64,000 bases of DNA. Origin: Schmidtea nova. Lineage: Eukaryota. The stretch spans positions 250,480,001 to 250,544,000 of the forward strand of contig CM097882.1 of the NCBI GenBank assembly GCA_044892505.1. Reading direction: 5' to 3'. The notes beneath the pieces are model-generated. The model saw only the letters and a program-made list of their open reading frames with translations, was not told the origin of the DNA and searched no databases. Both the position numbers and the translations under genes were made by a program. Positions 1 to 64,000 of this stretch are shown here, one piece after another; the stretch's first letter is position 1, and the number at the start of each line of letters is the position of its first letter.

Positions 1-265
1 TTGAGAATTATGGATTTTGTTTTCAATCATTCTGCTGTTTATAAATATGAAAATATTTATAATATATTATTTAAAAAATTTTTTTTATAAAAAAAGAGAA
101 TATTATATTTTTAAGATTAATTTATTTAAATTAAAAAATATTTTATTGTTTTTAATTCTTTGGCTATTTTATAAAATTTATAATATGCATTTTATTTTAA
201 AAATTATTATTAATTTGTTTGGAAAATCATTTTATTTGATTTATATTGGAATGGTATACTGAATA

Positions 266-306
266 GCACCTGATGAAGAGAATTAAGTTCTCGAAATATA
301 TTGTGC
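266..306 (+). ncRNA. Minimal type-I hammerhead ribozyme of the Penelope-associated kind (putative)
   Basis: GCAC-CTGATGA-A-GAGAA(TTAAG)TTCTC-GAAA-TATAT-T-GTGC. Core CUGAUGA/GAAA, 5-bp stem II, palindromic short stem III (ATATAT), AUU cleavage triplet, 4-bp stem I (GCAC/GTGC). No Penelope ORF seen nearby. Confidence 0.5.
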
Positions 307-971
307 AGAATATATATTTGGATTGGCGTTCATTTTGGATTATTTTAGTGCCATGTTTGTTGTGTTATGTATTGAATCAATTGTTTATTGGATTTATTTT
401 ATTTTGATTTTCTGATTTGTTTAATTGAATCAATTAATTGGTGGTTTTCAGCATTGTGCTTTGGGAATTTTATTACTGCCTTCCTTGCAATTTTATTAAC
501 AGATTTTTTGGAGTTTTGAAAAATATTTATTGAACTATGCATAAATTTTACAAATATAGATTTGGTATATTCATTTTCTATGTTTTGTGTTTGCGTGTTT
601 ATTTATTTTTTCTACCACTTTATTCGCTATATATAGATTATTTTATTGAACCTAACAGTTTCAGCAACAACACAATGATAGGGAAAACAACAATAAGTAA
701 ATTTAAATTAAAACTGAGGAAACACAAGCTAACTAAATATTTCTTGGGAAAATTTAATAAAAACAAAAATCTAAATATACAAATCTAAACACAATCTGTT
801 CCAATCAGAAAAATAAGGACACTGCTCGATATATGCACACATACTTATTAGTGGCATGTAGTCAAAACTAGGGGATAGATAAAAAATACATTCGGATATA
901 TACTCATCAAAACACATGAGCCTTCAATTTTGAGGTAATTAGGCGTTCAAAAACAAAATGCGGGAACGGAT

Positions 972-3013
972 GCCAGTACCTGTATCGTAAAAATATTTAT
1001 CGTAATATTGAAACTATATCGTAAAAATACTTTATCGTAAAAAGTTATTCTTTTATATCGTAACAAGCAATATCTTAATAGCTTAAAACACAGCAATTCT
1101 AAACCAAATCGCATTAGTAAATAAATTAAACATTTAGTTATCATTGTATAATTTTTTATTGATTCTAATTATAAATTATTTACATAAAAAAATTCAAATA
1201 TAAAAATTTATTGTGTATTTTTTAACTTGAAATTGCGCCCTTTTTTGCACATGGAGTTCAAAATAATTGAAGGCGAGAGAAAAAATTCGAAAATTTACTG
1301 GAGTGGAGACTATGGATATGTTAAGGATTATGTATACATTGAAAAGATTCTCCATTTAAAATGTCGACACCATGGATCAAACTACAAATGTAAATGTCGA
1401 GCCAAGATCTTCTTACCAATATCAGCTACAACAGTCCTTATTCAAACAATCAAACATTCATGTAATTCAAAATCAATTGAAAAGGAGATCCTAGACGCAA
1501 AATCAAGTCTAAAAAATCTTGCTGAAACCTCGACAAATACACTGCGCTACATCTATGAACAAGAAATGTCTAAGAATGAACAGTTGGCTACAACAATCTC
1601 TTTTCCAGAGATCAATTCATCGATACAGAAAAGAAGACGCCTAAACTTACCAAGGAATCCCACATCACCATATGATACAATTCAAGTTTTGGAATCAGGA
1701 AATCATCAATTTATGGATATTTACTTAGGACAAGTTTCGAATAATGAAGATTTCGCTGTTTTTTTCGGTAGTTATAAAGTCCTGAAAAAGGCGGAGACTT
1801 TTAGAACTGCGTTTGTTGATGCAACATTTAAAATTGTACCATCTTTGAAAAATGAAAAATTTTATCAGTGGCTGATCATTCAAGTCGAGCTTTTTCAAAA
1901 CAACCGTGACATTGAAACGACCCAACAGGAAGTACAAGCCCCGATACGATATTATTTTGGCCACTGCATTCCAGTCATAAGTGTGCTCATAACATCAAAG
2001 AATGAGAATCTTTATAAGATGGTTTTTGAAAAAGTAAAGTCATTTTTCTTCACGCAACCTACAACATTTATGACCGACTTCGAACAGGGATTGCAAAGCG
2101 AAATTCAGTCAGCTTGGCCAACTTCAAAAATAAACTGATGTGGTTACCATTTTAAATCAGCAATCGGAAAATGGATTCGAAGGCATTCTCTTTTTTACGA
2201 CTATAGAACCAACAAAAATATTAAAAATTGGGTTAGACGAGTCACAGCTCTGTGCATGTTGCCAGAAGATTAAATACTTTCTCAATGGAATATTTTGTGC
2301 CATGAACTACTGCAATTTTCTGGAACAACAAAGTCAAATCTAGAGAAGTTCAAAGCTTACTTCAGTTCATACTGGATCAAAAATGTCGGAACTTCAAGAT
2401 TTTCCATATATGGCTTAAATCACAGAACTAACAATTATATGGAGAGCCTGAATTCAAGATTACTAAAAGGATTACTAAAAGGACATCAAGGATTTTGGAA
2501 ATCACTTAGCTTGTACAAAGAGTTGGTTGTTGATTGGAGTATACGAGAATTGATGGGACTGGAAAGCGGAAGATGTGTGAAAAGAGACCGACGAGATTAT
2601 GATCACATTCAGAAAGTCAGAGTTTATGAACATAAATTAGAGTCAGGGGAATGGAAGCCATTCCAATGTTTTAAAGCAGTTTCATACTTTTCAAGTGAGA
2701 TCACAAATGAAACAGAAGATGAAGAAGATGATCCGGTATTTGAAATGGAAAAGAAAGAGAATGAATCAAATATAAATCAGCATTGCCATATTTGTGAAGT
2801 TGAACCCAAGAACGCTATTATTATGCCATGTAAACACATGTACTTTTGTATCTCATGTGTCTCCAAAGTACAAAATTCGGATAACCCAGTATGTCCATCT
2901 TGTGGCGAAAAAATTGAGCTTGTTATTAAGCTTTCTTTTTAATCTTTACGATATTGATCTATTTCTATCATTCACGATATAGGTATGAAGTGATATTACT
3001 ATATAGGTATGGC
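972..3013 (+). mobile_element. Mutator/MULE DNA transposon with RING-finger transposase, disrupted
   Basis: Imperfect inverted ends GCCAGTACCTGTATCGTAA (972) and TTACTATATAGGTATGGC (to 3013), with subterminal TATCGTAA repeats. Ends are approximate and no TSD was found. Confidence 0.6.
1227..2942 (+). pseudogene. MULE transposase (DATF, MTDFE, xCxYH, RTNNYMES motifs) fused to a C-terminal C3HC4 RING
   Basis: ORFs 1227-2138 and 2295-2942 are in one frame, broken by two stops (TGA 2136-2138 replacing the G of the GCxFH-like motif; TAA near 2270). C-terminus CHIC...PCKHMYFCISC...CPSC. Confidence 0.88.
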
Positions 3014-3579
3014 CCCCCGCAGGAACATATTGAATGCTGATGATGATATGAAAATGGAATTATCGTGAATAACACAAGCTTGTTGCTATTTCTCAAGTAA
3101 AAATTTCGTTTTTATACTTTAATTTTGTATTTAAGTGAATTTTGCTATTAAAAAATTAATATATTTAATGTGTACTTAATATCTACTATTTTTCAACTTA
3201 CTTTTAAATTATTGACTCGACTTTGGAAGAATACAAAATAGTGCTCCGCTACTAAAAAAATTGCTCAAGTATTATTACAGGATAATGTATAATTATTTTT
3301 TAAAATAAATGATTTTAAAATTGCCTTATAATTTATTTAAAAGAAAAAATACCCAAATTTTCCCGCATATATTCCACGAGCTATGTCAGGCCTTACAAAC
3401 TCCATGTGTATGTGTGTGCGGAGTGAGATGCAAGCTCTATCAAACATTTTTATCAATTGTTTTTCATAGGTTTGGTTAAGATTCAAGGAGGGAAAATACG
3501 GTAGCTTAATAATTTATAATATTTATGAATTGCTTACTATTATTAAAGACAATAATGAAAACAATGAAGAAAAGAATCA

Positions 3580-3732
3580 TTGCAACTCGTACTGTTTTTT
3601 TGCAGCATCTCCAATAATTCGCTCTATACCGGTAAATTCTACATACCTGGGCGTTGTGCGATTTCCTTTATCGTTGGCAATTTCCGCTTTTCCATATTTA
3701 TACACTCCCATGCATGAATAGGTATTACCCAA
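3580..3732 (-). pseudogene. hsp70: Hsp70 N-terminal fragment
   Basis: [47 protein letters not shown] matches the canonical [48 protein letters not shown]. About 50 codons only. Confidence 0.92.
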
Positions 3733-5179
3733 ACTTGTATGAATCAATTTGTGTTGTTTCAGATTATTAATAGATAACAAATTATCCCGAAAGTTTCACG
3801 CGGTAATCCCGTAATTGATTTCTAATGAATTCTTTCTATATGTCTTTGGGTTTATAATTTCAGAGCAAATGTCGTTCCACAATAATCGCACGAGGGCATA
3901 CCTCACTTTTTGAGGCATGTCATTGAAAATTGTCAACTGAAAGAAACTGGTGGCAAGCCATACATAACAATGATTCAGTGCCATGAAAATTTTTCGCATG
4001 ATTCAAGTAAGCCGATAATTCATTAATTGCATAAGAACACAAAGAACACGTTTCACTGCATAATGTTTTATCATCAGAATCACTGGTTTCGGCTACACTG
4101 TTATTGCTTCCATTTCCTCAGAAATTAACCGGTTCATTGGTAATCGTTCGTTTGCTTAGAATTTTGGGAAGTAAGAATTGAAATGACTTCATTATTATTT
4201 CACTGATAACCTTGGTTGAGGAGAAATGGCCAATAGCGTTAAATATTCTCAAAGTTTTTGTAAAAATTCAAAATGAATTCCCAATTTTATTATTTTTCAA
4301 AATAACTGAATTTAAATTTATCAAAACCAAAATAACGCAAAAATGATTCAAAAATGATTGTTCAACCTTTTTCTATTTAACTGTTTTTTTATTAAAATTC
4401 AATTTTAATTTCTTTTTTTATAATTTCACTTGTCTCTAAATCCCTCCTACTAATCAAAATCCTCGCAAGTCTTATTAATTAAAATTTATTTTATCTTAAT
4501 TTTTCTATGGCTGCAACTTGGCGCGACCTTACATAAAATATTAACAAACGCAATAAATGTTATTTGGCTACCTAAATACATGTTTCATTAAATTAGCAAA
4601 ACTCATTTACACATTTAACAAAGACAAATTTTGATTCTCATTATTTATGTATTTTAATAACACTTAACAAATCTTATCTAAAATAAGAAATTCTTCTATA
4701 ACCTTCTGATTCTTGGGAAAAGTGGTAAAGATGTTGAAAGTAAAGTTTTGTTAAGTTATAAATTGCTAGAAAACGGCTTATTATTACACTGAGAATATAA
4801 CGATAACAAAAATAAACTAATATATAATAAACACATAAATGACAGAGGCTGACAAAATATTTAATATCATCAGCGATTTAAAGAAATTATAAGGGATAAT
4901 GTACTTTAGGCTTTCATATTTTGTAATTGCCTTGAATAATTAATTCAAACAAAATGTGCTTAACTGTGGTGTATTAAAAAAAACAAATAAATTACAAATG
5001 ACAAAGTTGACTGAAGTCCACTAATGATAGAATTTTTAAAAATTTAACATAATTTATATTTTGTTTAATAAATTTTAAATTTTAAAGTTTATTAATTTAT
5101 AACTTCTTAAGTTAGTTTATAAATTAAAATTATTGCGATTCATTCATATTCAATTTGATGAAAGAAAATATGCATATTA

Positions 5180-6475
5180 CGTGGTTGGTTCACGAAGTAA
5201 CTGCACTCGATATCAAAAATAAGAGATATTATAATAACTTTATGTTTCCGTTGTAGAGAATTTATAAAAGGTTAGAAATCTTCATTTTGTTTTATTTAAC
5301 CAATATTTGTTTAGAGCAAATATTTAATCATTCAAAATATGGCAATTTTAAGCATTGAATATCGGTCGGTGTATAAGTTTTTTGTAATGCGCGACGCTTC
5401 AAGATTAGAGATATTAGCAATGCTCCAAGAGACGTATAAAGAAGACTGTCCATGTGATAGAACTATTTATTATTGGATTAGTGAATTCAAAAGTGGAAGA
5501 ATGTCAGTTATTGATGAATCAAAGCAAGGAAGACCGATTGAAATTGATGAAGACAGAAAGAAAAATCAGATTGAATCGTTAATTAAAGGCGAACGAAGGA
5601 TTACAGTAAAATATTTGGCGAAGGAGGTCAATGTCAGTGTCGGTAAGTGTCATGAAATGATAAAAGAGATGGGTGTGCGGAAGTTGTGCAGCAGGTTTGT
5701 TCCTTATTTTTTATCAGCTGAATTGTGTGAAAAAAGGCTAATGATTTGTGAACACAATCTTGCACTGTTCGAAGAACATGGTGAGTCATTTTTGAAAAAC
5801 ATTATAACGGAAGACGAGACACCACTAAGTCTTTATATTCCAGAAAGTAAAAGATCTTCAGCAGAATGGAAGTTTCTAGATAAAAAGCCGACAAAGAAGC
5901 TGAAATCTGGAACCATTCACCGTCGTAATTTGATGCTCTCGATATTTTGGGATAGTGATCGAATAATCAATATTGATTTCGCAGATAGACAAGTTAAAAT
6001 TAACAGTGTTTATTATTCTAATCTCATTGAACAAACTCGGAAGCTTCGACGAAAAAAGAAAAACACAAATTTGTGGCTGCTTCACGACAATGCTCCAATT
6101 CATGCATCAAAACTTGTGTCGGAGAAAATTGTTCGATGTGGCTTTTCAACATTGGAACATGCTGCTTATAGTCCTGATCTGGTTCCAAGTAATTTCTATT
6201 TATTTAGACATTTGAAGAAACACTTGGCTGGTAAATTCATTGTTTCTATTGATTCACTAAAGGAGGAAGTAACAAAATTCTTCGACGAAAAACCAAAATC
6301 GTTCTACAATAACGGGTTTTTAGAACTTCCTGTTCGTTGGAAAAAGTGTGTTGAGAACAATGGCTCTTACATTGAAAAATAAGCCTAGACATGTCGTAGA
6401 TTCTAAAAATAAATGTGTTTTGTCAATATCTTTTGTTTTTGATACCGACTGCAGGTACTTAATGAACCAACCACG
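5180..6475 (+). mobile_element. Full-length mariner element (1296 bp)
   Basis: About 50-bp TIRs starting CGTGGTTGGTTCA and ending TGAACCAACCACG, with TA duplication at 5178-5179 and 6476-6477. Confidence 0.95.
5339..6382 (+). CDS. Mariner transposase, 347 aa, catalytic triad DD34N
   Basis: Uninterrupted ORF: HTH N-terminus, FVPYFL (WVPHxL variant), TEDET, LLHDNAPIH, YSPDLVPSN. The residue 34 positions after the second Asp is Asn. Confidence 0.95.
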   Translation: MAILSIEYRSVYKFFVMRDASRLEILAMLQETYKEDCPCDRTIYYWISEFKSGRMSVIDESKQGRPIEIDEDRKKNQIESLIKGERRITVKYLAKEVNVSVGKCHEMIKEMGVRKLCSRFVPYFLSAELCEKRLMICEHNLALFEEHGESFLKNIITEDETPLSLYIPESKRSSAEWKFLDKKPTKKLKSGTIHRRNLMLSIFWDSDRIINIDFADRQVKINSVYYSNLIEQTRKLRRKKKNTNLWLLHDNAPIHASKLVSEKIVRCGFSTLEHAAYSPDLVPSNFYLFRHLKKHLAGKFIVSIDSLKEEVTKFFDEKPKSFYNNGFLELPVRWKKCVENNGSYIEK

Positions 6476-7437
6476 TATATATATAATATAGAAATTAATA
6501 AAATTTAACCAACCACGTAAATAAGATTCTTGTGATAAATTTTTCCAAGAATACTTTATTGAACAACTATATACTCAAACAACAACAAATGCTGAAATAT
6601 TTAGTTGTTTATTTGATACTGACTTTAAATGAATAGTTTTAGTTTTAGGCTAAATGTGATATAAATTCTTAATCATATACCGATGCAATTCACGTTAATT
6701 TCGGTTGGAGACTATTATCTTATGTTGGAAAGTTTCCAAATTATTGAAATAAATAGTGAAAACCTTACATATTTAAGTAATAATTGTTTAATGCGAATAA
6801 TTTTTTCAAATATTTTTATATTAAAAAATTAGCTAATATATCTAGCTTAATGTTGAAATGTTGAATTTATTTATAAAAATGGATTTACAAAACCATGTAG
6901 ACAAATTTTATATAATATGATGATTTAAGCTATATTTTGTTTTAAAAATTTATATTCTTAAGGATTAATGATTTAAAATTTCATAATTTTTACGTTGGTT
7001 TGAATATTTTTATAATTATTGTGATTCAATAACATTCAAGTTGCTGGAAGAAATTTTATAAATAAATTACAATTATTGTGATAATTTTTTCAAGTATGTT
7101 TCCCTACACAACTACATGCTTAAAAATTTTTACCTTATATACACTTTAGAGTGCGAACACCATGTCTACAGAGTTGGAGTCGTGGCATTAGACCTATTAA
7201 AACTCTTTAATTATTTTCTTTAATGTTTAGAGAGATTTCGTGGTTACTGACTGGTGTTGAAACCAGTAATTTAACGTTTTCTGAATAATCATTTAATTCA
7301 TATGAAAAAGAAGCCATAAATGAATTTAACTGTAAATAATATTAAATTTCTAAACTCTTGATAGAAAAAGATGAAAATTCAAATCAAAATGAGCAAGATT
7401 TAAATAATTGTTTTCGAAATCGAAAACCAAAAATTTA

Positions 7438-7441
<4 letters not shown>

Positions 7442-7500
<59 letters not shown>
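7442..7500. repeat. (TA)n microsatellite
   Basis: Direct reading. Confidence 0.98.
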
Positions 7501-7502
<2 letters not shown>

Positions 7503-7559
7503 TAAAAAACTTCACATTATACGATTTTTGTTGATAATTAGTATTTGTAGGAATGATTA

Positions 7560-8420
7560 TTGAAATTAAGAACGTGTTAAAAAATAAAATGAACAAAAGC
7601 GCACCAAGTAAATACGTAAAAAATAAACAACATAAAAACACTTATTACAGAATTTAATTACAAATTGGGAAAATTTTGCATGTTTTCTGGAGAAAATCTT
7701 TCGATTTTTGTAAGAATAAATTCTAAAATACAAAAGAAAAAGGATTTAAATTAAAATTTACTAAATTTTGAATCTAATGAATAAAATTACTTTGATAAAA
7801 TAAATTTATTTGAAATCCTTATAAAATTTTACGCAAAGTAATAATTTAATTTTTAATAAAATAAAAAATTTAATTTTGGAAAAAATCGAAAATTTCGACC
7901 TAAAAATTTGTTTAAATACATTAACGAAAATAACCAGCGAGAATTAATATATAAGCAACTATTTATCGAAACCAAATAATCAATTTACTTCCTAAAATTA
8001 ATAAATAAAAAGCGGAAAATTCGTCAAAGTAACTACTCAGAAGATGTCGATTTCCTAAATTACCAAGAGAGAGATTACTGAAAGCACTCTCTGAATTGTA
8101 ACTTAAAATTCCACCCGATTACCGAAGAGTAGATCCGCCATCCTTCAAATGTAAGAATGATTACTATTGAGTAAGTATGTGCTATCGGATTATGCCCCGA
8201 TACCACATATTAGGTATTTTGTTTTATTTTATACTTATAAATGCGCTGTATCGACTAAGTAGCCGAATTGGATCACTGGTAGGTTGAGGTCATTCAGCTT
8301 GTCCGATCCATATTTTCATATAGACAACGCTCATACACCCTATAGCACCTCATCTTATACACTGATGTATAGCGAAGGGTGGCTTGGCCAAGAGCAAGGA
8401 TTTTTTCAAAGTAATACCAT
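7560..8420 (+). repeat. Diverged dispersed repeat, second copy at about 56400-57620
   Basis: Shared collinear blocks such as AAAAAATAAAATGAACAAAAGC, CCATCYTTCAAATGTAA and GTGGCTTGRCCAAGRGCAAGG. Boundaries approximate. Confidence 0.6.
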
Positions 8421-9483
8421 GTCAGTAATCATATTGAATTTTATTTAAAATTTAGTAATGGATTCGAAGACAAAATTTTAAATTTTTATTATTAATTTTA
8501 GGGTATTTTATCTGAATTTATAATATTACGTATTAAATCTACCTTATATTCACAAAAAGATTACAGTTATTGAACATACGATCATAAAATAATATCGTAT
8601 CCATGAAATCTCATCGAAAATACAAAAACATTTATGAATTTAAAATTTTACTCAAATCATATCGCGAATACCGAAATTTACCTTCTAAAACTTGATAATT
8701 GTACAAGGAAAACCCTAATTAATTGAAAGTAACTCGCTCATAATATCGCAATTTAACTAAATTTGTAATAACTTACATACTCAAATGTCAGTCAAAATGT
8801 TAAAAGCTGCTTAAACGAAATATAAAAAGTAAGGAGCCAAAACACGCTTGAAATACAATTGGAAATTAGAATTTCTTGTTTTTGAACCCTTTAATTTAAT
8901 ATTTTTCGACAATAAGAACCAAAAAACTGAAATATTCAATAAAAAATCGAATTTCATGCACCAATATTTATTGATATAACCCTTATTTAGCGGTGAAAAC
9001 AGAAAAAATCTAAGGAAAAGAACTCGAAAATCGATTTTAACGAAAAAGTAGAAGAAAAGGCTTTCGAATTTCATATTATTTATTACTGATATTTAATGGG
9101 ATCATAAGCGTGTTTTTTCAACAGACAGTCCTGTATTTTTGATAAATGTACGTTGTACTGTATTTGTTCAAAAATTTTCTGTATTTTTCAAATTATGAGA
9201 AAGTTTTATGTATCAAGTTTTAATAATATTTTATTAAATGTTTTAATCAAAAATTGATCAGTTTCAAAACACCGTAACGCTCCTTGAAATTTCAAATTAT
9301 CTCATTGCAAACAAAAAACATATTTTTTCACTCTTTGATATTGTGAAAAATTTTGACATAACCTTTCTTAACATAAATAATTTAATAATTAATTTTAAAT
9401 CCAATATATCAAAAAATTCAAATCGAATAATTAATGTAATTAAATGATCTTTTTTGGTATTTTTTTAAAATATATTTTTTAGC

Positions 9484-11085
9484 GTGTCACAGAAGAGATG
9501 CAAGACTTCGTGGAACGCTAAATATTCCCAAGAATTCAGATTCATTAAAAAAGCTGATAATAATAAATGCAAGGTGTTTTGTACATTGTCCTCTACACAG
9601 TTTTCAATTGCCAATGGAGGACGCCGAGATATTATGCAACATATTGAAACAAACCTACATCAAAATTGTATTAGAACGGAATCATCAAATAAAAAGGTCT
9701 CGGATTTTTTAACACAGCTTGAAGGCACTGAGGATGAGCTACAGAAGAATCAACATTTGCATTCCATACAGCAATGCACAATTTGTCATTCCTCTCAAAT
9801 GACTGTACTTAAAATACTTAAAATTTGCATCAATAAATTATTGCTTATTCTTCTGATAATACAAACTTGAACTTTGGCGAAGTAGAAAGACAAGGAAGAA
9901 ATAATATTTGGCGTAAAATTCAGTTAGAATTAAATCGAAATTTAATTGGCAATGGATGTAATGCTCACATTGCACACATTGCAATAACAGCTGGATGTGA
10001 AATTCTAGATGTTGATATAGAAGCAGTAATGGTAAAGCCTTATAAGCATTTTAAAATATTTTCTGTGCGTACCGAAAGCTTCAAATGTTTTTGCGATGAG
10101 ATGGAAGAATCCTACAAGCCTCTATTAAATCATACAAGCACTAGTTTTTTGTCTCTTAATCCAGCAGTACGGCGTCTAATATAACTATTTGAACCATTAA
10201 AGGAATATTTTCTCACTCTCAAGAATTGTCCACCATCAATTCTTAAGTTTTTCAACAATCCGGATAGCAAATTCTGGATTTTATTTGTATCGAATCAGCT
10301 TATGAATTTAAACAATTCTATACGGTTAGTTGAATCTTCAAAAATCAGTTTTCGAGATTGCTAAAAAATGGTGTTAAAGGACAAGTTAATGAATCGACAA
10401 AGATTCTGCTTATTACCTAACGAATCTCAGCAATAATTTCAAAAACTTGATGATCAAACTAAAAATGAAGTGAAGAAAAAGGGACTGATTTTTATGGCAC
10501 TATTTTAAATTATTTGGATATTTGTAAGAGTGCTTTGGATGGGGCAGAATCATTTACCTGGATGTTGAACTCAGTTCCATATGCAGCAGGAAAATATGGA
10601 GAAATTTATTTCAAATTATTAATAGCGACATACTTTTCGATTAGTTTTGTCTTTTGAATAATTTTGTTGACAAAAAGATTCCAATTTGATTGAATTCATA
10701 GCTATCTCCAGAAAATATCTGGATAAAAATTTTCACAAATTTCCGTGAAAATTCCACGGCTTTAATCAACATGGAGAAATTAGCGGAATTTGCATTTTGT
10801 CTAGCTGGTACATCGACAGAAGCAGAACGAATCTTTTCTCTGATGAATAATATTTGGAATGATAACAAAAGTCGTTTGGATGTTAGCACACTGAATGCTA
10901 TACTCTTAATTCAATATAAGTCAAAGATGATATGCCTTGAATTTTTCAATCATGTAAAAAAGAAACTGATTTTTAAGAGATGTCCTTTTACAGGAAAAAA
11001 ATATAATAATGGAAATAGCGTAAGTTTTGACAAAACCAAAAAATTTAAAAACCAAAAAATTTTGACATGTCCTGTATTTGTGTAA
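9484..11085 (+). pseudogene. Degenerate hAT transposase
   Basis: N-terminal zinc-finger-like FCTL...FSIANGGRRDIMQHIET..H, GCNAHIAH (CxxH), and dimerisation domain LAGTSTEAERIFSLMNNIW...SRL. Multiple frameshifts. Confidence 0.85.
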
Positions 11086-11124
11086 ATTTTCACAAATTTT
11101 TACTGATATTTTTATTACATAATA

Positions 11125-11128
<4 letters not shown>

Positions 11129-11191
<63 letters not shown>
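11129..11191. repeat. (TA)n microsatellite
   Basis: Direct reading. Confidence 0.97.
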
Positions 11192-11195
<4 letters not shown>

Positions 11196-11954
11196 TACTG
11201 ATATATTATTCTTATATCATATTAGTATAGTGAAATTAGGTTTCCCATAATGTTGAATTATTTACGCAGTTTGTGATAAAAAAAACCTACACTTCGTTAG
11301 GAATTGAGTCGTCAGAAATATACGCTTAGAAATGGCAATTAGATGGGATAAAATTTTCTTCTGTTTGTGGTTATTTTCGCCGAATAAACGGCTGCGTTGG
11401 GTCGTATAAAATGAACTAACTTGTCTTCCATAAAGAAATTCTTTTAAGACACCGCAAATTCAAATAAACTCGCCTCAAACTCAACTGCGGAGATGCTAAG
11501 CGAAAATTGGGAACCAATTTTCAGAAAAATTTGCAAAAATTTTGACTTTTGTTAACAATGATTGGTTTTGGTTTGTTATCTGTATGTAATATGGATTTTG
11601 GAGTTTACCGAATATTTTCATTTTCTCTATGTTAATAGTGAAATTTATGTGCCGAAAAGGCTATAATAACAGCTATATGTATTAATAATCCTTATTTAAT
11701 ATTCTGTTTTAATTGTCATATTTTATTATATTACTTAATTGATTTTTGTCTTTTCCCTATTTATATTTTGAAAATTCAATATTCATATATTAAGCCTATT
11801 AATTTTGAAGTATAAGTAGTACTTGGGGAAAAGGAAACACCAAATTCCACAGCGATTAATTTCATTGAGTTATAAATGTGCTCAAGTAATTTTGGTTGGT
11901 AAATCAGACCTAGTTATGACAAATAAAGGCACTAAAATTGGGCAAAGCAACTTC

Positions 11955-12175
11955 TATCTCTTGCCCTTGAACCCACATGTGACACTCTGTCAATTATAAT
12001 TTTTAATTTATTCGACGCTCACTTTTTGCGAATGTCCAACTATTTGTCGCAGTACCAACGTTTACACTGAAGCGGGCACAAGATGGTTAATTAATGTTTT
12101 ATGTGTTGAGTTGTTGGTTTTGAGCCATAGTAACAGTCAAGGTCATATTGACTATCAACACCCACCACAACTAAG
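11955..12175 (-). repeat. About 220-bp dispersed repeat, copy 1 (others at 26695-26880 and 27957-28175, + strand)
   Basis: Shared words on the element strand: GTGAGCGTCGA, GGGTTCAAGGGC, CAACAACTCA, CATCTTGT. Confidence 0.75.
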
Positions 12176-12960
12176 TGGTGGTTTATACATTGAATATTCG
12201 GAAGTCAAAAATGTTCCATCTTTTTGAGCGCTACTGTAAATTTTTAATTATTTTATTAATGTGTATATAGTGTATTTTTTATTAAATGTAATCTTTTTTG
12301 GTATGAAAATATTGAATAATGTATAATATGTAATTATTTAGAATATTCTTAGTTTTATATATGAACCTTCAATAAACATAAATTAAGTAGACGCGTAAAT
12401 TTTAATGATTAGTTTATTTTAAATTCTTTCATATTTTATAATTTGAAAATCGTCATTATTTTATATTAATTTACTATTAATTTTATACTCTGGTAAAAAG
12501 ACTCGGAATATAAGCTAAAGTTTAAGTATGAATTAGAGCATTAAGTAAACCTTAGTAATTTAAAGTAACATAGCAAGAGTTAAAATATTAAGTTGCTCAT
12601 TGGTTACTGACTTTTAATGAATAATATGGAAATTTTAGATTAGGATTGACTTATTTCACTGTCAGTGATTGATTAAAATATTAAGTTATTTATTAATGTG
12701 AAAATGGTATATATATAAGTGTTATCTGAATTATTAACTATAATATGTGTTAAATTAATTTTAAAAAATTTGAATTTATTTATTACAATCGTTTTGGATA
12801 ATTCGCAATTTCTAGCTTTAATTTGATTGTTGATTATGAAATCTAGTGTCCTACCAAGAGCTTCTATTAAGAATTTAACGGACTGTACAGAGTTGTTTAG
12901 TCTACAAATATCATCTGTTACATCGGTACCCCCAGTGGACACCATTACATTAATACTTTG

Positions 12961-14546
12961 TAAATATTTGGTCGCTTAAAAAATATTATTTGGGCACTTA
13001 TATAAATTTAATTAAATCTTAATTAAATTACTAGGCGCCACAGTGCATGTGTGCTATAAAATATATTTTATGATGGACTATTTTAATTAAAAGGTTGTCT
13101 AATTAAATTATTTGTCAGAATCGAGTATTTAAATAATAATAAATAATACCACCATTTTCTAAATTCAATAAAAAAATGTTTTTCTTAACTTTAATTTAAT
13201 AATTTAAAATATGCGACTGCAATGAATATGAGTTGCTTCAAGAATACCATTCAGATTCTGAATCCTTTGAATCTGAAATAGTGCTGCCTAGTACTAAAAC
13301 AAGAAAATTCAGAACTTGGGTTACGTCCGTTGTCCTTCAAAACAGAGAAGAAGCAATGGAAAGGCTCGGAAGAAATCAAATCTGGTCACTCAAAAAAGCT
13401 ACGAAACTGAAGCTTGGATAAAAGAAATTTACCGTTGCAACCTTGTCGAAAAAGATGTCCACAATGTGAAAAGGTCATGCATCTAAAATACAAACAGCCA
13501 CAATGTGGGTGTCATCGGTTTTGAAAAAAACGGAAATTAATCAGATAACTAAAGATTCCATCATGAAACTGCTTGAGGATGGAGTCCAGAAGCCAAAAAC
13601 AATTTGTGCTAACCTATCCAACGAAATTCTCACCAATCCTGAAATTGAAGTGCCAAATGATCGCCAACTGTTAAATTTTCTTCAAACAATAAAAGGGCCA
13701 AACAGCAAAAACCTGAGTTTTGGTGAATTAATTACCCTTCTGTAGAAGTATGCCAGAATTCCAAATGACCCTGGTCAGCCATTTTTACTTTATCAACTCA
13801 CGATTGATGAGGAAGACAAGTAGAAGACTTTTCCAGAAAAAAATGTTTGACAACCCAATTGGCACAGAATCATTTCCTTTTTTGTAACAAGACGTATGTT
13901 GTCAATTGTGCCAAGGATGCCAAGTTCATTTATGCTAACAGCACTTACAAGTTGATCTGGAATGGTTTTCAAGTTCTTATTTGTGGTACAATTGATAAGA
14001 ACAAAGTGTTTCATCTGCACCAACGAAAAAAACATGATTACCAATTCATGTTTGAATGCCTTCAAATTTGGTTGGCAGCAACAAATCAGCAAACATTGCA
14101 AAATGATGGTTCAATTGCTCAAATTGCTGATGCCATCACAAATGGGTTTATTCCTCACGTGAGGAAAGCATTTGAAAGTCGATTGGCAATGCTTGCTGAA
14201 GTCACTCCAAAAAACCAAAACCAAAAAGAAGCTACAGCACAGTCGGCAGCAGCTGTTGTTGTTCCGGCTTTGTCACAAAATCCACCATTAGAAGATTATG
14301 TTGTTCATCCAGCCAAAAGGAGTCGTGGTCGACCACCAAACGCTTCTTTATCATCAACATCAAAATCAAGAAACCTTAAAAAGTCAAAATAAAAATTCAA
14401 TTGTTTTGTAACGGATCCCATTTTGTTCATCATGATTTTTAATGCTTATAAAAATCTAAAATCGTTTTTTAATAGCAAATATTTTTAGTAGCTCATATTG
14501 ATTTTTTTGTAGCCCAAATACATTTTTAAGCGATCCAAAATATTTA
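12961..14546 (+). mobile_element. Internally deleted Mutator/MULE element
   Basis: Inverted repeats at 12961-12997 and 14509-14546 (TAAATATTTGG-TCGCTTAAAAA...TATTTGGGC). Fragments IYANSTYKLIWNGFQVLICGTIDKNKVFH match the MULE DATYKLxWxGFPVL motif. C-terminal AT-hook RGRP. Confidence 0.75.
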
Positions 14547-16589
14547 AAGATAATATAATTTGACGCAGGAATTTTTTGATAAGCGCACAGCAAATTCTTG
14601 TGCCCATCAAATATGTTTAATCTTTATGTTTAATCTTTATCGTTAAATTGATGCTTCGAAGCAATTGTTGTTCTATAATATTCTTTAATTGAATTTCTGC
14701 AGAAAATATGTATAATATATCGAGTTCATTGTTTGTAACGATGGAGAATAAATTGGAGAAATATTTGAATGTTGTGGATAATTCATTGAATTTCATTGAA
14801 GCTCCTTGGATAATTGAGTAATCGCTTGACGACATCAAAATAAATAGATCGAATAAAGAAAAAGAATTCCAAAAACGAATTAATCTTTATTCAAAAAAAA
14901 TCCAATTCAAAACTTGAGAAGCAAATTAATAATTTTAAATTTCAAAAATATAAGAATCTTTTTCTTTTCATTTGAAAATAGTGTGAAAATAAAAAAGTGA
15001 TACGTAAATCAGGATAATAGAATAAATTTCATTATTTTAGTTATTATAAAGGTGAATGATTTAAAAATGTATTTTAGACTTTAAAAGTCAGTAAATGCTC
15101 ACAACCTGAGAATTCATCAAACCAATTATTTAAATTATTATAAATTTTAATTTAAAAAATTAATTGATCGGCTATGTTGAGCTACAGTTGTAGCGTCGAA
15201 AAGTAGTATATATTATTGTAGCGTACTTGATAGATGTACTTGATAGTTTTACTTGTAGTTGTACTTGTCTTTATCAATTATGATAATTTTATAGGTTTGC
15301 ATTATTTTGATTTTTGGTTTCGTTGAATGTTTATGTCTTAAAAAAATATTAACAAAATATAGACATCAGTAAAAGCAATAAAATTAATTACATAATTTAT
15401 AAATTATAATAACAAAGATGATTTAAATAAATTGAATTATATAAATCACGAAAATATATAAATTGTTAAACTATTAATGAATTGGTCACACAATGAGATG
15501 CTGATAGATGAATTGTCATAATGATAGATCACAGAATAAATTGTCAGAATAACAAGGATAAATTGATCACAAAATGAATTGTCAAGATCCGAAGATAAAT
15601 TGTTCTTGTCATTGGCTAAAATAATCGCATTTTTATGTATTGTTTGGGGTTGGCTTAACATATATGTTCAATCTGTACCTATTCATCTCTATACTATAAT
15701 TTCCACCCAACTCAAATACTTCTACTATTTTCCCTGTATCTAACACTTGCAACCAAAGAGGGAAAAGGTTGATCCGAAACAAAGTCGCCAACATATTATT
15801 ATCAATAAAAGTGAATAAACTTGAATAACCGAGTTAGGAGGTAAATAATTATCGATATGTGACTTATGGGGCAGATTGATTATCTATTAATATATAAATA
15901 TACATACGACTAGGTAAAATGTCTGAAAAGAATATAATTGTAGTTTGGGAGGTTTGGGTCAATAAAAACGAGTCAAAGCTTTCAAGTTTTGACAAGGGCT
16001 AATGTGTTAAAATGCTATATATTAATTAAATTATTAAATGATAGATAATTTTTTTTAAATTAAAATATCAAAAATCTGCATTTTAATTTGTGTCACCACT
16101 GAAGTAATTTTATCAGTGGGCTAAATTTGGATTCAAATTTCAGTTCAGTTAACTTGCACATCTCAACGGTGTTGATTCCATAAAATTACCACGAGAATCC
16201 AATTCATTATTTGAATAAAATTAACTGATATAGCTCAAATCAATGTCTTCTTGTATGATTTCGGAGTACTCTATTTCGATTATTTGGAAATGTGTTTTAT
16301 TGACAGGGACAAGAAGATTCTGAAATCGATTACCTTGAGAGAATCGTTTCAGTAAAATTTATTGATTTATGCATTTTTAACAAGCATTTATTGAAAATTA
16401 AAATTTGTTAGCGGAGTATATGAAATAGTAAGCAAAATTAACTACATGGTCGAGATTATATGATATGGATTCAATTGCAGTAGAAGATTGTAAAAAGATA
16501 TTAGTTTTTGTGTAATAACTCGAGAATATCGTAAATAAGTAAATTTTCGATTTCAATTCTCCTTAATTTAAATAGACACTGTTCGCATG

Positions 16590-16763
16590 CAAGATCAATC
16601 GAATAGCAGTTTGGATCTCCCTGCTGGAAATTACAGACTTGTTGTTATAAGTTGCCATCTTGTTAGCTTTAGTTGCGATTCTTTCAAAAACATTAGTAAC
16701 GAAGCTGTTCCTGATTGATATAGATTTCCCAGAAATTCGCATGCCGTGATGAAGACATAACAA
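16590..16763 (-). pseudogene. H2B: Histone H2B core fragment
   Basis: [49 protein letters not shown] versus canonical [49 protein letters not shown]. Both ends missing. Confidence 0.92.
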
Positions 16764-17432
16764 CTGTTAAGTTCATTTTGTTTATCAGCAACCCCCATTT
16801 ATATCTTTGACATATGAATTGAAATTAAGCAACATTCTAAAATATTCAAACACATTTAAGGCAATAAAAACGCTTTCATTGTTTTTATCAAGAGTCACCA
16901 ATTAATTCATTATTCAAAAAACAATAAATTATTAGATTTGACACAATCGACATGCTTGTCGCTCATCAAAAAATAAAGCCTTTTAAACTTATATATTCAA
17001 CGTATTTGGATTCCAATTGAATTCTTCCAATCCAAAATAAACAAAATGAAGAAACTAAACAAACGACCTTTAAAATTCAAAATACAATTAATTTATCAAA
17101 ATACAATTTTTCAATAAAAAAAATTGGCCAAAAACTCATCCCGCACACTGGCCGGAGGAAAAGAAAAAATGAAAAAGGTTATTATTACGTAAGAGCCAGA
17201 TTGCCGGAGCTGAAGAGTCTCCCAATATATCAAATAGAGGACACAATTCCAGTAAAAATAAGCGGGCCCGAAAAAAGCGTCGGAGATGCACAAATTATGA
17301 GGAAAATTAATTTTGCCTACACAAGTTGATCTAGATGCGAACTAATCCAGTGAAATTTACAGTTGGGTCAAAGATTTATATAAAAAATTTTGTAGTTCGA
17401 AAATTTTAATGATTGGTGATTAAAAATTTCTT

Positions 17433-17449
17433 TGTATTATTATTATTTT

Positions 17450-17510
<61 letters not shown>
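17433..17510. repeat. (TAT)n microsatellite
   Basis: Direct reading. Confidence 0.97.
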
Positions 17511-17511
<1 letters not shown>

Positions 17512-18779
17512 TCTTTGTATTATTTGTAATGGATGAAATACTTCCTCCAGAATTCCAAGGACTCATTGAGACACAAGGTAACATGTGGCTGTATGTGTCC
17601 GTAGAACCTTCTAATAATTCGTATGGAACTATTTTCTACTTACGAGATGAAAAAAAAAGAAGTAAAAATGAAATTTGCAGCTGTTAAAGTGCCAATAAAA
17701 GCTATCAGAATTCCACAATTAGAATTAATTTGTGCGTGTATGAGTAAATATTGTAGTATTAAAAATGTTGTGGAGTAAATGGAAAGAGGTAATTCAATCA
17801 AGAATTAATAGTGTATGAAAAAGAAAGCAGAATCCAGTAAGGTATGTTTGTGGAGGAATCAAAGAGTTGGCATAGAGATGTCAAGGGTGAGAATGGTCAA
17901 GCCTAGCTGCGGCTATAGTAAAATTAAATTAATTTTAATTGATAAAAGAGTTGATGGGATTTGGATTAGTGTGAGGCATTCAGGGACAAGCGAATTTGTA
18001 AAAAATATAAATTAAAAGAACTTTATTTAAAAAATTGTAAAAAAATTAAATAAAATGGAATTTAAAAGAATTGTAAAACAATGTGAGATTTATTTTGTGT
18101 TTTGGTCGAACCAGTTTAATGAAATTGAATTTTTAAAGATTTTAAATGTTTTAAAAATCGTTGTTTATTTAAATCAATTGAATTAATTTTGGGAGATTGA
18201 GAGTTCGAAATTTAGTTTGTAATATATTGTACGCGAATAAAATTTACATTTAAAAATTTGTCTTTGCTTTTGGATATTTAAACTATTGTTAAACGTATTG
18301 CTATTTCGAATTTAAAACCAAGTGTTCCCTTTCTAATACTTTTTATTCATTCACCTAATTTGCTCGATTCCTTTTCTAGGGTCGCAATACGCACATAAAA
18401 AGCATACTGTATATGTACCCGTGAACTTCCTACTAATTCACGTTGGAACTGTACATAACCACCAATCGCAAGCCAGCTGGTGAGCTCCTTTACAAGAACT
18501 ACTCCTGACTTGTCGCATCGTTCGTGTTCTACTTGACCGATAGAAGGTATCATTTTCTATTATTCCTTACCCTAACACGGGTCTCTCCTTTAGGGTAACT
18601 TCATCTCTTAACTCTCTCCTACCCTGTCCAATATATTTTATCTCAACACCATCAGTTATCCGCAATGTGCAACCCAATTATGACAACGAAGACAAAAATT
18701 ATAACAACAACGATGAACTGTAGGCTGTATTTTATTATCATTCTAACACACAAATTGCTTCCGTACACTAGGAATTAAT

Positions 18780-19250
18780 GTTCTCCTGCCGGATCGGAAT
18801 CTGTCCGCACTTTATTCATCTCAGCGGCCAGTCGTTGTTTCAGCTTCAATCTTCTCTGAGCGTGAGATTTCCTTCTGCTTTTCGCCTTCGGCTTGGGTGT
18901 ATCCGGTGTTAAACTCTTTTCATCTTTAATCGTCTCTGTTATAGGGAACCATTTCTCCAGAGTTAAAGGCCTAATGAGGTCAGTTAACTAGTGGCCACAA
19001 ACTTTTGGGTGATAATACGTCGACAATTACTGTTTTCTATCCTTGCTGCTTCTAACTCTACTCTCTGATCTTCTATGGTTTTCATTGCTCGACATAACTT
19101 CGACATAACTTCTCCTTCACCACATTCATCTCCTCAAGCTCCATGATTCGTCGCTTCAATCGGCCTGTTTCTCCTTGGTTCAATGACATCATTGGTATTA
19201 AATAAAACACTAAAATTATCATATGCTCAACTTGTTCAACGTCGTTTCTG
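18780..19250 (-). pseudogene. ORF-B family (coiled-coil plus basic tail), copy 1
   Basis: After removing an 11-bp duplication (AAGTTATGTCG) it reads RAMKTIEDQRVELEAARIENSNCRRIITQKFV...LIRPLTLEKWF...KAKSRRKSHAQRR, aligning with ORF 30466-31047. Confidence 0.6.
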
Positions 19251-19499
19251 GTCCTCATCATACATTCATCACGCGTCTTTCTCCTTATGTCGAAGTTTAT
19301 TGTAATCTCACTCTCCACCTACTATCTATCCTTTTCCTAGCTTTCCTCATTGAGTCTACCTCGCTCTACTATACTAGTCGCTATCTCAAAATCGCTATTA
19401 CCACTTTGGTTACTACACACTTACGACTATTAATGAACCAGAAAACTTGATAAAACGAAGTCGAAATTTAATATTTTTAGGTACTACAATTGCAAGCAT

Positions 19500-20033
19500 T
19501 ACATATATAAATACACATATACACATCACGACAAATCGATGAAGTCTATGTAGTTTTCCTCTATCTCCATTTTCAACAGCCGATGGACTATAGGGCGAAT
19601 CCGTGAACGTTTCTGGTGGAGCGGGACCCAATACAAACCTCCACAGACTCCAAAACTCCTCTACTGGAATTGTTCCTGTGAAAAAGATTTTGAATCGTCC
19701 CGGAACATCTGTGGGTGACTCCACGAAATATCTCGGCAGGTCTTCAGGATATTCTCGGTCCACGTCGATGGGCCACGACTTGCTGCCGTGTCAAGTTATT
19801 GTGTCAGTACTGTCTCGTGCTATACTAAACGGAGGTACTAGTCCCTTCTCCGTGAAAGATATACGATGTTTATCCACGATCTGCCTTGCAAGATCGGTGG
19901 GAATAATTTTGAGTGGTAACGCATATATGAGGTGATTATCTACGGGTTGTGTCTCTTGTTCATACGACTCCTGATTTTTATTATTTCCCCGATGAATTCG
20001 GATAGCGACTTTCTCCATTGATTTGCCGATCAC
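19500..20033 (-). pseudogene. ORF-A family (Trp-rich, uncharacterised), copy 1
   Basis: LPLKIIPTDLARQIV...*HGSKSWPIDVDREYPEDLPRYFVESPTDVPGRFKIFFTGTIP. One in-frame stop. Clearly homologous to 25615-25930. Confidence 0.65.
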
Positions 20034-21310
20034 TTTGAAATGATTTAATAAATGTTATGTATGCATTAATTAATGAGAACCCCATAGTTATGTTTTTAGC
20101 CGCAACCAGATGGTAGGTAATACTGTTTAAGTGGAGGGTAGTCTGTCCAGTTTACTATCATAGCAGTCTTATATTGTTCATGAGTGCTCTCAAGTACTCT
20201 TATATTTTTGGAATATTCTCTATCGATTTAATTGGCATTATTCTACTCAAGTGGGGAATATTCACTCTGCTAATTGCACATGCCGTCTCAAGTGCCATGT
20301 AAACGATTAGCTTTCGTCGCGCAGAATTTAAATTGGGCTCTACTCTTAACCTTTAAGTGCACTGTACACTGCCATCTGTCACTTGAGTTTCCCACTCTTC
20401 CTCGCTCGCGTGTACTTAGTCACTTTCATCAATTTCAGACTATGTTTAAGAGCACTTGGCTATTTCCCGTGAATTTATGCCTGGAATATGTTTCCTAAAT
20501 CGGGATGGAGTGGTTTAGAATATTTAATTCACGTTTTCTGTTACTCGGGAGTGGATTTTTGTGTTTAATACTACTACGATAAATTACAGGATTTCAGTTC
20601 GCTACATGATAATCTACGTGGATTTTAATTACGGGTTGAAATTATTTCGCTCGTGATTATCTCGACTCATCGATCGTCAAGGGTGCTGTCACAATTATCC
20701 ACGACAAATTTCTCACTACCCGCATTCGTCACTCAACTCATATTTTCTGTATGGGGCTTGTATGTTTGTGAGAAAAATGATATTCATGGAACTTCTGACT
20801 TACGACAAGTTTAATCGGATTTACTTGGATATTCGGCCTACGGATTACTATTGACATATAAATGATAAATTTAATTCGGTTTGTGAAAATTATTCATTTT
20901 CTAAATTCGCCAATACAACTTGTGGAATCTGCTCGATCAGTTTCCCGGCATTCCTCACCTACTGTCTCTAAAACTTACGAGATATTCACTCTATCGGAGG
21001 TATCTATCTCCGCCCCGTGTCGAGACACGAAACAGAGATCGATATTCCCCGGAGAGCCGACGAATTCCGTAGACCGTCCAGACCCTCGCATTATCTATAT
21101 GAGAATGATAATAACGAAGAGAAATCTTTGAGTTATGAAATATTTATTAGAATCAACAACATCACTTACAGTGTTCTTCTATGTAGAATCAATTGACAAG
21201 AATTCGTTTCCTCCGAGTGTTGTGGGTGACTGTGAAAATTACGGTCTAGTATGAATAACCTTTACGGTATAAATAACATTAACCTTAATTTGACTGTCTT
21301 GAGCGCCTCC

Positions 21311-21355
21311 TTATATAGTCAAATTGGCGCTCAGGCAGCCAATCAGAATCGAGTA
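21311..21355 (-). promoter_or_regulatory. CCAAT-box/TATA module upstream of ORF-A/B copy 1
   Basis: Minus strand TACTCGATTCTGATTGGCTG...CTATATAA. Matches 28618-28637 at 19 of 20 positions. Confidence 0.5.
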
Positions 21356-22289
21356 CTCCTTTTATTGGTTAATTTATCCGTTTCTATATTTTATTTTATT
21401 TATTCGTTTTTATTTGTTATTATATTATTTGTTTTATTCATTTCATTTATTTTTATTAATTCCTCTTATTTTCTCAATTTCTATTTTCTTTCACATTTTT
21501 ATCACTTTTTCATCGATTTTTAATTTTTATTTTGTTTTAATTGTACTCTTTTTTTCCTGTTAATGCTTTCTCGATTGTTTCCTAACTTTCATTATTATTT
21601 TATTATTTCTTACTGATTCTTTGTCATTTCTTAATTAATTGCTCACTTTATTTCTTTATTTGCTTTTGCACTAACCCAACACTATTTTTATGTTTTTGTG
21701 AAGTAATCATTAATTTCTTATTAAAATAACTTGGTATTATCTATGTTTATTTTAAATTTAAACTTATTTTTTGCTTTAAATTACTACTTTTCTTATGATC
21801 ACTTAACATATACGATGTTAGTATACCACCACCAAAAATTTAAAAAGCAGATCGTCCATAGTGACCAAAGGTTTGGCCACTCTCAGATTGCCATTTCTTA
21901 AATCTATTACTGATAATTATCAGTAGATAACTATGATAAATTATAAATAAAAAATTATTACAAATATTATGGAATTATTGTATTTTATTGTTGTAAAGTA
22001 TGGAAAAGGTGTAAAATATGCGCTATTTATTCTAAATTCAAATAATATTAAAGGGGAAATAAATTCAAAAAATGCAACCGTCATTCGACGAGCTTATTTT
22101 ATAACTAATAATATCAAAATTACGAAATATTGATTATTGCCGATTATTAATTATAAATAAAAAATTCATTTAATATGACCGTTTTATGACTATTGATAGA
22201 TATTACTAAATTAAAAAATAGACTCTTCTATACTCCCCCACCATTGAGTATTGTATAACAATACATTATAATTTATTGTAACGGATTAT

Positions 22290-22500
22290 ACAACACTAAA
22301 TCACGCAAAATACAGTCAAACAAATCATTCCCTCTCTTTGTATATAACTGAATTAACAGAGAAAAGGTTTTGATGAGTTCCCCATCTTTTGTTTTTCTGC
22401 TTAGCAACATTCCACACTGATTCGACAGTATTTGTAAACTCGCCATTGTTTGTATCGACAAAGTTTTTCGAGTGATTGACAGTTAAATGGATATAATATA
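22290..22500 (-). pseudogene. Merlin/ISXO2-like transposase C-terminal fragment
   Basis: HLTVNHSKNFVDTNNGEFTNTVESVWNVAKQK matches the HxTVNHSxxFVDPxTGAHTNTIESxW motif. Confidence 0.8.
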
Positions 22501-22675
22501 TGTTTACGTGAACATAATTCGCATCCATAAATGAATATGACTTAATAAGTAGTTCTTAGTAAACGCTTAAATACGTTTACGTGAACATAATGCACCTATC
22601 ACTGACTACTTTTCATACAATATCCAATACAATAGCCATAATATATAATTATTTATATCAAATGATAGTTTAAAT

Positions 22676-23922
22676 CAAGGGTGGCCAACCCGCGGCCCGT
22701 CCTGAACATTTGTTGACCCACGAGATTCATTACACTTTTACAAAATATATATTTTTTATAATGCTCGGGGTAATTTAAACATTCAATTACAGTTTAAATT
22801 TGTAACATTTCATTACTCACAGATTTATTTCTAGTAATACCGATATTCAAGGCAGTGACAGTATAAGAAGTTGCTATCATAATTCTTGTACTTATATTAA
22901 AATTATAAATAATTATGTAATAAAATGGTAATGACTGACGAACCTTGTTCGATTGTGGGAGCAGAGATCGGCTCGGAAATTTTATTTAGAACCATATTGT
23001 CATTCGTAAATCTCATCATTATTATTCGCATCGAGGAAAATAACAGCCTGCAAATGTTCCAATATTCAGGATAAATGGAACCAACAAGCTCAGAAAGAGT
23101 TGAAGGATCGGATAATCGAATAAGAGTCGACATATTTCAACCCATCATACGAAAAGGAAGTGCATCAGAAATTGTTACGATTCCAGCAGGTCAAGAAGAT
23201 GCTACAAACAAATTTGTACGCCACTAGATTAGAATTGATGAATTGCCGAGAAGACCTCGATCATGCGTACATCGATAAAGAGCTGCAATAAGAATCCACC
23301 CATCTGTTCCGGAAAAGAGCCAATGGATTCATCTGTGAAAGAGCATATCTCAGCACCTGGACAGAATACTGCTGCAAATATTAAAGCGTTCAAAAGACTA
23401 AAACCAAGTCAGGAAAAGCGCAAACGACAGAAGAGAAAGAACAAGGCACAAATCCAATGGCAATTCAAGAATCAAGTCGACTACTTGGCTACTCTATCGG
23501 AGAAAAACTTGATCAACTAAATCAGGGGTGGCCAACCCGTAGCCCGCCTTGGATATTTTTATGGCTCGCGAGATTCATCACGCTTTTACAAAATATATTT
23601 ATTTCATAATGGCCGGGGTAATTTATAGATTCTAATTATATCAATAAACAAATATTTTTCATTGTATTGTCGGTAATATGAGGTATGACTGCAAAGAAAA
23701 GAAGAATGGTGTACGAAAATAGTATCATTATTATTATATTATCTATGTTTACATGTAAGATTAATAGTAAACACAATAATAATAATGTTTACATTTTTCA
23801 CTCCAAAAAAATGTTTATAGTGTATCTAAATCTAATATGTGGATATATTATTTTATGTGACTCGCGGAGTTATAACGCCTTTCCAAAGTAGTCCGCAAGT
23901 TCATTTGGGCTGACCACCCCTG
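22676..23922 (+). mobile_element. Composite non-autonomous hAT element with a duplicated left end and captured ORF-B fragment
   Basis: Ends CAAGGGTGGCCAACCC (22676) and GGGCTGACCACCCCTG (23922). 8-bp TSD GTTTAAAT at 22668-22675 and 23923-23930. Second left end CAGGGGTGGCCAACCC at 23523. Confidence 0.85.
23040..23520 (+). pseudogene. ORF-B family, copy 2
   Basis: STYFNPSYEKEVHQKLLRFQQ...ATRLELMNC...AYIDKEL and VDYLATLSEKNLIN align with TTWFNP...ALKLELSNY...EFITEQL and VDLLSGLSEQELLN. Contains stops and a frameshift. Confidence 0.7.
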
Positions 23923-24222
23923 GTTTAAATAATTAATAAATAACAAAATAAGTTTTTACTCAAAATTTCCACCTAAAAAATATAGCATAGCAGCAAAGGC
24001 TTGTTTTGTTATGTATTATTTATTTAATATTTAATTAATGCAGCTACCAAGAAACCACCATGTTACAATTTCAAATAATGGTTTCTCGATAGCATCATTA
24101 AATAAATATTGAATAAAAACAAGGTAAACCTTTGCAAAGTTTTATTTGGGTAAAAATTTTCGATTATTAGATATTGGCTTTGTCAGTAGCGATGTCTGTC
24201 TATTGTTTACTATTTACTTTCA

Positions 24223-24275
24223 AAATCTGGCGTGAAAAATAATTATTAATAATAATTATTTTTCACGCCAGATTT
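24223..24275. repeat. 53-bp palindrome (25-bp arms, 3-nt loop)
   Basis: AAATCTGGCGTGAAAAATAATTATT-AAT-AATAATTATTTTTCACGCCAGATTT. Confidence 0.9.
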
Positions 24276-25614
24276 ATAATTTATTATACACTTAGTCTTT
24301 CATCAACACTTGCCATAATATATTCGATGTATTGAAGAGTAACTCATACATTGTATTTAATGGAATAATAATTAATTAAATACCCCATGGCCAAATCAAA
24401 AATAGTGCCTATCGAACAATATTGTAAAAAGATAGCTGAAAAGCAAAAATTCGAAACAAAACAACAAGATTCGTCTACTAACACTAAATTAACGGAACTT
24501 CTCAATTTGACGGATTTCAAATTTTGATTTTCAAAAAATTTATTCATATTTTCTTTATTTTCTTAAACGCATGTTGCTTTATTAGTTTATTGAGATATCC
24601 TAATTTATTTCTCGTTAGACATCCTAAATGCAAATATTAGTATGTGGTATACCTATTTTTCCAAAAATCAGTCAAACTGACGGTCAACTAATTTCATAGT
24701 AAATAGAAATAAAAATGATTTAATAATAACTGTTGGGTTAGCACAGTCGACAGAAGCGACAAAGAGTATAAAATAATAATGGAATAATTAAAAACAATTA
24801 AGGAAGTAAATTAAAAAGCGAAATAATAAAAATATAATGCGGCGTCAGTAGTTTAAAATCGGTAAATACTAAATTCTACTACAAAAAGTGAGGTAGTTAA
24901 ATTAAGGGAAACAAATCCAAACACCTTAATATGACACGTTAACTAGCATCAAAATTTTCTATTTTTCTCATTTAATCCGATAGCCAGTGAGGGAAGAGAA
25001 GGCGTAACCAGCTAACAGCATAACACGATGGGAAGTCTAATTATCCCAGATTCTTGATGATTTGGTAATGACAATAAATTTCAACTTACGTAATAGGAGT
25101 ATCCGTCGAACTAAAATTTCTGTGAAATGAAGTTAATGCGATGGTACTTATCGAGTTAACTCATTTCAGTTGTAAATAACAAGTTAATAGCCAAAACAAT
25201 TACGAGAAACGATGCTTTGATAAGAGTCTAGTCAAACTAAAATAATCATATTTTTAATGTTATTGTAGCTTAAATTAATTACAGTTGAAATAAAAATTAT
25301 ATTAAAATTGAGTCGAGAATAACTACGATTCGTGTTGTTCCCATACATTAAATAAGTTTAGGTCGAAATACAACCAACAAGGCTTTATTTTAAAGTTTAG
25401 ATATATCTGAAGCGAGGGATAGTGTCGAGCAATGGAATAAAACCACTGTAGATAAATTAAATTAAATCTAGAAGTTTTGCAATTAATAAATATATTTATT
25501 TATCATAGAGTATTAAAATGACCCATTTTCAACAATTCCTTTTCAAGGTAGTGAAGGGAGAGGAGTCAACCGTGGTGCCCGTAGCAACCCAAATCCCAAA
25601 GACATGGTAATTAT

Positions 25615-25930
25615 TTAGTTGTGGCTATGCCACTAAAGTGCATCCCCACGGATCTTGCGATGGAGATTTTGCAGGAGCACCAAACATCTTTTGCAAATAC
25701 AGGAGAAATACCATCTTTCAGTCTTTTTAGAGAGTCCCGATGAGTTCATCTGGCACGGAAGCCGGGAATGGCCGATAGACCTCGAACGACAATATCCAAC
25801 AGATTGCCCGAAATAGTTCGTGGAGTCTCCAGTGAGATCCCTGGCCAAATTACCATCCAATACACAGGAACTATTCCCAAGACAAGTTTTAGCAAATGGA
25901 CAGGATCGTGTTCAGCCCTGCTACGTCGAA
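25615..25930 (+). pseudogene. ORF-A family fragment
   Basis: AMPLKCIPTDLAMEIL...WHGSREWPIDLERQYP...FVESP...YTGTIP, with frameshifts and stops. Aligns with 19500-20033. Confidence 0.7.
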
Positions 25931-26580
25931 TGAACGTTTTTTAAATATCTATTGGTTTTCTACATTTTAAAGTAGAACCTACTGTAATGTTTGAAAGATT
26001 TATTTTCACTCATAATTCATTATTGTTACATTTTCATTCATTTTATTCAGTATCAGAACATTGCTAGGAGAACCCTAGTAGCAGAACCTCTTTTGTGATG
26101 ACTTTTATCTGACAAAGCTTATTACTCATACATATACTACAATAACAATCATTAGCATAATTCTTTATGAGCTGCGATCAATTTTTTACAGTAACAAGCA
26201 CAAATTGTGATAATGTCTTAAATTTACTAATACACTTTCAATGACAAATACTATGTAGATATTTCATGTATATTTTTATGCAGTTTTGTTATTTTGTGTG
26301 TATTTTGATGATTTTCTATGTTATCAAACTATAGTATAAAGACATTTTGTGAGGATATTTAAAATATTACGTCATAATCAGTATTGAATTTTAAAACTAT
26401 TTTATAAAGAATTTAAAAACATAACAATCTTTTAATATTACGCTGTAAAATTAAACATAAAAGAATAAAATATTAGCAAAAATAGAATTATCGTAATAGA
26501 GATAAATTATTACTTGAAATAAAAATGAACCTTGGTAAATTATTAAAATTGAATTAATCTATCTCTGGTAATTATAAAAT

Positions 26581-26672
26581 AAGATATAGTAATTTGATAT
26601 AGTAATAAGATATAGTAATATAGTAATAAGATATAGTAATAAGATATAGTAATAAGATATAGTAATATATAG
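26581..26672 (+). repeat. Minisatellite (AAGATATAGTAAT)n
   Basis: Tandem 13-mer with truncated units. Upstream 26460-26590 is also repeated at about 50830-50960. Confidence 0.85.
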
Positions 26673-27227
26673 TAATTTGGTTGTTACTGGTGGGTTGCTG
26701 TGGCTCCTACCAACAACTCAACACAAAATATTAGTTTAAGCATCTTGTTGCAGTCACAAGGTAACGCTGGTAAAGCACCAAATGGGTGGATATCCACAAA
26801 CAATGAGCGTCGAAAAATTCGAAACTAAGATTGACCGAACATCACAATGGGTTCAAGGGCTACATATAAAAGGTCTAATACTCGTTTGAGTACCTTAATG
26901 TAATTTATCACACTATTTGCTCTTAAATATACTGAAAATCGTTATCGGAGTCCTGTGATCGGTTCAAATTAATTTATCCACAAGGAAATTATAATCAACA
27001 ATACATAAGATACACAACAGTTACGCAATGAAGATGTACACAAGGAATAAAATGCATGTCAATATACAATAAAAAGTTCATCACATTACGAATATGTAAT
27101 TGCTATACAAAACTGTGACGTCGATCGATTCGAAACTCAATTTTCGAACCTGTCCTAAAACACGCGCTTCCCTTTTGCGATTTAGACGTGCTCGATCTCC
27201 ATTACTAGGTTTCCAGCGTTTTGAACG

Positions 27228-27674
27228 CTAGGGATGTTGTGTGACCGGCGTCTCATATTCAACTCTGACCGGAAATAGTTCCACAGCGGGTAGGTTGTCC
27301 TTAGGTAGCACAGCTGCGATGATGCTGCTTTCCACCTGCATTCTGGCAATTTCGGACTCCTTGTTCCTCACCAGTATTTTGTACGCCCGCAGTTGAGTGG
27401 CGTCTTCCGCTGCTAGTTGTTGAAGAAGCTGAATCTGCTTCTTTAGCTTTCCTGCACCCTCTTTGTTGGTCATTGTCGATTCCATGGTATGACAGTGGGA
27501 CCGGAACATCTCCATGCGGATCGTGATCACTCGTAGGGCGTCAACATTCAATTTCCGTTCCGCTACCATATGGGCGAGTCGGACGTCGATACGACGGTTG
27601 CACCGCACATTTTTACGGCTTTCTTCAACAATTCGTCGATCTTGGCTTCCATTTGGATTAAAAAAAAGCATCAA
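27228..27674 (-). CDS. Coiled-coil ORF (148 aa), possible distant ORF-B member
   Basis: GKLKKQIQLLQQL...QLRAYK...VESS resembles GRLKRRIMELEEM...KLCRAMK...IENSN of copy 1. A basic tail follows the stop. Coiled-coil alignments are weak evidence. Confidence 0.35.
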   Translation of the reverse strand: MMLFFNPNGSQDRRIVEESRKNVRCNRRIDVRLAHMVAERKLNVDALRVITIRMEMFRSHCHTMESTMTNKEGAGKLKKQIQLLQQLAAEDATQLRAYKILVRNKESEIARMQVESSIIAAVLPKDNLPAVELFPVRVEYETPVTQHP

Positions 27675-28617
27675 TTTTATTGTTCCAGTCTGGCATGCAT
27701 TCAGTATTTATACGATTTCAACCGTTCAACTTACAGCATCATACCATGCAAACACATTATTCACGTAAATAATTTTTTAATAAAACGGTACACTGCTAAA
27801 TTCGAGGAATCTGGTTCTCAAAAAACATATCTTAGATTGTTAGTAGTTTTGATCTATTTATTTGTAACTTTTCAAATTTTCCTATTTCGATTTTTAAATT
27901 TAATTTAAAATCTAATTCGATTTTCCTTTTTTTCCTACAAAAACCTATTAAAATATTGGTGGGTTGTTGACCGTCAATATGGCCTTGAAGTTGTTATGGC
28001 TCACATCAACAACTCAGCATACAAAACATTAGTTTAGCCATCTTGTCGCCCGTTACAGTGTAACATTGGTAATGCAACAAATGGGTAGATATTCGCAATC
28101 AGTGAGCGTCGATAATTCGAAACTATGAATGACCGAACATCTCATGGGTTCAAGGGCTACCGATAAAAGGTTTAATACCCGTTTTTTTCCATATTCAAAG
28201 ATTTAATTATAAGCACCCAATAAGATTTTTAACTGTTCCAGAAAAGATTTACGTACTGTTGGGCCAGCCAAATCGAGCAGCATCTGAAAATAATATACAA
28301 TCAATAAAATAAAGCTACAAAAAATAACAACAAAATAAATTACCAACACCAAAAGATAGCAAGATAAGCGGTAACATCTAAAAGAAATAAAGCATTAATC
28401 AGAACAAAATAAATCTCAAAAACTCACTCATGCGAATCAGATAAAATCTGAATATGACAGCAGGTGGGCGGACATCACCGAAGATCTAAAACAAAAATAA
28501 AATAAAATAAATTGATAACAAAAATAAACTTACCGCATGATTAAACAAACAAATCATTGAGTTGAATTAGGCAGCAAAAAGCCGACAAACACAAAAGAAT
28601 GAACAGACAGACACACA

Positions 28618-28655
28618 TACTCGATGCTGATTGGCTGACCAACAACAGTATAAAA
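28618..28655 (+). promoter_or_regulatory. CCAAT-box/TATA module upstream of ORF-A/B copy 3
   Basis: TACTCGATGCTGATTGGCTG followed by TATAAAA at 28649. Confidence 0.5.
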
Positions 28656-29583
28656 ACTGAAGTCAAATCAGTATTTGAAAATGTCATTTTTTACTGAGTG
28701 TGAACTTATCGTCACAACTTGTAAACAACTTGGAAGTGGAAATAAAAGGCACTTTTGGGTTGCATTTTGAATTTATTTTAAACCCTCATAATCATAATTG
28801 GTAATAATGCTAAAATCAATAAGGATTTTCCGGAGGCCTAACAGCCTGACGGATTCTTGGCCTCTCGGTGCAACACATTTTCATGTGAGGTACCGATGCG
28901 GCGGGACCATACGTTTTCTAAATATTTGGTAAGCGGAAGGGGGTGAATGCACATAGGGTATCCAGTAAGATCTAGCGATCGTAACTTCAATCAAAGTAAA
29001 GACAGTCTCGTATGAATGGTATACATCAGGACGATACCTCGACAAGGGGTGTGTACACACAACAAGTAACATCAGTGTTGATAAATTGAGTGTCGACGAG
29101 AATAATAGTATGCAAGGCATAAGGCTTACGACTCTATGAGTTCAGAGACAAAGAGTACCAGCGTCAGAGAGTAATAATAAATCAATGATGCCTTCTAACA
29201 CCTGCATTCAACACTCGAGGAGTATGAGGGGTAAGCACCCCTAATAGGTAACGATAGTACGATAAGTATCAAATTAGCTTGAGTAAGAGATTGCTAGTGT
29301 TCCCCAAAGTAACATGATCATTGATAGTTAATTGTTGTGATCATGGATAGTAATTTGTTGGGTGACTGAGCACGGTTGATGAAAAATAAACATAATAATA
29401 ATAGCGTAAACAGCAATGTATTTGAGCGTAGTTGGACGATCTGAGTGAATTAGTTCACAAAATGAATTGTTAACTACGGCCTACGTTACATCGCAGTCAC
29501 TTGCCTGGTAGAAGACCAATGAACGGTTGAGGCCTACGGAGAATTGATCGCTAAGTCGAGTAGGTTGAACAGTATATATAGTT

Positions 29584-30276
29584 ATGATTAACAGCAGTGT
29601 CTATCAATTAATCCAGACATCTTCTTCAGTTCAGAGCAGTATGGTAAAAATGGAAAGCTGTCTAGGGAGACCGGTGGATTCACTAACCGTAAAGATGGAA
29701 GATCGTACCTTCCGAAGGAAACGGCGCATCCGCTCCGTCGTCAGGCCTAATGTGAATTTCGAGATCAAAGGAGAGAGGGAAGCTCCACGTCAAATCATCA
29801 AACTAGCACGTCGACACCTGCGTCGATGGGTGAGAAACCACATGAGTATGGCTGCTAGTATCCCAGCTTGCTCATTCCAGTTGCAATTGAGGTGGGAAGG
29901 AGATGCCAATTGGGTGTCCTCCTCGAACCCTGCCGAACAGAAACCTGACCGATGGTTCTATCAGTTCGTGGATGATGCAAATCAACCCCGCTGGCTGCTA
30001 AGCACAGGGATGATGTCAGGACACGCATTATATCAACTCGGATACTTGCTGCTGGACAGGCCTCGGTGTAGCGACACTGGGGAAGTCCAAATCTACCCAA
30101 ACGCTCGAGGAAGCGTCTCATTGGATCAACATCCGGAGCCCAAGGATCTTCGCCTATGGGAAGTATTTATCTACCAGGATAAATTGAGTTGGTACCCAGC
30201 CCCAGAACTGTACCACGAAACTGGAATCCGCCGAGATGAGAGTCCTGCCGATCAAGAGTTGCGATCGTTCTGTTAA
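29584..30276 (+). CDS. ORF-A family, intact copy (230 aa, uncharacterised)
   Basis: Open, GC-richer ORF. Homologous to 44150-44680 (HLRRW/QLRRW, WEGD/YEGD, QLGYLLLDRPR/KLGYVLHDHPR, EVFIY..KLSWYPAPELYHETGI/EIFLY..RLCWTPNPDIYHTNGI). Confidence 0.75.
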   Translation: MINSSVYQLIQTSSSVQSSMVKMESCLGRPVDSLTVKMEDRTFRRKRRIRSVVRPNVNFEIKGEREAPRQIIKLARRHLRRWVRNHMSMAASIPACSFQLQLRWEGDANWVSSSNPAEQKPDRWFYQFVDDANQPRWLLSTGMMSGHALYQLGYLLLDRPRCSDTGEVQIYPNARGSVSLDQHPEPKDLRLWEVFIYQDKLSWYPAPELYHETGIRRDESPADQELRSFC

Positions 30277-30465
30277 TCGCGAGGGAGACACATTCAGAGA
30301 GAGCAAGCCTAATACCTGTTGTAAATAGAAAAATAAATGTATTCGTTTAAAAAGGGTTCTTTTGTTTTGGTTTCGAATGTATGTGAAGCGCATGAGGATA
30401 AAGCACAATTGTTTGATAACAAAACTGTGACTGGGAAACCAGACAGATTACCCATACTCTAATGA

Positions 30466-31047
30466 ATGTCACATTTTACAGATATGAGCGAGAACCAAAA
30501 TCGGAACTACAAACAAGAGGCACGAGAACACAAGGCACGTTCCCGAGTCCTTGAGAACCGCTTACGTCAGTTAAGCGATGAATATCAAAGAGTCAAAACG
30601 ACGTGGTTTAATCCCGAGAGGGTTAAGGCCATTCTGCAAGCCAGGTACCGAGCTGAACAGGCAGCCGACGAGCAAGCTAGAGAGGTCACAGCATTGAAAT
30701 TGGAACTGTCGAATTACCTGAGAGTGTCGACCCAAGAATTTATCACAGAGCAGTTACGCTCAGTGATCAGGGCGAGTACCTTCAACCGATGGGTAGACTC
30801 GATAGCGGTTACCGCGAGCACACAGACTGAAATAGAGGCAATCGCAACTACAGCTACCGAAGTAACCACAAAAATTCCACGAGGGTCTCTAAGGACAAAG
30901 CGAAGGAATCGCCTCGGAGCCAAGAAACGTAGAGAGCGTCGAGCCTATGCCGAACGCCTGGGAATTGAGGTTGATCTGCTCAGTGGACTCTCCGAGCAGG
31001 AATTATTGAATGTGATCAGACCATCCGTGTTATTAAATTACAAATAA
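30466..31047 (+). CDS. ORF-B family, intact copy (193 aa; coiled-coil, TWFNP motif, basic tail)
   Basis: Open ORF with homologues at 18780-19250, 23040-23520 and 45130-46370. Confidence 0.78.
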   Translation: MSHFTDMSENQNRNYKQEAREHKARSRVLENRLRQLSDEYQRVKTTWFNPERVKAILQARYRAEQAADEQAREVTALKLELSNYLRVSTQEFITEQLRSVIRASTFNRWVDSIAVTASTQTEIEAIATTATEVTTKIPRGSLRTKRRNRLGAKKRRERRAYAERLGIEVDLLSGLSEQELLNVIRPSVLLNYK

Positions 31048-32338
31048 ATGTATTATAGTTGAATGATTTGACTTGTTTGTTTGTAGTATGTCTGAGTATT
31101 AGACGTAAGGTAAAACCTGATTCATTTGAGATTGTAGGCACTCTAATAACTGAATTAACCTTAGAGCAAAGGAAAGAGCGCGTTAAAAAGGGACCGAAAG
31201 AAATCCACAAACACCTTCTATCGGTAGTGGTGGACCCGTGAATAAACAAGGGAATAGTAGCCGCAAGGTTGCTCACCTGCCTTGTCATTTCACAACGTTG
31301 ACACAGCACCAACATGATGAGTAGTTAGGGATACATCATGGGTGTCAGCGGGGGAATGTTTTTATGTTGGCGAGATCACCCTAACGTATAAAATCTTCAT
31401 GATCTCAGTTGTCCAACAAACCAACACACCAGCAGTACTATATCATCTCAACAACACAAACATCGTCCATGTATTTATTTCCTCTACACAATCATACCAA
31501 AATACGTAATGTGTATGACCCAATCCATAAGATTAAGGGGAAAACATTCGTTATCAACTTGCCCTTTGATTTTTCGACCAAATTCAGACCAAATTCTGAT
31601 TGGTCCGATTGTAGTATAGAAATGTTTATTATATAATAACTTATTGATTTATTTGTTTATATTCAGGCACAAAATTCAATTCAATCTGTTTTCAGTATGA
31701 AACTTAGGTAACATTTATTATTATAATATTTTATTTATTATCATGTCGAAAAATTTTAGAATTAGAATTCCCTTTACTGGTAGAATTTCGATACTCAAAT
31801 ATTTCAACCTTGAGAGCCAAACAATTTTCCTCGAAAATCACACTAGCAATCAATCATGGGTATTATAAAAATAATCGTCAGTTCAAATTATAGGGCAAGT
31901 CTGAGCACAACTCGATTACAAATCAGAAAAACATCTCACTCGAGCTTCTGACACCAACTCAACTCAATTTCCCCGCTTTATTTGCTGTTCTCGTCCATTG
32001 GAATTTAATGAGCTTGTGTGAGCACATCATCCTACTTTCAATAATGATCCTAGTCAAAGAAAATGTATTGTGAAAACAAAACTTCTTGTTGATAGTGGAT
32101 CTACTAAAAAATTTTAATGCTATAATATAATGGTTTTAGTTTATTTATTTACACTTTCCTAACTATTATCTTTTTGTGTTAAATAAATTTTATTTAGATT
32201 CTAGTTTCCAAGAGTAATCTTAAAAAAATCTATACGTAATTTTCAAATGAAAAGACAGTATCTGGTTAATTTCATTTACTAAACCGATGGTTTTCCCACG
32301 TACTTTAATTATTGTAGTTACATATATATATATATATA

Positions 32339-32555
32339 TATTATCATAATTATCTTTTTTCACCTTTGATCTTTTTTTATTATTATTATCAATAATTCTC
32401 ATAATGACTATAGATCAAAATTTTTTTTTATAAACAATAACACAATATTTCGGCACAGCCTTTATACACACTTGATAAAGGCTGTGCCGAAATATTGTGT
32501 TATTGTTTATAAAAAAAAATTTTGATCTATAGTCATTATGAGAATTATTGATAAT

Positions 32556-32639
<84 letters not shown>

Positions 32640-33724
32640 CCTGCATAATAGAAAAAGGTCGAGATCCTCACATGCGTGTCTTGGAATTTTCGCAAAACCT
32701 CCCGATTCTGAAAGTCGGGACCTGATTGATCGTTTCTGGAACTTTTCGAGGGCTTCGCCTTTTATCCTTTTTATAATCGGTTTTGTAAACATTTTCAAAA
32801 ATTTCACTTTTGCAATAATTTCTCAAAATTTGCTAGCAAATTCTCTGATAATATTATTTTGATGGTGGTATTTATAGGATATTCTGTATGTTGTTTCCAT
32901 TGATGTATTAAACAAATTGTTCCAGAAGGAATTATCGATTCTTTCAAAATCAAATTTACCAATGTTACGCAAAACCAAATTAATACTTTTGCATTAAATT
33001 TTATTAAAACTTTATATAATTTATTTTTTATTGAAAATTTTACTTTTGAATTAAAGTTTTTCCTAATTTAGTTTAATTTGTTACATTTTTAACTAAAACA
33101 ACTTTCTTTCATATTTTCATGAATGTTTAAGATAAAAATCGAAATTTTCCCTCCAAAAATATTTAATTTGCAATTTTGTTACATAATTGATGTTTTTATG
33201 TTATCTGTGTTTTTCACGTATATACTTGATGCGCTTCTGTTTATTTTTAATTTTAAAGTGTTTTATTTAATTTTTTCGGTGTTTTGTGATTATTATGTTT
33301 TACTTGATGCTTTGGCTCATAGAACTTTAAATTTACTTATTGCGCGCTCTCTACGTGTTGTTTTCCCGTTTCATTTAAACAACTCTTAGTTTTTGCCCAA
33401 CAATATTAAAACATTTTAAAATTTTTGCCGAGGCCTTGACAACAGCACGGCAATCATAAACTGAATCTATAATTAATATTATTTTATATTATTTTCAATA
33501 ATTCCCGTAATGGTAAGATTATAGATCAAAATTTCTTTAAATAAGTACATAATATTTCGGAAGTCTTTGTCAAGTGTGTATTAATACACACTTGATAAAG
33601 ACTGTGCCGAAATATTGTGTTCTTATTTAAAGAAATTTTGATCTATAGTCTTACCATTATGGGAATTATTGATATTAATATTAAAAAAGATCAAAGGTGA
33701 AACAAAAATATAATTATGATAATA
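32339..33724. mobile_element. Non-autonomous element with ~220-bp inverted ends, each containing a long hairpin, next to (TA)n
   Basis: Left end TTATCATAATTATCTTTTTTCACCTTTGATC is mirrored at 33685-33724. Perfect 87-bp-arm hairpin at 32379-32561. Second hairpin at about 33490-33675. (TA)n at 32323-32340 and 32561-32638. Confidence 0.7.
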
Positions 33725-34480
33725 TTTTTTATATTAGGCTATAGAAATATTTGATAAATTTTAATTTACTTTTGGAGAAATAGAAAACCTCAGTAGCCCC
33801 CATCTTTATTTCATTGACGCATAAAATAATCTATATAGTATTATATATATGGGAATTTTAGATTTGCTTCTCAAAAAATTTTTATGCAACCTAACTGATT
33901 CGTTATAATATGCAATCTTAATTTACAATACTAATTATTGATTTTACGGTTTTAATTTTCGAGGAATTTGAAATCTGGAAAATTCTCAAAAACGAAAAAT
34001 CATTCATTTTTCTTTTTTTCAATTTAATTCGTAATTTATTGTATTATTGTTTGTGTGTAAATAAGTCTCCCTTTACTGTTCAGGTGCAGCAGACAGGATA
34101 TCATTCTCGCTAACTCTCATTAATATAAAATTCACAATTCAGATGGAGTTTACTTACACACGCAATCCGGTCTTCCGGTACCAACGGCGGTGCTCCAATT
34201 CTCATATGGAAGCTCAAGAATTCATTTCTTTCCCTTTCTCAGCTTAATCATAATTGATGTTTTATTACGACAATTAATTTATGAACTTTTTGTGAATAAA
34301 TATCGTTATAAACTTTCAATCAAGGCAAAGAGGAATTTCGAACTTTCATTTGATTCTCCGACAGTGGAATTAATTCATATTTTGGTTTTCTACTACATTT
34401 GTAAGTTTGTTTCCAGAAGATGGGATTATGCAAATTATAAAGTAAAATTTTTTATAATTTTTATAATAATAATAATAATC

Positions 34481-34515
<35 letters not shown>

Positions 34516-34538
34516 CATAATAATAATGAAAATGAAAA

Positions 34539-34925
34539 NNNNNNNNNNNNNNNNNNNNNNNNNNNNNNNNNNNNNNNNNNNNNNNNNNNNNNNNNNNNNN
34601 NNNNNNNNNNNNNNNNNNNNNNNNNNNNNNNNNNNNNNNNNNNNNNNNNNNNNNNNNNNNNNNNNNNNNNNNNNNNNNNNNNNNNNNNNNNNNNNNNNNN
34701 NNNNNNNNNNNNNNNNNNNNNNNNNNNNNNNNNNNNNNNNNNNNNNNNNNNNNNNNNNNNNNNNNNNNNNNNNNNNNNNNNNNNNNNNNNNNNNNNNNNN
34801 NNNNNNNNNNNNNNNNNNNNNNNNNNNNNNNNNNNNNNNNNNNNNNNNNNNNNNNNNNNNNNNNNNNNNNNNNNNNNNNNNNNNNNNNNNNNNNNNNNNN
34901 NNNNNNNNNNNNNNNNNNNNNNNNN
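34539..34925. other. Assembly gap (N run) after an (ATA)n tract
   Basis: Direct reading. Confidence 0.99.
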
Positions 34926-35664
34926 TTAGAATTTAGAATTTAAAAGAAAATTATATTTGGTAATTATATAAAAAATTCATGTTTTTAAGTACTTGTTTTA
35001 ATAATATTGTAAATGAAAAGGTTTTTTTAAAAATTTGCATGGTAATTGTAATTGGTTTGAATAGTATGGTTAAATGTGGAAGTTTTTGAAATTGGATTAG
35101 TACTTTTAGTTTTGTGATTATCTGTGGTGGTTAGATTTGAATTTTGCTTGTAATTGTTTTTTAAGGATAATAAAATTATAATTACTAATTATATACATAG
35201 ATTTATGATCAAATTTGCCTTATAAAATCTGACTTAAAGCTTTATAGGTAGGCAATTTGTGCTATACACTTGACTCAATGAGAGCCGCATCCAATTGTAT
35301 TAAAATGCGTGAATTAGAATGATGCGATTATTTGAATCTGGGGAATGAAAGGTACCCAAATACGATTTATGAGGTTTTATGAATTGTGATAGTGGTTATG
35401 ACTTGTGATTGTGAAACAAAGTGTGGGAAACACAGAATCGAACAAATAAATTGTCCTCAAATCGAATAGCTGATCTGAATCGATAAAATCAATATATTTA
35501 GACTGTTATTTACTAATGACGAAGGAAACGTTTTAAATAAATATCAACGAGTCAGAGATCGACTATTAATAAATTAAACAATGTCGATTTCCTGCGAAGG
35601 TACCCAGGCATAATAAATAGAGCAAATAACTGCACATCGTGACTGGTTCGGCGCTTCCAGCTCC

Positions 35665-36140
35665 TATTGCTTTCTTTATTTTCAGCTTGTTGTACCATCG
35701 TTACCATCTTTACGAGAATTATAATATTTGATGTTTCAGGTGGATAATGGATTTCATTCCACATCGTTTCAAACGTATCTAGAAACTCCTTAGAAACACT
35801 TCCGTTTGATGAACATAAAAATTTATGATGTATTGAAAAGGCTTTTTCAAGGCAATATTTACTGCAATATTTGGCACCAGACTTTTCACAATTACAAAAC
35901 GGTGATTTCAATGAGGAAATTATACAAAATTGTTTGTTAGGAACAACTAACGAACTATCTTCCGTTAACCGTTTTAAATTCTCATCAACACCCTCAAGAG
36001 GTTTCATACATTTTCGCATGCGCCGGTGCTATACCTTTTGTTCCAGGAATACTGAATCTGAACAAATAAAACTGAATCCTTTTGAATATCAGTTTCAGCT
36101 AAAAGCCCTCGTACGATTAACGGTCCAAAGAATTGTTGAG
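35665..36140 (-). pseudogene. SMYD5: SMYD5 N-terminal/MYND fragment inside the LTR-like unit (copy 1)
   Basis: RGLLAETDIQK...QYSWNKRY...CMKPLEGVDENLKRLT...CEKSGAKYCSKYCLEKAFSIHHKFLC...WNEIHYPPETSNIIILVKMVTMVQQA matches the SMYD5 hallmark W-x-x-I/V-HYPPET. Frameshifted. Confidence 0.88.
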
Positions 36141-36749
36141 ATATCATTTTCCTTGATTTTATGATTTCAATGCGATAGAACGATGCAAAATTTAAATCAA
36201 CCACTCGAAAAGAATAATTTATTTCAAAATCGAAACTCCAAAATTCAATCATAAATTAAACAAATTAAATTCCAAATCGCATTAATTAATTCCAATAGTT
36301 CGAAAAACATATATTCATCCAAAAATCCGAAATTGAAATAGCAACAAATCCATAAATGCAAAGTACAAATCAGAACTAATTCCAAGTTAAATTCCCCAAA
36401 TAAAATTACAATGAATCCCAACAAACGAATCGATTAATCCAAAAGTTAATTTCAAATCCTCTTTTATACAAAGCAATTCATACAATTCATTAATCTAACA
36501 TATTAAATTCAAAGTTAATTCTGCCAAAAACTTTTCATTAGTTCAGCCAAACCAAAATACCCAAAATCTAAAAAGTTTAATAACTTCAAATTTGGAAGAA
36601 ATGTAATTTCGGATTTTCATTGACAGTTTTCATTGAATTTAAATCACAGATTTAACATAGCAATTCGATTCCCACAATGATAGAACTTTATTTAATTTAT
36701 TCCTACCCTTTGCATCAGCCAACAAAACACACATTGAATAAATCAAGAA

Positions 36750-37179
36750 CCAAAAATTTCCCGTTACAAATATTGTCTTTCGTACAACTGCCAATCAGTG
36801 ATTGAATTGTGCTTTCCATTGTTTCGAAATTGATGTTGTAATAGTGGTTAAACATCTTTTCATTTTCTCTTCGTTGATAATAATGGATTCTGAGTTCAAA
36901 TTCTGTTGGCTTTCATTCAACTTTCCATAGTGATCGCTCTGTATATCCGCTAGGGACCTTTTCAAACTTGAAAGCCGTTTATCCATTTCCTCTATGACGG
37001 TGTAATTAGGAAAATATTCACTCTCTGAGAAATCAAAGCCATGTAAATATTGATTAGTAGATGTGTTAGTGGTGTAAGGCTTATCTCCTAAAAAATCCGA
37101 ACTGTTATGACGACTCATGTGGTTTTCACTGTCGACTTTTCGTCTTTCTTTTGATAATCTGTATTTAGTTTGCTATTGT
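36750..37179 (-). pseudogene. Distal part of an unidentified SL-linked mRNA-like fragment (continues from 40076-39942 across the hAT insertion)
   Basis: Removing the hAT and one TSD copy joins ...IDLDLSFL|HNSKLNTDYQKK in frame. ORF 36795-37118 follows. Gene not recognised. Confidence 0.5.
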
Positions 37180-37187
37180 GTAGAAAT

Positions 37188-39933
37188 TAGGGCATCCAAA
37201 ACCGGGATTCCAAAATTCGGTTTCCGGGAAACCCGGACATTTTCTGGAACCGAAAACCGAGATTGAATTTGGTAAAATTTCCCGGTTTTCGGTGCTGAGA
37301 GCAAGCATTTCTCATATTCTAAAATAAGCAAAATACTGTTCGCAGCTTAATATTTACATTACGAAATAATATAAGTACATATTTCCGTTAATAATGACTG
37401 TGAATTAAAAGATTAGTTCAAAATTAAGCCCTTCGATTACATTTGCAAATATAATTCACAGTCTCTTTAAGACAACATCAATATAATAATTAAATTTGAA
37501 TTTAATTTGATTTATTTATAACTATAACAAGTCTTTTGAAAGTATTAAATTTACTCTAAAGTTATATTGTGTTTTTTTTATATGTGAGTTTTTTTATAGG
37601 TTATATATATTGTATTTTTTATGTAGTGTTATTTTTATTGGTCACTCGGAAGGTCGGAAGTAAATCAATCAAAAGTGTCCAGTTTAATCTTTAAGGCAAG
37701 TAAAATTTTTATTATTATAGAAAACATAAAATTATAGCAAATTTTTTACAACCCAATACTAGACATGTCTATAAAAAATATCAAATTTGAGGAATGCAGC
37801 CAGCGGCTGATTGAAAAAACTCCAGTATGGGAGTATTTTCTCCGTGACAACAATTCTGGTGAGTTTGCGAAATGTAAACGATGTGATAAGCCATTGAAGA
37901 CAACAGGTGGTTCAACAAGTTCCCTCCATAAACATATTACATCTATTCACAAGATCATAGTAAAACCTGTGAAGAGATATGCTTCTGTAAGTACAGCAGC
38001 AACATCAACTGCACCACCAGAAAAGCGCAGAAATGTACACAGTTCTACGCTAACAAACTACCTCATCATTCGTGACAACACTCTTGAAGCGGTATTATCT
38101 CGTATGACAGCCGGCGATGGTTTACCATTCAGAATTTTCATTAGTTCAATTGAGATGCGCAAGTCGCTAATAGCGCGTGGATTTGAAGTTCCAAAATCAG
38201 CTACAACAATTCGAGACATGGTAATGAAATATGGAAAAATAATTCGGGAAAAGTATAAGGTTGAATTACAAGGTTTGAAATCCCAAGGAAAGCTATTTAG
38301 TCTCACTTTCGACGAGTGGACTTCGTGTAAGAACCGACGCTATTTAAACATAAATGCGCACATTAAATGTAAATTTTGGAATTTGGGACTGGTACGAGTG
38401 CGAGGATCGTTGCCTGCAGAATGCTGTATCAAACTTATTGAAGAAAGGCTGCAAATATTTGGCTTGAATTTGCATGAAGACATCATTTGCATTACAACGG
38501 ACGGTGCCGCTGTAATGCAAAAGTTTGGGGAAATATTGACCTGTAAGCAGCAACTCTGCTTCGCTCACGCAATTCATTTAGCAGTATTGGATATCCTTTA
38601 TCAAAAACCTAAACCAGCTCCAGCTGGTAACGATGACGATGACTGTATTTCAGATGGTGATGGTAATGGTGACGACGATCAAGACGAAGGATTTAATCTT
38701 GAATTGGAAGCGAATGAACCACAACTGTGTGAGAATTTTTATGATCTTATCCGCAAAATTAGAACTGTAGTCAAGCTATTTCGTAAATCACTACTAAAAA
38801 CGAAATTCTTCAAAAATACATCAAAGAAGAATTTGAAAAGGAATTGCAATTGATAATTGATGTAAAGACAAGATGGAATAGCCTTTATAGTATGCTTGAA
38901 AGATTTCGTAAATTAAAAAACAACATTCGAAAATCTTTAATAGATCTCAATTCAAGTTTTTCATTCGAAGACGAAGAGTGGAATATGATTAATGATTTAG
39001 TAACAACACTTGAACCAATAAAATTAGCTGCAGAAGCTTTATGCCGCCGAGATGCGACATTATTAACAGCTGACACGACAATTTTGTTTATGATAAACAA
39101 CCTAGGTTGCAGTGAATTTGCTCTGCAAATGAAGGACTCGCTTTGTTATCGCATAAATCAACGACGAACGAAAGTGGCTAGTTTGCTGCAATATTTACAT
39201 AAAAGCAAACAAGATTATGCGGAACTGGATCCAGACTCCGTTTTAAACTTTGAACATTTGACAAAGTCAGCGATAGCAAACATGATAATTGGCCTATCAA
39301 ATCCACTCGAAGGAAGCCAGCAGTCATCTGAGTCGGACTCAGACAATGATCTTGAAATTGGAATAGAATTGTCGTTGGAGGAAAAGCTTAACCGTGCCAT
39401 TACCAAGGATGTAAATTCCACTATTACCCCACCAACAAAAACAAATAGAGACATAACTAATGTTATAAAAAAAGAATTGGCTATTTTCGAACTGGAGGGC
39501 AATCGTGGAAAGAATCTCCAGACCTGTTATGAAAACTTGTTATCCATTCCACCTACGAGCGTAGATTCAGAGCGCGTATTTTCCAATTGTGGTATGGTTT
39601 GTACAAAAATTAGATCATCACTAAACGATCAAAGTTTAGACATTTTAAGTTTCTTACGAACACATTTTAAAACGGAAGCGCACATTTAGAGAAGCTAATA
39701 ACTTTTTATTTATTAAATTGAATTGTGTTTATTTATATATTGAATTTCTGTTATTTTATTTTTGTTCCTTTATTATAATAAAAATTATTTATAATAAAAA
39801 TGCTTTTTTACTTATAATTTATTATTTTTTTATTTACATTTTCAGCACCGGTTCCAAAACCGGGTACCCGATTCTGGAACATTCTAGCACCGAAAACCCG
39901 GTTCCAAAAAAATTCTCGGTTTTGAATGCCCTA
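37188..39933 (+). mobile_element. hAT transposon (2746 bp), near-intact
   Basis: TIRs TAGGGCATCCAAAACCG / CGGTTTTGAATGCCCTA. 8-bp TSD GTAGAAAT at 37180-37187 and 39934-39941. Confidence 0.95.
37765..39689 (+). pseudogene. hAT transposase with BED finger and a single 1-bp frameshift near 38791
   Basis: VWEYF...CKRC...LHKH, LTFDEWTS, ITTDGAAVM, CFAHAIHL, TRWNS, PPTSVDSERVFS. Restoring one C gives KSPTKNEILQKYIKEEF. Confidence 0.93.
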
Positions 39934-40076
39934 GTAGAAATGATAAATCAAGATCTATGCGAAATCCAGAAACATCTCCGTAACTTCGACTTAATCTTTT
40001 ATTATTAATAATCAAGATAAATTTGATCAATGAATGTTAGGAGCGATTGGGGAGTTACATTTGAAATATTCGTTTC

Positions 40077-40117
40077 CATATAGATTTATATAGATTTCGA
40101 TAAGACTGTCTAACGGC
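40077..40117 (-). other. Spliced-leader exon copy A
   Basis: GCCGTTAGACAGTCTTATCGAAATCTATATAAATCTATATG differs by one substitution and one deleted T from the planarian SL as recalled (GCCGTTAGACGGTCTTATCGAAATCTATATAAATCTTATATG). Not followed by a GT donor. Confidence 0.9.
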
Positions 40118-40222
40118 TTCCAGGCACGCCCCACAATCTCTCACAGCGATCAAGCACCCAAATAATTATTTTAATTATTATTTAATTAATTTTAAAAATA
40201 TTTTAAGAGCGGGCGCGATCAT

Positions 40223-40350
40223 CTCGCTTTTACATTCTTGATTGTGTCACTTGATTCAACTTCCAGGGTAATAGTTTTAACTGATAAAGTTCTCACAAAC
40301 ATCTGTATACCACCTCTACATCGTAAACCCAATTGCAAAGTTGATTCCGT
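40223..40350 (-). pseudogene. Polyubiquitin junction fragment
   Basis: [41 protein letters not shown] versus [41 protein letters not shown]. Confidence 0.88.
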
Positions 40351-40399
40351 TTTATTTTCTTTCATTCGCGGACTATGCTCTTTTAAACCTGTACTTGCA

Positions 40400-40830
40400 T
40401 CACCACTTGGCATTGAAGAAAAACACAAACATTCCGCTACTTTAGCTTCATTTACACTGTCTTCATGAATACCCACTTTAATATTTTTAGTAACTTGCTC
40501 ATAAAACTTTTTATAATTAGCTTCGTATTCTATTACTCGTTCAAAAAGTTCTAAACCTTTTCTCCCTAATTCTTTTCTGATTACTTTCAAATTCATATTT
40601 TGTTGCAACATTTCCCGGCGGATATTCAATAGAAAATCTCCACTGACATAACCGGTCCACCTACTAACCTCTACACCTTTAAATATCAACTTATCTTTTT
40701 CAATACAAATTGCTTCGTAAGCAGGTGACACAATTTCATCTCTTTGTCCACTCGACACATCAAATGAACCCTGTCTACTATCAGCATTATCAAAATCTTT
40801 AGGAAAAGCCTGCTTCTCATCGCTCTCGTA
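40400..40830 (-). pseudogene. ORF-U (post-PBS ORF), 5'-deleted copy
   Basis: Near-identical to 43313-43690. Joined to the PBS remnant through a short tandem duplication and deletion. Confidence 0.7.
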
Positions 40831-40869
40831 ACTAATGGTTCGTAACCAATGGTTCGGCGCATCCAGCTC

Positions 40870-41345
40870 CTATTGCTTTCTTTATTTTCAGCTTGTTGTA
40901 CCATCGTTACCATCTTTACGAGAATAATAATATTTGATGTTTCAGGTGGATAATGGATTTCATTCCACATCGTTTCAAACGTATCTAGAAACTCCTTAGA
41001 AACACTTCCGTTTGATGAACATAAAAATTTATGATGTATTGAAAAGGCTTTTTCAAGGCAATATTTACTGCAATATTTGGCACCAGACTTTTCACAATTA
41101 CAAAACGGTGATTTCAATGAGGAAATTACACAAAATTGTTTGTTAGGAACAACTAACGAACTATCTTCCGTTAACCGTTTTAAATTCTCATCAACACCCT
41201 CAAGAGGTTTCATACATTTTCGCATGCGCCGGTGCTATACCTTTTGTTCCAGATATACTGAATCTGAACAAATAAAACTGAATCCTTTTGAATATCAGTT
41301 TCAGCTAAAAGCCCTCGTACGATTAACGGTCCAAAGAATTGTTGA
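40870..41345 (-). pseudogene. SMYD5: SMYD5 fragment (copy 2)
   Basis: Part of the ~885-bp block 41733-40850, which differs from 36533-35644 at about 7 positions by eye. Confidence 0.88.
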
Positions 41346-42089
41346 GATATCATTTTCCTTGATTTTATGATTTCAATGCGATAGAACGATGCAAAATTTA
41401 AATCAACCACTCGAAAAGAATAATTTATTTCAAAATCGAAACTCCAAAATTCAATCATAAATTAAACAAATTAAATTCCAAATCGCATTAATTAATTCCA
41501 ATAGTTCGAAAAACATATATTCATCCAAAAATCCGAAATTGAAATAGCAACAAATCCATAAATGCAAAGTACAAATCAGAACTAATTCCAAGTTAAATTC
41601 CCCAAATAAAATTACAATGAATCCCAACAAACGAATCGATTAATCCAAAAGTTAATTTCAAATCCTCTTTTACACAAAGCAATTCATACAATTCATTAAT
41701 CTAACATATTAAATTCAAAGTTAATTCCGCCAAGATAATTAAATTAATACGAATAAACAAATCAAAAATTTTAATGTTTTTAAATTCTAAAAATTCCCCA
41801 ATAAAATCCGTTAACTCAGAAAACCAAAATCAAATCTAAAAATCTTTTCAAATTCACCAAAATCAAGTCCCAGTTTCTTTTTTAAATTCCAAAATCCCAA
41901 ATTACATTCACTGATTCATATAAACCAAATCAAAATCAATTTCTAAAAAACAAACATCAAATTAAAGTTTTACTAATCAATTCGAATAATTGATTTATTT
42001 CCATCAGCGAAATTCCCCTCTCGCGTCTGTGTGCGCACCCAAAGCCAAATAGGTATCACACAACCACCGCGCACACAGACGTTGTTGCC

Positions 42090-42264
42090 TTCTAGGAATA
42101 ATGTTTCTGTTGGAGACATTTTATGAAACTACTTTTTGTATTGATGATTTTTCACTCCTTCTTAGACCCATTAAAAGTATTCGTGGATATTCATCATTGA
42201 TAGATTGATTTTCCAAAGTATTGCTGTCGCATTGATAGTGGAAATTATCAGAACTATCCATTGT
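42090..42264 (-). pseudogene. RRAGC/D: RagC/RagD (Gtr2-type) GTPase 5' fragment, in frame with the SL-terminal ATG
   Basis: MTMDSSDNF...[21 protein letters not shown](2-bp deletion)FHKMSPTETLFLE versus [33 protein letters not shown]. Confidence 0.92.
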
Positions 42265-42307
42265 CATATAAGATTTATATAGATTTCGATAAATCCGTCT
42301 TTACGGC
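42265..42307 (-). other. Spliced-leader exon copy B
   Basis: GCCGTAAAGACGGATTTATCGAAATCTATATAAATCTTATATG. The last 28 nt are identical to the recalled planarian SL. Confidence 0.9.
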
Positions 42308-42342
42308 TTCCAGGCTTACTCGACAATCTCTCACAGCAGTCA

Positions 42343-42564
42343 AAGCTCTAGAAATGGTGAGAGAAATTCCAGCGGTTTTAGTTCTGATAGATCATTTATC
42401 TGAGATAATGTAGATTTAAGGCTCGATAAATTACTGTACCACGGATCTGACATTTCTTCTTGATAAGAACAAATTGCGTTGCCTTTCATTCTTCTTTTCA
42501 TGGCCGCCAACAATAGTGTTACTTCTAATTGAACGACATATTTAGCATCTTTCTTGCTGGTCAT
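42343..42564 (-). pseudogene. GBF1: GBF1 (Arf-GEF) N-terminal fragment
   Basis: KYVVQLEVTLLLAAMKR...QEEMSDPWYSNLSSLKSTLSQINDLSELKPLEFLSPFLE versus IYIIQGEINIVVGAIKR...DEERDPLLHSFSHLKEVLNNITELSEIEPNVFLRPFLE. Confidence 0.85.
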
Positions 42565-42579
42565 TTAGAATAGATATCG

Positions 42580-42621
42580 CATGAAAGATTTATATAGCTT
42601 TTCATAAGTCCGTTTAACGGC
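42580..42621 (-). other. Spliced-leader exon copy C (diverged)
   Basis: GCCGTTAAACGGACTTATGAAAAGCTATATAAATCTTTCATG, 35 of 42 identical to the recalled SL. Lies 15 nt before the GBF1 ATG. Confidence 0.82.
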
Positions 42622-42726
42622 TTCCAGGCTCGCCCTACAATCTCTCATAGCGATCAAGCATCCAATTAATTCTTTTAATTATTATTTAATTAATTCTAAA
42701 AATATTTTAAGAGCGGGCGCGATCAT

Positions 42727-42977
42727 CGCTCTGTAATTATGAAAAGTTTGGTGCCAAATATTGCAGTAAATAAAAAAAGCCTTTTCAATACATCATAAAT
42801 GTGTATGTTCATCAAACGTAAGTGTTTCTAAGGAGTTTCTAGATACGTTTGAAACGATGTGGAATGAAATCCATTATCCACTTGAAACATCAAATATTAT
42901 GATTCTCGTAAAGATGGTAACGATGGTACAACAAGCTGAAAATAAAGAAAGCAATAGGAGCTGGATGCGCCGATCCA
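42727..42977 (+). pseudogene. SMYD5: Truncated LTR-like 3' end with a degenerate SMYD5 fragment (copy 3, opposite orientation)
   Basis: MWNEIHYPLETSNIMILVKMVTMVQQAENKES, ending GGAGCTGGATGCGCCGATCCA. Confidence 0.8.
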
Positions 42978-42978
42978 T

Positions 42979-42996
42979 TGGTAGCAGAGCGTGGTT
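42979..42996 (+). promoter_or_regulatory. Primer-binding site, initiator-Met tRNA type
   Basis: TGGTAGCAGAGCGTGGTT, 18 nt, 1 nt after ...CCA. Same pattern as animal iMet PBS (TGGTAGCAGAG...GGTT). Confidence 0.8.
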
Positions 42997-43096
42997 CCCT
43001 TCGGGGGGCCACGCACGGCGGGTAAGCTTTTTGATTGCTTATAGCGGTCACAGCGCCGCATTATATTCTAAAATGTTTAAAATTTGAAAATTAATA

Positions 43097-43790
43097 ATGA
43101 ATTTAATGGGGGGATTTAGTGCTGTAATGGGCCCCAGCGACCATCCCCTTCCCTTAAGCTCAGTTGGGTCTGAGAATGAAAATGGTTGGTATACTGAAAA
43201 TACTTATTTGAAAAAGGTTATTAAGCTTGATGGTAGCCGTAGTAATAAATCAAGCATGCTCTTTAGTGAGAAACTTAGGGATACGTATGATAATCCCACA
43301 AAGCTTGCATGGGGTTACGAGAGCTATAAGAGGCAGGCTTTTCCTAAAGATTTTGATAAAGATGATAGTAGACAGGGTTCATTTGATGTGTCGAGTGGAC
43401 AAAGAGATGAAATTGTGTCACCTGCTTACGAAGCAATTTGTATTGAAAAAGATAAGATGAGATTTAAAGTTGTAGAGGTTAGTAGGTGGACCGGTTATGT
43501 CAGTGAAGATTTTCTATTGAATATCATCCGGGAAATGTTGCAACAAAATATGAATTTGAAAGTAATCAGAAAAGAATTAGGGGGAAAAGGTTTAGAACTT
43601 TTTGAACGAGTAATAGAATACGAAGCTAATTATAAAAAGTTTTATGAGCAAGTTACTAAAAATATTAGTGGGTATTCATTGAAGAGCGAAATGAACATTT
43701 AGGGAGATTAGAGATAGACAAAAGCATTGAAAGCCAAGAGAGAGAAGTACAGCCAGAAAGAACAATTTAACTTTGGGATGTTGTTTATCT
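43097..43790 (+). CDS. ORF-U, uncharacterised ORF in the gag position after the PBS
   Basis: 201-aa ORF 43097-43702. Comparison with the 40400 copy suggests small indels near 43670 and a native end ...[35 protein letters not shown]. No Gag motifs recognised. Confidence 0.55.
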
Positions 43791-44149
43791 GGATTAATTT
43801 TGTATATTGGGCGGAATTTTAACTTTGAATTAAATTGCTGAGTAATTTGGTTTTTTCAGATTTATTTAATTGAATAGGGTGGTGAACCTTTGAATTACCT
43901 TTGATTTTTCAAATATAAAGATGAATTAATTATGTTGAATTATTAATACTACAGTTTTAAAATAAATAAATATTCTCAACATTAAATTGCAAATCACAAT
44001 GGAGATATTTATCTAAGGGAACACGCGTTCAAAAATTATGTTCAATTAACAATCGACTACCAGAAATCTAAAGAGATAGCAAGTAAAAATTTTCTTTTTG
44101 TCGACCTAAATTACGTAGGAATTATAAAGTGAAATCTATGCAGATGATC

Positions 44150-44680
44150 AACCGAGACCCAATGAAGTATTAAGGAGACCTAAGATATATTTCCGCAACG
44201 GGATTGTGAATAAACCAGGGCTATGGCTCCTCAAGAAGGCCCCGCCTGCCGTCCATAATAATCTGTTCAAGCAATTGCGAAGATGGAGGTGTGTTTTTAA
44301 GTCCGGAGCTCCCTTAAGTCTATGGGAAAAACACAATGAAGTTCTATGGTATGAAGGAGATCCTTTATAGCCGGCTACTAATCGCGGTATCAGCGCAAGG
44401 AAATGGTTTGTCATCCTACACGACGCCGAACAAATCCCAAGATGGACGATAAACAAACTCGGGTATGTGTTACATGATCACCCTCGACATCTAGGTACCG
44501 ACGTGTACCGTGAGTTTTCGAACCTACCCTTTAAGTTTCTCGGGGAATGGCGAACAATTTCAGCTTGAACTCAAGAGATCAACATCAAAGAAATATTTCT
44601 CTACAATTCCCGATTATGCTGGACCCCAAATCCAGATATTTACCACACCAATGGAATCGCTAAGGAGGAGACCTAGCAGG
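44150..44680 (+). pseudogene. ORF-A family, copy 4
   Basis: VLRRPKIYF...KQLRRW...WYEGDPL*...RKWFVILHDAEQIPRW...KLGYVLHDHPR...KEIFLYNSRLCWTPNPDIYHTNGI, with in-frame stops. Confidence 0.75.
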
Positions 44681-45129
44681 TCCAAGATTCGACTTGCGGC
44701 GAGGCTTGCGACGATTGGATATTGGAAGAAGCGGACGTGATACGAAATCCCCGAACTGAACAACATTTAATTGTAGTATCGTGGGAAAATGCATTAATAA
44801 AATTTACTTGTGTCAGTTAAATTTTTGTTTATGTTTGTAGTATGCTGGATTGTTCGTAGGATGGGTGAAAGATAAATGAGTTTGGAAACCGAAGTGGTGC
44901 GAGAATGACGAAAAGAAGGATAACGACGGACATGAAGTGATTGATGCTAATTGATAGTATGAGTATGATTGTATGGAAATAGAATAAGGAAATATAAAAC
45001 TGACAATAGGCATGGATATAGAATCGTCGGAGGATTATTAAGTTTTATACAGGGACAATCGTCACGCTAATGAAAATAAATAAATCGAAAATTTTCCATT
45101 GATCGGTCTTTTTCATAACTTTTAGACGG

Positions 45130-46370
45130 ACAAACTTAAATTAAAAAGCGATAAGAGCGCCGAACACCAGCTACAGCGACGTATTAGGCTGCTCGAAGGA
45201 AGGATCAATCGGCAAGCATTAGAAATGGATAACTTGAGGCAAACATGGTTTAGTTCCGCCTCAATAAACGAAGTATTGCAAAGAAATGATCGTATAAAAC
45301 AAGCATTAGGAGAACAGACCGCGGAACTGTGCTACTAGATTAGAATTGAATAGATGTCTGAGAACCGTCTCAGGTGACTTCGTGGAGAAGTATTTAAAAG
45401 AGCAAATCCGCTCCAGTACCTTTGATCGATGGTGGCCAGGCAAAATGTCCGCGGACAAAATGTCACGGACAAAATGTCATGAGGACAAAATGGCACGGGA
45501 CAAAATGGCACGGGACAAAATGTCACGGACAAAATGTCATGAGGACAATCAAACTTCTTCTCCGTCAATTGGAACTGGGAACAACGGCTGGGAGGAAAAA
45601 GAAAACATACATCCGCGTCAACGAGGCATTGCATGTCATGGTGACCGACTACAACAACCGAGATCCAATCACATATTTAGGAGACATTGCACGTGTTTTA
45701 AACATTAATGTTGTTTGACTTCATTAGTTATTTTCATTGATAAAAGACTCGATTATTTATTTTTAAAAGCGTTTTTAAAATAACCTAATAATGTTATAAG
45801 ACTAAGCTATTTTATTAACTGAATATCTAACACTAAATTAATATAGGCTAGATATAATTATTATAATAAAGTTAGACTAAATTTGATAAATGCATTATTG
45901 AAATATTTTCATTGTTTTTCTGTCTTATATTTTTTTTCCGAAATTTTTTGTCTGTGAGTCCGTGACATTTTGTCCTCATGACATTTTGTCCGTGACATTT
46001 TGTCCGCGGACATTTTGTCCCGTGCCATTTTGTCCTCATGACATTTTGTCCGTGACATTTTGTCCGCGGACATTTTGTCCCGTGCCATTTTGTCCTCATG
46101 ACATTTTGTCCGTGACATTTTGTCCGCGGACATTTTGTCCTAGCACCTTGATCGATAGGTGCTGAAGAGGGCGACCACAGTTGAAACCCAAACGAATTGT
46201 TCAATAGCATCTCAACCGGTGCAGGTAGTTGAAAAGACATCATCTACTAATTCGACGAAAAGAAAGCCATAGAAACGAAATCGGCTTGGTGCCAAAAAAC
46301 GAGGGAGCGAAGTGCGTTTGCTGAAAGATTGCATATTTAAGTAGATTTACTAAGTGGGCTATCTGAGTGC
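45130..46370 (+). pseudogene. ORF-B family, copy 4, split by a MITE (tail duplicated at 49548-49780)
   Basis: QLQRRIRLLEGR...QTWFSS...LELNRCLR...QIRSSTFDR | VLKRATTVETQT...KRNRLGAKKR..RERSAFAERLHI*VDLLSGLSE. Confidence 0.82.
45431..46147 (+). mobile_element. MULE-type MITE (717 bp) with tandem-repeat TIRs
   Basis: Ends GGTGGCCAGGCAAAATGTCCGCGG / CCGCGGACATTTTGTCCTAGCACC. 9-bp TSD TTGATCGAT at 45422-45430 and 46148-46156. Arrays of GGACAAAATG units. Internal MULE C-terminal relic YIRVNEALHVMVTDYNNRDPITYLGDIARVL. Confidence 0.92.
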
Positions 46371-46734
46371 TAATGTTCTGTGGTCACACCAATCCATCAA
46401 ATAGTGTTTTGGAGTCTTTATTATTATGTCGATGTATCTCTTGTTTCATTGTATATTTTATGCACCATAATAGCTCTCGTTAGTAATGTTTGGATATATT
46501 TTTCACTGTATGTGTTTATTTGTGTCTGTTTGAATTAATAATTACTAATTTTGATTAAATAAACTAATCTGTTTGTTGATGATAATATTACATACTTTGA
46601 TTAGAGATGTGATTATCATTTAATGCCTTGTCTTATTTATATTTAATGTTGTGTAATTATATATGTAAAAATTTTGTAATACTGAATATTTTGTTATTTT
46701 TATAAATTAAAAGTTGTTTAAAATATGATGTTAA

Positions 46735-46816
46735 CCCTTTCGCGGACAATGACGTGTATACACGTCATACTACTGCGTCATACTACATCAACTAAAAAAG
46801 TGCGTCCGCGAAAGGG
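46735..46816. mobile_element. piggyBac-type mini-MITE (82 bp)
   Basis: TTAA-CCCTTTCGCGGAC...GTCCGCGAAAGGG-TTAA. The opposite foldback arm has the empty single TTAA site near 49190. Confidence 0.93.
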
Positions 46817-46994
46817 TTAAGCGGATACCACTCACGATAAATTGTAAAAAAATATATATTAGTTACTTGAAATAAAATTTAAAAGATATCTGAATTATTG
46901 AATTTTTTAATAACTAAATAAAGAGATATATTTATTCCATTCAAAAGTACCTTTGACACTTTAATTCAAAACTATAGTTACTAAATTATAAATT

Positions 46995-48095
46995 ATGGAT
47001 TCTATGATGTGTGCTTATGATAGATACTATGAATGCTTCCTAAAAACAGCTGATTATAAACTATTGAGGATATGCTTCAAATGTTTATCGACTATTGCGG
47101 AAAACAATCAACAATTCCGTAGATTGACTAGAACGAAATATCTACAAGAATCATTTGATTCGATATCCAACAGTTTTGATATAATCTCTTCAATCGAATG
47201 TGAACCATTACGTGAGGTTATGTCTGATTTGTCAGATGACATGACAATGGAAATTGTTGTCAATTACAATGAATTATGCTGTAAATTAATAGTACTGATG
47301 TTAGAGCGGGTTGATGAGAAATTGACAATGAATTGTTTGTGCAAATATGACAGCAAATGCTTAATGACTATCAAATTACTTTGCATTCATCCACATTCGC
47401 TTTTGATGGCATTTGCACACGACAATAAAGGCAAATTTTTTCAAGACCTCGCAATGATGCTGGGTATGAGTAATGATTATATAAAATGCGTTGTTTGCTA
47501 CATCTTGAATGTGCCAATTGACAAAGACCCGGGACTGGTCTCCTGCCTGAGGATGGAAGACCCATCCAGTCTACTGGTTGATATCATTATCAACCGTGAT
47601 ATCATTGCCAATCACCACCTGTGCACCAATGCGACAATTTTAATGATAATTTTTCTACGAAGCAGTGCTTCATTCCATGGATGTTTAATGGACATCGTGC
47701 AAACTTCCTTCGTAATACAAAAATTGGTTCTGACATATGATAAAGAAATTGTTTACGCGAAATACGGAATAAAAATTCCGGACTTATTACTGTCTGAAGA
47801 ATCCAATGGTGATATTGTTGCTCATTATTTCACACAGTCATCAAACGTTACAGATTACTTATTCGACCTCCTCATTACTGGTAAAAGTTTAATACCGCGC
47901 GTTATTAAATGGCTGAAGACATTTGTCAATTGTAAAATATTCTGTCAAACAAGTATTTGCGCATATGGTTTGACAAATGTCCTTCGGTGTTGCCCGAACT
48001 ATCTAGACGTACAACATGTAAAAACACAAGAATTAAAAATCGCCGTTACTAATATAAAAAATTACATTAAATATATGTTTTTATTCAAATTATAG
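46995..48095 (+). CDS. Intronless 366-aa predicted helical-repeat (ARM/HEAT-like) protein, unknown
   Basis: Long open ORF rich in Leu/Ile/Cys. No family recognised. The 5' half is duplicated inverted at 48512-49011. Confidence 0.6.
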   Translation: MDSMMCAYDRYYECFLKTADYKLLRICFKCLSTIAENNQQFRRLTRTKYLQESFDSISNSFDIISSIECEPLREVMSDLSDDMTMEIVVNYNELCCKLIVLMLERVDEKLTMNCLCKYDSKCLMTIKLLCIHPHSLLMAFAHDNKGKFFQDLAMMLGMSNDYIKCVVCYILNVPIDKDPGLVSCLRMEDPSSLLVDIIINRDIIANHHLCTNATILMIIFLRSSASFHGCLMDIVQTSFVIQKLVLTYDKEIVYAKYGIKIPDLLLSEESNGDIVAHYFTQSSNVTDYLFDLLITGKSLIPRVIKWLKTFVNCKIFCQTSICAYGLTNVLRCCPNYLDVQHVKTQELKIAVTNIKNYIKYMFLFKL

Positions 48096-48099
48096 AATT

Positions 48100-48630
48100 A
48101 TGAATGGACTAGAATCAGACAATTATATCAGCGCAATCCGATTTATTGGACAAGCATTTTCTAATAAGAAAGCCTTCAGTGGAACACTCCCTTATGAGAT
48201 CCTTCTTGGGGGATTACCCGATGATTTCGATCGACCTTTGGTTTGGCCTGGAATTCATCTTACGTTTCTATTTGGCATAACTGAGTGTATGGTAACAAAT
48301 TTCCGTAAATTGAATACAACCTATAAATATTCCAAAACAAAAGTATTATTAAATTTATTTGTAAGATTACATAAAATTAAAAGCGAGGAAACAAAAATAA
48401 AATTGATGAATCGGCAACCACACCAAAAATCAGAATACCTTGGTGTGATTTCCGGTTCATCAAAATGGTGTGGTTGCCGATTCATCAATTTTATTTTTGT
48501 TTCCTCGCATTACAACGCATTTTATATAATCATTACTCATACCCAGCACCATTGCGAGGTCTTGAAAAAATTTGCCTTTATTGTCGTGTGCAAATGTCAT
48601 CAAAAGCGAATGTGGATGAATGCAAAGTGA
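48100..48630 (+). CDS. Unknown ORF starting 4 nt after the previous stop; C-terminal part reads into the inverted arm
   Basis: ORF track. Native sequence only up to 48511. Confidence 0.4.
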   Translation: MNGLESDNYISAIRFIGQAFSNKKAFSGTLPYEILLGGLPDDFDRPLVWPGIHLTFLFGITECMVTNFRKLNTTYKYSKTKVLLNLFVRLHKIKSEETKIKLMNRQPHQKSEYLGVISGSSKWCGCRFINFIFVSSHYNAFYIIITHTQHHCEVLKKFAFIVVCKCHQKRMWMNAK

Positions 48631-50302
48631 TTTGATAGTCATTAAGCATTTGCTGTCATATTTGCACAAACAATTCATTGTCAATTTCTCATCAACCCGC
48701 TCTAACATCAGTACTATTAATTTACAGCATAATTCATTGTAATTGACAACAATTTCCATTGTCATGTCATCTGACAAATCAGACATAACCTCACGTAATG
48801 GTTCACATTCGATTGAAGAGATTATATCAAAACTGTTGGATATCGAATCAAATGATTCTTGTAGATATTTCGTTCTAGTCAATCTACGGAATTGTTGATT
48901 GTTTTCCGCAATAGTCGATAAACATTTGAAGCATATCCTCAATAGTTTATAATCAGCTGTTTTTATGAAGCATTCATAGTATCTATCATGAGCACACATC
49001 ATAGAATCCATAATTTATAATTTAGTATTATAGTTTTGAATTAAAGTGTCAAAGGTACTTTTGAATGGAATAAATATATCTCTTTATTTAGTTATTAAAA
49101 AATTCAATAATTCAGATATCTTTTAAATTTTATTTCAAGTAACTAATATATTTTTTTACAATTTATCGTGCGTGGTATCCGCTTAACATCATATTTTAAA
49201 CAACTTTTAATTTATAAAAATAACAAAATATTCAGTATTACAAAATTTTTACATATATAATTACACAACATTAAATATAAATAAGACAAGGCATTAAATG
49301 ATAATCACATCTCTAATCAAAGTATGTAATATTATCATCAACAAACAGATTAGTTTATTTAATCAAAATTAGTAATTATTAATTCAAACAGACACAAATA
49401 AACACATACAGTGAAAAATATATCCAAACATTACTAACGAGAGCTATTATGGTGCATAAAATATACAATGAAACAAGAGATACATCGACATAATAATAAA
49501 GACTCCAAAACACTATTTGATGGATTGGTGTGACCACAGAACATTACAGAGGGCGACCACAGTTGAAACCCAAACGAATTGTTCAATAGCATCTCAACCG
49601 GTGCAGGTAGTTGAAAAGACATCATCTACTAATTCGACGAAAAGAAAGCCATAGAAACGAAATCGGCTTGGTGCCAAAAAACGAGGGAGCGAAGTGCGTT
49701 TGCTGAAAGATTGCATATTTAAGTAGATTTACTAAGTGGGCTATCTGAGTGCCAACTAATAAATCTGATAGACACTAGTGTATTTTTAAAATAACTGAAC
49801 TTTGATGTGGGTGAAATGTTAGTTATTAGTCAAGCTGGGGGTTATAGCTTTTTATGTTGGCGGGATTACCCTAATTTTTACATTAAACAAATGTTTAATA
49901 TCGCCACCAACACTTCAACAGGATTATGACTGCCAACCATTCACGAGAATGGCGGTGAACAATAATCAAAAGTATGATATTTATGATGTATATGGAATAT
50001 TATACGTGGCATCTACCCTTATTTTAATAATCGCCCTGGACGATAGGGTTTTGGCAGTTAGTTTTGACCTAAACAAGTTGAAAATAAGAAAACAGAAATT
50101 AAAAACGCAATACGCAATTGCAAATGGTTATAGTACAACTGAAGTACACCTTTACTATGTTCCTGGACCAGGTCACGATGACCTGGACTTCTAACCAATT
50201 CAAGTTGCCTACCAACAACGCCACAGAATAAATGTGTAAATACAACAGACTTTATCATATGTGATTCATTTGACCTTAATTTTTGATCAATGTGATTTTT
50301 AA

Positions 50303-50614
50303 CCCTTTCGCGGACGCACTTTTTTAGTTGAGGTTCCCAGAACGTCACTTGCCACATCTTTTTTACTAATAAATATTATTACCTTATTACCAAACACAAT
50401 CTAATCCAAACACAATCTAATTTTATTACCAAAAAAAATAATATGACTTTTCACTGGGACACTAAATGCACACAATTCATATGAACTCATATATTTCGTG
50501 GCGTGTATAGCCGTCATGATTTTATTAGCAAAATAATTTTTGACGTGTATACACGTCATGTCCCAACAGAACGCAGTAGTATGACGTGTATACACGTCAT
50601 TGTCCGCGAAAGGG
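50303..50614. mobile_element. piggyBac-type MITE (312 bp), parent of the 82-bp form
   Basis: Same TIRs, TTAA at 50299-50302 and 50615-50618. Contains the 20-bp palindrome ATGACGTGTATACACGTCAT. Confidence 0.92.
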
Positions 50615-52139
50615 TTAAATTTACCTTGGACATTTATTATATTTCTTATTCTTGTAAATATATAACTGACTTTTATTTGATCATTTTATGTTTTATTGTA
50701 ATATGTTTGAAATATGTTTTTTGTTGAAAAAACTAGGATGCAGTCGTCTTGTAGTATTGTTTTCGTGACGAAAATATTTTAGGGAGTAAGACTTGTTAGA
50801 GATAGGGCCTTAGCCTTAAACAAAAGAATTAAATATTACCAAAAATAGAATTATCATAATAATAGAGATAAATTATTAGTTAAAATAAAAATGAACCTTG
50901 GTAAATTACTAAAAATAGAATTAATCTATCTTTGGTAATTATAAATTAAGATCACCCTATATAAAGTAATTTGGTTATTACCAAAAATAAAAATAATATT
51001 TTAATAAATAATATAAATAGTTCAAAACATAAAACGGGGACAATATTTTAAAGTAAGCACAGAAATAATTTTTAGAAGGAACAATAAGAAAATTCATAGT
51101 ACAAAGTACTTTTTTGAAATAAAAAATCAATGGATTATTAATAAAGGATTTGGAAACCGCTGTTTTGTGAGTTAACTTTACGAAAATCGCTATTTCAACA
51201 AGTAGGAAATCTTAAGTTTAGTCTTGAGAGAACTAAAACTCAAGCATCAAGAGAAACACAAATGGAACACCTGGATAGTAAGAATTCGTATAAATATCAA
51301 GCAAAATTCTTTATTTGGGGGAAGAAGAGACAGAAAAAAATAATTTGAAGTTTCAGAAACAAAGTAATTCTTATTATTTTAATAAATTAATCTAAAGAAA
51401 AGGTATTATTATCCTTTTGGGGTTTTTCTTAAAATAAAGCGAATACAAAGTAGGGTTCTGTGCTTTTGTAATCTTTGGGTGTGCCAATATCATTCTATCT
51501 TGCTTAACCATTTTCTGTTAAATTATTTGAGCGATCGTTGTGCTACATAGGAGCCAACAATTTCTCGCAGGCTGCGACAAACAGCAAGGATTATTAAATT
51601 AAACTCTTGTATGTTTCTTTCAGTATAAATACATTATAAATTTGATTTGAGAAAACAGTTTTTGAAAAATAAAGTTTTTTTACTAAATTTGACATAATAA
51701 ATAATACAAGCAACCACACGAAGTATATTAATAATTATATTTATATTTATTTGTATTTACCTTTATTAGGAGTAAACTTGTGTTAAGATTCATAACCCCG
51801 ACTTTTTGATCTTAACATAATGTTAATTTTTTTATTTAATTTTACTATAAAAACACATTTTAATGTATCCATCAAAATGACGGGTTTCGGTGAAAATAGG
51901 TATACTATTTTGTCCCTAAATCTAGTATTAAGTACCTGTGTACAACGCGCAGATACGAAGATGGTCAAGAGTCAAAAAAATAAAACGAAAAAATAAAATT
52001 TGAGACATCAGTTTCATAAGAGTTTGAATCACAGAAATAAAGTCCCGGTCAATGTGCAGAAATAAAATTTGAAAGATATACAAAAGAAAATCCCACTGGA
52101 TTTATATGTTAACTACATTTAACCTGCTACTTGGATCAA

Positions 52140-52420
52140 AATAGATGATGATACGCGACAAATTTTTATAGAACATGGACCAGAACAAGTTGAACAGTTT
52201 ATTTTTCCTTGAAATTTCATTATAGCCACAGGGTTGTAAATGGAAAAGAAATTAATCGACAATGGCCGCCGTTTTCCTAAAGAAATGACTCTGTTTATAG
52301 TTTCTGCTGTAAGCTGTCTACAAGTATCATAATATATTAGATCCGTTATTTGGATCAGTTAGCCACTTCACACTAATCTATGGCTAATGATATTCAGAAA
52401 ATACCAGTCAATCAGCTTTG
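52140..52420 (+). pseudogene. Degenerate ZMYM1/TTF-zinc-finger hAT fragment
   Basis: IEHGPEQV...FP...NGKEINRQW...DSVYSFCCKL resembles the GP...FP...NGE...RxWLxYS...xFCFCCKLF N-terminus. Frameshifted. Confidence 0.6.
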
Positions 52421-53417
52421 TAATATTTTTAAATGATTCCAATAATTTAAGTTATGTAATGATTTTGAGAGATCTTACATGTATGTTTGTGTCATCTTTC
52501 GTTCTCGCTCTTCAGGGCATAAAACTGTGTCAAAAGTTCAAGTTTAGTTAGTTACTTGACAAACGTTATCCCTTGTATTTCTGCTAATGGTGACTTGATG
52601 CCACCTTTTATAATTGTGAAAGGACAACGTTTGTCTCCTGATTTTATTGAAACTGTGACAAAAAGTATGGAATCGCATTTACAAGATCTGCATATATTGA
52701 CAAATTAACATTTGTTAAATTTCTTTTTCATTTTCAAAAGAACAGTTTTTACTTAGTAACCATGATTTATTACAGCTTTATACAAAATTGCAAAATTTTA
52801 GTAAATTTCTTTAAAATTATTTTTTTTCGTTAATTTTATAAACCCTGAAAGTGAAAAAATGATTCTGCTATTTAAAAAACATGCTATGCTTATTTTTTGA
52901 AAAACGCTACCTTGAACATTATAATGAAAAATGTCACTGTCAAATGTCGATTTTCAAATGAATATTTTTTAAAAATCAATCAAGATAACCCTTCAATCAA
53001 ACAATCTATCCAATCCGAAGAACAGTATCACCCTTATGACATTGACATTTGATATCATTTTTAATATATGTATATTATATATGTGACATTGACATTTGAT
53101 GATATATCTTATGTATAATATGTATATTATATTTGATTTATTTCGATTTATAATTGAAATATTTTGTGTATATCATAACTGTTATTGTTTTATAATTTTT
53201 ATGGGTTTATTTTAAGTAAATTTTCAGTATATTTATTACGATTAATTTTTAATTGTTTACAAATGGATTTTGTTGAGTAATAGAAATTAAAAGAGTAACA
53301 GACTGGCAGGTATTGGGAAATGTCTTTGAAAGTACTTATCATCTACAGGTAAGAAAGTCTCAAACTCGGCGTAAAAAACAAAAGGTGGAAAAAATGTTTT
53401 TCCCCAATTACTAATTT

Positions 53418-53651
53418 TCAAATTTTTATTCCTAGGTATATAGTATAAATAGTTTTGCCAAATTGATTTTTAGCACACAACTGTTGATGACAATCGAATG
53501 CTTCATGTTTTTGAAATTCATTCAAGCATCGATGACACCATATACTTTGAATACGAATGTGTGAAATTGTACGATTATCAAGATTCAAAAGCCTATCAAG
53601 ATCGGTGACTGCAATATAATGAGATACATCACCCCTTTCCAATAAAATCAA
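53418..53651 (-). pseudogene. Polinton pPolB N-terminal fragment from a diverged copy
   Basis: LLERGDVSHYIAVTDLDRLL...WCHRCLNEF...HQQLCAKNQFGKTIY aligns with LLEKKDNFHYLAITDLNRFL...WCTRCLNGF...HKGLCTKNQLGTTLY in ORF 62036-63340. Confidence 0.85.
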
Positions 53652-54826
53652 ACTAATAGGAGTACTACCTACTGTATCTGACGGGGACAGATCCTACTAC
53701 TATGCAATTAACATAATACTTTAAGAAACAATTAACATGACTTGTACAAGGAAATTTTAGTATATAAGAGAATCACAAAATCTTAAAATTGCCCATAAAA
53801 TTTTTAGAACCCCAGTTCTACTAAATTTAGCGCAACAACTTTTCTCGAAGGGTAATCCTAAGAGAAATTAATATCAAGGACAGCAGAAAAAGTCCAGCAT
53901 CTTTAAAAACAAATAAAATAACAAGCATAAAATAACATGCAACCCTTAAGACATATTCATATCAAATAATTGATAAAAAACTCAAACTTTACGGCACCTG
54001 GTATAATTGTGAGTGTTAAATTTCGAGTTCAGTGTATATCGAAAAATTTTATTATTAAATATACATTATCAAAAAACTTGACTTATTATTATATACATAG
54101 ACATCACCAGTGCACACTCTAAAAATATATGACCCCAACAAATATATTTACTAATAATGTTTGTGAATAATGTCAAAGATCAGTTTTGTTAGCTTTTATA
54201 GGTGACAACACGAAGCCATTGCTTATGGAAGATTTCAAAATAAAATCAATTACAGACGAATAAATGCATATGATTTATATAATATTCTTTTAAAATTTAT
54301 TCAAATTCCTTTAGGGTTTTATAAAATTTGAGATTTATACTAATATTAATTGTATTTAATAGGAAATAGAATCAAATTAGATAAAATAATATTAATATAG
54401 AAAATATAACTTACAGAGTGAAATAATTCAAAATAATTAATGAACGCGAAACATAAATCACATTACAATTTCTTACAATTTGGTTTTGAAATTTGTAAAA
54501 ATAGTGCTATTTAAAACAAATAACACTTCATTTACTTTATAAAATTAGTGTCCATGTTGAAAGTTTTAAATAATCGTATTTAATAAAATTTTATTTTTAG
54601 ATTATTTAGATAACTTTATAATTTAGTTATTAGATTTCTTAGTTAAAATTCTATTATATAATTTCATAAGTTGCTTTTACTTATTTTATTTACTTAACCA
54701 TATCATTTTTGAATAAGTAAGCTGAATAAGTTTCCTCGTTTCAATAAATGGCTTTAATTAATGAGTGTGATGGGCAAATCTTTACATTATGTTTAGTTAT
54801 TTTTACGACTTAGTTATTATTAGTGT

Positions 54827-56391
54827 TTGATACCAAGTCTGTCTTCAGCAATACTAATGAAGTTCAACTTCCCTCGACTCATCCATCTTTATCGCACAAA
54901 ATATACTCGTGCGATCGGAGATAAAGTTGGATCACTGCTTGTCAAAACACCTTTCAAGAAAAACCAAAAGTGCCGGGAAACTTTCACTGACCATGCAAAA
55001 GCGCCGTACCATTTACGATCAGTTGAAACAGCAAAAACTCTTCGTGTTATCAACAAAAATTCTGAAATAACCATTGAAAGACTATTGACGATGCAGAAAG
55101 AACTTGAACGAAAGCAGAATTTTGTTCTTTTGAAAGGAATTTTTGACACCATCAATTATCTCGCTCGACAGTCGTTACCATTCCGAGGACACAGATATTC
55201 TGGTGGGATCTTCAACGACCAAAAAGGCATCAACGACGGAAACTTCAGAAATCTGATTAGACTTCTTGTTTCGAGGGACGAGTTTTTCCGGAATGCATTA
55301 GAAAATTCGCCGAAAAATGCTACCTACTTAAGTAGTACAATGCAGAATGAAATAATCGTCATGATGAATGAGATTGCGTTGACGAAGATTCTTCAGAAAG
55401 TGAAAAAGTCCGAATTCTTCTCTATTCTTGCCGACGAGTCATCGGATGTTTCCGGAATAGAACAAATGTCGATTGGACTCCGTTTCATCGACATTGATGA
55501 CGGAAATATTGTTGAAGCGTTTTTAATGCTCACAGATTTGGGCAATGTCATTGCCAAAGGACTTACTGACTCATTGTTAAGCGGAGCAAAAACGATGAAG
55601 CTACGAATGCAAAAGTGTCGAGGAATTGGATTTGATAATGCAAGAGTGATGAGTGGAGAGAAATCAGGGGTTTCGGCAATAGTTCGCCATCAATTTCCTT
55701 TAGTTACTTACGTACATTGCTTCAGTTATCGATTGAACTTGGTCATTGGAGAAAGTTGCAAAGTAAAGCAGATAACTCTGTGTCTTAGCACAAATAAAAT
55801 TATCTACAACTTCTTAAACTCACCGAAAAAACAAGTTGAATTTGGCAAATCTATCGAGAAAACAACACCGGAAACTGCTAGGAGAAAGCTAGAGAACACT
55901 TGTGAAACGCGCTGGGTTGAATTAGTCGAGAACTCAAAGAAAAATTTCGAGAAAACACAGTGCTAGCAAATTTCAAAAATCTTATGTTCAACCCTAAAAG
56001 AATGTTAAGCGGCGAAGTTCAGAATAGTCTTCAGCAACTTTACCATTTCTACACAGAAGATTTGAACGGATCACTGCAGATGTTTTTCGGTGAAGTTGAG
56101 ATGTGGCAGAAAAGACTGGGAAATGCAACTGTAAAACCACAAACTGCGATGGACCACCTAAAAACACGCCCTCAAGATATGTTTCCTAACGTGTTCCAAT
56201 TACTGAAAATCTATAATGTGATTCCTGTAACAACCGCTGACGTCGAACGCTCTTTCAGCAAAATGAAACAACTTAAAACGGACGACAGAAACACGACAGG
56301 AGAGGACGTAGAGAGCGCACAAGAATTAAATTTAAAATTCTTTGGGCTAAAACACGAAATAAAACATAGTAATCACAAAACTCAGAAATAA
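54827..56391 (+). pseudogene. ZMYM1-like (DUF4371) hAT transposase, internally deleted
   Basis: LPFRGH...GNF, NATYLSSTMQNEII, FSILADESSDVS, FDNARVMSG, HCFSYRLNL, CETRW, then FPNVFQLLKI...VTTADVERSFS. Confidence 0.9.
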
Positions 56392-58134
56392 TTAAATAAA
56401 ACACGTTTAAAAAAATAAAATGAACAAAAGCACATCAAATATACACGTTAAAAAACACAGACATAACATAAAAACATCAATTATAGAAAAATTACCAATT
56501 AGAAAAAATTGACATATTTTTAGAAGGAAAATTTCAATATTTATCTTAAAAACTCATAAAATATGAAAGAAAATGGTTTTAGATAAAAAATTTAGTAAAT
56601 TAAACTAAACTAGAAAAAACTTAAATTCAAAATTAAAATTTTGGATTAAAAATAAGTTATTTAAAGTTTTATTAAAATTTTATACAAAAATAATAACTTA
56701 ATTTTGCGTAACATTGTTAAATTTAATTTTGGAAGAATCGAAAATTCCTTCTAGAACAATTTATTTTATTGCATCAACGAAAACAACATACAAAAGCTCT
56801 TATATATATACCCCCATTAAAATCATAATCGTCAGACTTTCGTTCAACCAACTGGCAAAAATTCCATTTCAACGAAAATAAATTTTTAAAGAAGCCTACG
56901 AACAACCAACTGGGAGAATCTCTTCGGGTGGATCACTATTTGTCATTTTCGAGCAGTCAAAACATCATTGTGAACCTGAACTGTGCTTCCCGATTTCCGA
57001 GGAGCGATAAGAAAATCCTAAACTTGGTCTGATTTACCTAGTCAGAGTCTTAGAAGATACACCGAGCACCCAACATACCGAAAGCAATACTCAAACTTTC
57101 CCATCTTTCAAATGTAAAAATCTTCTATTATGCAAACGTGGGTTGATTGGTCATACCCGTTGATAACTCACGTGAGGTACTTTAGCTTATGTTTGATATT
57201 TTATTATGCTCGTATATTTTAATTTTAATGTCATAATTATTCTGTTTATTTTAATGTGATTAATAATAATATTTTCATTTTAGAAATATAATTTTTCATT
57301 ATTATTTTTATTCAAGGAAATTACTCTAGTCACCATTTTTCCCATAAAAATTAGCAAATTCTTAAATGATATTATATTCACATTATATTTGTTAAATAAA
57401 ATTGTCTTTTCTTCCATACTATCTGAAGTCAGTTCGGCCCATGAGCTGTGCTGACGGAAGAAGCCTGAGTAGATCGATGTTCAGTTGAGACCATCAAAGA
57501 ACCAGCCCATATATCTATTCAAGGTGAAGCCCATCCATCCATGATCACTTCATCCCATACTTTGATTTTGGTGAAAAGTGGCTTGACCAAGGGCAAGGTT
57601 GTTATAATAATGATGTAGAATTATAATAATGTATCTTATCTGAATTATATAAATCATTACATATTTTATATGCGATATGATACTTAAAGATACAAGTAAA
57701 TAATTCATTTAATAAAGTATATGTATATACATTGATACCAATCTACATAACACTCACAATTATCCAAAAGCTCTGACACAATAAAAGTCATCGAAAATGT
57801 GCATCTATCTCGTAAATCCCCATCGCTCACATGAACTCCTTCTTCACCTCACCATAAAATAAATCGCAAGGTCATCTAGAAAATCGATATCATGATAAGC
57901 TCTTAATTCACAATTCGAAGTGTAATAGAAATGATAAGACTGTATCATATCTTTAGATTATATTTGATATTATTCAGTCGAACTTTACCTTAATCGAAGG
58001 ATTATTCCTAAAAAACTTTTAATTTTTCGATCAAATATTTTGGGCATGTAAAATTTCCAAATAGATTACCACGAAGAATTAATGTATATTTTGTTTGGAA
58101 AGTTCACATACGATTAAAAATAGTTATGGAAATG

Positions 58135-59075
58135 AGTAGGTAGATGTGTGGAGCCGGGAACAAAGACATTATGACTCATTGCGTGGGCGGAAAAAAAGAA
58201 CAAAGACCCCCTCACCCCCCGGGGGTAGAAATTTTTTTGATGAGTCATCGATGAGTCATCGATGAGTCATACTTTTTTGATGAGTCATCGACGAGTCATA
58301 CTTTTTTTTCAAATTTTTTTTTCGTGCCAAAAATTTTTTTCAAAATTTTTTTTGCGCCAAAAATTTTTTTTCAAAATTTTTTTTTCGCGCCAAAAATTTT
58401 ATTTTAAGTCAAATTTTTTTTAGACAATTTTTTTTAAGACAAAATTTTTCAAATTTTTTTTTTAAGTCAAATTTTTTTTAGACAAATTTATTTTTTTCGA
58501 CAAATATTTTTTTTACACCAATTTTTTTTTTACAAAAATTTTTTTTTTTTAAGACAAATTTTTTATTACACAAAATTAGAGTCATCAAAAATATTTGCAA
58601 ACTAAACAAAGACATTGTTGTATGTGTGCATGTTTAATTAATTAGTATTTGTCAAGTATGCAGCTTTTGCACATCAAAACCATCACAGAAGAGGTTCTGC
58701 TTCCAGGGTTCTGATCGCAATGTTCTGCTACTAATGTTGTTATTTATTCATTTAATTATTTCACAAATTATTATCTTTCAAACTAAACAAAGACATTGCA
58801 AGTTAACAAGGACTTTGCAACACGCGTGCAACATGAACAAAGACATTGCAATACACATGCAAACTAAACAAGGACTTTGCAACATGCATGCATGCAAACT
58901 AAACAAAGACATTGCAACACACATGCAACACTTTGCAACACATGTGCAAACTAAACAAGGACTTTGCAACACGCATGCAAACTAAACAAAGACATTGCAA
59001 CATGCATGCAAACTAAACAAAGACATTGCAACACACATGCAACACTTTGCAACACATGTGCAACATAAACAAAGA
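58135..59075 (+). repeat. Probable Polinton terminal/subterminal region with tandem repeats
   Basis: Starts AGTAGGTAG. GATGAGTCATC tandem units at 58240-58300, T-rich units, and a CAAACTAAACAAAGACATTGCAACAC...minisatellite at 58780-59075. Lies just past the 3' end of pPolB. Opposite TIR not in window. Confidence 0.5.
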
Positions 59076-59349
59076 NNNNNNNNNNNNNNNNNNNNNNNNN
59101 NNNNNNNNNNNNNNNNNNNNNNNNNNNNNNNNNNNNNNNNNNNNNNNNNNNNNNNNNNNNNNNNNNNNNNNNNNNNNNNNNNNNNNNNNNNNNNNNNNNN
59201 NNNNNNNNNNNNNNNNNNNNNNNNNNNNNNNNNNNNNNNNNNNNNNNNNNNNNNNNNNNNNNNNNNNNNNNNNNNNNNNNNNNNNNNNNNNNNNNNNNNN
59301 NNNNNNNNNNNNNNNNNNNNNNNNNNNNNNNNNNNNNNNNNNNNNNNNN
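59076..59349. other. Assembly gap
   Basis: N run. Confidence 0.99.
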
Positions 59350-59535
59350 ACCTTTGATCTTTTTTTATTATTATTATCAATAATTCTCATAATGACTATA
59401 GATCAAAATTTTTTTTTATATAAACAATAACACAAAATTTCGTGAAATACACACTTGATAAAGGCTGTGCCGAAATATTGTGTTATTGTTTATATAAAAA
59501 AAAATTTTGATCTATAGTCATTATGAGAATTATTG

Positions 59536-59560
<25 letters not shown>
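59350..59560 (+). repeat. Third copy of the hairpin end of the 32339-33724 family, followed by (AAT)n
   Basis: Same sequence as 32362-32561 with a short deletion in the left arm. Confidence 0.88.
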
Positions 59561-59576
<16 letters not shown>

Positions 59577-59606
59577 TATAACTACTTGTAATAATAATAT
59601 TAATAT

Positions 59607-59946
59607 NNNNNNNNNNNNNNNNNNNNNNNNNNNNNNNNNNNNNNNNNNNNNNNNNNNNNNNNNNNNNNNNNNNNNNNNNNNNNNNNNNNNNNNNNNNNNN
59701 NNNNNNNNNNNNNNNNNNNNNNNNNNNNNNNNNNNNNNNNNNNNNNNNNNNNNNNNNNNNNNNNNNNNNNNNNNNNNNNNNNNNNNNNNNNNNNNNNNNN
59801 NNNNNNNNNNNNNNNNNNNNNNNNNNNNNNNNNNNNNNNNNNNNNNNNNNNNNNNNNNNNNNNNNNNNNNNNNNNNNNNNNNNNNNNNNNNNNNNNNNNN
59901 NNNNNNNNNNNNNNNNNNNNNNNNNNNNNNNNNNNNNNNNNNNNNN
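59607..59946. other. Assembly gap
   Basis: N run. Confidence 0.99.
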
Positions 59947-60045
59947 CTTATAAAAAAAGTAAAAATAATAACTTATAAAAAATTAACAAAAAAATAATTC
60001 ATTAGTTTTAATTGATTGCGCAATTTATTACAATCAAAATGTATT

Positions 60046-60061
60046 GGCCCTAAAGAGGGCC
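60046..60061 (-). promoter_or_regulatory. Histone-type 3' stem-loop (distal)
   Basis: Minus strand AAT-GGCCCT-CTTT-AGGGCC-AATA: 6-bp stem and 4-nt loop. Confidence 0.7.
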
Positions 60062-60358
60062 ATTATTTCGTGCACATTCTGTTTTTTGGTTTCGGAATAT
60101 TTTCATCATTTGTTTCTGTTTATTTTCCTCATTTGTTTTGGATTATTTTTTCATCATTTGTTTCGGATTATTTTTTATTATTTGTTTCGGATTATTTTCT
60201 TCATCATTTGTTTCTGTTTATTTTCATCAGTTGTTTCGGATTATTTTCATCATTTGTTTCCTTTCATTATCAGTTTTCTTTTCGGTTTCTGTAATCTTTT
60301 TTTTTTTCTTTATCTGTAAGCTAAAATTTATTAATATTTGTTTACAATCATAAATTGT

Positions 60359-60374
60359 GGCCCTGAAGAGGGCC
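60359..60374 (-). promoter_or_regulatory. Histone-type 3' stem-loop (proximal to pPolB)
   Basis: Minus strand CAATC-GGCCCT-CTTC-AGGGCC-ACAA, with canonical flanks, 118 nt after the pPolB stop. Confidence 0.78.
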
Positions 60375-60492
60375 GATTGTGCATTCTCATATCTTTTTTT
60401 TTTCTTTTTTGGTTTTTTGAATTATTTTTTTTTGATTTTTTCTTTTCAATTTATCATTCTCGTCCTTGCCATCATCATCATCATTCTTGCCA

Positions 60493-60543
60493 TCATCCGA
60501 AATAATCCCGAGCCGTCGGGTCATAGAAATCGTAGGGGTCATC

Positions 60544-60575
<32 letters not shown>

Positions 60576-63500
60576 GAAGCTGTTGTTGAAGCTGTTGTTG
60601 TTGTTGTTGAAGCGGCTCTCGATCACCTACAAATATAGTGGTGTCACCCCCCATATAATGACCATACGCCAAACTTTTATTTTTTTCCACCCAGTTCCTC
60701 TTATCATCCCTACAAGATAAGGCCCTCTTATTACTTTTTATACTAAAGAGCTGATGGTTTTTGCTCGTAATGCGGAACTGGGGGACATTGTATATTTTAT
60801 CATTTAAAAAACAGTCAAGGTAAGACTGGTGTGTGAGACCTGCATCTTTCAAACAGATCCCCTTCGCTTTCATGCAGGCCTCGTCTCCCATCAGGCTATA
60901 ACATTTAGGTCTTAAGAAAACCCACTCATCATACAGTAGACCCTTGTTCTCGTAATTAGAGGTGTCCAAAAGCCTATCGCGAATCATTGCAGCTAAAAGA
61001 GTGTCCAAAGGCAGATTTTTGATTTCTAAGAAGAAGGAATCAGTATCCCCAGCAACGATGTTAATTTCGCAGTTGAAGTCGTTACGATATTTTTGTAACT
61101 CTTCATACTGCAGCTGGTACATACGAAGTTTGGATAAATCCAGTACGGTTTGTCCGATGTAGCTGGGTCTATCCAAACATACTGATTCCTTCTGAAGCAA
61201 TACGGAGATGAGGTCACTGTCGATTTTGTTAGTTTTTTTAAATTTAGGTTTAGATGTGTAAGTCAGCAGTTTTTGTGCCGAGTTACACAATCTTAAATTG
61301 ATTCGTTTTTTTAAGTTCTCTACGGTTTTGCCGTAGAGACTATTATTTAATAATTTATAAAAATTCTTATCGAGCTTATTTGTTGATGCAGCTCGTAAGT
61401 CTGTGTTAATTTTAATATAATTAAAAAATATTTTACTTTGCGAAAATTTAATTGCGCGATAAATGTGTGTTACTTTAACACCAATTTTAATAAATAGTTG
61501 CAGAAGCCGCCAATGAAGAACATAATTCTTCTTTGGAAGATGCGTTAGCAACAGCTTCTCAACCTTGGATCCCGGTGCACACATCTTTTCAGCGGCAACT
61601 GGAAGATCATCCAGTTTGTCGTGAATCGATGCCGGAATTTCCAAATCCACTTCTATGGTGTAACCATAATGAAGTGTATCGAGATTTTCCGATGTGCACT
61701 CACAAACGATTTGATTTAATAATTGGTCATCAGTGACCCACTCAAAATTACCACATGGCAAGGGTTGGCTTAAGGCCCACCCATATAAATTATTTATGTC
61801 AATATATAATAGTGCGGTATCCGGGCTCGTCTTGACATAATGTTTATTGACAAACGTTAGTCCGCCGCGAATACCGCCCTCGAAAAAGTTATACATCTCC
61901 ATATCGGTGAGGAGCTCGATAGGAGAGTCAAGAGTTAATAAAGCGGAACTCCACGACATGCCGGGAATTCCGAGAAAATTTAAAGGCTCAAGCCTGTTAT
62001 GGTTAATTTATTTAATTCGAAATTGCTGAAAATAGTCAGCTAACAAAAACACAAAAACACACAAAAACCATCATGTAATCGTACAGTGATGTACATGAGG
62101 TTTCTTGCCATATTTTATGGGCAGCAGCATACTCGACAGCAGTTATATCTTTCCACTTGGGTGGTAAACACAATGTAGATTTTAAAACCTCTAAAGAAGT
62201 GGCAGCGTCGTAAGGAAATATGCCCTTGGCCGTGACTATAGTACCGCGAAATTCTGAGTTTGTTAAAGGTAACGAAGTAAGGGTTTTTACCGCGTTATTT
62301 AGAGACTCACTCACAAACTGATACGAGTCTATAAATTTTACAGTGAGGCTATCGATGTACGCGAAAAGACTTAAAAACTTTTCGCTGGTCAAGGGAATAC
62401 AACTTATATTCCACGTGTTATATTTCGAAAGGCCGTATTTTAATATATGGTGTAAATCGTAACCCTTCAAGTTGTGAAAGATAACGGGCAAAGAGTGTCT
62501 TATTGGCCTGGATTTGTTGCACTCTGAGCAGGCTGCTCCAATATAAAGACCGGTGAAATGGTCGTGATCCCTAACAGGTACCACTAAAAGCTTTTTACAT
62601 AAATAGCAATTAGTGCTATTGTCAAATTCTCGCTGTTGGGTCGCAGTGATCGTCATGCGCTTTTTGTAATTTTTATAGTAATAGGGTGTCACTATATACC
62701 GACTGATTGACTCAATTTCTCTTAGGAATTGGTCAACACAGTCTAACCCTACAAAAGACTTGTAAATTCTCACCCCAGTAAAGTTGTTAATCAGAAGGAG
62801 ACCTGCGGCAATAGGAAGATGTTTTTGGTGGTGAACAGTGTCTTTGGGTAATATTGCCTCGAAATCAGCATATATTACGAAAGGAGGAGTTACTGTTTTC
62901 TTCCAATCAGTAAACTCTAAAAATTTATTTTTGGGTAATGTGTAGAGGGTGGTACCCAACTGATTTTTTGTACAAAGACCCTTATGACGATTAAAGGCTT
63001 CGTCGTTCCTAAAGCCATTCAAGCAACGAGTGCACCATTTGTTGCAAATCCTAACTGGGGTGATGGTACTATTCCGGCAATTCAAAAAACGATTAAGGTC
63101 AGTAATCGCGAGATAATGAAAATTATCTTTTTTCTCCAAAAGAAGTAAATTTATGGGAATAGCCCCGACTACTTTACTGCGATAAACTATGTCGATAAAA
63201 GGGTGTTTAAGGACGACATTATCATCATTATCGCTATCGCTTACATCAATTTGGGCCTTTTCGTCATATGTAAGAACATTAATGCTGTAGCCACTGTTTT
63301 GCCTCTCGAATTTCTTAATGTTGACTAATTTCATGGGCATGTCATTTGGATCAAATACAAGTTGGGAAAGGTCTTAAGAAGAAACCCTATGTCTGTATTG
63401 GCGTTCAATACTATCGTATTTAACTATAGCTAAAAAGCTATATAAAAAGCAATAGGTGTCGTTATTGTTGACATTAACGAGGCAACTTAAACTTTTTAAA

Positions 63501-63904
63501 CTATTTGGAGTTTCGATATAACTGCTGCCGCTCAACCTACTAATTTCAGAAAATTTAGTGACTAAAAAACTAATATATTCGATTTTAGAGATTGTCCAAT
63601 TACTCCCCTTTTCGTTAATCTGGACAATCTTTTCATTTAAACTAGTGATACCTTCCTCAATAAAGATATCACTCCACTCTCTGGCAGAATTTGAGATGAC
63701 AAAAGATTGTAATTGATCATCTTTCTCAAATTCTACCTTGAGACAAAATTGAATTTTAACTGATTTTAATTTAATAATATATGATTTTAATTTCTCTATC
63801 AATATATCCGGTACAGAGACTGTTTTTAATAATAAATTAGATACGTCCATTTTTATAATAAAATGGGTATCGTTCAAGTCGGAAGTAACTTCAACAATAC
63901 CCAT
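60493..63904 (-). pseudogene. Polinton/Maverick protein-primed DNA polymerase B, disrupted
   Basis: GSNW, GSSYIETP, YADFE, endonuclease-VII-like CYLC...RDHDH...CSEC, FHNLKGYD, DINNLYG, KLLNNSLYGK, GDTDS, LRPKCYS. Stop at 63374-63376, frameshift near 62060, stop near 62020, KxKDE segment deleted, polyQ tail. Confidence 0.95.
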
Positions 63905-64000
63905 TCCAATTTGATTATTATTATTATTTATAATATTAACATAATCGTCAAATTCATCATCATTGACGGTTATGTCATCGGTAGATATAATATCGATATT

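Follow-up and report, generated by a model that had tools for sequence, protein, structure and literature searches.

The window (the whole stretch of 64,000 nucleotides of Schmidtea nova DNA that was analysed, and to which all coordinates refer) contains two LTR-like units on the minus strand. The 17-nt string with which the units start occurs exactly twice, both times on the minus strand (40205-40221 and 42709-42725), and in none of 100 shuffles were two matches to it obtained. The 21-nt string with which they end occurs three times (35644-35664 and 40850-40870 on the minus strand, 42957-42977 on the plus strand). The termini quoted in an earlier note on this DNA were thus located where it had placed them (starts at 40221 and 42725, minus strand; ends at 35644 and 40850, minus strand, and at 42977, plus strand), and the units begin with TG and end with CA. 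Unit 1 (35644-40221), delimited by these strings and by homology of its head and tail to unit 2, comprises, 5′ to 3′ on the minus strand, a head, a leader, a host-like insert (cargo A) with a hAT transposon nested within, and a tail. It spans 4578 nt; taking away the nested hAT (2746 nt) and its 8-nt target duplication leaves 1824 nt. Unit 2 (40850-42725; 1876 nt) comprises a head, a leader, a cargo with a 74-aa ORF, a partial head with another leader, a RagC cargo, a hairpin with a low-complexity stretch, and a tail.

Both U3-like heads (40118-40221 and 42622-42725, minus strand) are 104 nt long, begin with TG, and are identical at 97 of 104 bases; by blastn, 40082-40223 aligned with 42586-42727 (142 nt, 91%). 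The tail of unit 1 (35644-36527, minus strand; 884 nt) consists of a low-complexity stretch, a SET+MYND gene fragment, and the last ~24 nt ending in CA; it aligned by blastn with 40850-41733 at 99.2% identity (877/884 bases). The ~800-nt middles of the two units, however, are unrelated and gave no blastn alignment. Of the earlier description as two 1.85-kb units, the sizes stood (1824 nt without the hAT, and 1876 nt) but not the reading as full repeats, only the 142-nt head and the 884-nt tail being shared. Because the middles differ, it was ruled out that units 1 and 2 are the LTR pair of one insertion. Identity is also uneven between segments (99.2% in the tail versus 93% in the head; Fisher p = 0.0002), and this, together with the unrelated middles, means that the best explanation given below needs a minimum of one added step of recombination or conversion. 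The inverted repeat formed by the start and end strings, to which attention had been drawn, turned out to be weak, as 27% of shuffles equalled or beat its gapped local score when the two ends on the minus strand were taken; for the plus-strand end against the start, an equal or higher score was reached in 2% of shuffles. A third copy of the tail, inverted and 5′-truncated (42722-42977, plus strand), comprises the last 256 nt, is 92-93% identical to both tails, and meets the beginning of unit 2, overlapping it by 4 nt. No target-site duplication was found at the outer ends of the array. The hAT DNA transposon within unit 1 (37188-39933, plus strand) has terminal inverted repeats as well as zf-BED and hAT dimerisation domains, its transposase frame being split into two ORFs by one frame break. 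It is flanked by identical 8-nt target duplications (37180-37187 and 39934-39941), and its insertion postdates the formation of unit 1.

The plus copy, the best preserved one, also has the part that should come next in an LTR element: one base beyond its terminal CA lies a primer-binding site of the initiator-tRNA-Met type (42979-42996, plus strand; 18 nt), the single occurrence of such a site in the window. Compared with the complement of the human tRNAiMet 3′ end (taken from the primer printed in bioRxiv 10.1101/2021.12.17.473132), 16 of its 18 bases match, including the first 11/11, which bears out the complementarity to tRNA-iMet that had been proposed. Likewise, T followed by TGGT was found after two of the three unit ends, the plus copy carrying the fuller site. 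After unit 2, where a primer-binding site would be expected (40826-40856, minus strand), only T and TGGT are left, within a 14-nt tandem duplication (2.2 copies according to TRF); ~330 nt are absent there in comparison with the plus copy, to which homology resumes at 40832. In the internal region between the direct units (40222-40849, minus strand; 628 nt), the middle domain of a diverged Hsp90 runs on, without a change of frame, into a polyubiquitin repeat junction (Pfam: ubiquitin, and HSP90 at 6e-27). In PDB, Hsp90-alpha residues ~391-489 corresponded to query residues 39-137 and polyubiquitin residues 62-105 matched from query residue 136, the two alignments overlapping by 1-2 residues. 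The last 10 nt of this region, just ahead of the downstream unit, are purine-rich in the manner of a polypurine tract; the run is ubiquitin coding sequence, which counts against the best explanation. The plus copy is followed by a 201-aa ORF (43097-43702, plus strand) with an N-terminal part without assignment and then, again, a diverged Hsp90 middle domain (Pfam: HSP90, 1e-12); it resembles the minus copy over 43314-43685, with 96% DNA identity to 40460-40832. Neither gag, RT, nor integrase was present in any ORF scanned, no gag-pol partner was found, and no second locus came up when viral and metagenome contigs were scanned for exact strings.

In both units, the leader starts 104 nt past TG, as had been noted. 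Copy 1 (40077-40117; 41 nt) and copy 3 (42580-42621; 42 nt) follow the heads of units 1 and 2, respectively, but the leader copies number three, not two, the third being located within unit 2 (copy 2, 42265-42307; 43 nt; all on the minus strand). All three end in ATG, where the similarity among them ends as well; unrelated sequence then follows each copy, and a GT donor is absent after all of them. Directly upstream of the internal copy lies a partial head (42308-42343, minus strand), which corresponds to the final ~36 nt of the full U3-like one. These ~36 nt are common to all three leader copies (a repeat family of three members at 80-82%), and conservation does not begin at the leader. Between the units, the leader is identical at only 35 of 45 positions (78%), compared with 93% for the head (Fisher p = 0.01). 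For two of the three variants a 4-bp 5′ hairpin is predicted (CCGT paired with ACGG) with differing loops, and the leader of unit 1 has a mismatch in the predicted stem and a different predicted fold, as expected if leaders had been re-sampled from different host spliced leader (SL) variants. A terminal ATG is common to every flatworm SL reported (PMC12582326), and the leader probably is the SL of the host; as it matched no Rfam family and no known SL sequence in the literature compared, this identity rests on internal evidence.

The claim that cargo appears right after the SL was substantiated by three unrelated host-like sequences that begin at a leader ATG, one of them the RagC N-terminus. 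Cargo A, the middle of unit 1 (36528-40076 minus the hAT, minus strand), includes a listed ORF of 107 aa (36795-37118, minus strand), for which neither a Pfam family nor relatives of similar length were found; a weak PDB match was occludin/ELL-like (E 0.06). Leader copy 3 is followed by the 74-aa ORF (42340-42564, minus strand), which has no relative in Pfam or PDB and whose stop codon reaches into the beginning of the partial head. With the ATG of leader copy 2 opens the frame of a RagC/RagD N-terminal fragment (42121-42267, minus strand; in PDB, RagC at E 5.8e-6, human RagC residues 60-81; in Pfam, Gtr1_RagA profile positions 1-19 at E 0.002). Both tails contain the same SET+MYND (SMYD-like) host-gene fragment (35660-36147 and 40866-41353, minus strand), which was assigned for tail 2 by a representative search and by BLASTP of both ORF pieces. 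The fragments correspond to residues 1-165 of the relative, starting from Met1, with one frameshift and a truncated 3′ side; P0117 matched at E 5.8e-44 with 63% identity, 30 matches of the representative search were below 1e-10, and the relatives carry SET and zf-MYND. Upstream of this Met1 no leader was recognisable (best local score 19; background scores in the window reached 29). The six host-like pieces all run in sense to the element (one-sided binomial, 0.016); the four within the units are 5′-terminal mRNA parts, and the other two, from the internal region, lack the ends of their genes. Almost everything inside the array is host-derived and sense-oriented, and the only element-specific DNA is the ~104-nt head, the leader, the ~24-nt end, and the primer-binding site.

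We give a probability of roughly 50% to the locus being what is left of a TRIM-like family of non-autonomous LTR retroelements that collected 5′ parts of trans-spliced mRNAs, with the leader acting as R in their capture. The LTR-type reading of the earlier note is partly upheld, by the TG...CA ends, the iMet-type primer-binding site, the purine-rich run, and the direct units flanking 628 nt; against it stand the missing target-site duplication and gag-pol partner, and the fact that the units do not form an LTR pair. Each unit would originally have been a short LTR composed of the element's own parts, that is, the 104-nt U3-like head (TG), the 41-43-nt leader (ATG), and the ~24-nt end (CA), and an insert derived from host mRNA between leader and end would have swollen it to ~1.85 kb. 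The leader, as the host SL, would occupy the place of R. Reverse transcriptase, primed at the primer-binding site, would copy the short U5, switch to a co-packaged leader-capped host mRNA, and run to its 5′ leader; the leader complement at the cDNA tip would then pair with the 3′-terminal leader of the element RNA and synthesis would go on into U3, giving the order U3, leader, cargo, U5. In repeated rounds, the newest cargo would come to lie beside the leader and older cargo would be truncated, which fits the tail common to all copies and the different leader-proximal cargo of each unit. That strand transfer might proceed via the SL as R homology, as the earlier note had proposed, is suggested for this one locus by the partial head and leader inside unit 2: a cDNA that jumped from the leader of an mRNA to the 3′-terminal head and leader of the element RNA would be expected to leave an internal leader with the final ~36 nt of the head before it. 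Leader-guided copying of host genes is hinted at, but not proven, by this arrangement. The present array would be secondary, two different family members having been joined or recombined through the internal region, with the inverted truncated copy, the deletion of a primer-binding site, and the later hAT insertion as further changes. With an assembly gap ~700 nt away and many repeats around it, the array may be mis-assembled, which counts against this explanation. So do the lack of a second locus, the lack of a recognisable leader ahead of the SET+MYND Met1, and a TATA-like motif in the leader, which might make it promoter sequence.

Somewhat unlikely, in our estimation, is a leader without any R-like role, carried passively by a short-LTR element with chimeric retrocopies that arose by microsimilarity template switches; the captured mRNAs would have happened to be trans-spliced, and local duplication, inversion, and gene conversion would then have built the array. 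Capture of mRNA through LTRs by such switches is established and documented across animals (PMC5131818), and for parasitic flatworms the 597 SL-like loci reported within LTR and LINE elements have been explained likewise, by reverse transcription of trans-spliced transcripts (PMC12582326). The short overlaps at the Hsp90/ubiquitin junction and at that between the 74-aa ORF and the partial head would be in line with this, and rearrangement at the DNA level is clear from the inverted copy with its 4-nt overlap, the deletion with its 14-nt duplication, and the uneven identities. However, at three independent junctions a head or partial head lies directly upstream of a complete leader, and never of other mRNA; random microsimilarity switches would not hit the same boundary three times, which argues against a passive leader.

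The alternative offered by the earlier note, adoption at the DNA level of the promoter and SL exon of an SL RNA gene, would make the head the upstream sequence of an SL gene and let element transcripts start at the SL owing to the adopted promoter. The conservation of ~36 nt upstream of the leader in 3/3 copies fits this, as does the absence of a TATA box at -30, expected of promoters presumed to be of the snRNA type. Nevertheless, such an origin appears improbable: the SL RNA intron, GT donor, and Sm-site region are kept in no copy, there is no Rfam match, and the TG terminus of the head stands directly after a purine-rich run, in the fashion of a U3. It would be compatible with, rather than opposed to, a leader acting as R. 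Very doubtful is that the ~80-nt conserved block is not an SL but the core promoter of the element (the U3 end with its TATA box), transcription starting downstream and the cargo junctions marking the U3/R border for other reasons. The leader does contain a canonical TATA-like motif 6-8 nt before the similarity ends, conservation does reach ~36 nt beyond the supposed leader start, and no match in databases or literature marks the block as an SL. Yet a core promoter should be kept at least as well as the rest of the head, whereas the leader is the most variable part (78% versus 93%). Moreover, 3/3 copies end in ATG exactly where similarity ends, a hallmark of flatworm SLs, and the RagC reading frame opens with this ATG.

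Genomic mature leaders joined to coding sequence occur in dinoflagellates as relict spliced leaders, evidence of trans-spliced mRNAs having gone back into the genome (mRNA recycling), and serial leaders are found among them too. They are without LTR termini or a primer-binding site and belong to functional genes, whereas fragments inside a repeat are found here. With genuine SL RNA genes, the locus shares the flatworm-type leader ending in ATG and the conserved upstream sequence, but it has no GT donor, intron part, Sm-site region, or Rfam match. Like the chimeras produced by LTR-mediated retroposition (Tan et al. 2016, PMC5131818), it has sense host mRNA pieces set within LTR-element sequence that also flanks them, short overlaps at fusion points, and several parental genes; unlike them, it carries most cargo inside the LTR-like unit rather than in the internal region, three pieces start exactly after one shared leader, and no autonomous element sequence is left. 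Among TRIM/LARD elements, ta-TRIM of taeniid cestodes (PMC4558846) likewise resides in a flatworm, lacks coding capacity, and is bounded by TG...CA; its tRNA primer-binding site is also a few bases past the 5′ LTR and a short purine tract stands ahead of the 3′ LTR, and the original LTR here would have measured ~170 nt, near the ~198 nt of ta-TRIM. The latter, however, uses tRNA-Leu and has identical short LTRs and 4-nt target duplications, whereas the present locus has an iMet-type primer-binding site and inflated, unequal units, and target duplications were not seen. The SL-like loci in LTR/LINE elements of parasitic flatworms (PMC12582326) also combine a partial or complete leader, lacking the remainder of the SL RNA, with LTR association; they were discarded there without the leader position or the following sequence being given, whereas here the leader has a fixed place in the unit and is followed by varying host cargo.

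Two LTR-like units on the minus strand, unit 1 (35644–40221) and unit 2 (40850–42725), flank an internal region of 628 nt (40222–40849) in direct orientation; the minus-strand order is unit 2, the place of a lost primer-binding site (PBS), the internal region, and unit 1. The earlier note had described two units of ~1.85 kb; unit 2 measures 1876 nt, and unit 1 is extended to 4578 nt by an inserted hAT transposon. This insertion (37188–39933) has zf-BED and hAT dimerisation domains and is bordered by identical 8-nt target duplications; its transposase frame is broken once. The units also differ in their middles: with blastn, they could be aligned only over 142 nt at the start (91%) and 884 nt at the end (99.2%), and no alignment was obtained between the ~800-nt middles, which are unrelated.

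Unit 1 begins (minus strand) with a 104-nt U3-like stretch, the head, followed by a leader of 41 nt, a host-mRNA-like cargo (cargo A) with a 107-aa ORF that is interrupted by the hAT element, and the 884-nt unit end, the tail. Unit 2 is composed of a 104-nt head, a 42-nt leader, a 74-aa ORF, ∼36 nt of the head end again together with a second leader (43 nt), an N-terminal fragment of RagC, a hairpin plus low-complexity stretch, and the 884-nt tail. What is element-specific in each unit is the head of 104 nt, the leader, and ∼24 nt at the end; together, these are as long as a TRIM-type LTR. A third copy of the tail lies on the plus strand (42722–42977); it comprises the last 256 nt at 92–93% identity and stands head to head with the start of unit 2, the two overlapping by 4 nt. 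Beyond the tail of this plus copy follow a PBS, ∼330 nt, and an Hsp90-like ORF (43097–43702), the DNA of which is 96% identical to the internal region.

A single reverse-transcription cycle produces identical LTRs. The two units are unlike and their identity is uneven (93% in the head, 99.2% in the tail; p = 0.0002); therefore, the array must have arisen by the joining or recombination of two family members, with conversion of the tails. Further change at the DNA level is evident from the inverted truncated copy, from a deletion accompanied by a 14-nt duplication, and from the inserted hAT. An assembly gap (34539–34925) is located ∼700 nt to the left of the locus.

String search of the window found the terminal sequences of the earlier note where it had placed them: the 17-nt start is present in two minus-strand copies that end at 40221 and 42725, and the 21-nt end in three copies, at 35644 and 40850 (minus strand) and at 42977 (plus strand). 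None of these occurrences was reproduced in shuffled sequence, and TG or CA is found at all five termini. The inverted repeat that the earlier note saw between the unit termini proved weak, its score being reached in 27% of the shuffles for the two minus-strand ends; for the plus-strand end, this was the case in 2%. As claimed, T and then TGGT follow two of the three unit ends. One of them is part of an 18-nt match to a PBS of the initiator-tRNA-Met type (42979–42996, plus strand), one base past the CA. It is identical to the complement of the human tRNAiMet 3′ end at 16 of 18 bases, including the first 11, the reference being the reverse primer for human initiator tRNA-Met printed in bioRxiv 10.1101/2021.12.17.473132; both mismatches fall into the T-stem part. 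This match supports the assignment of 42979–42996 as a putative iMet-type PBS. ARAGORN found no tRNA genes in the window.

From the minus copy the PBS is gone: unit 2 is followed by just T and TGGT, within a tandem duplication of 14 nt, and ∼330 nt of the plus copy are absent beyond it. The duplication (40826–40856) contains 2.2 copies of the 14-nt unit exactly where the PBS would be expected, and resembles, in combination with the loss of ∼330 nt, a scar of microhomology repair. At the position of a polypurine tract (PPT), the 10 bases preceding unit 1 are all purine but one C, and they are ubiquitin codons. No target-site duplication of 4–6 bp was found at the outer ends of the array, where the flanks differ; one outer end adjoins the inverted copy, which weakens this test.

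The window contains three leader copies (41–43 nt), all of which end with ATG and then run into unrelated sequence; none is followed by GT. The earlier note had the spliced leader (SL) begin about 104 nt after the terminal TG. In an alignment of the three copies, similarity begins ∼36 nt upstream of that start and stops after the terminal ATG. For both leader variants of unit 2, a 4-bp 5′ hairpin is predicted (CCGT with ACGG), the loops of which differ; the unit 1 leader has a mismatch in this stem and a different predicted fold. The leader may resemble the planarian SL, which we take as a lead only. Rfam searches, at gathering thresholds for the window and at E ≤ 10 for 39900–43100, returned no SL, tRNA, or ribozyme families. 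The leader strings had no match in the literature searched, including the supplements of PMC12582326, and they are unrelated to the acoel SL printed in PMC9911081. Because the leader matched no named SL in the tools or in this literature, it is treated here as a putative host SL, and a flatworm host as probable. Reported flatworm SLs all end with ATG, and 597 SL-like loci within LTR and LINE elements were set aside by the same study (PMC12582326); SL copies within flatworm LTR elements are already on record. That the leader locus is itself an SL RNA gene was rejected, as it has no GT donor, intron part, or Sm site, and no match in Rfam.

Much of the remaining sequence resembles host mRNA. The internal region encodes an Hsp90 middle domain (Pfam 6e-27; Hsp90-alpha residues ∼391–489 in PDB), fused in frame with the junction of two polyubiquitin repeats (residues 62–76 of one repeat and 1–29 of the next); the Hsp90 and polyubiquitin alignments overlap by 1–2 residues at the fusion. 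Behind the internal leader of unit 2 lies the N-terminus of RagC/RagD (PDB RagC, E 5.8e-6; also positions 1–19 of the Pfam Gtr1_RagA profile), and the leader ATG opens its reading frame. For the tail, an exhaustive protein search yielded 109 relatives, the best of which (379 aa) is 63% identical (E 5.8e-44); two tail ORFs cover its residues 1–52 and 51–165 (BLASTP). As SET and zf-MYND domains are present in the relatives, this match to residues 1–165 identifies the tail as the 5′ part of a SET+MYND host gene from its Met1, with one frameshift. The piece is colinear over 165 codons with a transcript-like contig of the 63%-identical relative. This contig (Logan SRR33002330, 1559 nt), which encodes the nearest SET+MYND relative, has a 56-nt 5′ end without leader-like sequence. 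A candidate leader relic 5′ of the SET+MYND Met1 in the tail was dismissed because its score of 19 was below the background of the window (up to 29).

All six host-like pieces are in sense orientation to the element (one-sided p = 0.016). Four of them are located within the units and correspond to the 5′-terminal portions of mRNAs; the other two, in the internal region, are internal fragments. Overlaps mark two of the fusion junctions, namely, that between Hsp90 and ubiquitin and that between the head and the end of the 74-aa ORF. For the 74-aa and 107-aa ORFs, searches of Pfam and PDB and protein homology searches revealed no convincing relatives. Past the RagC piece, a hairpin with a 13-bp stem is located at about 42021–42078, and an ORF (41973–42119) has faint GPX4 matches (many PDB entries, E 0.26 and weaker) that are not significant. 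A GPX4-like cargo after RagC was rejected at this E value of 0.26; the stretch may be one more host fragment.

The locus is best supported as a variant of LTR-mediated retroposition (PMC5131818). The pieces are observed, as are their order, orientation, and junctions; the U3/R/U5 assignment, the packaging of host mRNA, and the strand transfers are inferred as follows. Minus-strand synthesis would begin at the PBS and copy the short U5, then switch to a co-packaged host mRNA and extend to the leader at the 5′ end of that mRNA. The leader at the 3′ end of the element RNA would then offer the homology for strand transfer into U3, which would leave the cargo between leader and U5. The process could be repeated, whereby the newest cargo would come to lie next to the leader and the older, common tail at the far end. 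The partial head plus leader inside unit 2 would be the expected product of two transfers within one synthesis; its switch point, from the head to the end of the 74-aa ORF, is marked by the short overlap. If the host SL served as R, every trans-spliced mRNA would have the homology required for first-strand transfer.

For the reading of the leader as R, we estimate a probability of roughly 0.3–0.5. It is less likely than not that a family of short LTR elements has adopted the host SL as R, such that the 5′ parts of host mRNAs would be routinely guided into its LTRs by homology and shuffled. The leader block might instead be a promoter and not an SL, as there is a TATA-like motif within it; we give this explanation low weight, because between the units the leader is less conserved (35/45) than the head (97/104; p = 0.01), and such variation fits a re-sampling of host SL variants better than the decay of a promoter. 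If the leader were only a passenger, the locus would be an ordinary, though richly layered, case of LTR-mediated retroposition.

Among known systems, the region is akin to TRIM/LARD LTR elements by its termini and PBS, and to LTR-mediated retrocopies by its content, that is, RagC, SET+MYND, Hsp90, and polyubiquitin fused to LTR-element sequence. Penelope-like elements share with it solely the head-to-head truncated copy; a Penelope-like pseudo-LTR was rejected, as no reverse transcriptase was found in the scanned ORFs and no hammerhead in the window (Rfam, gathering thresholds). Nesting of the minus element in the LTR of the plus copy was likewise rejected, the left flank not being LTR sequence and a target duplication lacking. 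Neither gag, pol, nor reverse transcriptase was found among the window ORFs scanned, hence no autonomous gag-pol partner there that shares the termini and PBS. As neither equal LTRs, nor a target duplication, nor an autonomous partner could be established, we class the region as derived from an LTR element rather than as an intact one. In viral and metagenome contigs, no exact matches to the leader or the head start were found that would point to a second locus. In the literature searched, the combination of a fixed leader place, varying 5′ mRNA cargo, and a partial head-plus-leader relic is undescribed.

If the leader is R, SL trans-splicing would directly feed a process in which retroelements duplicate and shuffle the 5′ regions of host genes, a route of gene capture peculiar to organisms that trans-splice. 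This would account for the piling up of SL-like loci in flatworm LTR elements and provide a testable reason for over-long, cargo-laden LTRs. For annotation, such loci mimic SL RNA genes as well as the 5′ ends of genes, and chimeric ORFs result from them, for example, the Hsp90-ubiquitin fusion.

The window as a whole is transposon-rich. After the Hsp90 piece of the plus copy (43703–43846) follow a long purine-rich run and then 90 nt with 76% similarity to the stretch of low complexity with which the tail begins (41695–41781, opposite strand). Translated similarity connects 30466–31047, a 193-aa ORF without Pfam family, with a stretch to the right of the plus copy (45100–45440), and the repeat family they share appears to truncate the plus copy at about 43700. 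At 45408–46170, there are two inverted arrays of 15/30-nt repeats; with arms 87–98% complementary and about 420–540 nt apart, they look like the subterminal repeat arrays of some element. At 46166–49755, two 208-nt direct repeats (100% identical) surround a 3.2-kb body that is built of long inverted repeats (arms of 364 and 516 nt, 99–100%) and has ORFs without Pfam families; this may be either an element of the foldback type whose duplication is unusually long or an artefact of the assembly. A Polinton/Maverick-like sequence (60493–63904, minus strand) has a type-B DNA polymerase across two ORFs and an endonuclease-VII-like stretch. At 1227–2942 and 54827–56391, there are an ORF with a MULE transposase domain beside a RING-finger ORF as well as another hAT-like pair (DUF4371 and hAT dimerisation domain). 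An intact mariner transposase ORF of 347 aa (5339–6382) has an 88%-identical copy on short contigs from three JGI metagenomes and one Logan run (L001–L004).

Follow-up and report, generated by a model that had tools for sequence, protein, structure and literature searches.

The non-LTR retrotransposons NeSL-1, SLACS and CRE are specific to spliced leader (SL) genes: they interrupt the SL exon and encode a reverse transcriptase and an endonuclease. In a different setting, Buzdin and colleagues reportedly characterized chimeras produced by LINE-1 template switching, for example, U6 snRNA-mRNA pseudogenes, and Slamovits and Keeling are said to have found, in 2008, relict spliced leaders in genomic gene copies of dinoflagellates. 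Such relict leaders in dinoflagellate gene copies, that is, SL-tagged retrogenes, are reviewed elsewhere (PMC6050394, PMC5585692). Chimeric retrocopies mediated by LTR retrotransposons, through template switching at microsimilarities, were described by Tan et al. 2016 (PMC5131818), and partial SL sequences found at LTR- and LINE-associated loci of parasitic flatworms have been read as integrated trans-spliced transcripts (PMC12582326). Whereas SL-tagged retrocopies are a familiar feature of dinoflagellates, there are hardly any records of them in animals.

Three putative SL exons and the host mRNA pieces behind them

In the 64-kb stretch of Schmidtea nova DNA analyzed here (hereafter, the window), a pattern search located the motif GAGAGATTGT-N7-GCCTGGAA three times on the minus strand, at 42646-42622, 42332-42308 and 40142-40118, with 0 mismatches; 0.05 occurrences are expected by chance, and three were reached in 0 of 100 shuffles. 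The original prediction had described three leader copies with an 8-nt spacer: the copies are present, with the same SL coordinates, but the spacer is 7 nt, and the N8-spaced version of the motif has 0 matches in the window. Directly 3' of each motif lies a sequence of 42, 43 or 41 nt (copies 1, 2 and 3, respectively) that ends in ATG, with pairwise identities of 81-86%. Flatworm SLs terminate in AUG, and on this general knowledge together with the internal evidence, we regard the three sequences as putative SLs. The bases right after them are CG, AC and GA, that is, none of the three is followed by a GT donor, as had been predicted; the layout of a functional SL RNA gene, with a GT donor and an intron containing an Sm site after the SL, was not found at any copy, and coding sequence follows instead.

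Two profile HMMs, one for the three leader+SL copies and the other for the two long leader blocks, were searched against the window only, where three leader+SL copies are all that was detected. DNA scans with the leader+SL and the SL core gave 0 matches in metagenome, viral and prokaryote-genome collections, and literature text searches with pieces of the SL and the leader returned nothing relevant from a body of text outside which the key planarian SL papers lie; in the articles found there that refer to planarian SLs, no SL sequence is printed. The three units consist of the following features.

42622 to 42727, minus strand: leader block copy 1, about 106 nt, with a GC-rich head, an AT-rich middle and a conserved proximal 40 nt
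42580 to 42621, minus strand: SL exon copy 1, 42 nt, ending in ATG, then no GT
42346 to 42579, minus strand: 5' fragment of GBF1 mRNA, a 15-nt 5' UTR and codons 1-73, uninterrupted
42308 to 42345, minus strand: leader copy 2, the proximal approximately 38 nt only, a more divergent variant
42265 to 42307, minus strand: SL exon copy 2, 43 nt
42083 to 42264, minus strand: 5' fragment of RagC/D mRNA, in frame with the SL ATG, with one frameshift in the reading frame
40118 to 40223, minus strand: leader block copy 3, about 106 nt
40077 to 40117, minus strand: SL exon copy 3, 41 nt
39934 to 40076, minus strand: cargo 3, first part, from a transcript without an identified gene
36600 to 37187, minus strand: cargo 3, second part, with an open 107-aa ORF at 36795-37118

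The 73-codon ORF of copy 1 starts at the same first Met as a DCB-domain protein of 278 aa (P0001) and shares 81-83% identity with its N-terminus; a second match is to the N-terminal end of a Sec7/GBF1-TPR protein of 1900 aa. These matches confirm the earlier assignment of this cargo to the start of GBF1. Likewise, the cargo of copy 2, predicted to be RagC/D in frame with the SL ATG, is confirmed as such by its matches to PDB chains of RagC and RagD (E-values from 6e-6 to 8e-4), and it also matches the start of the Pfam family Gtr1_RagA, with a score below the cut-off. The third unit had been described as leading into an ORF without an assigned identity, and the 107-aa ORF again had no relatives in the protein and Pfam searches made. 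No relatives of cargo 3 or of the GBF1 piece were found within the length band searched in the protein collection, and exact protein look-ups of the window ORFs, P0001 and P0007 yielded no record.

In three other animals, the GBF1 genes are interrupted by one or two introns within codons 1-73; compared with these genes, the GBF1 piece runs on without an intron, and its 3' end coincides with no exon boundary in any of the three. We considered and rejected splicing as the source of the joint between GBF1 and leader copy 2: two of these animals have no exon boundary at this point, and the apparent intron after PFLE in the third, L001, is an artefact, namely, an assembly frameshift, and was discarded.

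In each unit, the SL exon is contiguous in the DNA with an mRNA 5' end and the donor site is absent, the hallmark of a retrocopy of a trans-spliced mRNA. Given that these donor-less joins connect SL exons to the true 5' ends of the GBF1 and RagC mRNAs, they can only derive from trans-spliced RNA that was copied back into DNA, in support of the original view of the SL-to-mRNA joins as reverse-transcribed trans-spliced mRNA. The SL at this locus thus proves the RNA origin of the copies. Gene capture by DNA transposons (Pack-MULEs, Helitrons or hAT transduplication) was discarded as a candidate because the SL-mRNA joints require an RNA step.

The source of the shared leader

A sequence shared upstream of what should be a capped 5' end does need an explanation, as the original prediction maintained; the dedicated fusing mechanism that was proposed to provide it is not required. 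The joint between leader and SL is the same to the base in all three copies, with no added nucleotides; a single contiguous template accounts for this more readily than three independent fusions would. Leader blocks 1 and 3 are 92% identical, and their homology begins at the same base, about 106 nt upstream of the SL, next to different 5' neighbors (antisense fragment A for copy 1 and ubiquitin for copy 3; see below). Both of these 5' joints fall in short overlaps, the one between the 5' end of leader copy 1 and inverted fragment A being a 5/6-nt microhomology, as expected at the end of a template. In the proximal leader, copies 1 and 3, which accompany SLs of 41-42 nt, agree at 36 of 40 positions, and copy 2, with its 43-nt SL, has only 31-32 of 41 positions in common with the others. 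With three copies, this pattern is suggestive of leader variants that go together with SL variants; the divergence of the leader block and that of the SL do not differ significantly (Fisher p = 0.08).

The leader has no match in Rfam at E-values up to 10 and does not form a stable fold (z about 0.3-0.5), and in this respect it resembles spacer or promoter DNA more than a small RNA. It is also not a known small nuclear RNA, at least among the Rfam families. More broadly, the candidacy of the leader, the hairpin segment and the 330-nt insert (see below) as a small RNA, a ribozyme or the 3' half of an SL RNA was rejected, with no Rfam match, tRNA or unusual fold found.

With moderate confidence, we interpret the locus as a decayed patchwork of host RNAs copied into DNA, with leader and SL derived from one contiguous template, most likely an SL RNA gene and its transcribed 5' flank. 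The shared leader most likely shows what adjoined the SL in its source and not the work of a special capture machine. Under this scenario, the three source RNAs would be trans-spliced mRNAs (of GBF1, RagC/D and a third gene) whose SL carried a 5' extension. The extension would stem from a genomic SL RNA gene whose transcription began in its 5' flank, about 106 nt upstream, or alternatively, from read-through in an SL gene cluster. Such an extended transcript would keep the SL donor site available to the spliceosome, and trans-splicing would then yield leader-SL-mRNA molecules. A reverse transcriptase would have copied these and other mRNAs, switching template at RNA ends and at short microhomologies; template switching of this kind would account for the partial 5' fragments, for the joints that lie within coding sequence and for the GBF1 and RagC units placed back to back. 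We infer that the leader is a transcribed SL gene flank; apart from the joint between leader and SL, the joints would come from template switching at microhomologies or from end joining, of which we infer the former. In a DNA-level variant of the same scheme, the cDNAs may have recombined with SL RNA genes through the 42 nt of SL homology and gained the gene flank in this way. The chimeric product would then have become fixed in the chromosome. Its later changes at the DNA level are visible in the window: a 0.95-kb stretch was duplicated directly, another was duplicated in inverted orientation, sequence was deleted, and a hAT transposon inserted itself. We know of no description of 5'-extended SL RNAs serving as trans-splicing donors.

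The mechanism originally proposed is a dedicated activity that attaches mRNAs, by their capped SL end, to the 3' end of one element sequence and thus builds up a repeat-plus-cargo record of transcripts. That all three SLs lie behind the same motif, that the cargos differ and that two of the units are arranged head to tail are all compatible with such an activity. Nevertheless, we consider it highly improbable: untemplated bases are absent from every leader-SL joint, the leader seems to vary along with the SL and is not a recognizable or stably folded RNA, the mosaic also includes pieces without an SL, the three units do not make an array, and no gene for an associated enzyme was found among the window ORFs scanned.

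The exact upstream boundary, the same in three events, could also reflect site-specific integration: the leader would be the upstream half of a repeated target, and a sequence-specific nuclease, or retroelement machinery acting in trans, would have placed 5'-complete SL-mRNA cDNAs at a single precise site. The G/T-rich DNA that follows two of the cargos could then represent the downstream half of the target. However, the cargo of copy 1 is followed by another leader and not by G/T-rich DNA, and no empty target in the window and no genes of a site-specific retroelement nearby were found. The marks of LINE-type processed pseudogenes are missing as well: there is no A-run after any cargo, and the sole target-site duplication is that of the hAT transposon. 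Site-specific integration is, accordingly, very unlikely.

The surrounding mosaic and its later history

The three SL units belong to a larger patchwork of host-gene pieces that includes HSP90, ubiquitin and two pieces to which no identity could be assigned. The features of this patchwork and its later modifications are as follows.

42000 to 42082, minus strand: segment containing a hairpin with a 14-bp stem; the fold is unremarkable (z -1.8), and Rfam has no match to it
41381 to 41999, minus strand: G/T-rich low-complexity stretch
40845 to 41380, minus strand: fragment A, coding-like and cysteine-rich, negative in PDB and Pfam searches
40353 to 40832, minus strand: internal fragment of HSP90 (Pfam HSP90, E-value 6e-27; tblastn)
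40222 to 40352, minus strand: ubiquitin fragment, the end of one unit and the start of the next, continuing into the first bases of leader copy 3
37188 to 39933, plus strand: hAT DNA transposon inside cargo 3, with 16-nt terminal inverted repeats (15/16) and an 8-bp target-site duplication
35644 to 36590, minus strand: direct duplicate of 40850-41790 (G/T-rich stretch and fragment A), 96.5-99% identical
42722 to 43695, plus strand: inverted copy of fragment A and the HSP90 fragment, 93-97% identical

The HSP90 fragment runs contiguously over 100 codons without an intron. Together with ubiquitin and the other SL-less pieces, it is joined to its neighbors at arbitrary internal points; the mosaic as a whole combines partial mRNAs, several parents and microsimilarity at the joints, the same combination that marks LTR-mediated chimeric retrocopies. 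Fragment A had been considered as a SET/MYND gene, an assignment that the negative PDB and Pfam results did not confirm. Stretches weakly similar to the G/T-rich one are present after cargo 3 (36200-36600) and on the plus strand at 43760-43950, and TRF detected no array in the G/T-rich stretch, contrary to the notion of a microsatellite-like tail.

A constant leader, an SL, a variable cargo and a G/T-rich stretch follow one another in this order twice, a layout compatible with a non-autonomous retroelement that comprises the leader and a fossil SL. The 42-nt SL would serve as a homology bridge for swaps between the element RNA and SL-bearing mRNAs, and a later switch back at a microhomology would preserve the leader and the tail and exchange the stretch behind the SL for 5' pieces of host mRNAs. 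Consistent with this possibility, GBF1 and RagC are represented by 5' fragments only and microhomology occurs at joints, and the general mechanism is on record for LTR elements (PMC5131818). Against it, the G/T-rich stretches are of low complexity and only 60-76% similar to one another, and neither element ends, nor LTR-like direct repeats around the mosaic, nor further copies, nor any boundary of an element around the SL units were found in the window. Furthermore, there were 0 Pfam matches to reverse transcriptase, RNase H, integrase or gag among the 46 window ORFs scanned (including each of the 29 ORFs that reach 120 aa and contain no N, plus 16 shorter ones; one ORF was scanned up to an N run, and two further listed ORFs lie in N runs), and the protein collection contains no near-identical chimera of the HSP90-ubiquitin ORF. 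We therefore regard a retroelement of this type as possible but unlikely, and the stronger claim, that leader and SL are the head of a new flatworm retroelement or SL-gene-derived unit that swaps in the 5' ends of host transcripts via the SL handle, as distinctly unlikely. Fragment A, the 330-nt insert, the hairpin segment and cargo 3 might be element sequence.

Several changes affected the mosaic at the DNA level. The hAT transposon encodes BED and hAT-dimerisation domains, spread over two ORFs; it has its own termini and target duplication and sits inside cargo 3, not around the mosaic, and transduplication by this transposon was rejected on these grounds. The inverted copy holds a 330-nt insert (42983-43313) that the direct copy has lost. 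A palindrome with 100% identity lies nearby, at 46371-49546.

The intronless, SL-bearing content of the locus is what contamination by cDNA or a chimeric assembly would be expected to contribute, and the perfect palindrome shows that the assembly may have local problems. Nonetheless, such an artefact is scarcely credible. No N run touches the region, the duplicated parts of the mosaic differ from each other by 1-10%, the reading frame of one cargo is broken, and the GBF1 piece is 19% away from its closest relative at the protein level. A hAT insertion with terminal repeats and an intact 8-bp target-site duplication within cargo 3, along with the later duplication and inversion, indicates that this is genuine, old genomic DNA.

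Implications and comparison with known systems

The extra leader preserves something that is normally invisible, namely, what adjoined the SL on its 5' side in the template. Should the leader be the flank of an SL RNA gene, then either 5'-extended SL transcripts participate in trans-splicing in planarians or cDNAs recombine with SL genes via the shared 42 nt. To our knowledge, neither process is on record, and genome and RNA-seq data that already exist would allow direct tests of both. If, instead, the leader is element sequence, it would point to a retroelement for which the SL serves as a universal homology handle; if it repeatedly swapped in the 5' ends of host transcripts, such an element would exchange cargo naturally and contribute to exon shuffling. 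Under either reading of the leader, the locus is a compact natural case of multi-gene exon shuffling through RNA.

With NeSL-1, SLACS and CRE, the locus shares an association of retroelement activity with SL RNA genes; these elements, however, interrupt the SL exon, whereas here the SL exons are entire and no reverse transcriptase or endonuclease genes were found in the window. The chimeric retrocopies mediated by LTR retrotransposons, including maize Bs1, resemble the locus in combining partial mRNAs from several parents in a chimera, with short similarities at the junctions, but are flanked by LTR-retrotransposon sequence, of which none was found in the window. The LINE-1 template-switch chimeras are similar in that a constant 5' partner is combined with variable 3' partners by a template jump at an RNA end. 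Their 5' partner, however, is a known small RNA in full length, and their 3' partner lacks its 5' part and carries a poly(A) tail and a target duplication; here, by contrast, the 5' partner has no match among the RNA families of Rfam and the 3' partner is 5'-complete, 3'-truncated and devoid of poly(A).

The SL-tagged retrogenes of dinoflagellates provide the same proof as the present locus, namely, a DNA-encoded SL at the 5' end of a gene copy that is taken to demonstrate reverse transcription of a trans-spliced mRNA. They are usually whole genes, often functional, with nothing constant upstream of the SL, whereas the locus described here, in an animal, is a mosaic in which the copies are short 5' fragments and the SL is preceded by a common leader of up to about 106 nt. 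The loci of parasitic flatworms are alike in phylum and in interpretation, as integrated copies of trans-spliced transcripts; in those worms, partial leaders are found inside mobile elements, whereas the planarian locus combines full SLs with the 5' ends of host genes, behind a constant non-SL block.

Leader-SL units and their cargo

On the minus strand, the window contains three units in which a short conserved motif is followed by a spliced-leader (SL) exon and then by coding sequence:

42646-42622 (-), motif; 42621-42580 (-), SL copy 1, 42 nt
42332-42308 (-), motif; 42307-42265 (-), SL copy 2, 43 nt
40142-40118 (-), motif; 40117-40077 (-), SL copy 3, 41 nt

With a spacer of seven nucleotides (N7), the motif occurs exactly three times in a pattern search of the window, with no mismatches, against a chance expectation of 0.05 (none of 100 shuffles gives three). 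The three motif copies of the original prediction are thus upheld, with a corrected spacer, given that the N8 form proposed at the time matches nothing in the window. The previously assigned SL coordinates were reproduced for all three copies: directly 3' of each motif lies a sequence that ends in ATG, with pairwise identities of 81-86%, and the dinucleotides that follow (CG, AC and GA) include no splice donor, as had been claimed. A profile search yielded no further leader-SL copies anywhere in the window, and pattern scans with leader plus SL and with the SL core produced no matches in the metagenome, viral and prokaryote-genome collections.

The leader, i.e. the non-SL block directly upstream of each SL, is longer than originally described. 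Over about 106 nt directly 5' of the SL, copies 1 and 3 are alike (92% identity); in this block a GC-rich head is followed by an AT-rich middle and then by 40 conserved proximal nucleotides, and the leader has no exceptional fold. Their similarity starts at the identical base despite different 5' neighbours, namely an antisense copy of fragment A (a coding-like, cysteine-rich piece with a direct copy at 40845-41380 (-)) for copy 1 and a ubiquitin fragment for copy 3. The 5' joint of leader 1 shows a short overlap (5/6 nt); at that of leader 3, ubiquitin homology reaches 2-3 nt into the block, a putative overlap. Leader 2 retains only the proximal ~38 nt, begins where the GBF1 piece ends and is the most divergent (31-32/41 compared to 36/40 for the pair of copies 1 and 3); it is this divergent leader that accompanies the 43-nt SL form.

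Behind SL copy 1, 15 nt precede a 73-codon ORF whose product, starting at the shared initiator methionine, has 81-83% identity to a 278-aa DCB-domain protein (UniParc entry P0001). It can also be aligned with the N-terminal end of a protein of 1900 aa that contains Sec7, HUS and GBF1-type TPR domains. These matches confirm the earlier assignment of this cargo, which, judged by protein similarity, is the 5' end of GBF1. The best GBF1 match, the ATG-ending SL and a G+C content of 30% are in keeping with a triclad planarian. In none of the three animals compared does the GBF1 piece end at an exon boundary, and the piece is uninterrupted across positions that hold introns in those animals. In an unrelated animal (L001; GCA_002754855.1, MRZV01001508.1, 6210-6230), the public GBF1 model ends an exon after PFLE; the conserved continuation is present in the DNA in another frame, and this exon end is probably a one-base assembly error, not an intron.

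In copy 2, as predicted, the reading frame set by the SL ATG is that of a RagC/D start: the peptide matches the N-terminus and the beginning of the P-loop of RagC and RagD in PDB, as well as the first positions of Pfam Gtr1_RagA, the latter below the family cut-off; the reading frame is broken once further downstream. No identifiable gene was found directly behind SL copy 3, and a 107-aa open frame further down this cargo has no relative in Pfam or in a word-indexed search of proteins 0.55-1.75 times its length.

The surrounding mosaic and its reshaping

The three units belong to a more extensive patchwork, given here in minus-strand order from high to low coordinates:

43695-42722, inverted copy of fragment A, 330-nt insert, HSP90 fragment
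leader 1, SL, GBF1 piece
leader 2, SL, RagC piece
42000-42082 (-), segment that follows the RagC piece and contains a 14-bp hairpin
G/T-rich low-complexity DNA, ~620 nt
fragment A
internal HSP90 fragment (Pfam E 6e-27)
ubiquitin fragment, end of one unit and start of the next
leader 3, SL, cargo 3
37188-39933 (+), hAT DNA transposon inside cargo 3, 16-nt terminal inverted repeats (15/16), 8-bp target-site duplication
G/T-rich DNA
fragment A, second occurrence

The 330-nt insert (42983-43313 (+)), located between fragment A and HSP90 in the inverted copy only, and the hairpin segment are both GC-richer. Neither matched Pfam or PDB, and these two segments and the leader matched no Rfam family or tRNA. 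A SET/MYND gene was the first guess for fragment A and was not confirmed.

This region was subsequently reshaped at the DNA level. The segment 35644-36590 duplicates 40850-41790 (96.5-99% identity), the inverted arms of the mosaic show 93-97% identity, the 330-nt insert is gone from the direct copy, and the hAT, with BED zinc finger and hAT dimerisation domains, encodes its transposase over two overlapping ORFs, with one interruption of the reading frame. An origin from contaminating cDNA, or from a simple chimera of the assembly, is excluded by the duplications, the insert loss and the transposon insertion with its target-site duplication, and we retain only a trace of probability for such an artefact. 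No N run touches the region. The three N runs of the window (34539-34925, 59076-59349 and 59607-59946) all lie outside the leader-SL locus. At the point of insert loss, a 14-nt tandem duplication (40826-40856) looks like a deletion scar with microhomology.

Mobile elements in the window

None of the scanned ORFs of the window contains a domain of reverse transcriptase, RNase H, integrase or gag; the scan comprised every N-free ORF of at least 120 aa (29 in number) and 16 of the 42 that measure 80-119 aa. Of the other listed ORFs in the longer class, two fall in N runs and one was scanned as far as an N run. There are no LTR-like repeats around the mosaic. A poly(A) run is likewise absent, and the only target duplication is that of the hAT. 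DNA transposons are abundant in the window, and other features of its sequence are:

1227-2942 (+), MULE transposase fragment, then a RING-finger ORF
5339-6382 (+), mariner/Tc1-type transposase ORF
45408-45548 and 45960-46170, a 15-nt unit arrayed in inverted orientation on both sides of a 400-nt AT-rich core, resembling subterminal repeats of a DNA transposon
46166-49755, almost perfect palindrome whose arms (46371-47494 and 48512-49546) share 98.5-100% identity, with a direct repeat on its two sides (46166-46373 = 49548-49755); it is a foldback element or else an artefact of assembly, and a 366-aa ORF that extends from one arm to the centre has no match in Pfam
54827-56391 (+), second hAT-like gene, DUF4371 and hAT dimerisation
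60493-63340 (-), protein-primed family-B DNA polymerase (Pfam DNA_pol_B_2) on two consecutive ORFs, with at least one frame interruption and an Endonuclease VII-like stretch; this segment looks Polinton/Maverick-like

Origin of the leader-SL-mRNA joints

Joints of SL to mRNA such as these are the mark left by trans-splicing and subsequent reverse transcription, and on this point the original prediction was right. It further invoked a dedicated mechanism that fuses SL-capped mRNA ends to one element sequence. However, the joint between leader and SL is identical in all three copies, without added bases, and the leader variant and the SL variant go together, which suggests that the template already contained leader and SL as a single piece; a dedicated fusing mechanism is accordingly not favoured and appears quite improbable. 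A single template piece is also suggested by the discrete 5' end common to two copies with different neighbours, as expected at the end of an RNA template, and by the greater resemblance of the leader to spacer DNA than to structured RNA.

Such a piece would come most economically from an SL RNA gene plus its 5' flank, the two being transcribed together into a 5'-extended SL RNA that could still donate its exon in trans-splicing. The remaining joints, among them GBF1-leader 2, HSP90-ubiquitin and ubiquitin-leader 3, sit at internal positions, some with short overlaps. Their best explanation is template switching, a mechanism documented for LTR-element-mediated chimeric retrocopies (PMC5131818), or microhomology end joining. 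We give this derivation from the flank of an SL RNA gene, including a DNA-level variant in which cDNA recombines with SL genes through the SL, about an even chance of being correct. A distinctly less probable alternative is an element bearing both leader and SL that exchanges its cargo through SL homology, and site-specific insertion at a repeated target is unlikely.

The closest known cases are the SL-relict retrogenes of dinoflagellates and template-switch chimeras mediated by LTR elements or LINEs, along with the pieces of SL sequence that parasitic flatworms carry at loci of mobile elements (PMC12582326). The locus described here differs from each of these in that a complete SL is present on host-gene 5' ends, with a constant non-SL block in front.

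Follow-up and report, generated by a model that had tools for sequence, protein, structure and literature searches.

The window, a 64,000-nucleotide stretch of Schmidtea nova DNA (contig CM097882.1, positions 250,480,001 to 250,544,000), contains on its minus strand a whole LTR in which two copies of the host spliced leader (SL) are each followed by pieces of host genes. A preliminary description had listed a full leader, a first SL, a GBF1 piece, a leader remnant, a second SL and a RagC/D piece, and all of these are present on the minus strand. It had placed the end of the unit at 41734. This is incorrect: the unit reaches 40850, and 41733 is merely the edge of an 884-bp duplicate (35644-36527 is a copy of 40850-41733, the 3' half of the LTR, with 99.2% identity). 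The features of the locus, in window coordinates, are:

40850-42725, minus strand: whole LTR of a BEL/Pao element with TG...CA ends, bearing the stack (from sequence and family anatomy)
42622-42725, minus strand: fixed leader, 104 nt, likely the U3/promoter
42580-42621, minus strand: SL copy 1, identical to the SL RNA gene exon at 35 of 42 nt (mismatches counted by eye)
42332-42579, minus strand: 5' piece of GBF1 mRNA, starting directly after the host AG; introns of 54 and 49 nt gone, 43 nt more missing
42332-42347, minus strand: junction of 16 nt, identical to GBF1 mRNA and resembling the leader; probably where the stack founder crossed over
42308-42331, minus strand: leader remnant, 24 nt, bearing a variant seen in slot 2 only
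42265-42307, minus strand: SL copy 2
42255-42264, minus strand: 10-nt piece adjoining SL2, source gene not traced
42203-42254, minus strand: internal piece of host gene Y (gene at G000:C1:468.23 Mb)
42086-42211, minus strand: internal RagC/D mRNA piece, 41-nt intron gone, joined to gene Y via a 9-mer common to both
42024-42081, minus strand: element-borne hairpin with a 13-bp stem, common to many LTRs (fold z -2.5)
41994-41999, minus strand: AATAAA, candidate poly(A) signal, 25 nt past the hairpin arm and followed by T/G-rich DNA to about 41400
40881-41396, minus strand: second cargo region, part of a host gene that weakly matches MYND (E 0.06)
40850-40880, minus strand: fixed 3' end of the LTR
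40222-40849, minus strand: internal remnant with deletion, holding a degenerate PBS, an HSP90 piece and the start of ubiquitin
39935-40221, minus strand: second LTR, truncated, with other cargo; SL at 40077-40117, lower end approximate
42722-43700, plus strand: inverted neighbour, comprising the 3' end of another LTR (to 42977), a tRNA-Met PBS (42979-42996) and a gag remnant

Both gene names given in the preliminary description were upheld. The host exon of GBF1 matches yeast Gea2 chains (E 2e-4) and the next host exon matches Pfam DCB at E 4e-5, under the curated cut-off, while the Rag piece matches Gtr1_RagA over 29 aa (E 8e-4, under cut-off) and also aligns to the host gene found via the Gtr1_RagA family. 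The supposed 175-nt RagC/D cassette does contain RagC/D but consists of three pieces, of 10 nt, 52 nt (gene Y) and 126 nt (RagC/D); RagC/D is not the cargo of SL2, as the 10-nt and gene Y pieces precede it. Similarly, of a truncated leader given as 34 nt, 24 nt are unambiguous leader, whereas the first 10 lie within the 16-nt stretch identical to GBF1 mRNA. The two leader-SL copies do differ as described, being about 82% alike over 73-74 nt, and so are not a recent tandem duplication. The 43 nt missing from GBF1 at 42347 nearly correspond to a cryptic GT..AG intron, one base off, and may reflect a deletion or aberrant splicing.

An inverted piece of the same family lies head to head with the stack LTR; the locus is rearranged. 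The two LTRs of the window element are unlike each other, the second being truncated, and no target site duplication (TSD) is visible for the window LTR copy. A hAT DNA transposon (zf-BED, hAT dimerisation) at 37738-39935 appears to truncate the second LTR. Further along, 46166-49755 is a large inverted duplication whose arms (364 and 516 nt, 99-100%) enclose an ORF that received no Pfam name; direct repeats of 208 nt flank the duplication. An Rfam scan of 34000-47000 gave no match for the SL and a single weak match elsewhere in the stretch (E 0.3).

A BEL/Pao family with the spliced leader in its LTR

The last 26 nt of the SL have 900 exact matches in the genome, compared with none for a reversed control. 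Among 38 matches to the SL plus GT, three are SL RNA genes and 35 are LTRs. The 42-nt SL found in LTRs is the exon of the three SL RNA gene copies, in which the exon ends in ATG directly before GT, and the SL RNA folds with a z of -4.0. We take the SL to resemble that of planarians; it is identified here by the SL RNA gene of the genome itself. Derivation of the leader from a captured SL-gene promoter was ruled out, as the DNA upstream of the SL RNA genes differs.

Between SL-bearing LTRs that are 99.94% alike in one copy, we found DUF1759, RVT_1, Peptidase_A17, Integrase_H2C2 and DUF5641. This is the BEL/Pao domain order (DUF1759, RT, Peptidase_A17, integrase, DUF5641), the coding region of that copy being spread over three frames, and the family is BEL/Pao as assigned by its domains. 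Its LTRs start with TG and end with CA. A 5-bp TSD flanks 25 of 27 solo or complete units; many TSDs lie within AAT repeats and so carry little weight, and seven are clearly informative and plainly non-microsatellite. The primer binding site (PBS) after 5' LTRs is the complement of 18 nt of the 3' end of a genomic tRNA-Met, and a polypurine tract (PPT) lies ahead of 3' LTRs and before 31 of 198 LTR starts. Twin LTRs with common cargo occur in seven elements (98.3-99.95% alike), and stacked LTRs occur as twins in three elements (99.4-99.8% alike). Among 20 elements fetched via the purine tract, four have unlike LTRs, three have matched twins and the rest have no 5' LTR in reach. Most copies seen have internal deletions.

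The LTRs are 1.0-2.6 kb long, and only roughly their first 146 nt and last 20-30 nt are fixed. Their fixed parts are the 104-nt leader, the host SL and about 30 terminal bases, with intron-less pieces of host mRNA between them. Past the recurrent hairpin, A(A/T)TAAA occurs in 43 of 74 LTRs and stands at 24-26 nt in 31 of these 43. A search with the leader-SL sequence returned 1921 first-look candidates, of which 40 were scored.

Several other features of the family were observed. Ahead of gag, and in frame with it, stand an HSP90 piece and a complete ubiquitin (40222-40849 in the window; L119 and L238 for the family internal region), so the coding region too carries host captures. A second cargo zone lies just ahead of the fixed LTR end in six clusters among 39 ends (window 40881-41396; L025, L120, L142, L165) and holds sense-strand gene pieces without an SL. 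We take these to be PP1-, proteasome-alpha- and SMYD-like, the window piece presumably resembling SMYD5. A target preference is suggested by the 76 of 198 LTR starts that lie within AAT or TA microsatellites. Two LTRs 2.8 kb apart (L217 and L218), with the same cargo and each preceded by a purine tract, form a tandem element. At G000:C1:510.09 Mb (L241), tRNA-Met genes are repeated in tandem every 458 bp. The 17-nt tRNA-end pattern occurs 1060 times in the genome, in part as PBS remnants; two other loci with the pattern were rejected as tRNA genes, no tRNA being present there, and the one inspected is a PBS remnant.

Host mRNA pieces in the LTRs

We assembled a larger SL set in which 318 matches were reduced to 278 by removing duplicates and matches with less than 150 nt of flank; this census is GBF1-enriched by design. 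It comprises 198 full-leader SLs, 76 slot-2 SLs and four others, and falls into 63 cargo clusters. Thirty SL matches taken in order of position yielded 25 cargos. In all three genes traced among the 63 clusters (GBF1, RagC/D in another LTR and gene Y in another LTR), the SL-adjacent cargo begins directly after a genomic AG. In L061, RagC/D was captured at an AG slightly inside the apparent start of the reading frame (L074:1290-1305), which suggests a minor acceptor. Two introns are gone from the GBF1 piece of the stack, one from RagC/D and one from a gene with an SH3 domain. Judged from its sequence, the cargo is evidently mature SL-joined mRNA, and the earlier claim that pieces of SL-trans-spliced mRNA were captured within the LTR is supported to that extent. 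In a sample of four runs from one study, possibly the assembly's own, in which read contigs cover introns and behave as DNA, intron-less SL-joined GBF1 reached a depth of 376-518, compared with about 12 for introns.

Gene Y, which presumably resembles a TBC-domain gene, received no name in a database search, and the search with the MYND-like piece of the window returned nothing beyond its weak match. In about half of 40 copies with the same slot-2 start, gene Y continues, and where traced it joins the spliced SH3-domain gene. Pieces are thus also gained without any SL. Microsimilarity was found at the switches between GBF1 and leader (16 nt), gene Y and RagC (9 nt) and gene Y and the SH3 gene (5 nt); none was evident at the RagC 3' end or at the 10-nt piece.

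In the host genome GBF1 is located at G000:C2:263.24 Mb, and the RagC/D gene lies upstream of it on the same chromosome and strand, at C2:263.01 Mb. Gene Y and the SH3 gene are on other chromosomes, and clustering of donor genes was therefore unsupported. A shared chromosome and strand would be expected if GBF1 and RagC/D had come from one native operon transcript, an origin that the preliminary description had itself raised. The two genes are, however, 230 kb apart and in the opposite order to the pieces, the introns are gone from the pieces, and GBF1 and RagC/D are separated in the LTR by a leader remnant, an SL and part of a gene from another chromosome. The host gene positions refute an operon origin, to which we attach practically no probability. 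The same description had also raised one fixed cassette order in all copies; on inspection, cassette content varies among copies. That the RagC/D and GBF1 donor genes are so close, with a GBF1-stack LTR (L142) between them, is likely chance.

Order, age and probable exchange of the stacked pieces

The preliminary description had proposed that the stack grows by iterative, polarised addition: new SL-mRNA cassettes would repeatedly enter at the leader and push older ones distally, loosely as in spacer acquisition, so that distal cassettes would be shared among copies and leader-proximal ones variable. We found the reverse. All 77 truncated leaders in a first set of 250 SLs have GBF1 upstream, and slot 2 holds 15 different cargos in 76 stacks, nine of which were seen away from slot 2 as well. 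The 250 SLs include no unit with three SLs, and 121 non-GBF1 LTRs, each read for at least 800 nt downstream, include no stack; the sole non-GBF1 flag, L192, was rejected as a second leader, being a twin LTR behind a PPT. The 30 position-ordered matches contain a single stack, again with GBF1, and the one pair of SLs less than 1.5 kb apart among the first 100 matches listed is also a GBF1 stack.

Dating by divergence from the host genes, as had been suggested, likewise ran counter to such growth. In stacked copies, the proximal GBF1 piece is the most diverged (4.9%, 73 copies), compared with distal pieces of gene Y (0.8%, 37 copies), RagC/D (0.8%, 19 copies) and the SH3 gene (3.6%, 18 copies), and GBF1 exceeds RagC/D in 17 of 17 paired copies; since copies are not independent, this contrast rests on few capture events. 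The age order is opposite to that of spacer acquisition, the proximal GBF1 being both older and fixed. In favour of polarised addition, the stack does exist, and a leader remnant between two cassettes fits the insertion of one new piece on the leader side of it, but this founder geometry apparently arose once. With one fixed proximal cargo, a variable distal slot, the reversed age order and no further stacking, iterative addition is largely refuted, and we regard it as very improbable.

The exact sequence of the stack junction has 58 genomic matches, compared with none for a control; like the 900 SL matches, this is well beyond chance. Stacks have one junction only, where GBF1 resembles the leader: a leader-like stretch lies about 290 nt into the GBF1 mRNA, and the junction has the GBF1 version over 16 nt, behind the 43-nt gap. 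Scored against 52 natural leader variants, GBF1 reached a mean of 12.0-12.9, the best of 62 other cargos 11.7 and the median 8.75; GBF1 ranks first in leader likeness, with a modest lead. Two longer GBF1 captures that are not stacked retain the 43 nt, one without a leader (L166) and one with a full leader (L167), and unstacked GBF1 LTRs share two or three of the seven common differences from the GBF1 gene.

A leader variant absent from the 198 slot-1 leaders precedes ten different slot-2 cargos in 57 of the 76 stacks, which points to exchange after stacking, within about 55 nt. The other 19 stacks have an ordinary leader remnant, so some either are early branches or had their crossover upstream of the slot-2 variant. 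Slot-2 cargos are mixed within supported GBF1 sub-clades; the GBF1 tree has little resolution (seven of 72 inner branches starred) and was used for supported mixed clades only, and its one long row, L227, is a rearranged copy. The slot-2-only variant and the mixed sub-clades together argue for exchange at SL2 after a single stacking event. These results suggest that the GBF1 stack likely arose once, its second slot then being swapped many times: the second SL works as a second exchange site, and the stack itself is a one-off recombinant.

Possible routes of capture and relation to known systems

We consider it quite likely, from these sequence comparisons, that a BEL/Pao LTR with the host SL at a fixed site acquires cargo when its RT switches template to co-packaged SL-capped mRNAs and returns through the SL, that the GBF1 stack formed once by chance homology and that slot 2 was exchanged many times. 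Minus-strand synthesis would quit the element RNA for a host mRNA at a short homology, reach the SL at the 5' end of that mRNA and re-anneal to the element at the 42-nt SL of its 3' LTR, so that old cargo would be replaced rather than added to. In the stack founder, synthesis about 25-40 nt into the leader would have crossed, once, to a GBF1 template at the 16-nt likeness. That template may have been mRNA or a GBF1-bearing LTR, and the product would have been leader-SL-GBF1-remnant-SL. SL2 would then have served as a second return site at which the cargo behind it was swapped and GBF1 kept, and more switches at microhomologies of 5-9 nt may have added internal pieces such as RagC/D. As a map of such crossovers, the per-position mismatch of the SL gave a weak result (0.10 at positions 1-16 and 0.07 at 17-42, in 38 clusters); variants of the 5' half of the SL that are common to six or seven cargos are a hint only.

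An extension of this route, which we hold as a tentative possibility somewhat short of an even chance, is that the host SL is the R region of the element. Transcription would then start from the SL behind a 104-nt U3, and cDNA running off the SL of a co-packaged mRNA would complete a normal first-strand transfer, so that capture would need one illegitimate jump only. A fixed 146-nt start, a 20-30-nt end and a recurrent hairpin with a poly(A)-like hexamer fit a short U3 followed by an R that begins with the SL.

Cargo might also be captured as we propose while the stack and the slot-2 swaps arise mainly by DNA recombination or gene conversion between integrated LTRs. A possible partner exists in L167, the unstacked GBF1 LTR with a full leader; nine of the 15 slot-2 cargos are found elsewhere, elements with unlike LTRs exist and the window copy is rearranged. 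The recurrence of those nine cargos and the elements with unlike LTRs suggest that recombination at the DNA level or between elements accounts for part of the shuffling. As the main route it is nonetheless unlikely: crossovers within about 55 nt of homology or at 5-9-nt microhomologies would fit template switching better, the near-identical stacked twin LTRs of three elements and units with intact TSDs indicate that stacks are at least propagated through RNA, and six slot-2 cargos have no occurrence elsewhere in the sample, which is incomplete. SL-targeting LINEs are known, namely NeSL in nematodes, and this, together with the single start site of all slot-1 cargo, counts for retrocopying of SL-mRNAs by LINE machinery or an SL-targeting endonuclease, with insertion into existing LTRs. 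Against that route, the captured pieces are 5' or internal ones, the cargo ends inspected had no noticeable poly(A) tail or duplication, junctions have microhomology and twin LTRs have common cargo; we judge it even less probable than iterative addition. Template switching with return through the SL accordingly remains our preferred reading.

In CRISPR spacer acquisition, the newest unit lies beside the leader, and the array has a repeat-cargo-repeat look behind a leader, which the S. nova stack shares. The S. nova stack differs in that there is no repeated addition, the age order is reversed, cargo is replaced rather than accumulated and no acquisition enzyme is needed beyond the element's RT. 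If the proposed route is right, a retrotransposon would use the one sequence common to a large class of host mRNAs as a built-in recombination adaptor, making capture routine and not rare, and the cargo would be a datable record of the mRNAs packaged in germline particles. If, in addition, the SL is R, the family would amount to a genomic library that renews itself and holds 5' ends of trans-spliced mRNAs from the germline or stem cells; element RNA would begin like host mRNA, and this may hide it from piRNA silencing or direct silencing at donor genes. A practical consequence is that LTRs, which make up 35 of the 38 genomic SL matches examined, can mislead the annotation of SL genes, operons and retrogenes.

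The element would also give genomic SL relics an identified vehicle; the question of such a vehicle is open in dinoflagellates and was set aside in parasitic flatworms. In the accessible text on dinoflagellate relict-SL retrogenes, serial SLs mark mRNA-derived DNA, the same gene being recycled and re-trans-spliced with no identified mobilising element (PMC5585692, PMC3229502); in S. nova a different gene follows each SL, inside an identified LTR. For parasitic flatworms, the available sections of PMC12582326 set aside 597 partial SL loci at LTR/LINE repeats, which the authors read as integrated trans-spliced transcripts of the elements. These loci share with ours an SL sequence linked to retroelements in a flatworm genome, those sections describe no host cargo or LTR anatomy for them, and related cases may be hidden among them. 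Cer1 of C. elegans is an LTR element whose spliced subgenomic mRNA receives SL1, and, unlike in the S. nova element, the accessible account describes no SL in its LTR DNA (PMC3315495).

We found no published description of an LTR with a built-in SL and host cargo; subscription papers, Repbase/Dfam, theses and supplements may hold a family consensus, and a word search of PMC11410931 and PMC8532177 gave no occurrence of "spliced leader", and PMC10899757, PMC2770079 and PMC9911081 yielded nothing further. The element resembles other BEL/Pao members in its DUF1759 gag, RT, Peptidase_A17, integrase, DUF5641, TG...CA ends, PBS, PPT and 5-bp TSD, and differs from them in a mostly unfixed LTR, an SL inside the LTR and HSP90 and ubiquitin pieces before gag. 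LTR-mediated retroposition by template switching at microsimilarity is, according to the portion of PMC5131818 available, a published mechanism for LTR retrocopies, whose examples include a chimera of two genes in BATUMI, a Pao element, and a return site that is fixed in BLASTOPIA. Shared with those retrocopies, as far as that portion describes them, are partial intron-less mRNA pieces, microsimilarity at junctions, multi-gene chimeras and non-autonomous spread. In the cases given there, which are few, cargo stands in place of internal ORFs, whereas in S. nova it lies inside both LTRs, is of dozens of types and occurs in pol-bearing copies too, and the capture site is set by a host-wide 42-nt tag common to all trans-spliced mRNAs. 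The position of the cargo within the LTR itself, and not between LTRs, makes this a variant of LTR-mediated retroposition, and we conclude that the element represents a new route of gene capture and not a CRISPR-like ordered record.

Follow-up and report, generated by a model that had tools for sequence, protein, structure and literature searches.

A clade of Maverick/Polinton elements in the planarian Schmidtea nova, which we name family A, ends its gene for a protein-primed DNA polymerase B (pPolB) with a hairpin cassette that, in its sequence features, matches the 3' ends of the host's own histone genes. The balance tips modestly toward the reading that the pPolB transcript is cut at the first hairpin (SL1) by the host histone machinery, which would give a message tied to S phase, with a poly(A) signal farther downstream as a backup.

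The starting point was one element copy in a 64-kb window (the whole stretch of DNA that was analyzed). A sequence-only reading of this window had reported a histone-type hairpin with an ACAA flank 118 nt past the pPolB stop and a second hairpin about 310 nt farther on. The first is present at 60359-60374, and the second (SL2) lies 313 nt beyond it (Table 1). The same reading had placed a common motif behind both hairpins and had seen no histone open reading frame (ORF) nearby; TGATTGT indeed starts 9 nt (SL1) and 10 nt (SL2) past the stems, and none of the neighboring ORFs encodes a histone. Both hairpins have a 6-bp stem, a 4-nt loop, a G2-C15 pair, and a U at loop position 3, and the ACAA behind SL1 stands where histone mRNAs are cleaved. 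They are the sole matches to the histone pattern GGYYCTYTTNAGRRCC in the window, two against 0.05 expected, a number reached in 0 of 100 shuffles. The Rfam Histone3 model (RF00032) recognizes both, at 31.5 bits for SL1 (E = 5e-7) and 24.9 bits for SL2 (E = 1.5e-4) on an 801-nt stretch, but both scores fall below the gathering score of 34. An alternative-frame tail rich in Asp and Lys, also described earlier, exists in the window sequence but is unconserved. A coding spacer is rejected, the stop-to-SL1 lengths falling in all three frames (27, 15, and 14 of 56 copies). The window pPolB itself is defective, with two frame breaks and one in-frame loss in which ~20 codons are missing at 60950/60951 relative to most copies, so the finding concerns family A more than this copy. 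The window element has its right end at 58135; on the far side, beyond the window, another Maverick-type end interrupts it.

Table 1. Hairpins, their neighboring motifs, and the parts of the pPolB gene and element end in the window
Feature	Position	Strand	Remark
SL1, histone-type hairpin GGCCCTCTTCAGGGCC	60359-60374	- (pPolB strand)	6-bp stem, 4-nt loop
ACAA directly after SL1 stem	60355-60358	-	Flank of SL1
SL2, second histone-type stem-loop GGCCCTCTTTAGGGCC	60046-60061	-	No ACA flank
GAGAATG upstream of SL1	60382-60388	-	Common to host histone 3' UTRs (GNGAA)
TGATTGT, downstream element of SL1	60344-60350	-	HDE-like, 8 nt past stem
TGATTGT, downstream element of SL2	60030-60036	-	Spacing 7-10 nt across copies
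A-rich low-complexity spacer between SL1 and SL2	60062-60343	-	Length varies
TTGCGCAA palindrome and ATTAAA hexamer	60007-60023	-	Conserved; predicted backup poly(A) signal
Outer end of terminal inverted repeat, pPolB side (AGTAGGTAG...)	58135-58152	+	Full copies have the same end, with 6-bp target duplications
pPolB C-terminal piece, stop at 60493-60495	60493-62007	-	PF03175, E = 4e-16
Upstream pPolB pieces, frame-broken near 62007-62060 and 63374	62036-64000	-	Gene extends beyond window

Four other family-A copies, read whole, are ~18 kb long, with terminal inverted repeats (TIRs) of the form AGTAG...CTACT and 6-bp target duplications. The features that define Mavericks, a long TIR starting with AG and ending with CT, a 6-bp duplication, and a length of 15 to 20 kb, were thus found in 4 of 4 copies, and the window copy shows one TIR end. 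The elements encode protein-primed PolB (PF03175), an rve integrase (PF00665), and an A32-type ATPase (PF04665), and a block of same-strand ORFs in the neighboring genome ends in pPolB. ORFs of suitable size and order are candidates for capsid and protease genes, presumably major and minor capsid and an adenovirus-type protease, labels that we assign by that size and order; a 347-amino-acid ORF has no Pfam match, and a Pfam search with the first 194 residues of a 406-amino-acid ORF gave none. Both stem-loops occur once per element, between the stop codon of pPolB and the right TIR, in all four full copies, and no stem-loop was found in these copies behind other element genes or at the other end. 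A location inside the terminal repeat is rejected, since both hairpins lie outside the TIRs in all four. SL1, SL2, and the poly(A) hexamer sit 1.2 to 2.0 kb inside the element end, past the last gene of the strand. Family-A pPolB has ~1,300 to 1,450 amino acids, and the gene has its own promoter with conserved CRE, CCAAT, and TATA motifs. It is predicted to be spliced: in 5 of 5 family-A copies the large exon keeps a putative phase-1 acceptor 56 nt ahead of its first Met, and short predicted phase-1 exons lie upstream of that exon in some copies (e.g., loci L281/L278). For the window element, this promoter and exon region falls past the right edge of the window. The Mavericks of this genome also have a gene with a TBP domain (PF00352, E = 1e-13), divergently placed beside the ATPase (L280:5222-5686, minus strand), and one lies likewise beside family B, described below. 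One full family-A copy (L283-L285) sits inside a host histone gene cluster, ~4.5 kb from an H2A gene.

How widespread is the cassette? Among 59 copies picked on pPolB protein only, with hairpins ignored, 56 have both hairpins: 28 of 29 A1 copies other than the window's and 28 of 30 A3 copies (subfamilies are defined below). One of the 28 hairpin-bearing A1 copies has lost 1 nt in SL1, and in the three copies without both hairpins the family homology breaks off at or before SL1. Searched for the combined pattern of stem-loop and downstream element, the genome yields 6,709 exact matches, against none with the reversed control. The first 30 of these, which belong to 17 elements by position, all have a family-A pPolB upstream on the same strand. 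With two matches per element, this suggests roughly 3,000 or more family-A element ends. In the Rfam search of the genome with RF00032, 31 of 60 matches pass the gathering score; the best 30 of the 60 comprise 27 behind a family-A pPolB, 1 behind histone H3, and 2 in other Maverick-like settings, namely the truncated capsid-like gene of an internally deleted element (L018) and a degraded Maverick-like copy. At another locus (L007), the SL1 cassette stands behind an in-frame fusion of the pPolB C terminus with an unrelated ORF.

SL1 follows the stop at 94 to 168 nt in the 56 copies and at 48 nt in one A2 copy, and SL2 follows SL1 at 164 to 358 nt in the 56. SL2 lacks the ACA flank in every copy (0/56) but retains a downstream motif at +7 to +10 in 56 of 56, behind which come the TTGCGCAA palindrome (55/56) and, 32 to 35 nt past SL2, either AATAAA or ATTAAA (56/56), the variant switching by subfamily (28 and 28). 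In many copies, such hexamers are also present in the A-rich UTR and in the spacer.

Comparison with the species' own histone genes, which the sequence-only reading had called for, reveals that SL1 bears their signature in both sequence and spacing. A stem-loop stands 24 to 40 nt after the stop in 17 of 30 host histone-fold loci, the others being variants, fragments, or pseudogenes. Each of these 17 ends shows GNGAA ahead of the stem-loop, ACA behind the stem, and TG(A/G)(T/C)(T/C)G at exactly +8. In the family-A copies, GNGAA and ACA at SL1 are each present in 55 of 56, and the downstream motif is present in 55 and at exactly +8 in 54. The SL1 16-mer has no exact counterpart among the 17 host ends, a sample to which H4 and H1 do not belong. 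The host has a single SLBP gene (PF15247, E = 1e-18).

The gene that carries the cassette is another matter. Replication-dependent histone genes are intronless, and introns favor polyadenylation; pPolB has predicted introns, a different promoter, and no histone ORF. A host histone promoter motif, TACCGCAACGTAA, whose core GCAACGTA is in 8 of 13 promoters, was sought in the four full elements and found in 0 of 4. A promoter motif of the form TAC(C/T)GCAACGTAA is common to host histone genes with a stem-loop (seen upstream of L044, L045, L047, L049, L050, L057, L064, L065, and L036) and absent from four histone genes without one. The stop-to-SL1 distance of 94 to 168 nt likewise falls outside the histone range of 25 to 60 nt. 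Judged by its long UTR, predicted introns, and other promoter, the pPolB mRNA does not belong to the histone class. A 25- to 60-nt distance from stop to loop is called critical for regulated stability in a recent account (bioRxiv 10.64898/2026.10.14.759114).

The downstream element is U-rich in the host and of identical type in SL1 and the host histones; the same account reports metazoan downstream elements as being of a purine-rich type (bioRxiv 10.64898/2026.10.14.759114). The element common to SL1 and host histones predicts the 5' end of the host U7, which should include ACAAUCA. The Rfam U7 model (RF00066) gave two weak hits in the host genome, neither with the expected 5' end and none over the cutoff. 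A pattern of antisense sequence plus Sm site had 32 matches, of which 30 were inspected and none had a convincing 3' hairpin, and a promoter-anchored pattern had 11 matches versus 12 in the control. A weak lead in three copies (L323-L325, ~1565) consists of the snRNA-promoter-like ATGCAAAA followed by ACAATCAA and the Sm-like ATTTGTTT; its 3' hairpin is poor, its frequency is at control level, and Rfam does not call it U7. Planarian histone processing depends on Integrator, and U7 is not listed in the available sections of the paper that reports this (PMC6312358).

Is the cassette maintained by selection? In a quick tree of the 52 elements with an unbroken C-terminal match (copies with broken matches were left out), the copies with the stem-loop group into a single clade (SH-aLRT 98) with three subfamilies, A1, A2, and A3. 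Over the C-terminal 190 codons, A1 and A3 are 83% identical in protein and 43% identical at four-fold sites (~42 sites a pair). Their UTR identity is 0.61 versus 0.55 when shuffled, and that of the spacer is 0.51 versus 0.48. In 50 A1-A3 pairs, for which the A3 copies had first been found by hairpin, the SL1 16-mer is 100% identical and the 47-nt SL1 cassette 94% identical; among copies chosen on pPolB (28 A1 by 28 A3), SL1 is 98.9% identical and its flanks are 87 to 98% identical. In the same 28-by-28 comparison, a 50-nt island with an identity of 0.94 to 0.99 is bordered by stretches at 0.64 and 0.47. An SL1 identity of 99 to 100% against 43% at four-fold sites suggests that SL1 is likely under selection. 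Four-fold sites are the better yardstick here, since the spacers are of low complexity and the elements recombine: between one A1 and one A3 copy, the 5' two-thirds are 86 to 88% identical and the pPolB block 74%. A short conversion tract behind the SL1 similarity is possible. In all three subfamilies, the SL1 cassette retains one variant and the SL2 cassette another. SL2 variants keep six pairs, with U-A, U-G, or C-G as pair 3, and the commonest (34/56, U-G) folds fully on the sense strand only (-8.6 versus -4.6 kcal/mol), which points to RNA; SL1 folds equally well on both strands. Two of the findings that the sequence-only reading had named as counting against it are absence of the motif from other Polinton copies and origin from an inserted histone pseudogene end. 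Both fail, since the motif is present family-wide and its conservation is far above that of synonymous sites.

Family B is a sister Maverick whose pPolB is 65% identical to that of family A. None of 30 family-B copies has the stem-loop, and all 30 have AATAAA right after the pPolB stop, in the place of family A's stem-loop. The earlier attribution of the motif to "Polinton" therefore applies to one Maverick clade, family A, but not to Polintons in general. Among the 150 family-B copies listed, the pPolB C termini are 96 to 100% identical; this family is spreading as near-identical copies (99%) without the cassette, meaning that the cassette is unnecessary for Maverick spread in this host. Family B adjoins the window element (L033:6059-9832, plus strand, and L158-L187) and is very young. 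Metagenomic contigs gave 50 loci related to pPolB, of which 31 reach the C terminus and 26 have at least 160 nt downstream; a same-strand stem-loop follows in 0 of these 26. Viral contigs matched the stem-loop pattern at nine loci, and in no case did a pPolB-like frame precede the hairpin; a search of viral contigs for pPolB relatives gave 0 of 22 candidates. The cassette's absence from family B and the 26 metagenomic relatives suggests that it was likely gained in family A. When Rfam was run on 16 of the metagenome relatives, L231 alone matched, on the opposite strand. This contig has a perfect histone-type stem-loop (L231:4112-4158, minus strand; RF00032, 28.9 bits), ~2 kb past a distant, intron-split pPolB (32% identity) on the opposite strand and ~600 nt after an acidic non-histone ORF, possibly an independent case.

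Taken as the favored reading, cleavage by the histone machinery would have the following course. A host histone 3' UTR end would have been captured in the family-A ancestor and then duplicated. SLBP would bind SL1 in the pPolB transcript, and the histone machinery would cleave the RNA after the ACA, leaving an SLBP-bound pPolB message without a poly(A) tail. SL2 and the A(A/T)TAAA hexamer would provide a backup end before the terminal repeat. Production and translation of the message would fall mainly in S phase, as expected of SLBP-dependent pPolB expression. Element replication would then take place where dNTPs are at hand and, in a planarian host, in the stem cells through which the genome is inherited. 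The mimicry of histone processing proposed from the window sequence thus gains from a cassette that matches host histone ends in sequence and spacing throughout the family but sits uneasily with the long 3' UTR and the predicted splicing. These two features, the lack of a histone promoter motif, the U-rich type of the downstream element, the searches that gave no convincing U7, the hexamers within the UTR and spacer, and the spread of family B without the cassette all count against cleavage at SL1 as the best reading. Polintons of Schmidtea mediterranea are piRNA targets whose silencing is lifted as cells differentiate (PMC8532177). The histone RNAs of planarians that end in a stem-loop lack a poly(A) tail and are under the control of SMEDWI-1, and stem-loop RNAs of S. 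mediterranea feed piRNA production (PMC10954484). Desilencing in differentiating cells and the entry of stem-loop RNAs into piRNAs would be a cost to the element, which again speaks against this reading.

Another explanation, which we regard as unlikely, grants cutting by the histone machinery but gives the cassettes the main role of a fail-safe terminator before the TIR, with cell cycle timing incidental. They would halt transcripts that read on from the same-strand genes before these enter the TIR, where double-stranded RNA or triggers of piRNAs might arise. The series of three ends (SL1, SL2, and the hexamer) after the strand's last gene fits such a terminator, and the long UTR, predicted introns, and missing promoter motif fit processing without full histone regulation. 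Against it, family B ends the same gene by plain AATAAA and spreads. Moreover, stem-loop-ended histone messages need SLBP for translation, and transcripts cut at SL1 would still have that need.

It is less probable still that the hairpins lie within a polyadenylated 3' UTR whose real end comes after SL2, binding SLBP alone (for translation, localization, or decay) or acting as a decoy. The A(A/T)TAAA hexamer in all 56 copies, which switches between the two commonest forms by subfamily, the predicted splicing, and the SL2 stem kept without an ACA flank would all agree with this. SL1, however, keeps both ACA and the downstream element at exactly +8 in 54 of 56 copies, features that matter for cleavage, not for SLBP binding alone. 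Cleavage at SL1 with S-phase coupling, termination before the TIR, and binding of SLBP alone all require that the cassette work in RNA as a signal to the histone machinery.

The remaining explanations do without such a signal. That the cassette is a passive fragment of a histone 3' end, kept similar by recent recombination among subfamilies or conversion from histone genes, is very improbable and largely refuted: in its favor, the elements are mosaics and their fast-evolving spacers a weak neutral yardstick, but identity falls on both sides of the 50-nt island, SL1 and SL2 each retain their own variant in three subfamilies, the changes in SL2 keep its pairs, and the exact SL1 16-mer is missing from the sampled host histone ends. 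Least credible are palindromes serving as DNA sites for replication or packaging, or as virophage/mimivirus-type polyadenylation hairpins, a view to which the nearness of the element terminus and the equal folding of SL1 on either strand lend something but which is opposed by their place outside the TIRs, their absence from the other end, other genes, and family B, flanks equal to the host histone RNA signal, and an SL2 U-G pair that works on sense RNA only.

How does the cassette compare with known systems? It has the stem, loop, G2-C15 pair, loop U3, ACA, and downstream element of the replication-dependent histone mRNA 3' end (RF00032; SLBP, U7 snRNP, and CPSF73), yet it sits in tandem on a mobile element's DNA polymerase gene, 94 to 168 nt past the stop, and that gene is predicted to be spliced and lacks the histone promoter motif. 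Some histone genes, vertebrate H2A.X among them, have a poly(A) signal behind their stem-loop; as there, a stem-loop followed by a hexamer would allow two kinds of 3' end, but the family-A cassette is non-histone, element-borne, and has two stem-loops. Family A resembles other Mavericks/Polintons (adintovirus-like) in its ~18-kb length, TIRs, 6-bp duplication, pPolB, rve integrase, and A32-type ATPase, and differs from them in ending pPolB with histone-type cassettes, which family B and the 26 metagenomic relatives do not. Mimiviruses and virophages follow a hairpin rule in which long hairpins of no fixed sequence define polyadenylation in most genes. They share with family A hairpin-defined 3' ends among Polinton relatives, whereas in family A one gene has a fixed 16-mer equal to the host histone signal. 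HERV1/LTR12 is also a mobile element bearing a motif of the histone 3'-end pathway, being repressed by U7 through HDE-like motifs (PMC11417402); there, a U7-matching motif alone is reported and the host represses transcription, whereas in family A the whole stem-loop cassette lies at a gene's 3' end and is conserved by the element. SLBP pathway genes were not found in large DNA viruses, according to the account cited above for the stop-to-loop distance (bioRxiv 10.64898/2026.10.14.759114). A literature search, with most subscription papers outside its scope, returned nothing on histone stem-loops carried by Polintons/Mavericks or by other transposons.

To our knowledge, replication-dependent histone mRNAs are the sole animal mRNAs that end in a stem-loop instead of a poly(A) tail. 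We see an even chance that family-A pPolB would be the first animal class of non-histone mRNAs matured by the SLBP/U7 pathway, with a replicase gated to S-phase stem cells and element copies far outnumbering histone genes as carriers of SLBP sites. If so, a mobile element with the whole signal under selection would break the histone-only rule, a DNA transposon or virus would have a new way of sensing the cell cycle, and family-A pPolB would be undercounted in poly(A)-selected transcriptome sequencing. Family B, which ends the same gene with AATAAA, offers a natural control in the same genome, and family-A pPolB would be a long, probably spliced natural substrate for probing what the histone cleavage machinery needs.

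Two further kinds of repeat were seen in the window. A short repeat with internal inverted symmetry, likely a MITE, occurs at 32323-32565, 33468-33736, and 59350-59606 and at many other loci. Repeated Hsp90-, ubiquitin-, and zinc-finger-like fragments at 35552-36028, 40219-41234, and 42770-43702 are likely captured gene pieces within a repeat.
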